From contig CP006915.1 in the NCBI GenBank assembly GCA_000503915.1, positions 120,001-152,000 of the forward strand: a stretch of DNA of 32,000 nucleotides, given 5' to 3'. This stretch comes from Candidatus Saccharimonadota bacterium. Its GTDB lineage: Bacteria; Patescibacteriota; Saccharimonadia; Saccharimonadales; Saccharimonadaceae. Both the position numbers and the translations under genes were made by a program. Below, piece by piece: positions 1 through 32,000 of the stretch (the first letter of the stretch is position 1; the number at the start of each line of letters is the position of its first letter). The notes beneath the pieces were generated by a model, which saw only the letters and a program-made list of their open reading frames with translations, ran no database searches and was not told the DNA's origin.

Positions 1-157
1 CATGAATACCTCCCAGTTTAGATAAAGCAAGTAACCCTAGCCAAGTGAGTGCAATGCCTGCACAGATCGCGCAGACTAGCCTAGGTAATCTCCCACGTGC
101 TGCCAGTACAGCAATAAAGATTAGGCTGATCGTTACAAAGCTATAAAAGAGAATCAT
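1..157 (-). CDS. partial small hydrophobic membrane protein (C-terminus beyond window edge), function unknown
   Basis: Minus-strand ATG at 157-155 reads MILFYSFVTISLIFIAVLAARGRLPRLVCAICAGIALTWLGLLALSKLGGIH and stays open to position 1. It is absent from the ORF track because it runs off the window. Divergent from the ArsR-type regulator. Confidence 0.4.
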   Translation of the reverse strand, partial: MILFYSFVTISLIFIAVLAARGRLPRLVCAICAGIALTWLGLLALSKLGGIH

Positions 158-269
158 GACTAGTCGCTTCCTTGCCTCATGGGCGATTTGGTTACTATAT
201 CTAGATTACACGGTGAGAATAATATATGCAAGTATTCTAATATAGTAATACATGTGATATTATAAAGAT

Positions 270-794
270 ATGTATGGCAGACTATTTCAGCTCCAAGAGG
301 AAACACTCAAGACGCTCGCCAACCAGAAGCGTCTAGAGATCGTCCAGCTTCTCGGTCAAGGGGAGCTGACAGTGAGTGAAATGATAGAAATGCTCGGTAT
401 TAGTCAGTCAAACCTATCCCAGCACTTAGCTGTCCTGAGGCGTTACCAGATCGTCGCTACCCGCAAGGAAGGCCTCTACGTCTACTACCGGCTGACTGAC
501 GGGCATATTGCCGAAGCTATTAAACAATTGCGTGAGTTTCTAAAAATTCGCTATGCATACGAACCCGAAATCACTAAGCTTAACCGCTTGAACGACCCTG
601 CTCTTTATCCGATCGTCAAGGATCCAGTCTGCGGTATGCGCCTCAGCGAGTCAGAGGCATATGCCTCAGTCATGCACAATAACAAGTCCTATCACTTCTG
701 TGCCAGCGGGTGCTACGATAAATTCACAGCACATACGGCACGATACATTAATGTAAAGAATGTCAATCAAGGAGGTATACCCTATGCTCTATAA
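270..794 (+). CDS. ArsR/SmtB-family transcriptional regulator fused to a C-terminal YHS/TRASH-type metal-binding domain
   Basis: N-terminal winged HTH (LKTLANQKRLEIVQLLGQGELTVSEMIEMLGISQSNLSQHLAVLRRYQIVATRKEGLYVYYRL). C-terminal DPVCGMRL...YHFCASGCYDKF matches the YHS/TRASH cysteine pattern. Confidence 0.85.
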   Translation: MYGRLFQLQEETLKTLANQKRLEIVQLLGQGELTVSEMIEMLGISQSNLSQHLAVLRRYQIVATRKEGLYVYYRLTDGHIAEAIKQLREFLKIRYAYEPEITKLNRLNDPALYPIVKDPVCGMRLSESEAYASVMHNNKSYHFCASGCYDKFTAHTARYINVKNVNQGGIPYAL

Positions 795-1002
795 CTATGA
801 CATGCTAGGCAGTTACAGTGTCTGGGATGGTATTCTCATGTTCCTAATGATGGTGCTGATAGTTTTTGCCATCATCTGGGCTGTCCACTATGTGAGCCGA
901 AGTGGCAGCGATGATAATGCTCTTACTATTCTCAAGAAGCGTTATGCCCGCGGCGAAATTGACAAGAAAGAATACGAGGAAAAGAAAGCGGAGCTGCAAT
1001 AG
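784..1002 (+). CDS. small membrane protein with C-terminal SHOCT domain
   Basis: AGGAGG at 772-777 precedes the ATG at 784, in frame with track ORF 760. One TM helix, then ILKKRYARGEIDKKEYEEKKAELQ (SHOCT-like). Overlaps the ArsR stop, which suggests co-translation. Confidence 0.7.
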   Translation: MLYNYDMLGSYSVWDGILMFLMMVLIVFAIIWAVHYVSRSGSDDNALTILKKRYARGEIDKKEYEEKKAELQ

Positions 1003-1043
1003 AGCTTATGGCTTTCCTGTTATAGCGATGCTACACTAGGGGC

Positions 1044-1328
1044 ATGCAGTTAATTCTACTCACCCACATCATACTCCTCACCCTCTCGCTCGTAGCAACG
1101 GCCGGTATGATCGGCGCCCACTTACTTTCACATGCTATTCCCACAAAACTTATAGCACTTAATGCTGGCGGAACGCTGGTCGGACTGGGAGCCGGCGGCA
1201 TCTTGCTGCTTTTCAAGCCGCTCGGGCTCGACTGCCTGCTGCTCCTTGGCTATCTGCTTGTCTTCAGTGCAGTCCAAGCGTTTCTCTACAAAAAGAATTT
1301 ACCCCGCAATCTTGGGCTGGAAGTCTAA
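1044..1328 (+). CDS. small hydrophobic membrane protein, unknown function
   Basis: 94-aa ORF with about 3 predicted TM segments. No recognisable motif. Its 3' end overlaps the convergent Crp-family gene. Confidence 0.45.
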   Translation: MQLILLTHIILLTLSLVATAGMIGAHLLSHAIPTKLIALNAGGTLVGLGAGGILLLFKPLGLDCLLLLGYLLVFSAVQAFLYKKNLPRNLGLEV

Positions 1329-1967
1329 GTCGTCTTCTTTGATCGCTGTCACCAATTTTGTCAGGTTAACTATATAGTATTTACGACGGGTCGAGATGAT
1401 TCCGTCTTTTTTGATGTCCAGCGTCTCGAGCGCCACCGTTTCACGGGTCAGGCCAGCAAAACTCGCTAAGTCTTTCTGCGTCAGCGGAATATTGATCCGA
1501 ATGACATCTTTCATAACCGAGGTACCGTAACGGAGCGAAAAATTATACAAAGTATAGAGGAGTTTTAGGCGTGCACGTGACTGCTCCAACGCGGTAATGT
1601 GGAGCGACTTCGTCACATAGTCATTCACCATATGACCAAGCATTTCATGTGCCAGTAGCGAATCGGCAGCTAACGCCTGGTGGAAGGTATTTTTGTCGAC
1701 AACATAGAGCTCACAGTCGGTATGGGCGACGTAGTAAAAGAGCGCGATGGTCGTTTTTGAGAATAGCCAGCCGACTGGAAATAGCTCGTTCTTCACAATG
1801 AAAGCGACGGATTTTTCCTCCAGCTCAGGCGTATAGGCAAATGCGCGTATGACGCCGGATTTAATGGCATAGGCGTGAGTTGGTTCATAGTCGCGGACAA
1901 ATATCGTCTCGCCTTTTTTGAACTTTTGGGTGTGATAGCCTTCGTACAGTTGCTTCACTCTATCCAC
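1299..1967 (-). CDS. Crp/Fnr-family transcriptional regulator (cNMP-binding domain plus C-terminal HTH)
   Basis: N-terminal beta-roll-like region (GETIFVRDYEPTHAYAIKSGVIRAF). C-terminal HTH (LTQKDLASFAGLTRETVALETLDIKKDGII). Confidence 0.85.
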   Translation of the reverse strand: MDRVKQLYEGYHTQKFKKGETIFVRDYEPTHAYAIKSGVIRAFAYTPELEEKSVAFIVKNELFPVGWLFSKTTIALFYYVAHTDCELYVVDKNTFHQALAADSLLAHEMLGHMVNDYVTKSLHITALEQSRARLKLLYTLYNFSLRYGTSVMKDVIRINIPLTQKDLASFAGLTRETVALETLDIKKDGIISTRRKYYIVNLTKLVTAIKEDDLDFQPKIAG

Positions 1968-1996
1968 GATATGCTTACCTTCCTAAATCACTACAG

Positions 1997-2089
1997 TTGT
2001 ATTATGACAGGTGTTAGCTGTATTTTATACAGCGAATTGTAATATTGCTCACATTATTGCTCGATGAATGATTGTATTATGAAAGGTGT
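1997..2089. promoter_or_regulatory. divergent control region with two direct repeats and a 17-nt palindrome (candidate operator)
   Basis: TTGTATTATGACAGGTGT (1997-2014) and TTGTATTATGAAAGGTGT (2072-2089) match at 17 of 18 positions. Palindrome GCTGTATTTTATACAGC lies at 2017-2033 between them. Confidence 0.3.
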
Positions 2090-2095
2090 ACCGTT

Positions 2096-2365
2096 ATGAA
2101 CAACATCAACGCTAAGTGGAGGGTGAAGATGCAAGACTATAACGAAAGAGAACTTAAAAATAAGATCGATGCCTTTTTAACGCGTAAATTATCCGAGCGA
2201 CTCGGTTCGCCGCTCGGGTTTAAGGCCGACTACCTCGACCGCACGAAGGCAGTAGCTGCGCTACTGCTAACTCATAGTCGTACCTCCGCTAGAATACGCG
2301 GGCTCTCCCCGTTTAGAAAAGAGCATCCCGTCTCTGGCTCTGCTTCGCGCTACCTCGCTACTTAG
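2096..2365 (+). CDS. hypothetical small protein (89 aa); coding status uncertain
   Basis: ATG at 2096 preceded by GAAAGGTG. Followed by a strong intrinsic terminator. No recognisable domain, and the region is hairpin-rich. Confidence 0.35.
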   Translation: MNNINAKWRVKMQDYNERELKNKIDAFLTRKLSERLGSPLGFKADYLDRTKAVAALLLTHSRTSARIRGLSPFRKEHPVSGSASRYLAT

Positions 2366-2382
2366 CGAAGGCTATACTCCCT

Positions 2383-2420
2383 AAGACTGATCTTGTTGTT
2401 ACAAGATCAGTCTTTTCGTT
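2383..2420 (+). terminator. rho-independent terminator
   Basis: Perfect 14-bp stem AAGACTGATCTTGT (2383-2396) / ACAAGATCAGTCTT (2401-2414), 4-nt loop, then a T-rich tail. Confidence 0.8.
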
Positions 2421-2469
2421 ACGGCTCCTCTGCTTGCAGCCAGAAGTTCTGTACAGTAAGATTAGAGAC

Positions 2470-3024
2470 ATGAGAAAAACCATAAGCATGTCCGGCAATG
2501 AGCTTCTGCCTGCAAGGAACCGGCGACCGGGCGGCTTTACGATTGTTGAGCTCTTGATCGTTATTGTGGTGATCGCGATTTTAGCGGCAATTACGATCGT
2601 GGCATATAACGGTATCCAGACACGAGCAAAAAATACTAAAACAATTAATGCAACCGCGGCCTGGATTAAAGCCCTTAGGCTGTACGAGGCAGATAACGGC
2701 GACTACCCGACGGTGACTTCTTGCCTTGGTACGACCACTACTTATCCCGACAATACCCAATGCTGGAACAACGCGAGCTGGACCGTTAAGTCAAGTTTCT
2801 TAACCTTGATGCAGCCATATCTTTCTTCCTTCCCCGAACCAGATACAACCAATATCGACACCGTTAATACTCCACGGCGAGGAGCACTCTACACCATCAG
2901 CGGCGCCGTTAAATATGTATACATGAGCTTAATCGGTGTCACAAGCTGCCCTACCATGAGTATTCCTACCTATAGTGGCGGCAACACCGATCAAGGACGA
3001 TATTGCATTTACCAGCTCAATTGA
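2470..3024 (+). CDS. type IV pilin-like protein (prepilin-type N-terminal cleavage/methylation domain)
   Basis: Leader ends ...RRPGG then FTIVELLIVIVVIAILAAITIVAYNGIQTRA (class III signal plus alpha-1 helix). Start chosen at ATG 2470; ATG 2488 is also possible. Confidence 0.85.
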   Translation: MRKTISMSGNELLPARNRRPGGFTIVELLIVIVVIAILAAITIVAYNGIQTRAKNTKTINATAAWIKALRLYEADNGDYPTVTSCLGTTTTYPDNTQCWNNASWTVKSSFLTLMQPYLSSFPEPDTTNIDTVNTPRRGALYTISGAVKYVYMSLIGVTSCPTMSIPTYSGGNTDQGRYCIYQLN

Positions 3025-3053
3025 TACTTTCAGACTTTATAACCGGTAAACAG

Positions 3054-5456
3054 TTATACTTGTCGTTCAAGCGTATCTCTGACTTGATCAACCGTTATCG
3101 TAATGGCTGAACCAGGACTAACCGTGCTCGCAAGTACAGCTTTGGCTACGTTATTTTCGACAACCCGCTGCACCACGCGGCGCATCGGACGGGCGCCGAG
3201 GCGTGGGTCGTAACCCTCTTCAACCAGCAACTGCTTCGCGTCATCGGCCACTACTACCTTTAGCTTTTGGAGAGCCAACGTCTTGTTGACACCGGCAATC
3301 ATCAGATCGGCAACTTTCAGTAGCTCTGCTTTACCGAGCGGTGTAAAGGTAACAATCTCGTCGAAACGGTTGATAAACTCCGGCTTGAACTGACCGGAGC
3401 TTATCAACTCGTCAATAAATTGTGCTTCGTAATGTTCCATGCTGTGGCCACGCTCGATGTATTCACGGATACGGTCGGCGCCAGCGTTGCTGGTTGCGAT
3501 CACGATGGCATCTCGAAAACTAACTTCTCGGTTCTTGATATCACGCAAAATACCTTCATCGAGCATCTGTAGCAATGTCGTTAGTACGTTCGGATGCGCT
3601 TTTTCAATCTCGTCGAGTAGTACAACGCTAAATGGTTGTTTCATAACTTGTGCGGTCAGACTGCTTGAGTCACTGGCACCATCAGCGATCAGCCGGGCGA
3701 CATCTTCATTTTGCACATATTCGTTCATGTCGAGCCGAACCATTCGCTCCTCTCCGCCAAAATAGACATCAGCGAGCGCTTTGGCCAACTCAGTTTTTCC
3801 GACGCCAGTGGGACCTAAAAAGAGGAAAGTGCCAATTGGTCGGTTTTCATTGCGTACTCCGGCGCGAGCACGACGGAGCGCATCGCTTACCACACCGACG
3901 GCACGAGTCTGGTTGATCATCCGCTCATGAATGTGCGCTTCAAGGTTGAGTAGCTTCTCGCGCTCGTCTTCACCCGACGCTACGCCAACTTTCACATCCA
4001 TCGTCTGTTCGATGGCTTTTTGAACTGAGTTCATAGTGACGAGGCCATTTTCACTGAAGCTAGCGGCTGATTCAAGTAATTTCAGTGCACGACCCGGCAT
4101 GGCGAGATCGTGTACATACCGCTCACTAAGGCGGTAGGCTTCATGTAGCGACTGGTAGGTAAAGGTTACGTTGCGTTGAAATTCGGTAACAATCAGCTGG
4201 TCTTGCATGACAGCAATCGTTTCATGTTTGCTAGCTGGAGCGACACTGATACGGTTAAGTGCGTTGACCAGACTGGCGTTGCGCTGGCCGATTTTTAAGA
4301 ATCGTTGCTCGTCCATCGTCAGGATAATACGCAGACGACCGGCGTCTAAGATCGGTTGCAAGACATTTGAAAGATCGACCGAGCCAATACCTTCCTCAAA
4401 GAAGAGCTGCGCATCATCAAGACAGATGATGACATTTTTAGCCGCATAGGCTTCGCCAAAGATATTCATGATTAGATGCTCCAACTCTCCACGACCAGGC
4501 GCAGCCGACAGGAGCGATGATGAGTCAAGCATAACCACCTGACGGAACTTCAACGTACCGGGCAGATCTGACGAGGCGTCCAGCAGCCGCTCGGCAAACG
4601 CATGGACAATCGTTGACTTACCAGCACCGGTCGGACCCACCAGTACCGCATTTTGACGTCCCTTGTGTGAGAAGGTACTGACTAGCTGTTCGACCGCATC
4701 TTGGTGGCTTTCCAGATCAACCGTCAGTAGACCGCCGCGAGAGATTTGTTGACTAATGTTCTGGCCAAAGCGTCCGAGTAGCGGCGTATAGCCAAACGAC
4801 CAGTCGCGGGCGATACCACCAGTACGACGTGGTTTTGTATGCCCCCGGATGAGCTGCTCCAGATGCTGTTGCCACATAATCCCGTCTCGTACATCGGTAA
4901 GGCTAAGATGGTTGTGCGCCAACAACGCCTCATGTTCGGAGAATTGCTTGATGAGTGCATAGACGAGCATGCCAGCGGTCAGTTCTGCCTGGCCCATCCG
5001 TTCGCGTAGTGCAAGCGCATCTCGCCAGACGGCAGCGGCCGCACCTTGGTCATCACTGGAAATCTGCTGCAAGAAATTTGGCGTCAGGCCAAAACGAACA
5101 CCAAAGAACAATCCGCCGCGCACGCTCGAGACCGCCGCCGCAATCATCTGAGGCGAGGGATTTTTCGGCACATAGCCAAGTACGTCACCGCTTAGCAGCT
5201 CATCGATCGAACGAGGGCGCTTCGCTATAGGAAGTTTCGTGAGCTCCTGCTGCTGCCACTCGACGATCATCGCTGGCAACGCTGCCACACCGACCAGCAA
5301 CCAGCCTAGTGAGACACCGACGCCGACCAGCAGTAGCCCGCCAACGATCAATACGATCGTTAGAATTAAGATTAGACGGCCACTAGCTCCACCAAGATGA
5401 CGCGCCAGTCGCGCCTTGACTGCTCGCTGGCTACTATAATTAAACACTACGTCCAT
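3054..5456 (-). CDS. membrane-anchored two-domain Clp/Hsp100-family AAA+ ATPase (ClpA/ClpB-like)
   Basis: N-terminal TM segments (LILILTIVLIVGGLLLVGVGVSLGWLLVGVAALPAMIV). NBD1 has VLVGPTGAGKST. NBD2 has FLFLGPTGVGKTELAKALA, VVLLDEIEKAHP, ATSNAG and GARPMRRVVQ. Start set at MDVVF (5456), because the upstream part of track ORF 3054..5567 overlaps the preceding gene. Confidence 0.85.
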   Translation of the reverse strand: MDVVFNYSSQRAVKARLARHLGGASGRLILILTIVLIVGGLLLVGVGVSLGWLLVGVAALPAMIVEWQQQELTKLPIAKRPRSIDELLSGDVLGYVPKNPSPQMIAAAVSSVRGGLFFGVRFGLTPNFLQQISSDDQGAAAAVWRDALALRERMGQAELTAGMLVYALIKQFSEHEALLAHNHLSLTDVRDGIMWQQHLEQLIRGHTKPRRTGGIARDWSFGYTPLLGRFGQNISQQISRGGLLTVDLESHQDAVEQLVSTFSHKGRQNAVLVGPTGAGKSTIVHAFAERLLDASSDLPGTLKFRQVVMLDSSSLLSAAPGRGELEHLIMNIFGEAYAAKNVIICLDDAQLFFEEGIGSVDLSNVLQPILDAGRLRIILTMDEQRFLKIGQRNASLVNALNRISVAPASKHETIAVMQDQLIVTEFQRNVTFTYQSLHEAYRLSERYVHDLAMPGRALKLLESAASFSENGLVTMNSVQKAIEQTMDVKVGVASGEDEREKLLNLEAHIHERMINQTRAVGVVSDALRRARAGVRNENRPIGTFLFLGPTGVGKTELAKALADVYFGGEERMVRLDMNEYVQNEDVARLIADGASDSSSLTAQVMKQPFSVVLLDEIEKAHPNVLTTLLQMLDEGILRDIKNREVSFRDAIVIATSNAGADRIREYIERGHSMEHYEAQFIDELISSGQFKPEFINRFDEIVTFTPLGKAELLKVADLMIAGVNKTLALQKLKVVVADDAKQLLVEEGYDPRLGARPMRRVVQRVVENNVAKAVLASTVSPGSAITITVDQVRDTLERQV

Positions 5457-5830
5457 CGTGGTGCCCATCCGGCGATTGCCGCAATAAATCCGACAATTGG
5501 CAGCAGTGGTACAACGGCCCAAATAGCAATTGACACTATGCCAAACAGTGCCTGCACACCGAGCCAAACACTACCAACTAGTATGATGAAGCCGCGTACG
5601 AAAGCGCCGATAAAACGTGAGATGAGACGATCAACGAAGGCTCGCAATTTCAAACCGATCGGGCCATCAACTTTCCCGGCCGCTATCTGGCGGTAAGGAG
5701 CAAAGAGCGTCCGGACAAGCAAATTGATCGAAAAGTAATCCATTGTCCGCGCCAAACGTTCACGCACCCTCACGATATGTGCCTTCCAGCCAGCGCCATA
5801 CCACCACGAGAGAACCCACACAATTATCAT
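5447..5830 (-). CDS. small integral membrane protein, unknown function
   Basis: 127-aa ORF with TM segments at both ends. Its stop overlaps the start of the Clp-like gene by 10 nt, suggesting an operon. Confidence 0.6.
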   Translation of the reverse strand: MIIVWVLSWWYGAGWKAHIVRVRERLARTMDYFSINLLVRTLFAPYRQIAAGKVDGPIGLKLRAFVDRLISRFIGAFVRGFIILVGSVWLGVQALFGIVSIAIWAVVPLLPIVGFIAAIAGWAPRWT

Positions 5831-5864
5831 AACCCTTATTGTACCCTACTCGCCTAGCTTAGGC

Positions 5865-5870
5865 TATAAT
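5865..5870 (+). promoter_or_regulatory. candidate -10 box (TATAAT) giving a leaderless or near-leaderless murT mRNA
   Basis: TATAAT at 5865-5870 lies 7 nt upstream of ATG 5878. No Shine-Dalgarno sequence in between. Confidence 0.35.
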
Positions 5871-5877
5871 GGTACAT

Positions 5878-7152
5878 ATGTCCAAACCTCTTGTCACCGT
5901 GCTCGGTAAAGCCGTCCGCCATGCGGCCAGACTGCGTGGCGGCGGTTCAGCCCTACCCGGACTGGTCGTCGAACGGATTGACCCGCACTTTATCGAGCGG
6001 GCTCTCGCCCAGCTACCTCGTGGCGTCGTAGTCATTAGTGGCACCAACGGCAAGACAACCACCACGAAGATGGTCGTCGAGCTGCTCGAAAGCCAAGGGC
6101 TCAAAGTGTTTACCAATCGCACCGGCAGCAACTTTACGCGCGGCGTTGCCGCCGCCCTGCTGGCAGATATTGACCTCAATGGTAATCTCCATGCCGATAT
6201 TGCCGTGCTCGAGCTCGATGAAGCGCACGCCGTCCATTTCGTCCGTACTGTCAAACCACGCTTTGTACTACTGCTCAACGTCATGCGCGACCAGCTTGAT
6301 CGCTTCGGCGAAATCGATAAAACCGCCCAGCTACTGCAAAAGGTCGCCGAGACAGCATCGGATTCTATTGTTATAAACCGAGAAGATCCGCGGCTGCTAA
6401 AAATAGCAGCTAATTTACCAAAAGAAAAAGTGAAGTTCTTTGGACTCGATCCATCATTGACTCATCTCTTTCCAAGTGATGACGAACTTCGCAGTCACAA
6501 AACACCTGAACTAACCCGAAAACCAGCGGCTCGTGCTGTACTAGAAGAAGTAAACGATTCTAGCGCCGTATTCTCTCTCGGCACGAAAAAGATCACGGCC
6601 ACACTAAAGCTTGAAGGGATCTACAATATTTTCAATGCCGTTGCTGCTGTCGCCTTAGTTGAGGCAGTCGTCGGTTCCACACTCGACCAACCAAAATTGC
6701 TTCGCCGTCTGGAAGTGATTACCCCAGCATTTGGCCGCGGTGAAAAATTGATCGTCGGTGACCTGCCGCTCGAGCTGGTACTTGTCAAAAACCCCGGCGG
6801 TTTCCGACTCGGATTAAAGTCATTTCCAGCTCATGGCTACGCCACCATGATCGCCATCAACGACAATTATGCTGACGGCCGTGACATGAGCTGGCTGTGG
6901 GACGTGGAGTTTGATAGCTTGAAAGAAACTGGTGTTGCCTACGTGTCGGGCGTCCGCGCTTACGACATGGCCTTGCGCCTTCAGTACGATGAAGTTGAGA
7001 TTGGTTTCGTCGAACCGCAGCTTGTAAAAGCCCTCCAAGATTTTATTGCTAAACATCCCGACACGCCAAAACGGATCTACTGTACCTACACGGCAATGCT
7101 GGCACTGAGGCGGCGCCTCAGTAAAATGACGGAGGTCGAGGTCATCTCATGA
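5878..7152 (+). CDS. murT: Mur ligase-family lipid II isoglutaminyl synthase subunit MurT
   Basis: ATP-binding loop VVVISGTNGKTTTTKMV. Mur-ligase central domain plus a C-terminal DUF1727-like region. Translationally coupled (ATGA overlap) to a GatD-type amidotransferase. Confidence 0.85.
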   Translation: MSKPLVTVLGKAVRHAARLRGGGSALPGLVVERIDPHFIERALAQLPRGVVVISGTNGKTTTTKMVVELLESQGLKVFTNRTGSNFTRGVAAALLADIDLNGNLHADIAVLELDEAHAVHFVRTVKPRFVLLLNVMRDQLDRFGEIDKTAQLLQKVAETASDSIVINREDPRLLKIAANLPKEKVKFFGLDPSLTHLFPSDDELRSHKTPELTRKPAARAVLEEVNDSSAVFSLGTKKITATLKLEGIYNIFNAVAAVALVEAVVGSTLDQPKLLRRLEVITPAFGRGEKLIVGDLPLELVLVKNPGGFRLGLKSFPAHGYATMIAINDNYADGRDMSWLWDVEFDSLKETGVAYVSGVRAYDMALRLQYDEVEIGFVEPQLVKALQDFIAKHPDTPKRIYCTYTAMLALRRRLSKMTEVEVIS

Positions 7153-7868
7153 ACAAAGAGCTCGCCATCCTACAACTCTACCCGCGTGATATGAATATTT
7201 ATGGCGACTGGGGGAATGTCCTGACCATCATGCGCCGCGCCCAGTGGCACGGCTATGAACCGAAGCTATACGAATACAATCCAGGCGACGTCTTCCCCGA
7301 GCACGTCGATATTTTGATCGGTGGCGGTGGTCAAGATGCCGGCCAAGATATAATCCAAGACGACTTGTTAAAAATTAGCTCAAAACTTCATGAACTGACC
7401 GATGCAGACACGCCGATGCTGCTCATTTGTGGTCTTTACCAACTGTTCGGCAATTTCTTTAAGACGAAGGACGGCCATGTTATCAAAGGCACCGGCTTGC
7501 TCGACATCGAGACATACGGTGGACCCGAGCGGATGATCGGCAATATCGTCATCAAAAGTGATGAGTTCGGTGAGATCGTCGGCTACGAAAATCACAGTGG
7601 CCAAACATTCCTCAGCGCTGGCATGAAGCCATTTGGCAAAGTCATCCGCGGCGCTGGCAACAACGGCCAAGATGATTACGAAGGCGCCCGTTATAAAAAT
7701 GTTATCGGTAGCTACCTGCACGGTTCACTCTTGCCAAAAAATCCTGCCATCGCCGACTGGCTGATTGAAAAAGCCACTACTAAAAAGTTCGGCGACTTTA
7801 CGCCCAGCGTTATCGATGACCGCTTTGCCCAAAAAGCCCGTGAAGTTGCCGTTCGACGCCCGCGTTAA
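7149..7868 (+). CDS. gatD: glutamine amidotransferase subunit GatD (CobQ-type GATase) of lipid II isoglutaminyl synthase
   Basis: Nucleophile context LLICGLYQLFG and His context GSYLHGSLLPKNP. Position immediately after murT. Confidence 0.85.
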   Translation: MNKELAILQLYPRDMNIYGDWGNVLTIMRRAQWHGYEPKLYEYNPGDVFPEHVDILIGGGGQDAGQDIIQDDLLKISSKLHELTDADTPMLLICGLYQLFGNFFKTKDGHVIKGTGLLDIETYGGPERMIGNIVIKSDEFGEIVGYENHSGQTFLSAGMKPFGKVIRGAGNNGQDDYEGARYKNVIGSYLHGSLLPKNPAIADWLIEKATTKKFGDFTPSVIDDRFAQKAREVAVRRPR

Positions 7869-8322
7869 GCGAGTTGACGCTTTAGTGCTTCCGTGACCTG
7901 CTGGCCGTGACCGAGTGGCGTCACGCGACCCCAGACTTTGACGACTTGACCCTGAGGATTAATGAGGAAGGTCTTACGTAAAATTCCCTCTTTGCCAAAC
8001 ATCTTCTTACCCCAAGCACCATATGCTTCGATGACCCTACTTCCGAGTCAGACAAAAGCGTAAAATTCAGTTTATACTTTGCCTTGAACTTTTCATGATC
8101 GGACGCCTGATCCTTGCTGATACCGACGACTTCCGCTCCCGCTTCCATCAGTCCATCACGCGCATCGCGTAGGCTACAAGCTTCAGTCGTACAACCGGGC
8201 GTATCATCTTTGGGATAAAAATAGAGTACTAGCCATTTACCCTTAAAGTCGGCTAGTGTTTTTACTTCGCCATTTTCATCTGGCAGTGAAAAATCTGGTG
8301 CCTGGTATGGTACTTGCTTCAT
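7865..8322 (-). pseudogene. bcp: thioredoxin-dependent peroxiredoxin Bcp, interrupted by a 1-nt frameshift near 8038-8046
   Basis: The N-terminal frame has FYPKDDTPGCTTEAC and reads to ...FTLLSDSE. The conserved C-terminus VIEAYGAWGKKMFGKEGILRKTFLINPQGQVVKVWGRVTPLGHGQQVTEALKRQLA* continues in another frame down to a stop at 7865-7867. Total length is 458 nt, one short of a multiple of 3. Confidence 0.75.
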
Positions 8323-8361
8323 ATATCTATTGTACCACTGGAAAAATCCTCGTGCATCCGC

Positions 8362-8367
8362 TATAAT
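8362..8367 (+). promoter_or_regulatory. candidate -10 box (TATAAT) for the tRNA-Pro transcript
   Basis: CGCTATAATCAGG lies about 15 nt upstream of the first (partial) copy of the tRNA 5' end. Confidence 0.35.
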
Positions 8368-8380
8368 CAGGCAAGCACAC

Positions 8381-8397
8381 GACGGGGTGTGGCGCAG
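8381..8397 (+). repeat. 17-nt duplicate of the tRNA-Pro 5' end plus 2 leader nt (GACGGGGTGTGGCGCAG)
   Basis: Identical to 8492-8508. The sequence after it does not continue as a tRNA. Confidence 0.8.
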
Positions 8398-8493
8398 CTA
8401 CAGTGAGACAAACCTACGGTTTTTCTCACCGCGCCGAGAACGAAGTAAATTCGTTCATCGGGCTGCTCTTTTCCCTAAGTAGTGCAAAAATGA

Positions 8494-8569
8494 CGGGGTG
8501 TGGCGCAGTTGGTAGCGCGCGCGGTTTGGGACCGTGAGGTCGAAGGTTCAAGTCCTTTCACCCCGACCA
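8494..8569 (+). tRNA. tRNA-Pro (anticodon UGG), CCA encoded
   Basis: Hand-folded cloverleaf. Acceptor CGGGGTG/CACCCCG, D arm GCGC-AGTTGGTA-GCGC, anticodon arm CGCGG-TTTGGGA-CCGTG, T arm GAAGG-TTCAAGT-CCTTT, discriminator A, then CCA. Confidence 0.9.
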
Positions 8570-10353
8570 GAAGATATTTCATCTAATTCCGTCATCAAAT
8601 TGTATGGCGGTTTTAGTTTTATAACAGGGGTAGAATCATCTCCAGCACGTAGGTTCGCAACAAACTCACTGCATATAGTATCTAGAACCATGATGTCAGT
8701 AGTTTTTAGCATATTTAACACCTTAGAACGTGTAAGTTCGTAGAACTCTTGCTCAGTAGGTAATGCTGTATCAAGTTTAGCTAGCTCAGTCTTGTTACCT
8801 GTTATAGCCTCTTCGTCTAGGCGTATAAGCTGTTGATACTCCTCTAGCTTTCCCTCATGGTATTTCTTGTAGTCATCAGGACTGTTTACTTGAAACTCTT
8901 GATAACGTGCATACTGTTGTTCGTTATTCTTTTGTGACTGCTTAGCCTCAGCAAGTTTGCGGTTCAATATAGCCCTGTCAGAAGCAATACGCTGTTCGAG
9001 GCTGTTCTTGTACATACGGTATGCATGTTCACTCTTCTTAGTTAAGTGTCGTAGTTGCCACTCGATACCTGCTAGTACGTACTTGCCTCGGATACTCTTT
9101 GAGAGTGTTATATTGAGGTCTTTCTGCTCAGCTGTATTGTGTCGTAAACATGCCTTATTGCGACAGTAGAAACTAATAACCCATTTTCCAGTATTTTTAC
9201 CACGCTTAATAGGCGTGTGTTGAAATCTCATAGCGTTATCGCAGTAATCACAAATAACCTTGTTGTGTAGCAATCCATAGTCTAGACGTTGTGAACGGTT
9301 CGTCTTTACGCTTGTAGTTTTACCAAAGTCTTTAGCGACATCAGCATTTAGCTGTATATATTCATCTGCTGTTATAAGTGGCTTAAAGTTATACAGGTCT
9401 ATGAGGTTTGCGAGGTTGTCACCGTAGCTGTATAAGCCAGAGTAAAACGAATCTGTAAAGATGTTGCCGACCATCTGCTTAGTAACGTTTACCAGCTTAG
9501 GTTTGTCATCTTGGTCTTTACGCTCGGTTAGCTTAGCACTGTTCAAAAACTCTGCTATATCAGTATTATTCATACCGCCATACAATCGCATATCTACAGC
9601 TCTTCGAAGTAGATTCCAGTTGTATTCATCAGGTGTAAAGTATCCAGTTATCGAGTCTACATAGTAGCCCTTTTTCACTACGCCGTTATACTTACCCTCT
9701 ACGATATTACCAAGAGTACCACGCTTCACATCTACTGCTAGTTTGTCCGAGTATTGCTTTGATGTAGCAAACAAAATACCTAACATCATCTTGCCGTTTG
9801 CTGTGTTATCAAACTGGTAGGTCACAAAGGCGAGGTCTTGAATATCTTCGTGGTCAATCATTTCAATGACCTCACCAGCCTCCTTCATGTTACGGGATAA
9901 ACGGTCAGGCGACCACGATATAAGCCCGTGATACTTGCCAGTCTTAAATCCTAGTAGCATTTTGTCGAAAATAGGACGGTTGCCAGAAGTCTTGGCCGAA
10001 GCACTTTCTACGAATATATCCTCTTCACGAACCGTAACCTTTAACGTATTAGTGGCAAGTTTTATACATTCAGCTCGTTGGTCATCTAGTGAACGTACTT
10101 GCTTGGTTTCATCATCAGTAGACTTGCGTAGGTATATAGCGTAACGGCGTTTTTCTTTAGGCAGTATCTTTTTAGCCCCCTCGGTTGTTGCAGAGAAGTA
10201 GTCTAGAAGGTCATTGACACTACGTTCACTATTACCAAAGGCTTTATTGCGGTATTCAGATGTATATACATACTTTTCTTGTACACTTGCAAGCTCAGCC
10301 TCATCTGCGAGAACTTTAGTGCGTTTTTTACGATTAGTTGTACCTTTTGGCAT
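8548..10353 (-). CDS. large serine recombinase (integrase)
   Basis: Resolvase-type catalytic domain (YLRKSTDDE...SLDDQ, SWSPDRLSRN). Recombinase domain, zinc ribbon (CDYCDNAMRF...FYCRNKAC) and a long coiled-coil C-terminus. ATG 10353 is preferred over the TTG at 10380. The last 7 codons and the stop lie inside tRNA-Pro. Confidence 0.9.
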   Translation of the reverse strand: MPKGTTNRKKRTKVLADEAELASVQEKYVYTSEYRNKAFGNSERSVNDLLDYFSATTEGAKKILPKEKRRYAIYLRKSTDDETKQVRSLDDQRAECIKLATNTLKVTVREEDIFVESASAKTSGNRPIFDKMLLGFKTGKYHGLISWSPDRLSRNMKEAGEVIEMIDHEDIQDLAFVTYQFDNTANGKMMLGILFATSKQYSDKLAVDVKRGTLGNIVEGKYNGVVKKGYYVDSITGYFTPDEYNWNLLRRAVDMRLYGGMNNTDIAEFLNSAKLTERKDQDDKPKLVNVTKQMVGNIFTDSFYSGLYSYGDNLANLIDLYNFKPLITADEYIQLNADVAKDFGKTTSVKTNRSQRLDYGLLHNKVICDYCDNAMRFQHTPIKRGKNTGKWVISFYCRNKACLRHNTAEQKDLNITLSKSIRGKYVLAGIEWQLRHLTKKSEHAYRMYKNSLEQRIASDRAILNRKLAEAKQSQKNNEQQYARYQEFQVNSPDDYKKYHEGKLEEYQQLIRLDEEAITGNKTELAKLDTALPTEQEFYELTRSKVLNMLKTTDIMVLDTICSEFVANLRAGDDSTPVIKLKPPYNLMTELDEISSGRGERT

Positions 10354-10410
10354 ATATTGATTCCTACTAATATTGTACAAAACTTGTGCGGTAATGTAAA
10401 CTATTGTTAT

Positions 10411-10593
10411 ATGGAAAATGAACTACCAGAATATCTAACATTGCCCGAAGTGGTGAAGATATTAAAGGTGCACCCTAATACTTTACGTAACTGGGATAGG
10501 GACGGCACACTCAAGGCCATACGTATAGGCAAACGCAGCATACGCCGATGGAAAAAGTCGGATATTTTAAAGTTCATAGAGGCTGATAAGTAG
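10411..10593 (+). CDS. excisionase-family / MerR-like HTH DNA-binding protein (candidate recombination directionality factor)
   Basis: 60 aa, LTLPEVVKILKVHPNTLRNWDRDGTLKAIRIGKRSIRRWKKSDILKFI. Divergent from the recombinase with a 57-bp spacer. ATG 10411 lies inside track ORF 10279..10593. Confidence 0.8.
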   Translation: MENELPEYLTLPEVVKILKVHPNTLRNWDRDGTLKAIRIGKRSIRRWKKSDILKFIEADK

Positions 10594-10595
10594 TT

Positions 10596-11153
10596 ATGGC
10601 AAATAAGAAAGACGACTATATGGCGACTAACTCTCAAGTAATGCTTGCCACTACAAAGCCGTATATTGCTGGTGCAAAAATCCAACTAGAACGCTACCTT
10701 GAAGCGCAAAGAATAATGAAGACCCACAAGATGGTTTTGGGCGGAGGAATAGATAAATGCACCTATGAACTATCTGCACTACTTGAGCATCTAGATAGTA
10801 TAGAGGTGCAATTAAGGAACAGAGGCATATCATTGCCCGCGGGTGAAATAATTCGGCAATTCCGTAATCATTTGCGACACGATAGCAGAGGCGAAGAAGA
10901 CCGCAGTAATGGCAGACGAGGTCAGGCAATAGGTTTGAACGATAAATTATTGGTGCAAATAGTGTTTACTGACAGTGGTGTAAAAATGGGCTCAAACGAA
11001 CTGACAGCCAAACAAATAGACACCTACATTACCACCGCTGAAACGATAATGTGGGCAATGGTGCTGGGCGGCAAGCTGGACATTGACGGCGAAACAGTAA
11101 CTGTCTATCAGCAGTCTACTGATATAACAAATAAAAATAGTCCTGAGGTGTAA
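10596..11153 (+). CDS. hypothetical protein with an RNxxxH (Rx4H) motif, possible HEPN-like domain
   Basis: 185-aa ORF starting 2 nt after the HTH gene stop. The helical N-terminal half ends in IIRQFRNHLRHD. No other recognisable motif. Confidence 0.6.
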   Translation: MANKKDDYMATNSQVMLATTKPYIAGAKIQLERYLEAQRIMKTHKMVLGGGIDKCTYELSALLEHLDSIEVQLRNRGISLPAGEIIRQFRNHLRHDSRGEEDRSNGRRGQAIGLNDKLLVQIVFTDSGVKMGSNELTAKQIDTYITTAETIMWAMVLGGKLDIDGETVTVYQQSTDITNKNSPEV

Positions 11154-12019
11154 TGGACGGTCTATTTAATAGTAGAGAGATTGCGGTAGGGTTATGGTTG
11201 GCGGTGCTAATAATTTTCGTGGCTAGTAAAAAAGCTGTGCGTTCATCATTTGGAGCCGTTCTTAAAACGTTCTTCACACCAAAGATAATCATACCGCTAC
11301 TGCTATCTTTTACTCCGAGTGTGTTGGTCGTATGGCTGTTGGCATATCTAAATCTTTGGGACTTATCTGTACTTAAAGAAACAATCTATTGGGTTATAGG
11401 TACAGGCATCATAATGTTCGGTAAGTTTGATGGTGTTAAAGATTTGAAGTCACTATACAGACAGACCGCAAAAGAAACCCTAGCATTAGTTGTTGTGCTG
11501 GAGTTCATTATTTGGCTCTATGTATTCCCCTTATGGGCTGAACTACTCCTAGTACCATTCGTAACTCTTATAGTGCTGTTGGCGACAGTGGCAAAGTATA
11601 TGAAAACAGATGGCATAGAATTAACACGCAAGGTGCTAAATGGTACGCAAGTATTCATTGGTCTACTCATACTTTTATTTGCGCTCATAGGCTTCGTAAA
11701 GAGCCCCGTGGCGTTATTTACGTTTCAAAACCTAGAGCTATTCTTATTGCCTATAGTCTTATCGCTTACCTATGTACCCTCCGTATACTTCATAGCGTTG
11801 TATAGCAAGTACGAGCTAGTGTTTCTTCGTATTGACTACCCCATGAAACTCAATCGTAAAAGTAAACGAGCTATCAAACTAGCCGCAACAAGGCGTTGTG
11901 GTCTGAGTGTGTACGTTACGGGCGAAATGATACGACATTTGGCAATCAACTTAACTACCGACACCACAAAGGCTCAAGCTCTAAAAATCATAAAGACTTT
12001 TAACCCAAGACAACCGTAA
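11153..12019 (+). CDS. polytopic integral membrane protein, unknown function
   Basis: 288 aa with about 7 hydrophobic segments and a basic C-terminal tail. Its start overlaps the previous stop (TAATG), indicating translational coupling. Confidence 0.7.
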   Translation: MDGLFNSREIAVGLWLAVLIIFVASKKAVRSSFGAVLKTFFTPKIIIPLLLSFTPSVLVVWLLAYLNLWDLSVLKETIYWVIGTGIIMFGKFDGVKDLKSLYRQTAKETLALVVVLEFIIWLYVFPLWAELLLVPFVTLIVLLATVAKYMKTDGIELTRKVLNGTQVFIGLLILLFALIGFVKSPVALFTFQNLELFLLPIVLSLTYVPSVYFIALYSKYELVFLRIDYPMKLNRKSKRAIKLAATRRCGLSVYVTGEMIRHLAINLTTDTTKAQALKIIKTFNPRQP

Positions 12020-12042
12020 TTCCTTTAGCGTAGAGATTACCC

Positions 12043-12080
12043 CAACATTGCGAGAAACGCCCCTGTGACTGATTCGAATT
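12043..12080. repeat. left copy of a 38-nt imperfect inverted repeat flanking the helicase-nuclease gene
   Basis: CAACATTGCGAGAAACGCCCCTGTGACTGATTCGAATT matches the reverse complement of 16157-16194 at 28 of 38 positions (hand alignment). It includes the 12-nt block GAGAAACGCC.C plus ATTCGA. Confidence 0.6.
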
Positions 12081-12090
12081 AGGCGTTTTT
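12055..12090 (+). terminator. probable intrinsic terminator of the HTH / RNxxxH protein / membrane-protein operon
   Basis: AAACGCC (12055-12061) pairs with GGCGTTT (12082-12088), with a T run to 12090. The 20-nt loop is long, so confidence is moderate. Confidence 0.55.
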
Positions 12091-12130
12091 ATTTCTGAGA
12101 TGACTTATACCTCAATCGAACTGATTTTAT

Positions 12131-12138
12131 TGTATAAT
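12131..12138 (+). promoter_or_regulatory. candidate extended -10 promoter (TGTATAAT) for the helicase-nuclease gene
   Basis: TGTATAAT lies 29 nt upstream of ATG 12167. No obvious Shine-Dalgarno sequence. Confidence 0.4.
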
Positions 12139-12166
12139 TTACCCTAGAATAGCTTGCTTATTTATT

Positions 12167-15100
12167 ATGACAAAAATACCAGTATCTATCAGCCAACTAG
12201 CAAAATACGGACTTGATTATGTAAGCCTAATTTCAAGTAGTGCCTCCAGAAGCCGACCCGTTAAGACTGAGCAGATGGATACCGACCTACTCTCTATCCC
12301 AGACGTGATTTTCAAAAGCGAAGTTGACTCCATAACAATTGATTTAGTCACCTCTCTAGATAAACAGTTCGACCCGAGCATACCGAACGAGGAAAAGAGC
12401 GACGAGCAACGACAAGCTGAGTGGCGTATTGAACGGGACAGAGGTATCTTAAATAAGATTCAAGAAATAGATACAAAAATTAGAACCGATGAATATACGA
12501 AACGGGTAGTCCTGCAAACTGGCTTTATATCATTTGAGGCAAAACGCTACCTTGAGTCTGAATTCAATGAAGAGTACGAGAAATACGAGGCTCCGTTGTT
12601 TCAAATTCCAGTTGCGGCAATAAACTTCAAATATAATCCTGATGGCGTAACAGTAACTATCGACTTACCTGATAATTATGTAGAGATTTTAAACGGCCCA
12701 TTAAAGAACTTCTTGCCTCAGCAGTATTTTGATAAGGTGTTTAAGTTTATAGCGGATTCAGAGGCGGAAGAGAAAACAATGCTTCCGCTTGCCGATGATT
12801 TTATCGAAGACTTGTGGTCGGCAATAAGAGTTCAGTTAGATGGATTAGATGCGAAGTCAATATCTGAAGCTCCTAGTTTTGCAACCAGCATTGTTGCAAT
12901 CACGAATAAGACAAATCACTTCCTTGCCGAAGACCTTAAGGCTATAGCTGCACTAGAAGATGAAGACTTGCTAGAAACGTCATTAGGCAGTTGGGTGTCA
13001 GATGAAGATATGGCAATTGAACAGGTAGTTTCTGATGACGGTAGTACGGAAATATTCTTTCCGTTTGATTATGACAAGTATCAGCTAAAAGTCTTAGGCA
13101 TTACAGCAAATAAAGCGGTTATTGTTGAAGGTCCTCCAGGAACTGGAAAATCACAGACCATCTCAAACTTACTTGTACATCTTGCAGCCACGGGTAAACG
13201 GGTGCTATTTGCTAGTCAAAAAGACCAAGCTATACGTGGAGTCAAAGATAAGCTAAAAGCATTGGATGTGCCATTTTTGTATGGGTATATTCCTGACAAA
13301 ACATCTAAGCTGTACACAGAAGAAGATGAAAAAGACAGTGCCGCAAACACACTACTTGCACTCAATAGAGAGTTCCAAAAAGGAAAGGTCGGTGACTTAA
13401 AAGAACCTCTGTCGTTACTTGCCAACCGTTCAAATATTTTTGTAGAGAACTTAAATAACGAACGTTCTATCTATGCCCTACTAGAAGAGCGTAGAAGCTT
13501 GAGCTACCTTGATTCTTTTCATCCGTACGAAATTGATAGCGGATGGTATAGCCAGTGTGGCTTATTAGAAGACACTATTAATGGATTAGAGGCCAGTGTT
13601 AACAAATATGAAAAGGCTCATGAGAAGTTTTTAAGGGCAGCCAACAAGAAGTTTGAAAATCTAGAATTAGATTACCAGGCGACTATAGACTCAATTGAAA
13701 GTATCTACACATACTTTAAGGAAAATATGCCCGAACGGTCTGGTTGGATAGGTAGTAAGGTTAATGAAATGAAATTGCGTAATGCACTGAAAGAGAATGG
13801 CCGCAACCTATTGCAGGAAATTTTCGTAGAAGTTGAAAAGGTACTATTCTCTGACAATACAAAGTCTGCCCGATTGCAGCTATTAGATAGTCTGTCGGAT
13901 TACTTTGTTTACAGTAGTGAGCTACAGGCAATAACTGAAAGTCGTTCTTCACTTAACGAATTACTCTCAGGCAAAGAAATATCACCGACTACGTACGCCT
14001 CTCTCAAAAAGGTAATCTTGGATAATGGTAGTAAGGAGAAGGTGTTCGGGGATTTAACTAGGTATAACGAAATCACCGAGCAGGTAGAAGAAATGTCGTT
14101 GTACTCGGCGAATGAGCTTAACCGAGAAATCAAGGATATTCGCAAGTTTTACAGAACCAATATCACAAATTACGTACGTAACCGTATCCTAACCAGAGTT
14201 GGTGAAGCGAATAACAGTAAGGACGTAAGGGCTACCCTAGCTCAGGTTGCCCGAAGTCTTACAAAGAGTAAGAAAGCCAATAAGACATTCGACAGATTGA
14301 AGCACAACGAAGACAATTTTAGTGCCATGTCTAAGGTCTTGCCAATCTGGATGATGAGCCTAGATGATGTTAGTCGTATAGTTCCACTCGAGAAGAATGC
14401 ATTTGATTATGTAATTATCGATGAAGCATCACAGTGTAATTTTGCATATGCGTTTCCAGCAATGTTCCGTGCTGAACATACAATTTTCTTTGGTGATACT
14501 TTGCAGATGCGTGATGACAACATTATGTTTAAGTCGAATGACCAACTTAATGCTATTGCTAAGAAGCATAAGATACCTGAGGTTTATCAAATTAAGGCGG
14601 AAGAAGACACGGTAAAATCCGTTATGGATATTGCTCATCTTAATGGCTTTAAAACAACAACTCTCAAGTATCACTATCGCTCACCGAGGGAGCTTATAGG
14701 CTTCTCTAATGAATCTTTCTACGAACCAATAGGTCGAAAACTAGAGGCAGTTAACGACAATATCGTACCCTACAAAGATACTGGGCGTGTTCTTCTCAAC
14801 CATATTGTTAAGCCAAATGCAGATGAAGAGCTGTCCGACAGGACAAATCTAGCCGAGGTACGTAAAATTCAGGAGTTGGTTGACGAGATTAAAAGTGACC
14901 CCGTACTGAAGGATAAGTCCATTGCTGTTCTAACCTTCTTTAACGAGCAAGCTGAGCTGATAAGAAACGCCATTAAACACGAAGATATTAAGGTCTCTAT
15001 AATTGACGGTATTCAGGGTGATGAACGTGATATCGTAATCTATTCATTTGTTATTAAAGACCCTAGCGACAAGAAGCGTTACATTGCCCTAACTGGTGAA

Positions 15101-16051
15101 GGTGGCGAGATTCGTAAAGATATTGCAGCTGGTCGTGTAAACGTTGCCTTTAGCCGAGCTAGATTACAGGTTCATACCGTTACATCGTTAGCTCCTGAGC
15201 TATGGCCTGAGGGTATTTGGATTAAGCGATACCTGGAGTATGTCGAAAATAGCGGTATAGTGAACCGTCGTCACAGTAAGGCAGAGCAGCAGTTTGACTC
15301 TAATTTTGAGGAAAAGGTGTTTAGCTATTTGGCGAAAGAGCTGGATGCTAGCGAGTATACCTTAGAAACGCAGGTAGAATCTCTTGGGTTTAAAATTGAT
15401 TTAGTAGTTTGCCGTAATGGCAAGAAACTAGCAATCGAGATGGATGGCCCTTCGCACTTTGAAGGTGGAGATGGTCAGGTATACGTAAAGGATGACTGGG
15501 ACAGGCAGGGTGCTCTTGAAACTGCTGGATGGAACTTTTACCGCATTTCATACTTTGATTGGACGAAAGACCAACAGGCTGAGCATAAAGCACTCAGTGA
15601 ATATATACAGCAGTACTTCGATGATGAAAGTGTTTCAAGCAAAACTACCGTCCTAAAAGAACTCGAAAAAGAAACAGTGGCACCAGAAGAATCGCCTAAG
15701 GATATGTATGTTACCGACTTTTCAGAAGAGAGTGTAGATAACGTTACTCCTGTCCAAGCTGTTCCTGTGACCAGGAATGTGAAGCGCACTAATACTGCCA
15801 AGACTACTCCCGCCAAGCCGACCTTCTCGATAGGAGACCGTGAGGTTAACCAAGAGGACTTAGAAAGATATCTTAGTACTCATCAACAGAGTTATATCGA
15901 AATACGATACCAGTCTATGCGTGCAGGGTCAGCAAAATACTGGAGAACTATACGTCTAGATAGCTACGATGGCACGTACATGTATTCCAAGCAGGATAAC
16001 GCACCTTATCCAATAAAATATCGACGAGACCGAGTAATAGAGTTTAGATAG
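12167..16051 (+). CDS. 1294-aa DUF4011-like N-terminus + Upf1/DNA2-like SF1 helicase + DUF559/Vsr-fold endonuclease-like domain + WYL-like C-terminal domain
   Basis: Helicase motifs EGPPGTGKSQT (I), YVIIDEASQC (II), FFGDTLQM (III), YHYRSPRELIGFSNESFY, IDGIQGDERDIVIYSFV (V) and GRVNVAFSRARLQVH (VI). Nuclease-like GFKIDLVVCRNGKKLAIEMDGPSHF...DRQGALETAGWNFYRISYFDW. The tail IEIRYQSMRAGSAKYWRTIRLDSYDGTYMYSKQDNAPYPIKYRRDRVIEF follows the WYL pattern (tentative). Confidence 0.9.
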   Translation: MTKIPVSISQLAKYGLDYVSLISSSASRSRPVKTEQMDTDLLSIPDVIFKSEVDSITIDLVTSLDKQFDPSIPNEEKSDEQRQAEWRIERDRGILNKIQEIDTKIRTDEYTKRVVLQTGFISFEAKRYLESEFNEEYEKYEAPLFQIPVAAINFKYNPDGVTVTIDLPDNYVEILNGPLKNFLPQQYFDKVFKFIADSEAEEKTMLPLADDFIEDLWSAIRVQLDGLDAKSISEAPSFATSIVAITNKTNHFLAEDLKAIAALEDEDLLETSLGSWVSDEDMAIEQVVSDDGSTEIFFPFDYDKYQLKVLGITANKAVIVEGPPGTGKSQTISNLLVHLAATGKRVLFASQKDQAIRGVKDKLKALDVPFLYGYIPDKTSKLYTEEDEKDSAANTLLALNREFQKGKVGDLKEPLSLLANRSNIFVENLNNERSIYALLEERRSLSYLDSFHPYEIDSGWYSQCGLLEDTINGLEASVNKYEKAHEKFLRAANKKFENLELDYQATIDSIESIYTYFKENMPERSGWIGSKVNEMKLRNALKENGRNLLQEIFVEVEKVLFSDNTKSARLQLLDSLSDYFVYSSELQAITESRSSLNELLSGKEISPTTYASLKKVILDNGSKEKVFGDLTRYNEITEQVEEMSLYSANELNREIKDIRKFYRTNITNYVRNRILTRVGEANNSKDVRATLAQVARSLTKSKKANKTFDRLKHNEDNFSAMSKVLPIWMMSLDDVSRIVPLEKNAFDYVIIDEASQCNFAYAFPAMFRAEHTIFFGDTLQMRDDNIMFKSNDQLNAIAKKHKIPEVYQIKAEEDTVKSVMDIAHLNGFKTTTLKYHYRSPRELIGFSNESFYEPIGRKLEAVNDNIVPYKDTGRVLLNHIVKPNADEELSDRTNLAEVRKIQELVDEIKSDPVLKDKSIAVLTFFNEQAELIRNAIKHEDIKVSIIDGIQGDERDIVIYSFVIKDPSDKKRYIALTGEGGEIRKDIAAGRVNVAFSRARLQVHTVTSLAPELWPEGIWIKRYLEYVENSGIVNRRHSKAEQQFDSNFEEKVFSYLAKELDASEYTLETQVESLGFKIDLVVCRNGKKLAIEMDGPSHFEGGDGQVYVKDDWDRQGALETAGWNFYRISYFDWTKDQQAEHKALSEYIQQYFDDESVSSKTTVLKELEKETVAPEESPKDMYVTDFSEESVDNVTPVQAVPVTRNVKRTNTAKTTPAKPTFSIGDREVNQEDLERYLSTHQQSYIEIRYQSMRAGSAKYWRTIRLDSYDGTYMYSKQDNAPYPIKYRRDRVIEFR

Positions 16052-16156
16052 CCAGCATTAAAGGCAATGTTTCCTTGAATCATCCCCGAGCGTGATTTAA
16101 ATTAGATGTTTTATTTCCAGAATAGGTGTAGCATCAACTTTTGATTTAGAATGCAA

Positions 16157-16194
16157 GAATCGAATCGCCCCCAGAGGCGTTTCTCCCAACTTTG
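16157..16194. repeat. right copy of the 38-nt imperfect inverted repeat flanking the helicase-nuclease gene
   Basis: GAATCGAATCGCCCCCAGAGGCGTTTCTCCCAACTTTG. See the left copy at 12043-12080. Confidence 0.6.
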
Positions 16195-16209
16195 ATATAT
16201 AATCAGAGA

Positions 16210-16350
16210 GTCTAGATTCAACAATTAGAGTATGAGGTCAACAGACCTTTCGTTTGAACCGTAAATACGGCAACTCCTTGCGAAAGCAGTTAGGTTCAAA
16301 CCTGATTGTTGAGTCTAGACAACCCTAGTGAGGGGTTGTCGTTTTATTTT
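16210..16350 (+). ncRNA. candidate structured RNA (riboswitch-like leader or small RNA) ending in an intrinsic terminator
   Basis: A 16-bp closing helix pairs 16210-16225 with 16305-16320 (one G-U). Inside it: hairpin GGTC-AACA-GACC (16236-16247), a 9-bp helix GTTTGAACC/GGTTCAAAC (16252-16260 with 16293-16301), and a GAAA-tetraloop hairpin TGC-GAAA-GCA (16279-16288). TATAAT at 16198-16203 lies just upstream. Confidence 0.5.
16318..16350 (+). terminator. rho-independent terminator immediately upstream of the next gene's RBS
   Basis: GACAACCC (16318-16325) pairs with GGGTTGTC (16333-16340), followed by GTTTTATTTT. AAGGAG lies at 16353-16358 and the ATG at 16369. Confidence 0.75.
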
Positions 16351-16368
16351 AAAAGGAGAAATAACAAA

Positions 16369-16926
16369 ATGGTCACAAAAGACTCAAAACATTCAGGTGG
16401 TCAGGGCTTAGCTACGGCATCACTAACGTTAGGCATCATATCAATACCGCTACTAGGAGTAGGTGCAATTCTTGGTATTCTGGCGATTATCTTTGGGGCT
16501 GTATCATTGCGACAGAACCAAGGTCGTAAAAAATCCGTAGCCGGTATTATTACAGGAAGTATTGGTATTCTGATTGCCATCCTCTTACTGGTCGTATATC
16601 TTGCAGTTCCATCGTTACAAGCAAACAATAACGACACAGCACGTAAAGCAGACGTTACGAATTTAACAAGCGATGTGATTGACTACCAAGCAAACAATAG
16701 AGGCAAGATGCCTAGTAAGTACGAGCTATCGAAAGCTAAGTTAGTTCAAGTTTCAGACATTAAACAGGCTGCTTATGATGGCTACGGGTATGACGGTAAC
16801 CCTAAGCCTACGCTAGATACAGCAGTCTATACAATTGGCGAAAATTGTAACGGCGAGAAAGCAAATCGTAACTTCTCCATAACAGTCCTACTAGAGAACA
16901 ATACGGTATATTGCGTAGGTTCTTAG
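16369..16926 (+). CDS. membrane-anchored pilin-like protein (DUF4190-type double-TM N-terminus fused to a pilin-like globular region, no prepilin signal)
   Basis: N-terminus GLATASLTLGIISIPLLGVGAILGILAIIFGAVSL plus a second TM. Then SLQANNNDTARKADVTNLTSDVIDYQANNRGKMP aligns by eye with the post-helix region of the resident pilins (GIQARARDAQRKNDIAIITKAMELYYIDNGSYP). The G|FTxxE cleavage/methylation motif is absent. Confidence 0.8.
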   Translation: MVTKDSKHSGGQGLATASLTLGIISIPLLGVGAILGILAIIFGAVSLRQNQGRKKSVAGIITGSIGILIAILLLVVYLAVPSLQANNNDTARKADVTNLTSDVIDYQANNRGKMPSKYELSKAKLVQVSDIKQAAYDGYGYDGNPKPTLDTAVYTIGENCNGEKANRNFSITVLLENNTVYCVGS

Positions 16927-16992
16927 ACGCTATATAAGCTATAGCTGTACATAACCAAAAACTGCTAGAAACCCGCCGATTTACAGGGGTAT

Positions 16993-17099
16993 AAGGTATG
17001 GATTTTTCATTTCTGCTTATTGTACGCTTATGGTACAAAGTAGTGCCCCACTGAACAGAGCTTGAACTGTAGGCTTGGCTATCCCTACCACACCCCACC
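16993..17099. repeat. copy A of a ~108-nt island repeat
   Basis: AAGGTATGGATTTTTC...AAAGTAGT...TAGGCTTGGCTATCCCTACCACACCCCACC. The ends and central block are shared with copy B. The internal hairpins differ in sequence but are retained. Confidence 0.8.
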
Positions 17100-17143
17100 A
17101 ATGTGTAGTTCTATATCTGCATAAACGTTATAATTACAATAAT

Positions 17144-18571
17144 ATGGCGCAAGAGACAATATTTTATTCATGGCAATCCGACAACTCGAAGACTCGAAGT
17201 TACGTAGAGCGTGCCCTAAAGAAAGCCGTAGAGAGCATTGCAGATGACCCTAGCATCGAATCAGCACCTCGCATAGACAAAGATACACAGGATGTCGCAG
17301 GAGCGGTTCACATTGTTGATACTATAAAAAAGAAGATTGATGAGTGCGGCATATTTCTTGCAGACGTATCGCTTGTTGATAAAGCAGCTTCTGGTCGAGC
17401 CATCGTCAATCAAAATGTAATGTTTGAACTTGGTTACGCTATCGGCAAGCATAGCGAGTCTAGAGTCATTATGGTGGCTAACGCAGACCTGGGTGATGTA
17501 AAGAACCTTCCTTTTGACATCTCACACCATAGAGTCATTCAATTCTCTCCATCCGCCGACCCTAAAGCAACAAAACTCCAGGCTTCACTAGAATCTGCTA
17601 TCAATATTCATCTGCAAGCATTAGCCGTACAAAACAAAGAATCATTGGTGACTTCGGAAAAGGAAAAGCTACTTACTGCTATAGATAATGGCAAGCCAAC
17701 TAGAACTCTCGCAAAGAAGTATTTTGAGACTGCGTATAGTCAGTATCTAGGTTTATCCCCAGGTAGGTATAAGGACGGCAACCACCAGCATTACGCCTCC
17801 GAGGTCTTCGAGGCATATGAGAAGACGAAACATATTGCACTAGAGCTACACGAAGTATTTGAGGTAGCAGCAGAACACAAAAAGGAAGATGTCTTACTGC
17901 AAGCATATAAATCTATTCAAATTGTTTCACAGTACTATGACGTTATGCCCGAGGATGGTGGACAGCTAAGTGAAGTATCGAAGGATTATTACATCCTCGT
18001 AGTTAATGAAATCGTCTCACTGTTAATGGGTAGTATTAGCCATGAAAAGCTCTGGGGACTCATGCAAGAAATAGCATCTACAAAGCTAAGCAGAGCGGAC
18101 ATGTACGAAGAAACAAGAACCTTAGACAGGTTATACGGGCATCCTCAAAACCTTCTCAACTACTACAAAGAGCTAAAGAGCGTAAACTATGTGATTCCCA
18201 TGACTCCACTCATTGCAGAACGTTTCTCCGATAGTCAGGATGTTCTTCAAGCCTACATAGACGGAAGTATGCTGCGTTACTTCCTTGTAGGCAGCTACCC
18301 GTGGATTGTAGGCTTGCTATTAGGGAACTCTTGGACAAAGCATATCCCCGAATTCTTCGCCGAGTTTAAGAAGGTATCATTCGTTAATGCGATGATGAAA
18401 GTTACAGGCGAAAAAACAGTAGATGAATTCCGTTCAAACATATGGAAACAGGCATCTGCCGACCTTGCGAACTGGAGCTACCCCAATGACAATCTGCTGC
18501 CAGCACTTAAGTTTGTGGGCATAGAGACAGAGGGTGACATAGCCAAAAACCAGCAAGTAATTTCGGTATAA
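17144..18571 (+). CDS. TIR-like / nucleoside 2-deoxyribosyltransferase-like N-terminal domain protein with a ~300-aa helical C-terminal domain of unknown function
   Basis: N-terminus IFYSWQSDNSKTR...IFLADVSLV...NQNVMFELGYAIGK...RVIMV resembles the TIR-like fold of COG4271/Cap12-type proteins, recalled from memory. TATAAT at 17129-17134 is 9 nt from the ATG (near-leaderless). Confidence 0.7.
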   Translation: MAQETIFYSWQSDNSKTRSYVERALKKAVESIADDPSIESAPRIDKDTQDVAGAVHIVDTIKKKIDECGIFLADVSLVDKAASGRAIVNQNVMFELGYAIGKHSESRVIMVANADLGDVKNLPFDISHHRVIQFSPSADPKATKLQASLESAINIHLQALAVQNKESLVTSEKEKLLTAIDNGKPTRTLAKKYFETAYSQYLGLSPGRYKDGNHQHYASEVFEAYEKTKHIALELHEVFEVAAEHKKEDVLLQAYKSIQIVSQYYDVMPEDGGQLSEVSKDYYILVVNEIVSLLMGSISHEKLWGLMQEIASTKLSRADMYEETRTLDRLYGHPQNLLNYYKELKSVNYVIPMTPLIAERFSDSQDVLQAYIDGSMLRYFLVGSYPWIVGLLLGNSWTKHIPEFFAEFKKVSFVNAMMKVTGEKTVDEFRSNIWKQASADLANWSYPNDNLLPALKFVGIETEGDIAKNQQVISV

Positions 18572-18582
18572 GTATTGAGAAA

Positions 18583-19299
18583 ATGAAGCCTCATAAAAAT
18601 ATTGGGCTACATCCGACTAATGCACTTAAGATAGCATTAAAGCTCTTCGATAATAAGCAAACCACTAAGGAAAAAATTAGTCTACTCTTGAACAATCGCT
18701 CTGTCAGTAATCTAGAGTCGGTTGATACACCTAAAGATTTTGCGAGCGGTAAAACGATTGATATTAATGCTGGTGAATTACTTGGTATAGGTAGTGTTGC
18801 GGCGTATTACAACTGGATGAGTGAAGAGGCTGGAACAGGCAATACGTATCAAGCAGTGGTTGGTATTGAGGATGCTGGAAAAAACCAAATCGAAAGTCAG
18901 CTTTCGGATGGGGCAATATATCACGACCAAGTCAATGGAAAAATTCTGGCTCAGCAAGTAATGACCCAAGGCTACTATCCTGATAAATGGATAACTAGCC
19001 AAGATGTTATTGATGCAGTAAAAAAGAAGTGTGCAGAACGACACAAGTATCACGAGAATTGCATTCTGATTGTTAATGTCTTCGGAGACAAGGTTAATGT
19101 TGACCGCAAAGTAATCTATGACGAGATAAGCAAGCTCTCTGAACCGTTTAGCGATACATACATGGTAGTTTACGGCTTGCCATCGCTGAAAATGGCACAC
19201 GTCAGTTTTATAAGTGAACCACCTGATACGCGTGGGTTAGCTCTCAAGCTGGAGCGGCACGAATACGAAGACATCTGGCATTTCAACAAGATGGACTAA
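18583..19299 (+). CDS. hypothetical protein (238 aa), partner of the TIR-like gene
   Basis: Starts 11 nt after the previous stop. No motif recognised. Confidence 0.65.
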   Translation: MKPHKNIGLHPTNALKIALKLFDNKQTTKEKISLLLNNRSVSNLESVDTPKDFASGKTIDINAGELLGIGSVAAYYNWMSEEAGTGNTYQAVVGIEDAGKNQIESQLSDGAIYHDQVNGKILAQQVMTQGYYPDKWITSQDVIDAVKKKCAERHKYHENCILIVNVFGDKVNVDRKVIYDEISKLSEPFSDTYMVVYGLPSLKMAHVSFISEPPDTRGLALKLERHEYEDIWHFNKMD

Positions 19300-19407
19300 A
19301 GGTATGGAGTTTTCGTTTTTCGTTTATTGCGTACAAACGGCATAAAGTAGTACTACCTCTAATAATACTTATACTACTAGGCTTGTCCGACCCTACCACA
19401 CCCCACC
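19299..19407. repeat. copy B of the ~108-nt island repeat
   Basis: AAGGTATGGAGTTTTCG...AAAGTAGT...TAGGCTTGTCCGACCCTACCACACCCCACC. Begins on the stop codon of the 238-aa gene. Confidence 0.8.
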
Positions 19408-19458
19408 TAAAGCTAATAAACCTATATATTTAGGTTCAACATATTTCTCGTTAATTAA

Positions 19459-19662
19459 CTATTTAGATTTCTCTATACCTAGTTCTTTGAATGTAGGTCG
19501 TTTTTGGCGTTTACGCTGAGGTGCATTTAGTATCATCTCACGTCTTTCAACGCTCTTCTTAACCTTACTAACACTACCTGCAACAGGTGTACTAAACGTC
19601 CTATCGTCCCAGTTAGATGTATCTGTAGGTGATTCTTGAGGTGGTAGTTTTGTATCACTCAT
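19459..19662 (-). CDS. small basic hypothetical protein (67 aa)
   Basis: ORF with a lysine/arginine-rich C-terminus (KVKKSVERREMILNAPQRKRQKRPTFKELGIEKSK). Followed on the minus strand by hairpin AACCTA-N6-TAGGTT. Confidence 0.5.
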   Translation of the reverse strand: MSDTKLPPQESPTDTSNWDDRTFSTPVAGSVSKVKKSVERREMILNAPQRKRQKRPTFKELGIEKSK

Positions 19663-19830
19663 TAACTCTACTATAGCAAAAACTCCATACTAGAAGCACG
19701 TTCAGACTGTACAAGGTTATCAAGCCGTGAGTTTAATGACTCTAGCCCATTCTTTACGCTACCGAAGTTAACTAGCAGGGTATGCAGGCTTGTGAGTATA
19801 GGTTCGTTTGAGGACGCAGTACGCCGACCA

Positions 19831-19866
19831 TATAAAATAAGATGCTAGATGGCATCTTATTTTATA
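19831..19866. terminator. bidirectional rho-independent terminator
   Basis: Perfect 15-bp stem TATAAAATAAGATGC (19831-19845) / GCATCTTATTTTATA (19852-19866) with a 6-nt loop. A/T runs on both sides. Lies just downstream of the minus-strand pilin gene. Confidence 0.8.
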
Positions 19867-19886
19867 TTACTGATTTCTGGTTGTTT

Positions 19887-20342
19887 TTAACCACCGACAA
19901 CAAAATCATATCCCCAGGCTGTTGGTCCATAAGGCGTGTTGGCACACAGAGTAGCACCAGAACTTGACCAGGTAATAGACACTTCACTCGCACCCTGACC
20001 TGAGACATATTTGTATTGTTTGCCGTATTGCTGTACGAGTAAAGCATAGCCTGTGCCTGAAGCCGCGCATAATATCACGTTACTCCCTACTGGGCTAAAA
20101 GAGAAGCGGGCTCCCATCGTGGCCGCTTGCGGCCAACTAGTTGGATACGTTCCGTTTTCAGCATTGTACAATTCAAGTTTTTTTGAGACGTTAGACAAGT
20201 CACTTTGCATCGATGCATCCCTAGCTCGTTGCTGGATACCGTTGTATGCAACAACAGTAATAGCCGCTAAAACAGCGATCACTACGATTACTATCAGGAG
20301 TTCAACAATCGTAAAACCTGTGTGCTTTTTTATAACACTCAT
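19887..20342 (-). CDS. type IV pilin (prepilin-type N-terminal cleavage/methylation domain)
   Basis: MSVIKKHTG then FTIVELLIVIVVIAVLAAITVVAYNGIQQRARD. Confidence 0.85.
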   Translation of the reverse strand: MSVIKKHTGFTIVELLIVIVVIAVLAAITVVAYNGIQQRARDASMQSDLSNVSKKLELYNAENGTYPTSWPQAATMGARFSFSPVGSNVILCAASGTGYALLVQQYGKQYKYVSGQGASEVSITWSSSGATLCANTPYGPTAWGYDFVVGG

Positions 20343-20373
20343 GGCTATATTTTAGCAGGTATAGCCCTGAAAT

Positions 20374-20994
20374 TTACGCTATTGTGTTTGCCAGCTCTTC
20401 TTTGACACTTGTCAGGCTTGCTTTATATCCCGCCTGGTCGTCGAGAAAGTCGGCATAGTGCGGCAGCGAGGGAAAGAGCGAGATGACCCGCTCTGGCTGA
20501 AGCCACTCCGGCCGGCCGATGCCATACCAAGCATGAATGCTTGAGTAAGGATGAGCCTGCCAGTCTTTTGGATCGAGATGGATATAGCGGCTGACAAGTC
20601 GCACCTGTTCATCATCAGATAAGCGCGAGGCTCGGTACGTACCTTCAAGCAGTGCACCGGACAAGCCGTATCGTTTATTAAAATAACGGCTATAGCTTGC
20701 TAGTACACTCCGCATCAGCTGCGTCATCCCACCTTCGTCTGCCTGATAAACAAGCAGATGAAAATGGTTTGGCATCAGACAGTAGCTAAGGAGTTCTACC
20801 TGCCCACGTAGATGAGGATAGGGGTGATGATTGCGGTCATATTGCCGCATCAGCGAGAGACTGCGACTAAAAAGCGTGAGAAACATCTCAAAATCGGCTT
20901 CATCTCGATAAATTTTCTGACGACCGCGACCGCGAGCATATACGTGGTAAATACTGTCAGTGATATCTATTTTGAGAACATTTCTCGAGGGCAT
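20374..20994 (-). CDS. IS200-like Y1 (HUH) transposase family protein, RayT/COG1943-like
   Basis: HUH motif YCLMPNHFHLLVYQ. Candidate catalytic Tyr in RYIHLDP. Single gene with no tnpB. Different short hairpins lie on each flank (20343-20366; 21027-21055). Confidence 0.8.
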   Translation of the reverse strand: MPSRNVLKIDITDSIYHVYARGRGRQKIYRDEADFEMFLTLFSRSLSLMRQYDRNHHPYPHLRGQVELLSYCLMPNHFHLLVYQADEGGMTQLMRSVLASYSRYFNKRYGLSGALLEGTYRASRLSDDEQVRLVSRYIHLDPKDWQAHPYSSIHAWYGIGRPEWLQPERVISLFPSLPHYADFLDDQAGYKASLTSVKEELANTIA

Positions 20995-21102
20995 ATATGT
21001 ATTATATAATAATCCAATAAAATAAGAGGTCTAACCTTTTGGCATACCTCTTCATTGTAATCTCAATGTAAACATCCTGTTATTGTTCGGATCATTGGAG
21101 TT

Positions 21103-21131
21103 GGGGGTGGTGGCCATTGACCACCACCCCC
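21103..21131 (-). terminator. GC-rich hairpin downstream of the glycerophosphodiesterase gene
   Basis: GGGGGTGGTGG (21103-21113) pairs with CCACCACCCCC (21121-21131) over a 7-nt loop. There is no U tract on the minus strand, so terminator function is uncertain. Confidence 0.45.
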
Positions 21132-21157
21132 ATTTTCCTTGCACCCCTCCCGAAGGT

Positions 21158-22018
21158 TCAGACCGCATTACACCAGCGCTTGTACGCCGGCAGGCGATTG
21201 GTGACGATCTGCCAGACGCCAGCATTGATCTCGCGCTTCCAGGTGCTGGGGTTGTCACCCTCACCAACAGGGGTCGAGCGCACCGATACATCGATGCCGC
21301 GCGCGTGCGCCGCCTTGATGTAGGTGGCGTAGCCAGCGTACTTGCGGAACGCGGCCCTGTAGAGCACGTTGGCCTGGTGGATCTTCTTGCCGAACTTGGC
21401 AAGCGGCGGCAGATCTTCAGAGAAGCCGATCCACTCCAGGCGCATGCCCGGAGCGAGCTTGGCCATCTTCAACAGAATCCAGCGCGACGATGAAGCCCAA
21501 GCGATCCGATCTTCCAGATCAGCCGCGATGACCTTCTCCGCCAGCGCCTTGAGCTCGCTGGGTTTCCAGCCGAAGTCCTTGAGTTCCCACTGGCCGTCGA
21601 TTGCCTTGTGGTTCTTCATGAACTGGATCAGCTGGTCGTCGTACGGCACTGGGTAGCCATGTGTCGTGCGTAAACCACGGAGTTGCTTGTCCGTCATCTT
21701 GCCGACGACGCCGTGACCGCGGGTCGTGCGATCGACCGTCCGGTCGTGCATGTCCCAGGCCGTACCGCTCACGGAGGGCTGCAGGTCAGTTTCGAAGACC
21801 TCAGCCTTCGCCTGAGCGGCGACGCGAAGTGCCTTGAGCGTGTTCTCATCGATCCCAGGACCGATGACGCCCCTGTGCGCAACGATGCGCATGTCGTGGC
21901 AACTGTGCCACAGTCGTGAGCGATCCGGCTTAGCCGTCGCTCCGCTCGTAGCGATAGTCGTGAAGCAAAGCATCACCACCGTCGCCATCACCAGCCATAT
22001 CCGGCTGAACCTGTTCAT
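21158..22018 (-). CDS. secreted glycerophosphodiester phosphodiesterase (GDPD) family protein
   Basis: Signal-like N-terminus MNRFSRIWLVMATVVMLCFTTIATSGATA. GDPD motifs IVAHRG, DENTLKAL, FETDLQ and WDMHD. GAAGGAGGG RBS lies 4 nt upstream of ATG 22018, inside track ORF 21158..22078. Confidence 0.85.
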   Translation of the reverse strand: MNRFSRIWLVMATVVMLCFTTIATSGATAKPDRSRLWHSCHDMRIVAHRGVIGPGIDENTLKALRVAAQAKAEVFETDLQPSVSGTAWDMHDRTVDRTTRGHGVVGKMTDKQLRGLRTTHGYPVPYDDQLIQFMKNHKAIDGQWELKDFGWKPSELKALAEKVIAADLEDRIAWASSSRWILLKMAKLAPGMRLEWIGFSEDLPPLAKFGKKIHQANVLYRAAFRKYAGYATYIKAAHARGIDVSVRSTPVGEGDNPSTWKREINAGVWQIVTNRLPAYKRWCNAV

Positions 22019-22205
22019 TGTCCCTCCTTCGGGGGGTGCTTGGATGTAAATATGCTCACTGATAAACCTGTCCGGCAATCAGCGGCTTGGACAAATAATA
22101 ACATAAAAGTATGTTTTTGTCACTAGTTTTTTTATTCCCTATCCTGTCGGAGCTAGAAAAGACGAGTAATGCTATAATAGTTGTACGTAACGCACAAAAA
22201 ACAAC

Positions 22206-23849
22206 ATGAAACATCCACTCAAACTACTCTTGCTTATCGGATTCATCACTATTTCCAGCCTCGTATGGTACGGGGTTCAGCTCGTACCCAAAGCATCATT
22301 GCCGAAGCCGACATTTATTACCGCTGATAGCACGCCTGAAAAGAAGCCCTCCCAGGATACTTCAAAGCCTGCAAACCCACCTTCAGCTGCCTCTCCTTCT
22401 GCAGTCAAACAATCTTCGTCTCCGTCTACTGCATCGTCGCAGATCACCGCACCAAAGCAGCTCGCAATCAAACAGACAGTCAAAAAAGAGTACACGTACC
22501 ATGCGCTTGTAACCAGCAACGACCCTCTAACCCAAGGCAGCTGGGCGCTCTCCGCACTGAATGCCCAGACGGCTTGGGATACGACGACAGGTAGCGGTGT
22601 AACGGTGGCAGTGATTGATACCGGCTTCGCCCTGTCACACCAGGATCTCGCTTCGCAGTGGTATACCAATACTGGCGAAACAGGCGTGACACTCCTCGGC
22701 GACCCCTGCTGGACCGGCGTAGCAGCAAACAAATCCAGCAATAATTGTGATGACGATGGCAACGGCTATATCGATGATTGGCGCGGCTGGGATTTTGTCG
22801 CTCAAAATAATTCACCACAAGCCGGCCAGCTCAATCCAGACGGCGAGGCTGCGTGGCACGGTACTTCCGTAGCCGGACTGGTTGGCGCGGCTGGCGATAA
22901 CGGCATCGGGATAGCCACGGTTGCGTGGAACAACACACTTATGCCCTTGCAGGCGCTCGACGACAATGGCGACGGCTACACCAGCGACGTCGTCGCAGCG
23001 GTGTATTACGCGGTTGATAACGGTGCGAGTGTTATCAACATGAGCCTGGGTGGGAGCGACAACGACCCAGCACTTGCCGATGCGATTAACTATGCGTATA
23101 CTCACGATGTCGTCGTCGTTGCGGCCGCCGGCAACTGCGGCACTGGCCAAGAAGCTGGCTGTGACCCAGCGCAGCCTGGAGTAATGGGATACCCGGCACT
23201 CGACGCACACGTGATCGCTGTCGGAGCCACCGATAGCAATAATAACCGCGCCAGCTTTAGTAGCTATGGCCCGGGACTCGACATCACTGCACCTGGCTCC
23301 GGCAGCATAGTCTCTCCGGCATGGAGCCCGTCAAACGGCACCAGCCTGTACGCTACCAGCCTCTATGGTACTTCGTTTGCCTCACCCTTGGTTGCCAGTT
23401 ACGTCGGACTTATAAAATCAGTACGACCGTCAACTAATGTCGATGATATTACCGCTATCGTCGATGGCACTGCACGCAAGGTCGCCGGTATGGGTAGCAG
23501 TCTCTATCTGGCGTCGTATGGGCATGGTATTGCGAACGCCGCCCAGGGCATCGGAATCGCTTCTGCTTTGAACGCTTCGTCCGCAATGCCAACCCTATGG
23601 CAAAGCGGTAACCAAAAGGCCGAACATCATTTTACCAGCAGTACTACTCTCACGAGTGGCTGCAGCGTAGACGGAAGCCTACCGTGTACCATCGGAGCGC
23701 AGAATGACGCTGGATATGACCGCTACCTACCCTACCAAACTACTGGAGCCTGGTCGTGGTCAGGTTCGACACTCGGCACGGGAGAATGGACTATACGAGC
23801 CAGAAGCGGTGACAAAACTTCGCCCGCGTACATCTTGCTATACAAATAG
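22206..23849 (+). CDS. S8-family (subtilisin-like) serine peptidase with N-terminal anchor and Ser/Pro-rich linker
   Basis: Catalytic triad contexts VAVIDTGF (Asp), HGTSVAGLVGA (His) and GTSFASPLVA (Ser). TGCTATAAT extended -10 at 22170-22178. Confidence 0.9.
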   Translation: MKHPLKLLLLIGFITISSLVWYGVQLVPKASLPKPTFITADSTPEKKPSQDTSKPANPPSAASPSAVKQSSSPSTASSQITAPKQLAIKQTVKKEYTYHALVTSNDPLTQGSWALSALNAQTAWDTTTGSGVTVAVIDTGFALSHQDLASQWYTNTGETGVTLLGDPCWTGVAANKSSNNCDDDGNGYIDDWRGWDFVAQNNSPQAGQLNPDGEAAWHGTSVAGLVGAAGDNGIGIATVAWNNTLMPLQALDDNGDGYTSDVVAAVYYAVDNGASVINMSLGGSDNDPALADAINYAYTHDVVVVAAAGNCGTGQEAGCDPAQPGVMGYPALDAHVIAVGATDSNNNRASFSSYGPGLDITAPGSGSIVSPAWSPSNGTSLYATSLYGTSFASPLVASYVGLIKSVRPSTNVDDITAIVDGTARKVAGMGSSLYLASYGHGIANAAQGIGIASALNASSAMPTLWQSGNQKAEHHFTSSTTLTSGCSVDGSLPCTIGAQNDAGYDRYLPYQTTGAWSWSGSTLGTGEWTIRARSGDKTSPAYILLYK

Positions 23850-23866
23850 TCTGCTATGATAAACCC

Positions 23867-24457
23867 ATGAAAGAATACCGCACGACACCAATAGCTATCA
23901 TCGGCCAGGGTCTAGCCATTTTCGGCTACGTCAGTTGCACGTTGCAGTGGCTCTGGGCCGGCGTCGTCGGTCTGCCACCACTGCTTGAGAGCGGTTCACT
24001 CGATGCTTTTACAAAGCCAGTGCACTCCGATAGTCCTATTCTTATTTCGTCTTCTTTCGGCACGTCGCCCCTCGTAGTGGCTATTATCGGGTTTATCACA
24101 ATCTGCATGTTGGCGCTGACAATCTATATATTGGTACGCCTTCCAAAAGCGGTAGCAAAAGCTGGCGAGACGATCATCCAGACCGCGGCCGAGAACGTAC
24201 TTCCTGTCGTTACTCATCATCACAAACTTCCAGCCAAGAAAAAACGTATGCTGACAAAACGCCTGGCGTTTTATCTCCAGCTGACAGCCGCAATTTTGCC
24301 GCTTGCCATCACACTACTGCTGCCACCAATCGCCAGCCTGCCCCATGATATCGTTGTCTTTATCGCTGGCTGGCTGGCTATCTTCAGCACCGTCTTCTTT
24401 AGCAGCAGTTATCTATTCTCTAGTCATAAAAAGACTACAGGTAGACGTAAAGTATAA
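23867..24457 (+). CDS. integral membrane protein, unknown function
   Basis: 196-aa ORF with about 4 hydrophobic segments. Located 18 nt after the peptidase gene. Confidence 0.6.
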   Translation: MKEYRTTPIAIIGQGLAIFGYVSCTLQWLWAGVVGLPPLLESGSLDAFTKPVHSDSPILISSSFGTSPLVVAIIGFITICMLALTIYILVRLPKAVAKAGETIIQTAAENVLPVVTHHHKLPAKKKRMLTKRLAFYLQLTAAILPLAITLLLPPIASLPHDIVVFIAGWLAIFSTVFFSSSYLFSSHKKTTGRRKV

Positions 24458-24475
24458 TACTAGCCGAGGGATCTA

Positions 24476-25966
24476 CTACTTGGCGTATTCGATTGCGCGG
24501 GTTTCGCGGATGACATTCACTTTGATTGTACCCGGGTACTGCATAGTGCTTTCGATCTTGTTGGCGATATCACGCGCCAGCTTGATACCAGACAGGTCGT
24601 CAACACGCTCGGGCTTAACGATGACACGGACTTCACGACCAGCTGAGATCGCATAGGCCTTATCGATCCCGTCAAAACTGATAGCGACGTTTTCAAGATC
24701 GCGCATACGCTCGGCAAAGTTTTCGGCCGAGATATTGCGTGCACCCGGACGAGCCGCCGACGCAGCGTCAACAACCCGGACAACCAGCGCTTCGGGTGTC
24801 GTGGCTTCGATGTCATCATGATGAGCTTCAATCGCGTGCACCACTTCCGGCTTCATGCCGTACTTTTTCGCCAGTTCAGCACCAATATGGTGATGCTTGC
24901 CTTCGATTTTGTGCGTGACGGCCTTGCCGACATCGTGAAGCAGGGTAGCAATCTTGACCGTACGGACATCAGCGCCGATCTCTTCGGCAATCATGCCGGC
25001 GATGTGCGCCATCTCGGTCGAATGCATCAGGACGTTCTGGCCGTAGGAGGTACGGAATTTCAACTCACCAAGTAGACGCAACATCTCCTTCGGAATCCCA
25101 ACCACGCCAACTTCACGGGCAGCATCTTCACCAGCGCGGTCGACTTCTTTGTCAATCTGTTTCTCAGCCTTCGCGACCACTTCCTCGATACGTCCAGGGT
25201 GGATGCGGCCGTCTTTCATCAGCATCTCAAGCGTCAATCGAGCCACCTGACGACGGACAGGGTCAAAGCTGGAAAGTACAATCATACCCGGCGTGTCATC
25301 AACTAAAATATCTACTCCGGTGGCGCGTTGTAGTGCCTGGATGTTACGGCCTTCTTTACCAATAATTCGACCCTTCATCTCGTCGTCGGTCAACTTGATC
25401 GCGGTCACAGTACGCTCAGCCGTCACCTCAGAACTCATACGCTCCATGGCGGAAACCAAGATCTCTTGGGCGCGCTCTTCGGCATCGTGCATGGCGTCCT
25501 TTTGCAGCTTGTCAACCAAGCCAGTCAGGTCATGCTTGATATCGCGCTCGGTCATTTGCATCAGCTTGTCAGCCGCATCTTGTTTCTTCAGACCAGCGAT
25601 CTTTTCCAGCTTTTCTTGCTGGCGAGTGCGAATATCACGAATCTCATCTTTGAGTTTTTCAACTTCATCTTCCTGGCCACGCAGTTTTTCAGCCCGTTTA
25701 TCGAGCTCATCGAGCTTTTTATCAAGTGTCGTTTCGCGGTCAGCCAAACGGTCTTCGGTCTTTTTCCACTCACGTCGGCGTTCTTTCTCGATCTCGATCG
25801 CTTCATCTTTGGCTTTCAAGACGATGTCACTCGCCTTTCGCTCGGCCTGAGCTACCTCTCTCTCTAACTTTGTTTTGGCACTGCTCTTTTGCTGTGTGTC
25901 GTAAGCGAATTTTCCGCCCACACCAGCAATAATACCGACAATCGCCGCTAATAACGCTTCTACCAT
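24476..25966 (-). CDS. rny: ribonuclease Y
   Basis: N-terminal TM helix and a charged coiled-coil region. KH domain (IIGKEGRNIQALQRATGVDILVDD). HD domain (LLHDVGKA...HHDD). Confidence 0.9.
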   Translation of the reverse strand: MVEALLAAIVGIIAGVGGKFAYDTQQKSSAKTKLEREVAQAERKASDIVLKAKDEAIEIEKERRREWKKTEDRLADRETTLDKKLDELDKRAEKLRGQEDEVEKLKDEIRDIRTRQQEKLEKIAGLKKQDAADKLMQMTERDIKHDLTGLVDKLQKDAMHDAEERAQEILVSAMERMSSEVTAERTVTAIKLTDDEMKGRIIGKEGRNIQALQRATGVDILVDDTPGMIVLSSFDPVRRQVARLTLEMLMKDGRIHPGRIEEVVAKAEKQIDKEVDRAGEDAAREVGVVGIPKEMLRLLGELKFRTSYGQNVLMHSTEMAHIAGMIAEEIGADVRTVKIATLLHDVGKAVTHKIEGKHHHIGAELAKKYGMKPEVVHAIEAHHDDIEATTPEALVVRVVDAASAARPGARNISAENFAERMRDLENVAISFDGIDKAYAISAGREVRVIVKPERVDDLSGIKLARDIANKIESTMQYPGTIKVNVIRETRAIEYAK

Positions 25967-26123
25967 AGTGGTTCCTTTCTTAGCTCACCCCCGCAGCGTG
26001 TTCGTCGCTGCGATGAAGTTTGATCAAGAGTCAGCTAAATATTTCAAAAATTTTCGTAGTTAGTCTGCCATAAAACGGACTACTTCTATTGTAGCGCCTT
26101 TTTGCCAATCTAGGCAATGAGGT

Positions 26124-26663
26124 TTACTTAACAATATAATATTCAGACGATGAGTAGTTAGTGGGCTGTGGCCCAGCCGCACAGTCACCGTTGATGCTTC
26201 TCTCTTGCGAGCTGTTTTCAAGACGATAAGCTAGCAGGTAGCTCGGCCTGCCGGCAGGCGTCGTACACCAACCTGGATTGGCAACAATATCGTAGTTATA
26301 GCCACCCGATATACCAGCTGGGGTATCTGTGGATGCTCGAGGATCTTTTGGTACCTTCGATAAGTATTTCGGTACTAAATATGTTTCAAAAGTTGTCCAG
26401 CTCGCGTCGGCAGTAGTTGTCCATCCACTGTTAATCTTACACCCGGCACCAAGGGTGCAGCTTGTGGGAGGATAAGAACCGTTGTCGATATAGTACAATT
26501 CCATCGCTTTCGTAATTATTGCGATATCATTTTTTCGTTGCGCGTCCCGAGCTCGAGCTTGAATGCCGTTGTACGCGACCACAGTAATTGCCGCCAGAAT
26601 GGCAATCACGACGATAACGATGAGAAGTTCAACGATCGTGAAGCCCCGTTTTCTAGCTCTCAT
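26124..26663 (-). CDS. type IV pilin-like protein
   Basis: MRARKRG then FTIVELLIVIVVIAILAAITVVAYNGIQARARDAQRKNDI. Confidence 0.85.
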   Translation of the reverse strand: MRARKRGFTIVELLIVIVVIAILAAITVVAYNGIQARARDAQRKNDIAIITKAMELYYIDNGSYPPTSCTLGAGCKINSGWTTTADASWTTFETYLVPKYLSKVPKDPRASTDTPAGISGGYNYDIVANPGWCTTPAGRPSYLLAYRLENSSQERSINGDCAAGPQPTNYSSSEYYIVK

Positions 26664-26669
26664 ATAATA

Positions 26670-27212
26670 TTAATCCTTGCTTCGTCTATAGTTGCTACCA
26701 GCGTAAAGCGAGCCCGCATTATAACTACAGCTCCCCTCTAGTGTATTCGCTTGCGAGGTGACTTCATATTTATATACGAGAAGGAATGCTTGAGCAGTAG
26801 TCGCATTAACACAGTACCCTGGCCGACTATAGTACGAGTAGTCGTACCCTCCCGCATCATTCCAAGGATATGCACCCGCACTCGTTTGCTTACTGATAGG
26901 GTCTTTGGGGACGGATGAAATATAGGGAGTAAGCTGATTTACAAGATTTTGCCAACTACTGTCAGCCGTCGTACTCCAGCTACTGTTGATAGAGGTGGAG
27001 CCCGAACTTAATGGATAACTGCCATTATTAATGTAGTAGATTTCCAATGCCTTAACGAGTGCAGTAATGTCCGATTTTCGCTGTGCATCACGTGCCCGTT
27101 GTTGAATGCCGTTATACGCGACCATAGTAATTGCCGCCAGAATCGCGATAACCACGATAACGATCAAGAGCTCGACGATTGTAAACCCTTTTTGAGACCA
27201 GCGCGATTTCAT
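26670..27212 (-). CDS. type IV pilin-like protein (tandem paralogue)
   Basis: MKSRWSQKG then FTIVELLIVIVVIAILAAITMVAYNGIQQRARDAQRKSDI. Start taken at the internal ATG 27212 of track ORF 26670..27245. Confidence 0.85.
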   Translation of the reverse strand: MKSRWSQKGFTIVELLIVIVVIAILAAITMVAYNGIQQRARDAQRKSDITALVKALEIYYINNGSYPLSSGSTSINSSWSTTADSSWQNLVNQLTPYISSVPKDPISKQTSAGAYPWNDAGGYDYSYYSRPGYCVNATTAQAFLLVYKYEVTSQANTLEGSCSYNAGSLYAGSNYRRSKD

Positions 27213-27248
27213 AGTAGAAGTATAAGCCGGGAGAAAAGTAAGCACAAG

Positions 27249-27635
27249 CTACTTGCGTGGCTTGGTGATATTGGCCTCGCGGCCATACAGCGGCATGACC
27301 AACTGGTCATTCTCTCCAGCTGTTAGTCGCTGTTGGCAGGTCGCTTGCCAATCATCGCCGGTTTCGCCAACGATAGGAATCGCATTTGCGTCGGCAATCG
27401 TATTGCAGACAGTGATGCCAATACGTAAGCCCGTGAAGCTACCCGGTCCTTTGTAGACGCCAATACCGCGAACATCTGTCCAGTTCTTATCGCAAGCCGC
27501 CAGCTGGCCACGAACATACCCAATCAAGCCGTCCGCCATGCCTCGGTCAGCTTGCCATTCGTCACGCAATACATCCGCACCGTTGACGAATGTCAGTTTG
27601 CAAACTGGTGTCGAGGTATCAAGTAGCAGAATCAC
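27249..27635 (-). CDS. tsaB: short TsaB-like protein (t6A tRNA modification, N-terminal domain only)
   Basis: LLLDTSTPVCKL...GVYKGPGSFTGLRIGITVCNTIA. Overlaps the tsaE stop by 4 nt. Confidence 0.75.
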   Translation of the reverse strand: MILLLDTSTPVCKLTFVNGADVLRDEWQADRGMADGLIGYVRGQLAACDKNWTDVRGIGVYKGPGSFTGLRIGITVCNTIADANAIPIVGETGDDWQATCQQRLTAGENDQLVMPLYGREANITKPRK

Positions 27636-28108
27636 GCAGTTATTCCCTCCAGTAAGATGCGGCCTTTTACACCATGGGCTTTTGCTTCCACTTCTCGCTC
27701 TGACTCAGACATCGCCCGAAAGGTGATTTCGATATATTCTTTCGGCAATACGTCACGAATCACATCACCCCACTCGATCACAACCACCGTCTTCTCATCA
27801 CTGGCCGTATCATGCAGCTCATCGGCCATAATGCCGGCGTCGGGTAGACGATAGAAATCGTAATGCGCCAGACGTAGACTATGCGGTGTCTCGTAGAGGC
27901 GGCTGATCGTAAAGGTCGGACTCTGCACAGTGTCGGTGATACCCATGCCATGAGCCAGCCCTTTGGTAAACGTCGTCTTCCCGGCGCCAATATCACCGAC
28001 AAGTTCCAAGCATTCACCACCACGAGCCTGCGCACCAAATCGTGCGCCAAGCCGCTTCATCTCTTCTTCGGATTTTACCAGCCATTTCATCTCTAAAAAG
28101 TATAGCAT
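27632..28108 (-). CDS. tsaE: tRNA threonylcarbamoyladenosine biosynthesis ATPase TsaE
   Basis: LVGDIGAGKTTFTKGLAHGMGI, VQSPTFTISRLYE and HYDFYRL. An alternative start exists at ATG 28090. Confidence 0.85.
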   Translation of the reverse strand: MLYFLEMKWLVKSEEEMKRLGARFGAQARGGECLELVGDIGAGKTTFTKGLAHGMGITDTVQSPTFTISRLYETPHSLRLAHYDFYRLPDAGIMADELHDTASDEKTVVVIEWGDVIRDVLPKEYIEITFRAMSESEREVEAKAHGVKGRILLEGITA

Positions 28109-28217
28109 TGATCGCCCAATGGTGCCTGCCTGACAAGATCGTCGTCATCTGTTTATCCACGAGAGAAAGCACTAGCGATTTCGGGCTCAGGCAGGTATAG
28201 TAGAAAGCGTACCTATT

Positions 28218-29999
28218 ATGCGCATTGCTGATGTCACAATTGAAAAGCTCTTAGAGCAGGGTGGGAAGGCATCACCCGAGAAGATCGCCGAGCTACGCGA
28301 GACGGCGGCTCGTTCAAGGCGCCCGTTGCAATCGATCATCCTGCAGGATAATTTCGTTACCGAAACCGAGTTGGCAAAAATGTTCGCCAGCTACTCGGGT
28401 ATTCCCTTTATCGAGGTTGACCCGCGCGCTATCCCGACTGAGGTTCTCAACAAAATCCCCGAGCGCATCGCTACACAATACATGGCGATTCTATTTCAGA
28501 TTGACAAAGATGGCCTCATGCACCTCGCCATGGACGACCCAGATGATGTGCAGGCCGTCGATTTCATCGAGAAGCAAATCGGTGAAAATACCAAGATTTA
28601 TATAGCTACCCGTGAGAATATCCTAGCGTGCCTCGAGAACTATCGCGGCGACGTCAACCAGCAGCTCAACGACGTGATTGACGTCCAGCGCGAGGAAGAC
28701 GGTAGCGAACAAACCGTCAGCGAAGCCGATATTGCCGAAGATTCGCCCGTCGCCCAGACGATCAACTTGTTGCTTGAATACGCTATCCGCTCGAGTGCCA
28801 GCGATGTCCACATCGAGCCACGCGAAGATTTCGTGCAAGTACGCTACCGAGTCGATGGTGTCTTAAAGGAAGTAAACCGTTTACCACGTAACGTTCTTGG
28901 TGCACTCGTCAGCCGTATCAAGATCCTTTCCAACCTAAAGATTGACGAACGGCGCGTGCCGCAGGATGGCCGCTTCAAGATCAAAGTTGGCGGCAAGCAG
29001 TACGCCCTGCGTGTCAGCAGCCTCCCGGTTGCCGATGGCGAGAAGGTCGTTATGCGTATTCTCGACGAGAGCAACCAAGCCGTTACCCTTCAAGAGCTTG
29101 GCTACTGGGGTCCGTCTCTCGCCGTCGTCAATGATGCAATGACAGAAAGCAACGGAATCATCCTCGTCACCGGTCCGACCGGTAGTGGTAAGTCAACCAG
29201 CCTGTTCAGTGTCCTGACCCTCCTTAATAAACCCGATGTCAATATATCCACCATCGAAGACCCAGTCGAATACAAGATTCCAGGAGTCAACCAGACACAA
29301 ACGAACCCCAAGGCCGGCATGACGTTTGCCAGTGGACTGAGGGCATTGCTGCGCCAAGACCCAAACATCATTATGGTCGGTGAGATCCGTGACTCAGAAA
29401 CCGCCAACTTAGGCGTGCAAGCGGCTTTGACAGGCCACCTTGTGCTCTCAACACTTCACACCAACGACGCCGCAACTTCCCTACCGCGTCTGCTCGACAT
29501 GGGTATTGAGCCATTCCTGATCGCAACGACCATACGAGCAGTAATCGGCCAGCGGCTGGTTCGCCGTCTTTGCCCGGTATGCCGCCAGAATTTCCAGCCG
29601 TCGGTGGAAGAAATTGACGCCATCAAGCGTACGTTCAATTTAGACGACACCAGCTTTACGTATATCCACGGTCTGGAGATAAAGGCCAAGGAGCAAGAGC
29701 TTGGAGAAGATCTTGCACTCGGTACGACTGATAGCGGTACAGTAACGAGTCTATGGCGGGCATCCCCAAATGGCTGCGATGAATGTAACAACACCGGTTA
29801 CCGCGGACGTATCGGTATCTACGAAGGACTCCGCAATTCCCAGACGGTACAAAAGCTCATCGTCAGCCATGCTACCAGTCACCAGATCAAGCAGCAGGCG
29901 ATCCAGGAAGGCATGATCACCATGCAGATCGATGGCTTGGTCAAGGCTCTCAGAGGCGAGACGTCAATCGAAGAAGTCTTAAGGGTGACAAAGGAATAA
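28218..29999 (+). CDS. pilB: type IV pilus assembly ATPase PilB (GspE family)
   Basis: Walker A ILVTGPTGSGKST, IMVGEIRD, the tetracysteine motif CPVC...CDEC, and an N-terminal GspE-N-like domain. Confidence 0.9.
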   Translation: MRIADVTIEKLLEQGGKASPEKIAELRETAARSRRPLQSIILQDNFVTETELAKMFASYSGIPFIEVDPRAIPTEVLNKIPERIATQYMAILFQIDKDGLMHLAMDDPDDVQAVDFIEKQIGENTKIYIATRENILACLENYRGDVNQQLNDVIDVQREEDGSEQTVSEADIAEDSPVAQTINLLLEYAIRSSASDVHIEPREDFVQVRYRVDGVLKEVNRLPRNVLGALVSRIKILSNLKIDERRVPQDGRFKIKVGGKQYALRVSSLPVADGEKVVMRILDESNQAVTLQELGYWGPSLAVVNDAMTESNGIILVTGPTGSGKSTSLFSVLTLLNKPDVNISTIEDPVEYKIPGVNQTQTNPKAGMTFASGLRALLRQDPNIIMVGEIRDSETANLGVQAALTGHLVLSTLHTNDAATSLPRLLDMGIEPFLIATTIRAVIGQRLVRRLCPVCRQNFQPSVEEIDAIKRTFNLDDTSFTYIHGLEIKAKEQELGEDLALGTTDSGTVTSLWRASPNGCDECNNTGYRGRIGIYEGLRNSQTVQKLIVSHATSHQIKQQAIQEGMITMQIDGLVKALRGETSIEEVLRVTKE

Positions 30000-30003
30000 A
30001 TCG

Positions 30004-31236
30004 ATGGCCTCATTTAGCTATGTTGCCTTAAACTCTGGCGGTGAACGAATACAAGGCACGCTTGAGGCGCCCGAGCGAGGTGCGGTTCTCAAAGGCTTGA
30101 CCGACCAAGGGCTCAGACCACTTAGCATCAAAGAGGTAGCTACGAGAGGCCTCCCGACGATTAGCTTTGGCAAATTCTTAAGTAGCGGCAAAGTAAAAAA
30201 TGATGTCATCGTGATCTTTACCCGCGAGCTGAGTGCCATGGTAGGCGCCGGCGTTCCCTTGCTACGCGCACTCAACTCTTTACGCGAACACACCGAGAGT
30301 CAAAACCTGAAGCGCGTCCTGGAAGGCATCGTCAAAGACGTCGAAGCCGGTGCACCACTCGGTGAAGCGATGAGTAAGCACCCCAAGGTATTCAGTGACG
30401 TCTACGTCAACATGGTGCGGGCCGGGGAAGCAGCTGGTATCCTGGATGATATCTTAAAACGTATCGCACTCCAGCAGGAAAAGAATGCCACCATCCGTAA
30501 ACGTATCAAGAGCGCCATGGCCTACCCGACCGTGTTGATCGGCATCACTGTGCTAGCCTTTTTCGGCCTGATGCTTTTTGTCATCCCACAGATCGGCAAT
30601 ATCATCACCGACCTCGGTGGTCCTGACGCTGAATTGCCACTTCTAACTCAGATCATGCTCGGTATCAGTCATGGCGTCATCAGTTTTTGGTATATCATCT
30701 TTCCTACCTTGATCGGCGGTGTCATCTTTTTGATCCGCTACCTCCAAACGGAAAACGGTAAGGCGCAGCTGCACCACTTCTCACTACGTGTACCAGGTGT
30801 CAAAACAATCATTACCAAAGTTGCCGTCGCCCGTTTTTCCCGTACTTTTTCGGCTCTTATCGGAGCTGGTGTGCCGGTACTTGAAGCGCTCGATGTGACT
30901 GCCCATGCCGTGGGAAATGTTGTCTATCGTGATGCACTCATGGAGGCGGGTGAAGCAGTCAAAGAAGGCGCCGCACTTTCATCGGTCATTGAGAAAAATG
31001 ACCTGTTTCCGGCTATCGTGCCACAGATGCTTTCGGTGGGTGAGGAAACAGGGCAGACCGACACCGTGCTTATCAAAGTGGCCGAATTTTACGAAGAAGA
31101 AGTAGACGTGGCAATTGAAGGGCTGAGTTCGATCATCGAGCCGGTCATGATCGTCTTTATGGGATCGATGGTCGGTCTGATCGCCGCCAGTGTTATGCTG
31201 CCGATTGCCAGCCTGTCACAAAGCATTAAAGGCTAG
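30004..31236 (+). CDS. pilC: type IV pilus platform protein PilC (GspF family)
   Basis: Two T2SS-F repeats with 3 TM segments. Position directly after pilB. Confidence 0.9.
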   Translation: MASFSYVALNSGGERIQGTLEAPERGAVLKGLTDQGLRPLSIKEVATRGLPTISFGKFLSSGKVKNDVIVIFTRELSAMVGAGVPLLRALNSLREHTESQNLKRVLEGIVKDVEAGAPLGEAMSKHPKVFSDVYVNMVRAGEAAGILDDILKRIALQQEKNATIRKRIKSAMAYPTVLIGITVLAFFGLMLFVIPQIGNIITDLGGPDAELPLLTQIMLGISHGVISFWYIIFPTLIGGVIFLIRYLQTENGKAQLHHFSLRVPGVKTIITKVAVARFSRTFSALIGAGVPVLEALDVTAHAVGNVVYRDALMEAGEAVKEGAALSSVIEKNDLFPAIVPQMLSVGEETGQTDTVLIKVAEFYEEEVDVAIEGLSSIIEPVMIVFMGSMVGLIAASVMLPIASLSQSIKG

Positions 31237-31308
31237 GGCAATGCGGCGTGCATTTTCCAAACCGCTCATGTATACTGAGAAGTAAGAAATTAGTGGGCAA
31301 TACTACCG

Positions 31309-32000
31309 GTGGCAAAATTATTTTATAAAGACAAACCCATAATCGGACTCGACATCAGCCAAACCGGCATGAAGGTCATGTCGGTCGATGTAAAAAAGTG
31401 GCTGGTGACTGGCTATGGCTCGATCGATTTAGACCCCGTGAAAGTTCAACAGTCGCTCGATGGTGACGGTAATTATCTGATCAACAGCCTCCGGTCGTTA
31501 CTCCATGGGAATCTAGTCGGCACACTAGCCAGCCACCATGTTGTCCTCGGTATTCCAGCCGCCCGCACATTCACCCGCACATTCACTCTCCCACCAAGTT
31601 CAGAGAAAAACCTCAAAGATGCGGTGGAGCTGGAAGTTGACCAGTACATCCCAGTGCCCCTGGCAGCTCTCTATGTCGACTACGAAGTGATCGAGCGGAC
31701 AAAGGATCAGCTGACCGTACTGATGTGCGCCGTTCCGCAGACCGTTGTGGCGACATATACCGCTCTGGTTCATGAAGCAGGACTGCGTGTCTGTATGGTC
31801 GAGACCAGCGCCAGTGCGGTTGCACGGCTGCTTGAGGCGACCGAAGAAGGACACTTGCCAACCGTTATTGTTGATATTGGTCCCGCTACCACCGATATTG
31901 CAATCCTCGATGGCTCAATTCGTATCACTGGCTCGCTCAGTATTGGTGGCAATACTTTCACGCTTGATATCGCCAAAAAGCTTCATGTCCCACTAGAGAA
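31309..32000 (+). CDS. pilM: type IV pilus assembly protein PilM (partial, continues past window end)
   Basis: GTG 31309 opens a frame reading MAKLFYKDKPIIGLDISQTGMKVMSVD...VIVDIGPATTDIAILDG...SIGGNTFTLDIAKKL (actin-like ATPase fold motifs). There is no stop before position 32000, so it is absent from the ORF track. Confidence 0.8.
   Translation, partial: MAKLFYKDKPIIGLDISQTGMKVMSVDVKKWLVTGYGSIDLDPVKVQQSLDGDGNYLINSLRSLLHGNLVGTLASHHVVLGIPAARTFTRTFTLPPSSEKNLKDAVELEVDQYIPVPLAALYVDYEVIERTKDQLTVLMCAVPQTVVATYTALVHEAGLRVCMVETSASAVARLLEATEEGHLPTVIVDIGPATTDIAILDGSIRITGSLSIGGNTFTLDIAKKLHVPLE

Follow-up and report, generated by a model that had tools for sequence, protein, structure and literature searches.

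Introduction

Large serine recombinases (LSRs) of phages such as phiC31, Bxb1, A118/LI and SPbeta (SprA) combine a resolvase catalytic domain with a recombinase domain, a zinc ribbon and a coiled coil, and act on sites with a short common core. The attP half-site is longer than the attB half-site, and the outer motif, that of the zinc-ribbon domain, is shifted by 5 bp between the two (PMC3783163). In a mycobacterial survey, serine-integrase sites all lay within ORFs, which were disrupted by insertion, and common cores at tRNA sites were typically 25-76 bp (PMC8092301). Islander-type tRNA islands, which use tyrosine integrases, insert at tRNA 3' ends with duplication of a long tRNA fragment; the tRNA remains functional, and the islands carry defence or resistance cargo and accrete in tandem. 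SCC elements (SCCmec) are non-phage, non-conjugative cargo islands that are moved by the Ccr LSRs and insert at the 3' end of a conserved housekeeping gene (rlmH/orfX) without inactivating it. They form tandem or composite arrays at one site; their cargo varies and their recombination module is conserved, with internal, unsplit recombinase genes.

In other elements, the attachment site lies within the integrase gene itself. The myxophage Mx8, hosted by Myxococcus, targets the 3' end of a tRNA gene, and the two forms of its tyrosine recombinase gene are named intP and intX. Its attP is located inside the coding sequence of int; upon integration, int acquires a new 3' end, which alters the enzyme without inactivating it (PMC6070905). 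The "suicidal" SSV-type integrases of archaeal viruses and plasmids likewise carry the site within the integrase ORF, forming a compact module whose gene is partitioned; a review describes these gene-partitioning tyrosine recombinases as exclusive to Archaea (PMC8371274).

Here, we analysed a 32,000-nt stretch of Candidatus Saccharimonadota contig CP006915.1 (the window). We conclude with high confidence that positions 8570-19830 form an integrative island moved by an LSR, belonging to a Saccharibacteria-specific family with attP inside the recombinase gene and the crossover within CGACCA. The comparative data demonstrated the island ends, the core, the split gene, the recurrence across the family and a circular relative.

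Results

The island (~11.26 kb) lies between the CCA end of a tRNA-Pro(TGG) gene and a displaced host terminator at 19831-19866. An earlier note on this DNA had placed a tRNA-Pro beside it, and ARAGORN, Rfam (66.5 bits) and alignment with relatives identified an intact tRNA-Pro(TGG) at 8494-8569 (+). The lower GC noticed inside the segment was confirmed (0.411 in 8570-19830, versus 0.499 in the left flank and 0.517 in the right flank), and islands of this family have a GC of ~0.41 irrespective of that of the host.

CCGACCA had been proposed as the core. Both copies are present (8563-8569, + strand, and 19824-19830), and the ends match the comparative data, but the 7-bp repeat alone proves nothing, because the motif occurs 11 times on both strands of the window (2.9 expected), including once within the island at 9467. 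The significance comes instead from the relatives. DNA similarity to the L084 island, whose recombinase is 92% identical and whose host is a different one, breaks off exactly at 19830. Independent islands of the recombinase family share the junctions, starting right past CCA and ending in ...CGACCA, followed by a host terminator, and the proposed ends, 8570 and 19830, therefore stand. A Logan contig from SRR6486448 terminates precisely at 8569, a hint of population-level evidence. We did not find the empty site or circular junction of this island itself; the search of metagenomes for the 8569/19831 empty junction, as the note had suggested, returned 0 matches in the JGI metagenomes.

The fold of 19831-19866 and the arrangement in relatives identified this hairpin as the host bidirectional terminator and the B' side of attB. 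It has the perfect 15-bp stem already noted, closed by a 6-nt loop, and its folding energy is close to -18 kcal/mol on either strand (z = -7.5 and -6.5). Now 11.26 kb from the tRNA, it continues to terminate the convergent pilin gene (19887-20342, - strand). The inference that excision would restore a natural unit of tRNA and terminator was borne out by related Saccharibacteria: a strong hairpin lies within 15 nt of the CCA in 41 of 44 sites that lack this recombinase family. At the empty site L007, CCGACCA is followed directly by TATAAAAAAGATATCGCTTGATATCTTTTTTATA, a bidirectional hairpin terminator. The synteny ClpB-MurT-GatD-AhpC-tRNAPro(TGG)-...-RNaseY-PilB/C is kept in about 50 Saccharibacteria loci.

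The integrated recombinase gene (8548-10353, - strand) encodes 601 aa, or 610 aa from the start at 10380. The protein contains the Resolvase and Recombinase domains (PF00239 and PF07508), a YLRKS catalytic motif and a CxxC...CxxxxC zinc ribbon, and matches the phrog_95 integrase. The SPbeta integrase was its best match among solved structures, and the AF2 model placed coiled-coil helices at residues 442-527. This is the architecture expected of an LSR. The identity to any phage LSR is only 23-27%. The element itself encodes 8570-10353; the core and the tRNA supply the codons for the last 7 residues (GRGERT*), and the T loop contains the TGA stop (complement of 8548-8550). Such tRNA-encoded C-terminal tails vary freely among the family (GRG, GRGDRI, GRGERT...). 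The gene thus runs into the tRNA with its stop in the T loop, as the note had stated, but it is truncated, and its conserved last ~50 codons lie at 19674-19830.

This tail exon (19671-19830, - strand; ...NEPILTSLHTLLVNFG...MEFLL, stop at 19671-19673) extends ~50 codons past the core, and only recombination between attL and attR brings it into frame with 8570-10353. When attR was joined to attL at the core, the recombinase ORF gained an in-frame extension in 8/8 reconstructed circles, each time a tail of 51-54 aa ending in FLL* or FLF*, giving full-length recombinases of 646-661 aa (647 aa for the window gene). The exon is present at every attR, and the tail residues L35, L38, L41, L42, F73 and L74 are invariant; AF2 confidence for the tail was low (pLDDT 31-48). 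Judging from these reconstructions, integration removes the last ~50 codons of the recombinase and strands them at the far island end, because the attachment site is within its own gene.

A small conserved backbone protein, p67 (19459-19662, - strand; motif LPPQ.S..DTSNWD.R), starts 8 nt beyond the tail-exon stop and therefore becomes co-linear with the recombinase gene in the free form alone. A homologue begins 7-9 nt past the tail stop in 6/8 islands (window, L050, L084, L086, L091 and L098). One family member was recovered as a circle: the two ends of contig MWWH01002080.1 (L090) overlap exactly over 127 bp, corresponding to a 4553-bp circle with an intact attP, an uninterrupted 652-aa recombinase gene ending in ...QFLL* and a p67-like ORF behind it. 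This relative is 60% identical, and identical copies in tandem could in principle have been assembled into such a contig. The cognate FLL tail was absent from all 60 closest recombinase clusters, indicating that free forms are rare in assemblies.

Alignment with relatives delimited the B arm of attB/attL as the last 26 nt of the tRNA (8544-8569, + strand; AGGTTC-N13-CCGACCA). The P arm of attP/attR spans 31 nt (19800-19830, + strand; AGGTTCGTTTGAGGACGCAGTACGCCGACCA; AGGTTC-N18-CCGACCA) and ends in the second core copy. AGGTTC-N19-CGACCA matches the window only at 19800-19830 (0.00 expected) and terminates all islands with a readable far end, followed by a terminator or by another island. L084 and L086 carry exactly this P arm, L098 differs from it by one mismatch, and L020, L050, L088 and L091 retain its architecture. 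The attL/attR overlap, from which the first core copy was assigned, is 6-9 nt in six islands; the core common to the family is CGACCA (8564-8569), comprising the discriminator base, CCA and one stem base. The crossover was placed within CGACCA, and the data do not resolve the exact dinucleotide. AGGTTC is shared by both arms and lies 5 bp further out in P, an offset that matches the typical LSR attB/attP signature (PMC3783163). Part of this conservation may be protein-coding, since AGGTTCG also encodes the conserved tail residues N-E-P. The right half-sites, P' and B', showed no clear common motif.

The P' arm of attP (8570-8620, + strand), within the C-terminal coding region of the recombinase, carries a conserved hairpin (8583-8595/8604-8616) followed by TTTTAGTTTT, a terminator-like match. 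It folds at -12.7 kcal/mol in the + sense versus -6.7 in the - sense. In the alignment, 91.8% of the cells are paired, two of the pairs are compensatory, and there are U-G pairs that hold in the + sense only; L014 has a hairpin of unlike sequence at the same place. We propose that it is a replacement tRNA terminator, a function inferred from these sequence features.

Homologous LSRs abut and overlap the tRNA-Pro(TGG) 3' end in 12 further distinct loci (L014, L020, L050, L061, L084/85, L086, L087, L088 and L092-L095; L085 was counted with L084 as a duplicate). A 59%-identical subclade occupies tRNA-Val(GAC), and its P arm ends in CCACCA, not CGACCA. Between the window and L084, the backbone is closely similar (recombinase 92%, HTH_17 protein 83%, p67 84%, P arm 31/31 nt), in contrast to the host proteins (AhpC 55%, ClpB 64%, MurT 65%, GatD 69%). 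This near-identical backbone in hosts ~30-45% divergent in housekeeping proteins, together with the circular relative, indicates that the family does leave chromosomes. Tandem arrays in L084, L086 and L098 fuse a recombinase to its neighbour's tail. The earlier note had remarked that islands with an LSR and stacked defence-like cargo are not well described in CPR-type genomes. In our full-text literature searches, no account of islands of this kind turned up for Saccharibacteria or for CPR bacteria.

Divergent from the recombinase is a gene for a 78-aa HTH_17 protein (10357-10593, +; gene call in L003), which matches phrog_66 "excisionase and transcriptional regulator" (5.6e-10). It is conserved in L084 and L088, with no match in the L020, L050 or L061 islands, and is a candidate directionality factor or regulator. 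Two cargo genes follow (185 and 288 aa; 10596-12019, +), which the module comparison found missing from the L084 island. A 1294-aa protein (12167-16051, +) fuses an SF1 helicase (AAA_11/AAA_12) to an MTES_1575 restriction-endonuclease-like domain and matches the candidate defence system PDC-S37 (PADLOC, 3.5e-71). Next are a DUF4190 membrane protein (16369-16926, +; 185 aa by the gene call on the ENA contig) and a protein of 475 aa with a CAP12/Pycsar-type TIR domain (17144-18571, +; PF10137, 3.7e-6) and weak PADLOC TIR effector matches. The last cargo protein (238 aa; 18583-19299, +) and the 10596-12019 pair had no match in Pfam, PADLOC or PHROG searches. The cargo between the backbone modules is thus defence-like and differs between islands.

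Discussion

In the mechanism that we favour, the free form is circular, and its attP, made up of P arm, CGACCA core and P' arm, lies ~50 codons before the recombinase stop. The enzyme recombines attP with attB, that is, the CCA-ending last 26 nt of tRNA-Pro(TGG) and the following terminator, by crossover within CGACCA. Integration leaves the tRNA intact and followed by the P'-arm hairpin, moves the host terminator to the far island end, and splits the gene into the 601-aa form at attL and the ~50-aa tail exon, stranded with p67 at attR. If attL and attR recombined precisely, the 647-aa gene would be made whole again, as would the tRNA-terminator unit.

The split could be neutral: attP may overlap the gene's 3' end for compactness, with a fully active 601-aa enzyme and direction set by a recombination directionality factor alone, for which the HTH_17 protein is the candidate. 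The truncated protein does retain all canonical LSR domains, an excisionase-type gene adjoins it, and the free variation of the tRNA-encoded ends fits this idea. It remains possible, but we do not favour it; the tail keeps its fixed length, frame and invariant residues across recombinases 57-60% identical to that of the window, and even across a change of target tRNA, which points to a role that the tail has in the free form specifically. Moreover, the HTH_17 gene was not matched in all islands. A one-way integrase, inactive once truncated and mobile only with a full-length gene in trans or a tandem P/P' junction, would parallel the SSV-type enzymes (PMC8371274) and suit the tail fusions in tandem arrays and the rarity of free forms. 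We consider this unlikely, given that only the last ~8% of the protein and no catalytic part is lost, that the family leaves chromosomes, and that the altered C-terminus of the Mx8 integrase did not abolish activity (PMC6070905). That there is no discrete element, merely a low-GC native or decayed region with a chance CCGACCA or a right end near 21100 that takes in the pilin and IS200-like genes, draws on the frequency of the motif, the intermediate GC of 19831-21100 (0.452) and the continuation of the island-bearing ENA contig to 20627, but is already contradicted, to the point of being negligible, by a P arm and tail exon that stop exactly at 19830 in several host contexts, a terminator that is the standard tRNA partner in relatives, and an ORF that closes in frame only across 19830/8570.

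We thus retain the LSR-moved island with a split recombinase gene. It shares the domain architecture, short core and shifted, longer attP half-site of phage LSRs, and differs in being a small carrier without phage genes whose attP is inside the integrase gene. Its target, the CCA end of a tRNA gene, is left intact, unlike the surveyed mycobacterial sites. The island resembles SCC elements in each of the traits given above except the target and the unsplit recombinase genes, and belongs to a different phylum and LSR clade. Like Islander-type islands, it has a tRNA 3'-end site, defence-like cargo and tandem relatives, but its shared core is only 6-9 nt long and its enzyme belongs to the serine recombinases. 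Mx8, a phage with a tyrosine recombinase, is the closest bacterial precedent for the split integrase gene. By analogy with its integrase, we infer that truncation may alter enzyme activity or stability and bias the element toward the integrated state; transfer between cells is inferred to occur via natural transformation. SSV-type elements share the partitioned gene, whereas here a CPR bacterium is the host and only the C-terminal ~50 codons are removed. In the review of archaeal recombinases, an attachment site within the integrase's own gene is a property of archaeal tyrosine integrases only (PMC8371274); here, it is found with a serine integrase of a CPR bacterium.

The Island Ends and the Native Site

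The tRNA-Pro(TGG) gene was located at 8494–8569 (Rfam, 66.5 bits). The earlier note had proposed that a serine-recombinase gene enters this tRNA and stops in its T loop, and both statements were confirmed by a minus-strand ORF at 8548–10353, which encodes Resolvase and Recombinase domains and has its stop codon at the complement of 8548–8550. No Rfam match other than the tRNA itself was found in the island or around the tRNA. The heptamer CCGACCA, suggested as the attL/attR core, is present at both 8563–8569 and 19824–19830, but the repeat alone is no evidence, as the window contains 11 copies of it, one of them a further copy within the island. A perfect 15-bp hairpin (19831–19866) begins at the base after the second copy, in agreement with the terminator noted there; it folds equally on both strands and faces the convergent pilin gene (19887–20342). 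The GC content inside 8570–19830 is 0.411, and thus lower, as had been noted, than in the flanks (0.499 and 0.517), which represent a Saccharibacteria (TM7) genome.

The gene order ClpB-MurT-GatD-AhpC-tRNAPro(TGG)-variable-RNaseY-PilB-PilC is common to about 50 related loci. At 41 of the 44 sites without this recombinase family, a strong hairpin, mostly (T)AGAAAAA...TTTTTCT(A), starts no more than 15 nt from the CCA end. The empty site of one such relative (L007) continues from ...CCGACCA directly into TATAAAAAAGATATCGCTTGATATCTTTTTTATA, which closely resembles window 19831–19866. Since a tRNA CCA end with an adjoining hairpin is standard in related sites, deletion of 8570–19830 would recreate the standard arrangement, and the earlier proposal that excision restores the tRNA and its terminator is supported by the sites of relatives. 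An exact search of the JGI metagenomes gave 0 matches to the predicted empty junction (AGTCCTTTCACCCCGACCA joined to TATAAAATAAGATGCTAGAT). For this particular island, no empty site and no circular form were obtained, and no genome of the same species is available among the GTDB representatives (best GatD identity, 78%). Exact look-up of the island proteins returned a single 12.2-kb contig spanning the island, and no exact-protein record was found for the right-flank proteins (GDPD, IS200-like).

Several features of the flanks were also observed. An independent assembly of the left flank (Logan SRR6486448_47; L001) stops exactly at the tRNA CCA end (8569), which is what an assembly-graph branch at the attL junction would give, and only hints at population heterogeneity. 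The right-flank stretch 19887–20994, in which the pilin gene is accompanied by a gene for an IS200-like Y1 transposase (20374–20994), has an intermediate GC content (0.452) and may have been acquired earlier or may be a repeat; an ENA contig with the island ends at about 20627, within the transposase gene. An exact 17-nt repeat of the tRNA 5′ end (GACGGGGTGTGGCGCAG; 8381–8397) is located 111 nt upstream of tRNA-Pro(TGG). It was ruled out as a second att site by its alignment with the 5′ end of the tRNA-Pro(CGG) that precedes tRNA-Pro(TGG) in two related loci (L019 and L052). A CACCGCGCCGA stretch is found at the position expected for the acceptor 3′ end, and we read 8381–8457, from this alignment, as a putative decayed tandem tRNA-Pro(CGG) pseudogene.

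Recurrence and Mobility of the Element

Homologues of the recombinase (30–93% identity) overlap the tRNA-Pro(TGG) 3′ end in the same orientation at four GTDB and nine metagenome loci, two of the latter (L084 and L085) carrying one and the same locus. Conservation among the islands starts directly after CCA, and their distal end is a conserved 31-nt arm, AGGTTC-N19-CGACCA, with a single match in the window at 19800–19830 (expected, 0.00). This arm is followed either by the host terminator (the window, L020, L050, L088, L098, and the tRNA-Val island L091) or by the start of another island in a tandem array (L084, L086, L098).

The L084 island is 4.9 kb long, resides on a 975-kb contig, and encodes a recombinase 92% identical to that of the window. 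Its DNA similarity to the window consists of four stretches (8494–10593, two short intergenic pieces, and 19337–19830) and stops exactly at 19830. The distal arms are identical in 31/31 nt, and the surrounding 494 nt are 81% identical. The island backbones are 83–92% identical, as compared with 55–69% for the host proteins (AhpC 55%, ClpB 64%, MurT 65%, GatD 69%), and the island GC content is about 0.41 regardless of host GC. The higher identity of the backbone, the constant GC content, and the shared sharp ends together indicate, on comparative sequence evidence, that the element is horizontally mobile and is bounded by 8570 and 19830.

A second, distant island type occupies the same tRNA-Pro site in L014, L018, L024, and L064 (L014 recombinase, 30% identical), with a different hairpin, (A)GAACCC...GGGTTC(T), at the same place after CCA. 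As for the host genes, MurT and GatD share 62–66% identity with their counterparts in Arthrobacter, Pseudarthrobacter, and Paenarthrobacter (L054, L058–L083), nearly the identity shared with many other Saccharibacteria. This likeness suggests possible gene exchange between epibiont and actinobacterial lineages.

The Serine Integrase and Its Attachment Sites

The catalytic domain matched PF00239 (E = 1e-17, residues 81–222), with the motif YLRKSTDDE, containing the catalytic YLRKS, invariant in the family alignment, and the Recombinase domain matched PF07508 (23.9 bits; cutoff, 21.1). The zinc-ribbon cysteines C368, C371, C397, and C402 are invariant, long coiled-coil helices (442–527) lie between beta strands in the AF2 model, and the closest PDB structure is that of the SPbeta integrase. 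The protein meets the criteria for a large serine recombinase (LSR) in both domains and att geometry; as such, it would be expected to catalyse attP × attB recombination without host factors and to need a directionality factor for excision.

The attL/attR overlap is 6–9 nt in seven islands, and attP and attB are otherwise unrelated. An overlap of this length is typical for serine systems, for which a core of 5–8 bp has been described (PMC8092301). The tRNA (B) arm is AGGTTC-N13-CCGACCA (26 nt) and the element (P) arm is AGGTTC-N18-CCGACCA (31 nt), so that the distance between the outer motif AGGTTC and the core is 5 bp greater in attP than in attB. By analogy, this offset is the zinc-ribbon-domain motif shift of 5 bp described for the LI integrase, in which the attP half-site is longer than that of attB (PMC3783163). 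The 26/31-nt geometry applies to the left arms only, as no convincing motif common to the right-hand (P′ and B′) arms was found.

All islands share this geometry, including a 59%-identical subclade (L089, L091; island, 4064 bp) at the CCA end of tRNA-Val(GAC), where the core is CCACCA, matching that tRNA. Because the core changes with the target tRNA while the geometry is kept, the crossover falls among the final six bases of the tRNA gene, its 2-bp position being undetermined. A crossover in the tRNA body, with the tRNA 3′ end supplied by the element, was rejected, as AGGTTC and the 6–7-nt core are all that the P arm has in common with the tRNA, and the P arm is 5 nt longer.

The Recombinase Gene Spans the Putative attP

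The integrated recombinase ORFs have no stop of their own; they read into the tRNA and end at chance stops (GRG, GRGDRI, GRGERT, GRGERTRTFDLTVPNRAR, and others). When the attR side was joined to the attL side at the core, the ORF continued in frame for 51–54 residues and ended with FLL or FLF before the stop in 8/8 islands, yielding reconstructed full-length recombinases of 646–661 aa. Invariant positions in the 8 islands include L35, L38, L41, L42, F73, and L74, and the in-frame tail holds even for the tRNA-Val subclade and for recombinases only 57–60% identical to that of the window. The tail exon of the window island is at 19674–19830 on the minus strand (stop, 19671–19673) and is in frame only across the attR–attL junction; a tail exon was present at every attR examined. 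The small conserved gene p67 (19662–19459, minus strand) starts 8 nt past the tail stop, and a spacing of 7–9 nt was also observed in 5 of 7 other islands.

The contig MWWH01002080.1 (L090), encoding a recombinase 60% identical to that of the window, has an exact 127-bp terminal overlap that closes it into a 4553-bp circle without tRNA or host genes. It contains an intact attP (AGGTTCGATTGCAGTATCTGTAGTTCGACCA joined to GTAGATAC...) and an uninterrupted 652-aa recombinase gene, the product of which ends in ...QFLL, followed by a p67 homologue. This circle could instead be an assembly of identical tandem copies. The in-frame tail across the junction and the uninterrupted gene in L090 indicate, as far as sequence alone can establish, that attP is located within the recombinase gene and that integration cuts off the last ~50 codons. 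The criterion for a self-splitting integrase, an att site inside the integrase ORF with the gene partitioned on integration, is met.

AF2 modelling of the reconstructed full-length enzyme predicts a helical tail at low confidence (pLDDT 31–48), from which no packing can be inferred. We tentatively propose, as a possibility falling a little short of probable, that the split acts as a built-in directionality or commitment switch. The full-length enzyme, with its conserved helical tail and co-transcribed p67, would exist only on the free circle and drive integration, while the integrated copy would be tail-less and altered, being either excision-prone or largely inert; the same event would swap the tRNA terminator.

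Tandem arrays were observed in L084/L085 (reverse-complement coordinates, rc, 14901–16422), L086 (rc, after 6464), and L098 (rc 1–4062). At the array junctions, one island's P arm directly abuts the P′ arm of another and the recombinase is fused to the neighbour's tail exon (e.g., P0001, 649 aa), which implies that integration into hybrid sites happens in this family.

A Hairpin in the P′ Arm

The P′ arm contains a hairpin (8583–8616) followed by a T-rich run; a scan classed it as terminator-like, and its fold has greater stability when read in the direction of the tRNA. Among 16 islands, pairing holds in 91.8% of cells, compensatory changes are seen at two pairs, and the U–G pairs are valid in the plus sense only. 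In the distant L014-type islands, this position is occupied by a hairpin unrelated in sequence. The hairpin could be a protein-binding palindrome; we read it, by inference, as an element-borne substitute for the displaced terminator.

Cargo and Non-Coding Modules

The cargo is flanked by backbone modules, consisting of the recombinase and the excisionase-like HTH_17 gene on one side and p67, the tail exon, and the P arm on the other. It encodes a 1294-aa fusion of an SF1 helicase with an MTES_1575 nuclease-like domain (PDC-S37 candidate defence system, 3.5e-71), a TIR-domain protein with weak matches to TIR effectors, a DUF4190 membrane protein, and three proteins without a family match. Sister islands encode an OLD-family ATPase-TOPRIM protein, an HNH nuclease, HATPase_c_3, DUF4145, and an ANT(2″) nucleotidyltransferase. 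Judged by these family matches, the cargo fits the defence-island criterion, although defence activity has not been shown. The L088 island (rc 121–5668) carries an aminoglycoside 2″-nucleotidyltransferase-like gene (PF10706, 1e-29) and two more genes that by eye, unscanned, resemble a short-chain dehydrogenase and an alpha/beta hydrolase; the cargo of the family is thus not limited to defence genes.

A conserved non-coding module of ~130–190 nt, ending in ...TAGGCTTGGC.GACCCTACCACACCCCACC, appears twice in the island (16954–17105 and 19298–19420) and again in L086 (rc 5153–5343) and L084 (rc 13178–13260), at cargo-gene boundaries. It has no Rfam match and may be either an RNA or a promoter or leader travelling with cargo cassettes. 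Upstream of the helicase gene, a 69-nt piece (12034–12102) is common to the L084 and L086 islands, and a 35-nt imperfect inverted repeat (12043–12077/16160–16194) flanks the helicase-nuclease gene on both sides. Both features could mark the limits of cassettes through which cargo is exchanged.

Comparison with Known Systems

Prophage and plasmid readings were dropped, as no relative of the recombinase was found in IMG/VR and the LSRs of phage and plasmid records are only 23–27% identical. Integrase, excisionase/HTH DNA-binding, helicase, and unknown-function families account for all PHROGs matches; the island lacks phage genes as well as genes for conjugation or replication, and the prophage or phage-satellite criterion (virion, packaging, or replication genes, or viral-contig relatives) is unmet. 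Saccharibacteria are naturally competent and transformable, with few genetic tools (PMC10633639). Given this competence, the element could plausibly be transferred, by inference only, when excised circles are taken up and then integrated.

An integrative island driven by an LSR is a known kind of element. SCC elements are most alike in working, being site-specific, with variable cargo and tandem arrays. Islander-type tRNA islands have a tyrosine integrase and a displaced tRNA fragment of tens of bp, whereas here no tyrosine integrase was found and only 7 nt of the tRNA recur at the far end (19824–19830). Insertion takes place exactly at the CCA end of the tRNA gene and leaves the tRNA intact, in contrast to the serine-integrase sites of a mycobacterial survey, all of which are within ORFs that they disrupt (PMC8092301). 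In its gene partitioning, the enzyme works like SSV-type integrases, but its serine fold and Saccharibacteria host make it a non-member, the family criterion (a tyrosine recombinase in an archaeal host) being unmet. A review of archaeal recombinases describes the self-splitting design as exclusive to archaeal tyrosine recombinases (PMC8371274). The nearest bacterial precedent for the gene splitting is the Mx8 tyrosine integrase, the 3′ end of which is altered by integration (PMC6070905).

Our literature searches found no description of serine-recombinase islands at tRNA genes in Saccharibacteria or other CPR bacteria, and the recombinase family, with at least 868 clusters (E ≤ 1e-20), bears generic names only. 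The islands represent an unnamed mobile-element family in CPR bacteria, shuttling defence and resistance genes between Saccharibacteria species. They also extend self-splitting integrases to bacterial serine integrases, against the exclusivity stated in the review. If the switch reading is true, then, going by the same review (PMC8371274), no serine integrase that partitions its own gene and no such system in Bacteria would have preceded this one, which would also be a tRNA-CCA-end landing system native to CPR bacteria. With one tRNA T-arm motif in both arms at the canonical 5-bp shift, and with specificity retargeted from tRNA-Pro to tRNA-Val within the family, the islands offer a natural test case for LSR site recognition. 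Together with its ~60-bp attP and the attB in tRNA-Pro, which is universally conserved, the recombinase could serve as a tool for single-copy integration in Saccharibacteria.

Follow-up and report, generated by a model that had tools for sequence, protein, structure and literature searches.

The protein encoded by RAAC3_TM7C00001G0151 of Candidatus Saccharibacteria RAAC3_TM7_1 is most likely a compact, CPR-specific variant within the Hhe-type helicase-nuclease superfamily, with a role in defence predicted from its sequence. It is most likely a relative of known single-gene anti-phage proteins rather than a wholly new kind of system. The gene is a real single open reading frame, as claimed in an earlier note on this DNA, and its product is 100% identical to a database protein (P0001). 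Positions refer to the window, the whole stretch of 32,000 nucleotides that was analysed, and conservation figures to an alignment of 124 relatives. The features of the gene are as follows.

12167..16051, + strand: whole gene, 1294 aa (open reading frame list)
12167..13096, + strand: N-terminal domain, aa 1-310, a family-specific alpha/beta domain containing APLFQIPV
13097..13258, + strand: first part of helicase domain 1A with Walker A GPPGTGKSQT (aa 322-331), invariant in 124 sequences; AAA_11/AAA_19/AAA_30 matches from aa 312
13259..14386, + strand: insert of ~376 aa in domain 1A, aa 365-740, between Walker A and motif II (from the AAA_11 span)
14387..15181, + strand: helicase motifs II-VI, aa 741-1005 (IIDEASQ at aa 750, GDTLQM at 776, YRSPRELI at 837, QGDERDIV at 950, VAFSRAR at 993); AAA_12, E 7.8e-21
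15305..15604, + strand: REase_MTES_1575 (Vsr/DUF559-like PD-(D/E)xK) nuclease, aa 1047-1146, PF18741 (KIDLVV at aa 1076, AIEMDGPSHF at 1089, GWNFYRISY at 1121)
15614..15808, + strand: linker, aa 1150-1214, rich in S/T/V/P and poorly conserved (0.56-0.61 with gaps; composition)
15809..16048, + strand: Sm-like (WYL-like) beta-barrel module, aa 1215-1294 (IEIRY...RTIRL...YMY...KYRRDRVIEF), from AF2, Foldseek and a survey of homologues

Helicase and nuclease

The SF1 motor of the protein is intact and Upf1-like, interrupted by the ~376-aa insert and predicted to unwind its substrate. All helicase strings quoted in the earlier note are present, and its assignment is confirmed by a split pair of Pfam matches far beyond chance, AAA_11 (46.5 bits, E 5e-12) and AAA_12 (75 bits against a cut-off of 27), both above the gathering score. 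Motifs I, II, III and V/VI are intact and invariant or nearly so in the 124 sequences. The closest solved structure is IGHMBP2 (4b3g, E 6e-11). The extent of the insert follows from the AAA_11 match, which covers aa 314-781 against a model of 257 positions. By itself, the insert has no Pfam match, and its region at aa ~450-650 shows the lowest conservation upstream of the C-terminal linker (insert conservation 0.54-0.72).

The Vsr/DUF559-type nuclease block proposed previously is borne out, with its strings in place and REase_MTES_1575 as the best model (61.8 bits against a cut-off of 38.2, E 7e-17, model positions 1-95 of 96 matched); the DUF559 model itself reaches only E 0.025. A weak similarity to the RAP domain is also present (E 0.0024), and PF08373 is precomputed on many homologues. 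The predicted Vsr-like PD-(D/E)xK nuclease is intact, with D1078, E1091, D1093, and H1097 being 100% conserved among the 124 relatives. E1091 aligns with the glutamate of GIECDG in Hhe. E. coli Hhe protects against lambda, T3, T7, and PhiV-1, and mutation of the equivalent nuclease-domain glutamate (E1731A) abolishes this defence (10.1101/2022.06.16.496414).

N-terminal domain

The N-terminal domain matches no Pfam family. Its model (AF2 pLDDT 77) consists of a long helix (79-108) and a sheet of long beta-hairpins (112-166), and a structure search gave no PDB fold match for it (TM <= 0.11). The suggestion that the N-terminal ~300 aa are DUF4011 found no support: DUF4011 (PF13195) has no Pfam match in this region, even for aa 1-321 alone at E <= 10, while Hhe reaches E 2e-37. 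An hhalign comparison of the N-terminal profile with DUF4011-type N-termini reached E 0.13 over 119 columns, placing APLFQIPV opposite APLFTIPV. The corresponding hmmsearch comparison returned no significant match, and a search with the family's N-terminal profile reached no DUF4011 protein.

Relationship to named systems

All of the named relatives closest to it are either anti-phage proteins or candidates for that role. PADLOC models for PDC-S37 (3.5e-71), Hhe (2e-28), and MkoA/MkoC (~1e-26) match, as do NCBIfam models for ProA (2.5e-68) and Hhe (2.4e-39). These models cover only the C-terminal helicase half and the nuclease, far below curated cut-offs. The Hhe equivalog NF042953 gives 134.6 bits against a cut-off of 2000, over aa 933-1189 only, and the ProA equivalog NF058533 gives 230.8 bits against 1500 (aa 469-1238 on model positions 1030-1774 of 1903). 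The PDC-S37 match is likewise not full-length, at 238.5 bits for aa 634-1198 on model positions 830-1379 of 1550.

Hhe is also a single large protein in a mobile context, and it has the same order of parts: an N-terminal domain, a split SF1 helicase with a large insert, AAA_12, and REase_MTES_1575 with an aligned catalytic glutamate. However, it is ~1,900 aa long, with a Pfam-detectable DUF4011, an insert of ~900 aa, and no Sm-like tail. The parts that align, aa ~585-1195 (the C-terminal half of the helicase with the nuclease) and 46 aa around Walker A, are only ~24-25% identical. PDC-S37, a single-gene defence candidate, and ProA are the best-scoring named models and share motifs II-VI together with the nuclease and some of the linker, but only roughly the final 45-60% of the query is matched, to some 35-40% of each model, and the N-terminal third and the tail of the query are left uncovered. 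A literature search found no paper on either of them. The 'DUF3320' helicase-nucleases of Proteobacteria and Bacteroidota, such as Sphingobium pSF1 WP_140043497, combine the helicase and MTES_1575 with a linker and a small C-terminal module. They differ in length (~1,940-1,990 aa) and in that module, DUF3320; no link between it and the tail of the present protein emerges from Pfam or from the tail profile. The best tblastn identity is 28%.

The likeness to Mokosh that had been pointed out holds for the Upf1-like SF1 helicase core, which is there used in defence, and not beyond it. The nuclease of Mokosh is of the PLD type in a different arrangement, whereas the present protein carries a Vsr-like REase C-terminally. 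Nhi would likewise be comparable only by its Upf1-like SF1 helicase core. The claim that the four-part combination is undescribed stands in so far as the protein reaches the curated threshold of no named system. Hhe and the 'DUF3320' proteins share the plan itself, with an N-terminal domain, split helicase, MTES_1575, and small C-terminal module.

Linker and C-terminal module

The linker had been described as acidic and of low complexity; its acidity is only mild (13 D/E against 8 K/R). The tail module that follows is present in 111 of 120 homologues and is a separable unit of ~75 aa that also occurs in other architectures. The structure prediction (AlphaFold/AF2 pLDDT 83) comprises a helix (H18-27) and five strands forming an Sm-like barrel, and Foldseek matches this model to Sm-fold proteins with a probability of ~1. 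The DriD WYL domain (8tp8_B) ranks sixth at 16-18% identity, with a TMq of 0.57. No PDB entry scores higher in this search by query-normalised TM-score, and only one, a designed barrel, scores as high. Hfq/LSm proteins have similar E-values and TMq values of 0.50-0.54. The Foldseek E-values (0.07-0.2) are weak, as expected for so small a domain. The Sm/SH3-like barrel is a superfold that includes WYL. Residues Y1251, R1263, and RRDR (1286-1289), the R/W/Y positions, are invariant.

The earlier note had identified the tail as a WYL ligand-sensing domain. Its sequence strings are present and the fold is compatible, but the window's own tail has no Pfam WYL (PF13280) match at E <= 10. Sub-threshold matches, consistent and collinear in register, occur in the tails of two of 31 relatives, the best at 19.9 bits (E 7.6e-4) against a gathering score of 21.8 and the second at E 0.064; the tail is therefore WYL-like, and unproven as a member of the family. 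Like the tail, the WYL domain of Thermotoga elfii Pif1 (TePif1) sits C-terminally on an SF1 helicase, where it is an ssDNA-binding accessory that couples the ATPase to unwinding (10.1101/163188). Small Sm/SH3-like barrels are common to the WYL domains of DriD, PafBC, BrxR/CapW, and TePif1 and the tail, which in contrast forms its own sequence family with partner domains other than those of WYL. Elsewhere these partners are DNA binders (RNA_pol_A_CTD, Sigma70_r4, winged helices, and DpnI_C), and ligand sensing is for this reason not indicated.

In its strongest form, the sensor interpretation makes the tail a true WYL domain through which a small-molecule or oligonucleotide alarm allosterically activates the helicase-nuclease. 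The fold, the DriD match, the two relatives, and a resemblance to the pattern i.i.Y...R.v.P..l...WYL...R.FrldRI speak for this self-contained sensor-effector, as does the regulation of defence loci by WYL domains (PMC10693628; PMC13622015). It is nevertheless unlikely, given the equally good Hfq/LSm matches and a protein that terminates with the tail and has no HTH or WCX partner by Pfam. Ligands of solved WYL domains are ssDNA or ssRNA rather than small molecules: 8tp8 is, by its title, DriD WYL bound to ssDNA, and the WYL domain of PafBC binds ssDNA (PMC11804915). In addition, several lineages lack the tail or carry another small module in the same C-terminal slot, tentatively a PC4-like, ssDNA-binding one (37% probability, with no PDB HMM match), a Zn ribbon, or DUF3320, which points to an auxiliary part more than to an indispensable switch. 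Judged from its fold and partner domains, the tail is more likely to bind nucleic acid than to sense a small molecule.

Upf1-like helicases and Sm folds frequently act on RNA, and hence the substrate could be RNA instead of DNA. The protein would then degrade invader transcripts or R-loops, that is, RNA or RNA:DNA hybrids, by a Mokosh-like logic. IGHMBP2 as the best solved relative, the MkoA/MkoC matches, the lead of Sm/Hfq/LSm proteins in the structure search, and the RAP similarity are in keeping with an RNA target. However, IGHMBP2-type helicases unwind DNA too, the nuclease belongs to the Vsr/MTES_1575 family of DNA endonucleases with the DNA-cutting Hhe as a relative, and the tail's partners elsewhere bind DNA, making this target quite improbable.

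Promoter and genomic setting

The surroundings of the gene contain the following features.

8494..8569, + strand: tRNA-Pro(TGG), left edge of the low-GC island (ARAGORN; GC profile)
8548..10380, - strand: large serine recombinase of the island, with Resolvase and Recombinase domains (Pfam)
12053..12090, + strand: terminator-like hairpin (AGAAACGCC / GGCGUUUUU) with a 9-bp stem and a U-run, following the 288-aa gene upstream
12133..12138, + strand: perfect -10 hexamer TATAAT, 28 nt before the ATG, with TG at 12131-12132 (read from the sequence)

An extended -10 promoter had been proposed for the gene. The hexamer is perfect, but TG lies directly adjacent to it rather than in the canonical TGnTATAAT spacing; no -35 element is present upstream of it, and a consensus scan did not list this promoter. 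Insulation by hairpins on both sides is not borne out as proposed. The upstream hairpin exists, but it is no more stable than shuffled sequences (z -0.62), and folding of the downstream intergenic region gave no distinctive hairpin (z -0.48).

The mobile-island setting is well founded, with about 41% GC in the island against 51% GC, a bordering tRNA-Pro, and a recombinase whose 3' end overlaps the 3' end of that tRNA. A TIR-like gene also lies in the window, and PADLOC returned nothing for most island genes in the window. Across 28 homologue loci, contexts are variable and mobile, with some defence-type neighbours (AbiJ-like/Hypoth_Ymh, IetA, type I R-M, mad2/3, and AriA-like), counted as occurrences; many other neighbours are housekeeping genes. 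A serine recombinase lies within seven genes of the helicase at 12 of the 28 loci (cluster c1), and synteny is otherwise absent. In 50 of 56 pairs, the shared neighbour is less conserved than the helicase, whose gene has a GC content of 36-45%, or 28% at one outlier locus, compared with 31-52% in the flanks. The gene is horizontally mobile.

A housekeeping function in repair or recombination, with a Dna2- or AddAB-like role in the reduced genomes of Saccharibacteria, would fit the 70-94% sequence conservation across many of these bacteria and the core genes that flank several loci. It is undermined by the non-syntenic, recombinase-associated loci and a GC content unlike that of the flanks. The earlier note had named syntenic housekeeping homologues as grounds for rejecting its idea, and the loci surveyed do not show this pattern. 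Islands with different recombinases carry the gene, its C-terminal domain is lost or swapped, and split or truncated copies exist (L036 and L039), leaving this function very improbable indeed.

The protein might alternatively serve the mobile element itself, in island processing, replication, transfer, or the exclusion of competitors, rather than protect the host from phages. Its recurrent position close to a large serine recombinase, separated by a few genes and always on the 5' side, and the excisionase-like HTH_17 genes of the islands are consistent with such service. At 16 of the 28 loci, however, no recombinase is nearby, and near-identical helicases (70-94%) adjoin unrelated recombinases (22-35% identity), so the gene is exchangeable cargo rather than the core of one element. 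As the relatives of known function are defence proteins, service to the element is distinctly unlikely.

Proposed role

On balance, by analogy with its relatives, the protein is probably a stand-alone helicase-nuclease that small integrative islands of Saccharibacteria carry as cargo, a putative single-gene Hhe-type defence or anti-mobile-DNA effector. The motor would load on invader nucleic acid that is single-stranded or branched and translocate with ATP, after which the nuclease would cut DNA, with E1091 presumably as essential as its Hhe equivalent. On its flexible linker, the Sm/WYL-like tail may serve as an accessory module that binds or senses nucleic acid, probably ssDNA. Rather than acting as a small-molecule receptor, it may aid substrate engagement or couple the ATPase to unwinding, like the WYL domain of TePif1. 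Target discrimination or autoinhibition would fall most plausibly to the N-terminal domain.

A more speculative and, at present, doubtful proposal regards the tail as a new, dispersed Sm-like nucleic-acid sensor, a distant sister of WYL common to helicase-nucleases and to DNA-binding proteins of the RNA-polymerase-alphaCTD, sigma-region-4, and DpnI_C types. Such a sensor would respond to an infection-specific cue, either modified DNA or the ends of ssDNA, and release the nuclease for action. If this proposal is true, sensor and effector would be united in one self-contained protein, and the CRISPR-poor Saccharibacteria would have in it a major defence against phages.

Relation to known helicase-nuclease systems

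The single open reading frame at 12167..16051 (+) encodes a protein of 1294 aa that is 100% identical, in a database look-up, to the hypothetical protein RAAC3_TM7C00001G0151 of Candidatus Saccharibacteria bacterium RAAC3_TM7_1. The peptide strings quoted in the earlier note are all present in the ORF, in the order given. In essence the observation made there is correct, and its interpretation is correct in part. Judged from its sequence, the protein belongs to a known helicase-nuclease defence superfamily as a compact and divergent branch, and lies outside every named family. The best PADLOC matches are the single-gene candidate PDC-S37 (3.5e-71), the single-gene anti-phage protein Hhe (2e-28), and MkoA/MkoC (~1e-26), and the best NCBIfam matches are ProA (2.5e-68) and Hhe (2.4e-39). 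None of these matches extends beyond the nuclease, the C-terminal half of the helicase, and some of the linker, and the curated equivalog cut-offs are far from reached (231 versus 1500 for ProA, 135 versus 2000 for Hhe). The annotated plasmid relatives, consisting of DUF3320 proteins, DUF4011 proteins, and Hhe, share 24-28% identity over the C-terminal helicase half and nuclease region. The Hhe, DUF4011, and DUF3320 relatives are ~1,900 aa long and have the same order of parts; this protein is about two-thirds of the size of Hhe. The earlier view that this is not a described system is true of the named families, but the protein falls clearly within the Hhe/ProA/PDC-S37/DUF3320 superfamily. A literature search for ProA and PDC-S37 found nothing.

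The 257-position Pfam model AAA_11 is spread across 468 residues (aa 314-781), so the helicase is split by an insert of ~376 aa, which has no Pfam match when scanned alone at E <= 10. AAA_12 follows at aa 823-1005 (E 8e-21) and the nuclease domain REase_MTES_1575 at aa 1047-1146 (E 7e-17, 61.8 bits versus a cut-off of 38.2), while DUF559 proper is marginal (E 0.025). The helicase motifs and the nuclease residues D1078, E1091, D1093, and H1097 are all invariant across 124 aligned family members, so motor and nuclease alike look active. The helicase and nuclease assignments made in the earlier note are confirmed. E1091 (AIEMDG) aligns with the corresponding glutamate of a Klebsiella Hhe (GIECDG). 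Hhe is active in experiments against lambda, T3, T7, and PhiV-1, and is inactivated by E1731A in its Vsr-like domain (10.1101/2022.06.16.496414). In a PDB sequence search, the Upf1-like helicase IGHMBP2 is the sole solved relative, and no solved Hhe-type helicase-nuclease structure was found.

The N-terminus had been likened to DUF4011, a claim that finds no support. Pfam detects DUF4011 in Hhe at E 2e-37 and matches nothing in the N-terminal 310 residues of this protein scanned alone at E <= 10; the best result from the separate scans of N-terminus, insert, and tail is DUF7301 (E 0.006), which is not significant. Compared profile to profile with the N-termini of seven annotated DUF4011/DUF3320 proteins, the domain gives E 0.13 over 119 collinear columns, in which APLFQIPV of this protein is aligned with APLFTIPV of Hhe. 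A word-indexed search with the family N-terminal profile returned nothing beyond fragments of its own family, and hmmsearch of that domain against the annotated Hhe/DUF4011/DUF3320/Priestia relatives gave no significant match. The AlphaFold model of the domain (pLDDT 77) has no PDB counterpart in Foldseek (TM <= 0.11). The domain could be a DUF4011 that has diverged strongly and become shorter.

The C-terminal tail and its variable slot

Of 120 close homologues, 111 end in a conserved counterpart of the final ~80 residues. Some lineages lack it, such as oral Nanosynbacter, whose version has 1200 aa, and the tail is thus a genuine module that can be separated from the rest. AlphaFold, run on 31 diverse tails, predicts with confidence (pLDDT 83) a single helix and then five strands. 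The Foldseek matches of this model in the PDB all have the Sm fold (Hfq, archaeal LSm, Gemin6/7), with weak E-values (0.07-0.2) and probabilities near 1. DriD's WYL domain, in a structure with ssDNA bound, ranks sixth; its query-normalised TM-score of 0.57 is the highest listed, level with one designed barrel, and its identity to the tail (16-18%) is among the highest listed. Against viral structures, Foldseek found nothing but uncharacterised small barrels.

At the sequence level, Pfam WYL is matched by two of the 31 tails scanned singly (best E 7.6e-4, 19.9 bits versus a threshold of 21.8), both aligning residues 32-82 with model positions 15-67 of 70. The window's own tail has no Pfam WYL match. 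Neither the tail profile nor single tails gave a WYL or other meaningful sequence match in the PDB, the word-indexed profile search returned only fragments of the same family, and hmmsearch against the annotated Hhe/DUF4011/DUF3320/Priestia relatives gave no significant match. The proposed WYL tail keeps its WYL-like fold but not a demonstrated membership; it reads as an Sm-like barrel with a family of its own, probably distantly related to WYL.

Searched exhaustively with HMMER against 1.84 billion representative proteins, the tail profile gave 71 matches, among them the helicase family and its fragments. Outside the helicase family the module is nearly always very C-terminal, and it is a small-domain family without an existing model.

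Architectures that carry the tail module outside the helicase family
560-800 aa: RNA_pol_A_CTD, Sigma70_r4, and winged-helix domains, often with a DpnI C-terminal (methylated-DNA-binding) domain
240-305 aa: alphaCTD-like small proteins
~180 aa: Zn-ribbon proteins
One protein: Peptidase_S51
Second helicase-MTES_1575 lineage: lacks the N-terminal domain
Database proteins of other architectures: P0158, P0159, P0169, P0175, P0181, P0161, P0146, P0186

The partner domains are mostly DNA-binding, and no classical HTH-WYL-WCX regulator was found among the tail-bearing proteins. WYL domains bind ssDNA in DriD, in PafBC (PMC11804915) and, with high affinity, at the C-terminus of Thermotoga elfii Pif1, where the domain couples ATP hydrolysis to unwinding (10.1101/163188). 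From the modelled fold, the DNA-binding partners elsewhere, and these analogies, the tail would most likely be an added nucleic-acid (ssDNA) binding surface. An RNA or R-loop target, suggested by the affinity of the helicase to Upf1/IGHMBP2, that of the tail to Sm/Hfq, and a weak RAP-domain signal, is quite unlikely.

The tail is present in 22 helicases among the 28 loci, and other ends occur in the same position.

Variation at the C-terminal end of the helicase
L003 (Nanosynbacter locus): protein ends after the linker
L040 (locus of one 'Parcubacteria' MAG): protein ends after the nuclease
L033 9998-14320, L037 9983-14116, L038 9992-14125 (loci of distant members): tandem G(F/Y)TKKGF module, C-terminal ~135 aa, replaces the tail
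L034 1611-6053, L035 8178-12632 (loci of a 1,480-aa sub-lineage): extra ~70-aa domain between nuclease and tail
Compact Priestia plasmid relative: Zn ribbon
Large proteobacterial relatives: DUF3320

The G(F/Y)TKKGF module matches the human PC4 ssDNA-binding domain in hhalign (E 3.6e-4, 37% probability) and nothing in an HMM search of the PDB, making a PC4-like identity a tentative lead. The ~70-aa domain has the pattern …SVSIRRPD…KGWEARF…GKAWSKG…VPVY, and is also found in the 178-aa protein P0141 with the tail alone. The swapping of small modules at one position suggests that the C-terminal module is an accessory substrate-binding part rather than an indispensable switch. A tail that acts as a true small-ligand WYL switch is accordingly unlikely, its WYL-like fold aside.

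Genomic context and mobility

The gene had been placed on an island, and correctly so: GC is ~41% over roughly 8-20.5 kb and ~51% on either side, and the low-GC stretch starts at a tRNA gene and carries a recombinase, an excisionase-like gene, and a transposase.

Features of the low-GC island
8494-8569: tRNA-Pro(TGG), start of the low-GC stretch
8548-10380, minus strand: large serine recombinase
10279-10593, plus strand: HTH_17 excisionase-like ORF, beside the recombinase
Two ORFs: no family matches
After the helicase gene: DUF4190 membrane protein
17075-18571, plus strand: TIR-domain protein, CAP12/Pycsar-type, 498 aa
Far end: IS200-like transposase

The recombinase ORF and the tRNA share 22 nt at their 3' ends (8548-8569), and the tRNA 5' end (8492-8508) has an exact 17-nt copy 111 nt further upstream (8381-8397). 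The window contains the tRNA 3' end just once, so att repeats do not set the right border of the island. The HTH_17 ORF also matches PADLOC mad1 of the MADS system (E 8.5e-9), which probably reflects merely the common HTH. The TIR gene is, by its predicted domain, a second defence-like gene on the island, with an N-terminal TIR match (Pfam E 3.7e-6; PADLOC TIR effector/PDC-S35 E ~2e-5) and a C-terminal region of ~350 aa that matches nothing. A 30-nt direct repeat (17070-17099 and 19378-19407, 87% identical) flanks this gene and the next ORF of 238 aa, and the region between may be a 2.3-kb cassette inserted into the island.

The suggested extended -10 promoter is correct in its perfect TATAAT (12133-12138, 28 nt 5' of the ATG), but TG abuts it directly, without the single intervening base, and a -35 is absent. 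Hairpin insulation fares similarly: a 9-bp hairpin with a U-run exists at 12053-12090, 3' of the upstream gene, but is no more stable than shuffled sequence, and nothing distinctive lies downstream. Immediately 5' of the helicase gene is a multi-pass membrane-looking ORF of 288 aa (11153-12019, +). This ORF is 90% identical in the locus of the closest relative (L006/L007, 8987-9874) and missing from all other loci; a two-gene system was therefore rejected, and the ORF is probably not a helicase partner. The gene has no DNA match in E. coli genomes.

Of the 28 loci, one is the window, five came from an exact-protein look-up, and 22 were taken from species-representative genomes; apart from two MAGs that carry a Parcubacteria label, every host belongs to the Saccharibacteria or Saccharimonadales. 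Synteny is not conserved among them, and neighbours are almost all singletons. Twelve of the 28 loci have a large serine recombinase no more than seven genes away, every time on the 5' side, and contig ends truncate several of the others. These adjacent recombinases are 22-35% identical among themselves, as against 70-94% for the helicases beside them, and the helicase is more conserved than the other common neighbour gene in 50 of 56 pairs, although some neighbours may be paralogues. The helicase gene keeps a GC of 36-45% (28% in one outlier locus) in flanks of 31-52%. Lack of synteny, unrelated recombinases, and steady gene GC form the pattern of a small cargo gene moving between different integrative elements and variable spots. 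That the protein works for the mobile element itself is quite unlikely.

Among the neighbours up to three genes away on either side are defence-type genes (type I R-M subunits, IetA and the S8 peptidase that partners it, MADS mad2/mad3, AriA-like ATPases, AbiJ-like/Hypoth_Ymh genes, and PADLOC candidates) and also ordinary core genes, such as PGK, TIM, pyruvate kinase, and tRNA synthetases. The survey of homologues found variable or mobile contexts and no syntenic housekeeping setting, and a housekeeping role is very improbable. In one Saccharibacteria MAG (L008/L022, 14185-17474, minus), a Peptidase_S8 and AAA pair lies directly downstream of the helicase, beside a Fic gene; the one IetA match of the pooled-neighbour scan is attributed to its AAA gene (IetAS-like). 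The helicase is split into two ORFs at L036 (10001-13505; 196 and 921 aa) and L039 (10001-14175; 572 and 861 aa), representing either frameshifted pseudogenes or assembly errors.

Proposed mode of action and significance

The protein combines an intact motor, an intact nuclease, and an Sm-like tail on a flexible linker with mobility. It would act on its own as an effector, binding to the nucleic acid of an invader, translocating at the expense of ATP, and then cutting DNA at the Vsr-like site, as in Hhe, with the tail adding a nucleic-acid (ssDNA) binding surface. The smaller size could provide an easier model than Hhe for Hhe-type helicase-nuclease action. The tail, an unmodelled family that bridges Sm and WYL folds and recurs with DNA-binding domains, helps annotate conflict systems.

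Saccharibacteria, like other CPR bacteria, combine very small genomes with a general lack of CRISPR-Cas (PMC4742961), and little is therefore known of how they resist phage and foreign DNA. Saccharibacteria from the environment and from the human mouth commonly carry the gene, which is mobile between lineages yet strongly conserved; one cluster alone has 188 member sequences on 98 contigs. As Nanosynbacter strains are cultivable and a phage targeting one now exists (PMC13578794), the defence prediction is testable, and this single gene of ~3.9 kb provides a concrete defence candidate for CRISPR-poor CPR bacteria.

What the first reader, a model, noticed from the sequence alone, without database searches (positions are those of the whole stretch)
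17144..19299. TIR-like protein plus unknown partner as a two-gene cassette bracketed by ~108-nt repeats
The first gene opens with IFYSWQSD...IFLADVSLV...NQNVMFELGYAIGK...RVIMV. I recognise this as the TIR-like / 2-deoxyribosyltransferase-like fold used by NADase and nucleotide-processing defence effectors such as Cap12-type and Thoeris-type proteins.

Its ~300-aa C-terminal helical region and the tightly linked 238-aa gene (11-nt gap) match nothing I can name.

The pair is flanked precisely by repeat copies A (16993-17099) and B (19299-19407), and B starts on the partner gene's stop codon. That gives the pair a cassette-like appearance.

This is a candidate for a new TIR-based sensor/effector pair in a lineage where defence systems are poorly charted.
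Basis: partly seen in the sequence, partly recalled or inferred. Interest (0 to 1): 0.75.

Follow-up and report, generated by a model that had tools for sequence, protein, structure and literature searches.

The report
TIR-like defence gene beside swappable-slot gene
A Saccharibacteria mobile island carries a probable stand-alone TIR-type (NAD-cleaving) defence protein in front of a rare unknown gene, but the two are not a fixed pair: in relatives the slot in front of that gene holds an unrelated gene, and the TIR gene mostly occurs without it.

Summary
There are two co-directional genes, A (17144-18571, 475 aa) and B (18583-19299, 238 aa), 11 nt apart. They are bracketed by two copies of a ~110-nt element, which are only about 66% identical. 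The window is Ca. Saccharibacteria RAAC3_TM7_1.

A's first ~140 residues pass Pfam PF10137 (Cap12/PycTIR-type TIR). They model as a TIR / 2'-deoxyribosyltransferase fold, and the FELG glutamate (E95) is invariant. The ~330-aa helical tail matches nothing and diverges much faster than the head.

B has no Pfam, PDB or viral-fold match. Its family is tiny (57 representatives among 1.84 billion proteins), and all 13 loci found in the genome collection are Saccharibacteria.

- A lies upstream of B in only five closely related loci.
- None of 80 metagenome loci with A-like genes, nor the five other A-homologue loci looked up, holds a B homologue.
- In three close relatives an unrelated ~510-aa gene occupies A's slot, between the same repeats.

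Best reading: A is a self-contained TIR-type effector riding in an exchangeable slot upstream of B, at the far end of a low-GC island (tRNA-Pro, large serine recombinase, helicase-nuclease). The functions of B and of the repeats remain unknown.

The parts
8494..8569 (+). tRNA-Pro (UGG); proposed left edge of the island
   Evidence: ARAGORN and Rfam tRNA at 66.5 bits. The recombinase stop codon overlaps its 3' end.
8548..10380 (-). Large serine recombinase, the island's integrase candidate
   Evidence: Pfam Resolvase 1e-17 plus Recombinase. Large serine recombinases recur near B in 8 other loci.
12167..16051 (+). 1294-aa SF1 helicase with a C-terminal REase_MTES_1575 nuclease; candidate defence cargo of the same island
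   Evidence: Pfam AAA_11, AAA_12 and MTES_1575. PADLOC PDC-S37 at 238 bits. NCBIfam ProA and Hhe models are partly matched, below their cut-offs. An orthologue with 83% nt identity sits in L101.
16306..16926 (+). DUF4190-like membrane protein upstream of the repeat
   Evidence: Pfam DUF4190 at 29.6 bits, below the 35-bit cut-off. Weak hit to pilin-like conjugal transfer protein models.
16993..17099 (+). Upstream copy of the ~110-nt repeat
   Evidence: nhmmer E 3.5e-26. Positional counterparts in L007, L008 (5' half), L100 and L101.
17129..17134 (+). TATAAT -10-like hexamer, 9 nt before A's ATG (possible leaderless-type promoter)
   Evidence: Read from the sequence. The same GYTATAAT box sits before the ATG in L007, L009 and L010. 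Function is inferred only.
17144..17563 (+). Gene A head: TIR-like / 2'-deoxyribosyltransferase-like domain (residues 1-140)
   Evidence: PF10137 at 27.5 bits. AF2 pLDDT 90 with alternating strand-helix elements. Foldseek hits to SfSTING TIR, TIR-APAZ and NDT. Y8, D74, N89, N91 and E95 are invariant. E95 aligns with the glutamate of the ELGYA/EFG motif in NDT 6qai and PycTIR 8jsj.
17564..18571 (+). Gene A tail: ~330-aa all-helical domain of unknown function; proposed sensor or regulatory part
   Evidence: AF2 helices 143-457 at high confidence. No Pfam, PADLOC, NCBIfam or PDB sequence match. Mean identity is 42% against 62% for the head, falling to 14-17% against 39-46% in distant homologues.
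18583..19299 (+). Gene B: 238-aa protein of a small, uncharacterised family whose genome hits are all Saccharibacteria
   Evidence: 73 word-indexed homologues and 57 representatives in 1.84e9 proteins. Invariant E65, D109, G110, Q124, K149 and L162. AF2 pLDDT 81.5, pTM 0.83. No significant PDB or BFVD fold match. No Pfam.
19299..19407 (+). Downstream copy of the repeat; starts on B's stop codon. Its 3' end coincides with the end of homology to relatives.
   Evidence: nhmmer E 1.5e-27. BLASTN homology of the window to L008, L009, L011 and L100 stops at 19406-19409.

Best explanation
Shown: the locus is genes G0153 and G0154 of Candidatus Saccharibacteria RAAC3_TM7_1. It sits at the far end of a low-GC stretch running from about 8.5 to 19.4 kb. 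That stretch begins at tRNA-Pro and a large serine recombinase, and it also carries a helicase-nuclease of a candidate defence type.

Shown: gene A has a conserved TIR-type head of the Cap12/PycTIR Pfam family. The head keeps the Tyr/Asp/Glu constellation of 2'-deoxyribosyltransferase-like N-glycosidases (Y8, D74, E95). It is fused to a fast-diverging ~330-aa helical tail.

Inferred: A works as a single-protein effector. The tail holds the head inactive and recognises a cue, most plausibly a phage component. Activation brings heads together, and they cleave the N-glycosidic bond of NAD+ or a related nucleotide. This stops growth of the infected cell.

Shown: gene B is not A's dedicated partner. 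Its family is rare, and every locus found in the genome collection is Saccharibacteria. About half the loci also hold a large serine recombinase.

Shown: B stays in place while the gene directly in front of it differs between relatives. That gene is A, an unrelated ~510-aa protein, a ~245-aa protein, or nothing. Sequence homology between the A-type and 510-type loci resumes exactly at B's ATG.

Inferred: the space between the upstream repeat and B is an exchangeable cargo slot. A is one of its occupants, co-transcribed with B in this lineage.

Shown: the ~110-nt repeats are conserved non-coding elements that bracket the slot plus B. Their role is unknown.
For: Identity
- The exact proteins are RAAC3_TM7C00001G0153 and G0154.

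Head domain of A
- PF10137 scores above the gathering threshold.
- Foldseek probability is 1.00 for SfSTING TIR (E 8.8e-4), TIR-STING, TIR-APAZ and CtNDT.
- Y8, D74, N89, N91 and E95 are invariant in 40-79 sequences.
- E95 aligns with the motif glutamate of NDT and PycTIR.

A is stand-alone
- No B homologue appears in any of 80 metagenome loci holding A-like genes, about 20 of them full-length at 24-43% identity.
- No neighbour family recurs across 23 full-length A loci, apart from close-relative pairs.
- Homologues sit inside or next to type I RM genes in L001 (with SduA_C and a reverse transcriptase) and L037. Other loci have RM methylases nearby.
- The head is far more conserved than the tail.

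B and the exchangeable slot
- Across 18 independent B loci the upstream gene is A in 5 and the 510-aa gene in 3.
- L101 is an orthologous island. Its helicase is 83% identical in DNA, and it has the layout up-repeat, 510-aa gene, B, down-repeat.
- Homology begins at B's ATG.
- The 510-aa family is broad (>200 hits, including Ktedonobacterales and actinomycetes), so it cannot depend on B. One member lies next to HsdR.

Island
- tRNA-Pro, the recombinase and the GC profile support it.
- The A-B block is the only DNA shared with L007-L011.
Against: - No enzymatic activity, toxicity or phage defence has been tested for any member of this architecture.
- The PF10137 hit is only 2.8 bits above its cut-off. 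PDB sequence matches are sub-threshold (E 0.12-0.36).
- Some homologues sit in stable, non-island contexts. These include the Nanogingivalaceae locus repeated across samples and a run of HD, cupin and methyltransferase genes with NUDIX genes nearby. Such contexts would also fit a metabolic role.
- The defence-neighbour evidence is anecdotal, not a statistical enrichment.
- The 11-nt spacing in the window, and the ATG that overlaps A's end in L010, would equally suit a functional A-B pair in this clade.
- The island's right edge is inferred from breaks in homology. No displaced tRNA fragment marks it.
Confidence: 0.55

Rival explanations
1. B-centred modular system. B is the shared working component, for example a restriction-endonuclease-like effector or a regulator. 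It pairs with interchangeable upstream partners: the TIR-like A, the 510-aa protein, or the ~245-aa protein. The repeats help the partner exchange or co-regulate the operon.
For: - At least 10 of 18 B loci have a tightly linked co-directional neighbour. These are A (5 loci), the 510-aa gene (3), ~245-aa genes in L015 and L103 (not detectably related to each other), and an overlapping Mrr_cat gene downstream in L013.
- The spacer to B is 10-11 nt with both A and the 510-aa gene.
- The same repeats bracket both versions.
- B has enzyme-like invariant polar residues E65, D109, Q124 and K149.
- B's strand and helix order, alpha-beta-beta-beta-alpha-beta, is that of PD-(D/E)xK nucleases. Weak fold hits go to PaqCI, Hjc, RecU and HincII.
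- A distant B relative heads a three-gene operon in another mobile context.
Against: - Both the A family and the 510-aa family are far broader than B and occur without it.
- B stands alone behind its own upstream region in L012 and L102.
- No fold match for B reaches significance, and the classical (D/E)xK motif is absent.
- A weak B-like ORF next to a 510-family gene in L105 is inconclusive (hhalign probability 68%).
Confidence: 0.2
2. This is the first reader's model: a Thoeris-like two-gene TIR system. A senses infection and produces a nucleotide signal, and B is the signal-activated effector (or the reverse).
For: - The TIR fold and invariant glutamate are present.
- The operon is tight in five related genomes.
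- Known Thoeris TIR clusters pair with many different effector types, including domains of unknown function (bioRxiv 10.64898/2025.12.03.692087).
Against: - Co-occurrence is confined to one narrow clade.
- B has no recognisable signal-binding domain such as SLOG, Macro or STING.
- B keeps its place when A is replaced by an unrelated protein.
- The cited survey set aside stand-alone TIR proteins as likely NAD+-depleting effectors rather than signal producers.
Confidence: 0.1
3. A is a housekeeping or salvage enzyme, a 2'-deoxyribosyltransferase-like nucleoside or nucleotide N-glycosidase, rather than an immune protein. This would suit Saccharibacteria, which depend on nucleotide salvage (my own knowledge of the lineage).
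For: - Y8, D74 and E95 parallel the Tyr/Asp/Glu catalytic set of NDTs. CtNDT Y7F, D62N and E88A/Q mutants appear among the Foldseek hits, and the alignment to NDT 6qai supports the match.
- A 63%-identical homologue ends a run of HD, cupin and methyltransferase genes, with three NUDIX genes nearby.
- The Nanogingivalaceae homologue sits in the same chromosomal context in several samples.
Against: - The best Pfam and fold matches are the NADase TIRs of Cap12/PycTIR type.
- A large, fast-diverging tail is atypical for a metabolic enzyme.
- Homologues are nested in RM loci and islands, and head-domain relatives sit on conjugative plasmids.
- The gene is readily replaced by an unrelated gene in close relatives.
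Confidence: 0.1
4. The repeats are recombination sites, attC-like or att-like. This would make A-B-repeat a mobile gene cassette moved by a site-specific recombinase.
For: - Homology to L009 and L011 runs from just after the upstream repeat (17103-17106) to the end of the downstream repeat (19409). This is the layout of a cassette with a 3' site.
- In three of these loci (L008, L011, L100) a complete large serine recombinase gene lies within about 5 kb, and L009 holds a fragment of one.
- In the window the two 3' blocks are more alike than either is to its positional counterparts, which hints at homogenisation.
Against: - There is no integron-type tyrosine integrase; only a serine recombinase and a Y1 transposase are present.
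- Hairpin potential is not significant, with z-scores of -0.35 to -1.95 (one copy +0.51). The consensus fold is about -3 kcal/mol.
- Only these two copies exist in the window, and no copy is found away from a B gene in any fetched locus.
- The observed swap replaces only the gene upstream of B, not the inter-repeat unit.
- The copies are only 48-80% identical.
Confidence: 0.07

Closest known systems
Cap12 (TIR-STING) of CBASS and PycTIR of Pycsar: NAD+-degrading TIR effectors, Pfam PF10137
   Same: - The head domain belongs to the same Pfam family.
- These proteins give the best structural matches (SfSTING 7un8, TIR-STING 9lmq).
- A weak profile alignment to PycTIR 8jsj places E95 on its motif glutamate.
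- The logic is also shared: a catalytic TIR fused to a second domain that controls it.
   Different: - The second domain is not STING, SAVED or a cyclic-nucleotide-binding domain. It is an unmatched ~330-aa helical domain.
- No CD-NTase or pyrimidine cyclase gene lies nearby.
- The TIR is N-terminal here, whereas in PycTIR 8jsj the aligned stretch is C-terminal.
Nucleoside 2'-deoxyribosyltransferases (NDT; e.g. Chroococcidiopsis CtNDT, PDB 8pqt; 6qai)
   Same: - The fold matches, with TM-score up to 0.52 on the target.
- The ELGYA glutamate motif is shared, along with equivalents of the Tyr and Asp catalytic residues (Y8, D74, E95).
   Different: - NDTs are ~150-aa stand-alone metabolic enzymes.
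- A has Asn where the aligned NDT has Asp (N89).
- A carries a large extra domain and sits on an island.
Thoeris (ThsB TIR plus ThsA-type effector) and its newly described types V-XI
   Same: A TIR-domain gene is tightly linked to a second gene of unknown function.
   Different: - The linkage is not conserved.
- B lacks any known signal-binding domain.
- The constant gene here is the non-TIR one.
Cargo hotspots of mobile elements, such as the defence-gene hotspots of P2/P4-like elements and ICEs (from my own knowledge of that literature)
   Same: - Conserved flanks (the upstream repeat region and B) enclose unrelated alternative genes in otherwise orthologous islands.
- One alternative (A) has a head domain of a family used by defence effectors, and the island carries a PDC-S37-like helicase-nuclease.
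   Different: - The host lineage is Saccharibacteria and the integrase is a serine recombinase.
- The ~110-nt flanking repeats are not part of that concept.
- Defence function is untested for every occupant.

Membership tests
TIR-like domain, Pfam PF10137 (CAP12-PCTIR_TIR) | Sequence score above the family's gathering threshold | tested here: met
   27.5 bits against a 24.7 cut-off, residues 52-115. Many homologues carry the precomputed PF10137 annotation.
TIR-like domain, Pfam PF10137 (CAP12-PCTIR_TIR) | Flavodoxin-like TIR fold | tested here: met
   The AF2 model has pLDDT 90.3. Foldseek gives probability 1.00 to the SfSTING TIR, TIR-STING, SPARTA TIR-APAZ and NDT.
TIR-like domain, Pfam PF10137 (CAP12-PCTIR_TIR) | Conserved catalytic glutamate | tested here: met
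   E95 is invariant in 79 and in 40 sequences. It aligns with the motif glutamate of PycTIR and NDT. Catalysis itself was not tested.
TIR-like domain, Pfam PF10137 (CAP12-PCTIR_TIR) | NAD+ cleavage activity | not testable with these tools
   This needs a biochemical assay.
CBASS / Pycsar effector (Cap12, PycTIR) | Adjacent CD-NTase or pyrimidine cyclase gene | tested here: not met
   No such domain is found in any island ORF.
CBASS / Pycsar effector (Cap12, PycTIR) | A STING, SAVED or cNMP-binding sensor domain fused to the TIR | tested here: not met
   The tail has no Pfam, PADLOC or PDB sequence match. It is all-helical.
Thoeris-type two-gene TIR signalling system | Conserved co-occurrence of the TIR gene with its effector gene | tested here: not met
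   A lies upstream of B in only 5 closely related loci. None of 80 A-like metagenome loci has B, and L001-L004, L108 and L109 also lack it.
Thoeris-type two-gene TIR signalling system | Effector with a signal-binding domain (SLOG, Macro, etc.) plus a killing domain | tested here: not met
   B and 43 relatives have no Pfam domain at E<=0.05 apart from scattered chance hits.
PD-(D/E)xK nuclease superfamily (for B) | alpha-beta-beta-beta-alpha-beta core fold | tested here: inconclusive
   The order of elements in the AF2 model fits: H63-83, E89-95, E111-114, E119-129, H139-150, E160-168. The best fold matches to nucleases are weak: PaqCI E 0.14, Hjc 0.25, RecU 0.16.
PD-(D/E)xK nuclease superfamily (for B) | Catalytic D...(D/E)xK motif | tested here: inconclusive
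   E65, D109, Q124 and K149 are invariant. The third strand carries Q-Q-V instead of (D/E)xK, and the lysine lies in the following helix.
Integron gene cassette | IntI tyrosine integrase and hairpin-forming attC sites | tested here: not met
   No tyrosine integrase was found among the ORFs scanned from 8.5 to 21 kb; the rest of the window was not scanned. The repeats show no significant folding and match no Rfam family.
tRNA-targeted integrative island | tRNA gene next to a recombinase, with deviant base composition | tested here: met
   tRNA-Pro 8494-8569 overlaps the end of the serine recombinase gene. GC is 0.40-0.42 against 0.51-0.58 in the flanks.
tRNA-targeted integrative island | Displaced tRNA fragment or direct repeat marking the far end | tested here: not met
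   There is no second copy of the tRNA 3' end at up to 3 mismatches, and the repeat does not resemble it. Serine recombinases need not leave long repeats (established knowledge), so this does not exclude an island.

The most novel reading that the evidence does not exclude
B, together with the ~110-nt repeats, defines a previously undescribed exchange locus on Saccharibacteria mobile elements. B would be a new-fold, nuclease-like common component that works with whichever protein is plugged in upstream (the TIR-like A, the 510-aa protein, or others). The repeats would be the sites or regulatory elements that make the partner swap possible. That would amount to a modular immune or addiction module specific to the candidate phyla radiation.
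Probability: 0.15. Interest if true: 0.7.

Novelty: new variant of a known kind. Interest (0 to 1): 0.4.

Why it matters
Defence and mobile-element biology in Saccharibacteria and other ultra-small episymbionts is barely charted.

- The locus offers a testable single-protein TIR-type effector with an uncharacterised helical control domain. Full-length relatives occur in metagenome contigs with GC content from 0.36 to 0.70.
- It offers a concrete example of gene-for-gene replacement at a fixed slot in orthologous islands. This gives two further untested candidates, the 510-aa family and B.
- If A proves to be an NADase triggered through its tail, it adds a new sensor type to TIR immunity.
- If instead it is a salvage enzyme, that bears on how these bacteria obtain nucleotides.

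Tried and rejected
1. The repeat as a structured RNA.
- No Rfam family matches at gathering or permissive thresholds.
- Single-sequence folding z-scores are not significant: -0.35 to -1.95, with one copy at +0.51.
- The RNAalifold consensus is only about -3 kcal/mol on either strand, with a short closing stem and no double compensatory changes.

2. The repeat as a tRNA-derived att site.
- It shows no similarity to tRNA-Pro.
- There is no displaced tRNA 3' fragment in the window.

3. Circular-permutation idea. I asked whether the B-repeat-recombinase order in L011 is the excised form of the window's island. The two serine recombinases are not orthologous, so I dropped it.

4. Additional repeat copies. 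None is found in the window, or in any fetched locus, away from a B gene.

5. Naming B.
- Pfam, PADLOC, NCBIfam and PHROGs give nothing.
- PDB sequence profiles give only spurious designed repeats.
- Foldseek against PDB and BFVD gives nothing at E<0.001.
- There are no matches in IMG/VR, GenBank phages or PLSDB plasmids.

6. A conserved partner for the A family. All-against-all BLAST of 128 neighbours in 23 loci found none.

7. A B-like ORF next to a 510-family gene in L105. The hhalign probability is 68% at 12% identity, which is inconclusive.

8. A micro-ORF inside the repeat (MDFSF...). Its length and sequence are not conserved, and it is only 3 codons long in L008 (read from the alignment).
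Full report
**What is in the sequence**

- The window encodes a 475-aa protein (A) at 17144-18571. The mechanical ORF opens at TTG 17075, but homologues start at the ATG.
- After an 11-nt gap comes a 238-aa protein (B) at 18583-19299.
- Exact matches identify the two proteins as RAAC3_TM7C00001G0153 and G0154 of Candidatus Saccharibacteria bacterium RAAC3_TM7_1, on an 845,464-bp contig.

**The repeats are real but diverged**

- The ungapped repeat finder saw only a 30-nt core with 87% identity.
- A gapped alignment shows the full ~110-nt correspondence between 16993-17099 and 19299-19407. Identity is about 66%.
- Each of the two conserved terminal blocks occurs exactly twice in 32 kb, against 0.04-0.05 expected by chance.
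- The downstream copy starts on the last base of B's stop codon.
- The upstream copy ends 44 nt before A's ATG. A TATAAT hexamer at 17129-17134, 9 nt before the ATG, lies in between.

**Surroundings**

- tRNA-Pro lies at 8494-8569. The 3' end of a 610-aa large serine recombinase gene (8548-10380, minus strand) overlaps it.
- Next come two unknown ORFs, then a 1294-aa SF1 helicase with a REase_MTES_1575 nuclease domain. That protein matches the PADLOC candidate system PDC-S37 at 238 bits. It matches the NCBIfam ProA and Hhe antiphage models only partly.
- After the helicase come a DUF4190-like membrane protein, the upstream repeat, A, B and the downstream repeat.
- GC content is 0.40-0.42 from 9 to 20 kb, against 0.51-0.58 on both sides.
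- I read this as an integrative island of about 11 kb with A-B at its far end. No displaced tRNA fragment marks that end. With a serine recombinase that is not unexpected.

**Protein A**

- The head passes the Pfam gathering threshold for PF10137, the Cap12/PycTIR TIR family (27.5 bits against 24.7).
- An AlphaFold2 model built on 79 sequences is confident (pLDDT 90.3). Residues 5-134 form alternating strands and helices, and residues 143-457 are all-helical.
- Foldseek against the PDB returns the TIR domain of SfSTING (E 8.8e-4) and further TIR-STING structures. It also returns the TIR-APAZ subunit of SPARTA and a cyanobacterial nucleoside 2'-deoxyribosyltransferase. All have probability 1.00.
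- Y8, W10, D47, G53, D74, N89, N91, V92, E95, G97, N113 and G117 are invariant in a 40-sequence head alignment. F7, Y8, S9, W10, S12, D74, N89, N91 and E95 are among the columns invariant in the 79-sequence alignment.
- A head-only profile aligns E95 with the glutamate of the ELGYA motif of NDT 6qai and with the corresponding glutamate of PycTIR 8jsj. It aligns D74 and N89 with two aspartates of the NDT. The E-values are sub-threshold at 0.12 and 0.36.
- The Tyr/Asp/Glu set mirrors residues that structural biologists mutated in CtNDT (Y7F, D62N, E88A/Q in the entries listed).
- The tail matches no Pfam, PADLOC, NCBIfam or PDB entry.
- The tail also diverges much faster than the head. Mean identity to the query is 42% against 62%, and 14-17% against 39-46% in the most distant full-length homologues. 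Columns conserved at 80% or more number 34 of 330 in the tail against 55 of 140 in the head.
- A conserved catalytic head with a variable tail is what one expects of an effector joined to a recognition or control domain. That step is inference.

**Protein B**

- B has no hit in Pfam, PADLOC, NCBIfam or PHROGs.
- An exhaustive HMMER profile search of 1.84 billion representative proteins finds only 57 members. All 13 loci recovered from the genome collection are Saccharibacteria.
- Across 44 members down to 18% identity, E65, D109, G110, Q124, K149 and L162 are invariant, and E104 nearly so.
- The AF2 model is confident overall (pLDDT 81.5, pTM 0.83), although four short stretches fall below pLDDT 50.
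- Its alpha-beta-beta-beta-alpha-beta core order recalls restriction-endonuclease-like folds. However, no PDB or BFVD match reaches E<0.001. The nuclease hits (PaqCI, Hjc, HincII, RecU) are weak.
- B's function is therefore unknown, and a nuclease-like fold is only a lead.

**Co-occurrence, the decisive test**

- Of 13 genome loci with B, an A homologue lies directly upstream only in L007, L009, L010 and L011. In these the A-B block is about 82% identical to the window at the DNA level.
- In L008, where B is 89% identical, an unrelated 516-aa ORF fills A's position (BLASTP E>1 against A). The same ~510-aa gene precedes B in L100 and L101.
- Other B loci have a ~245-aa gene upstream (L015, L103), an overlapping Mrr_cat gene downstream (L005/L013), DUF2268, DUF4160 or DUF4238 neighbours, or no linked gene at all (L012, L102).
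- Conversely, 80 metagenome loci with A-like genes contain no B homologue. About 20 of them have the full head-plus-tail architecture at 24-43% identity.
- Homologues at 56%, 44% and 63% identity also lack B.
- All-against-all comparison of 128 neighbours of full-length A homologues reveals no recurrent partner.
- A is nested in a type I RM locus in L001, alongside SduA_C, a reverse transcriptase and a Ymh protein. In L037 an HsdS-like gene precedes it.
- RM methylases and specificity subunits are the commonest neighbour families, but the counts are small.

**The exchangeable slot**

- The A-B block is the only DNA the window shares with L007-L011.
- L101 is an orthologous island. Its helicase gene is 83% identical to window 13418-16382. 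It is followed by the upstream-repeat region, the 510-aa gene, B and the downstream repeat.
- Sequences of A-type and 510-type loci diverge right up to B's ATG and are homologous from it onward.
- The 510-aa family has more than 200 homologues, including Ktedonobacterales and actinomycetes. It has no Pfam domain, and it occurs without B, once beside a type I HsdR.
- So both occupants are widespread autonomous genes captured in front of a lineage-restricted gene.
- Large serine recombinases lie within a few kb of B in 8 other loci, and one lies about 8 kb from B in the window.
- A distant B relative sits in another recombinase-bearing context next to a DUF87/TraG-like ATPase.

**The repeats in relatives**

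- A DNA profile of seven copies, which include both window copies, was searched against all loci fetched.
- The training loci hold full copies: both positions in the window and L007, and the downstream position in L008, L009 and L011 (E 1e-21 to 1e-28).
- Beyond the training copies, it finds a 5' half at the upstream position of L008 (E 3.6e-6).
- In L100 and L101, neither used for training, it finds both positions (downstream E 7e-28 and 1.2e-22; upstream E 9e-8 and 3e-9).
- It finds no copy in L010, L012, L102 or L103, nor in any A-only locus.
- Copies are 48-80% identical, less conserved than the flanking genes.
- They match no Rfam family, do not fold better than shuffled sequence, have a negligible consensus structure, and do not resemble tRNA-Pro.
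- Homology of the window to several relatives ends at 19406-19409, the last bases of the downstream copy. This fits that copy lying at the island edge.
- I could not assign the repeats a function.

**Verdict**

- The 'new TIR-based sensor/effector pair' is not supported. The best-supported reading is a stand-alone TIR-type effector with a novel helical tail. It occupies an exchangeable slot upstream of a rare gene whose loci often also hold a recombinase, on a Saccharibacteria island.
- No paper held in the searchable library describes this architecture or B.
- A recent survey of TIR systems set aside stand-alone TIR proteins as likely NAD+-depleting effectors (bioRxiv 10.64898/2025.12.03.692087).

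Noticed in passing
window 8494-10380: tRNA-Pro overlaps the 3' end of a 610-aa large serine recombinase gene. Together with the low GC from 9 to 20 kb, this looks like an integrative island of about 11 kb. No displaced tRNA fragment was found.
   Followed up: partly
window 12167-16051: A 1294-aa SF1 helicase with a C-terminal REase_MTES_1575 nuclease. It matches PADLOC PDC-S37 (238 bits) and, partly, the ProA and Hhe antiphage models. An orthologue with 83% nt identity lies in L101.
   Followed up: partly
window 2434-3024, 19887-20342, 26124-26663, 26670-27245: Four type IV pilin-like paralogues share ~95-114-nt conserved 5' ends. These are the only other long repeats in the window.
   Followed up: no
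window 20374-20994 (minus strand); L007:9152-9934; L010:1049-1681: An IS200-like Y1 transposase homologue recurs within a few kb of B in three loci.
   Followed up: no
window 17129-17134; L012 and L102 upstream of B: TATAAT-like boxes lie only about 9-12 nt before start codons, with no obvious Shine-Dalgarno sequence. This suggests leaderless or very short-leader transcripts.
   Followed up: no
L008:6455-7990, L100:3458-4990, L101:3458-4990: An uncharacterised ~510-aa protein family occupies A's slot. It has more than 200 homologues, no Pfam domain, and reaches Ktedonobacterales and actinomycetes. One member lies beside a type I HsdR gene (L104). It is a candidate stand-alone defence gene.
   Followed up: partly
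L001:6412-17419: A 56%-identical A homologue is nested in a type I RM locus. The order is hsdM, A, a 358-aa gene, hsdS, a SduA_C (Shedu-like) gene, a reverse transcriptase, a Ymh gene and hsdR. This is a dense defence island in another Saccharibacteria genome.
   Followed up: no
L106:5001-7695, L107:1023-3717: A distant B relative (P0217) heads a tight three-gene operon (244, 278 and 368 aa, all unknown). It lies next to a DUF87/TraG-like ATPase, a PLD-like gene and a resolvase.
   Followed up: no
window 16999-17055 and 19305-19346 (inside the repeats): Each repeat copy starts with a Phe-rich micro-ORF (MDFSFLL..., MEFSFFV...) of 13-18 codons. In L008 it is only 3 codons long, so it is probably not a conserved peptide.
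   Followed up: partly
L110 (E. coli pETEC_35, NC_009787.1) and L111 (Rhizobium pPR4): Relatives of A's head domain (34-39% identity) occur in hypothetical proteins on 67 plasmids, 55 of them conjugative. Hosts include Providencia, Escherichia and Rhizobium, and the domain architectures differ.
   Followed up: partly
window 19459-19662 (minus strand): A 67-aa ORF with a basic C-terminus converges on the downstream repeat. It has no family match, and the DNA here has no match in the related loci.
   Followed up: no
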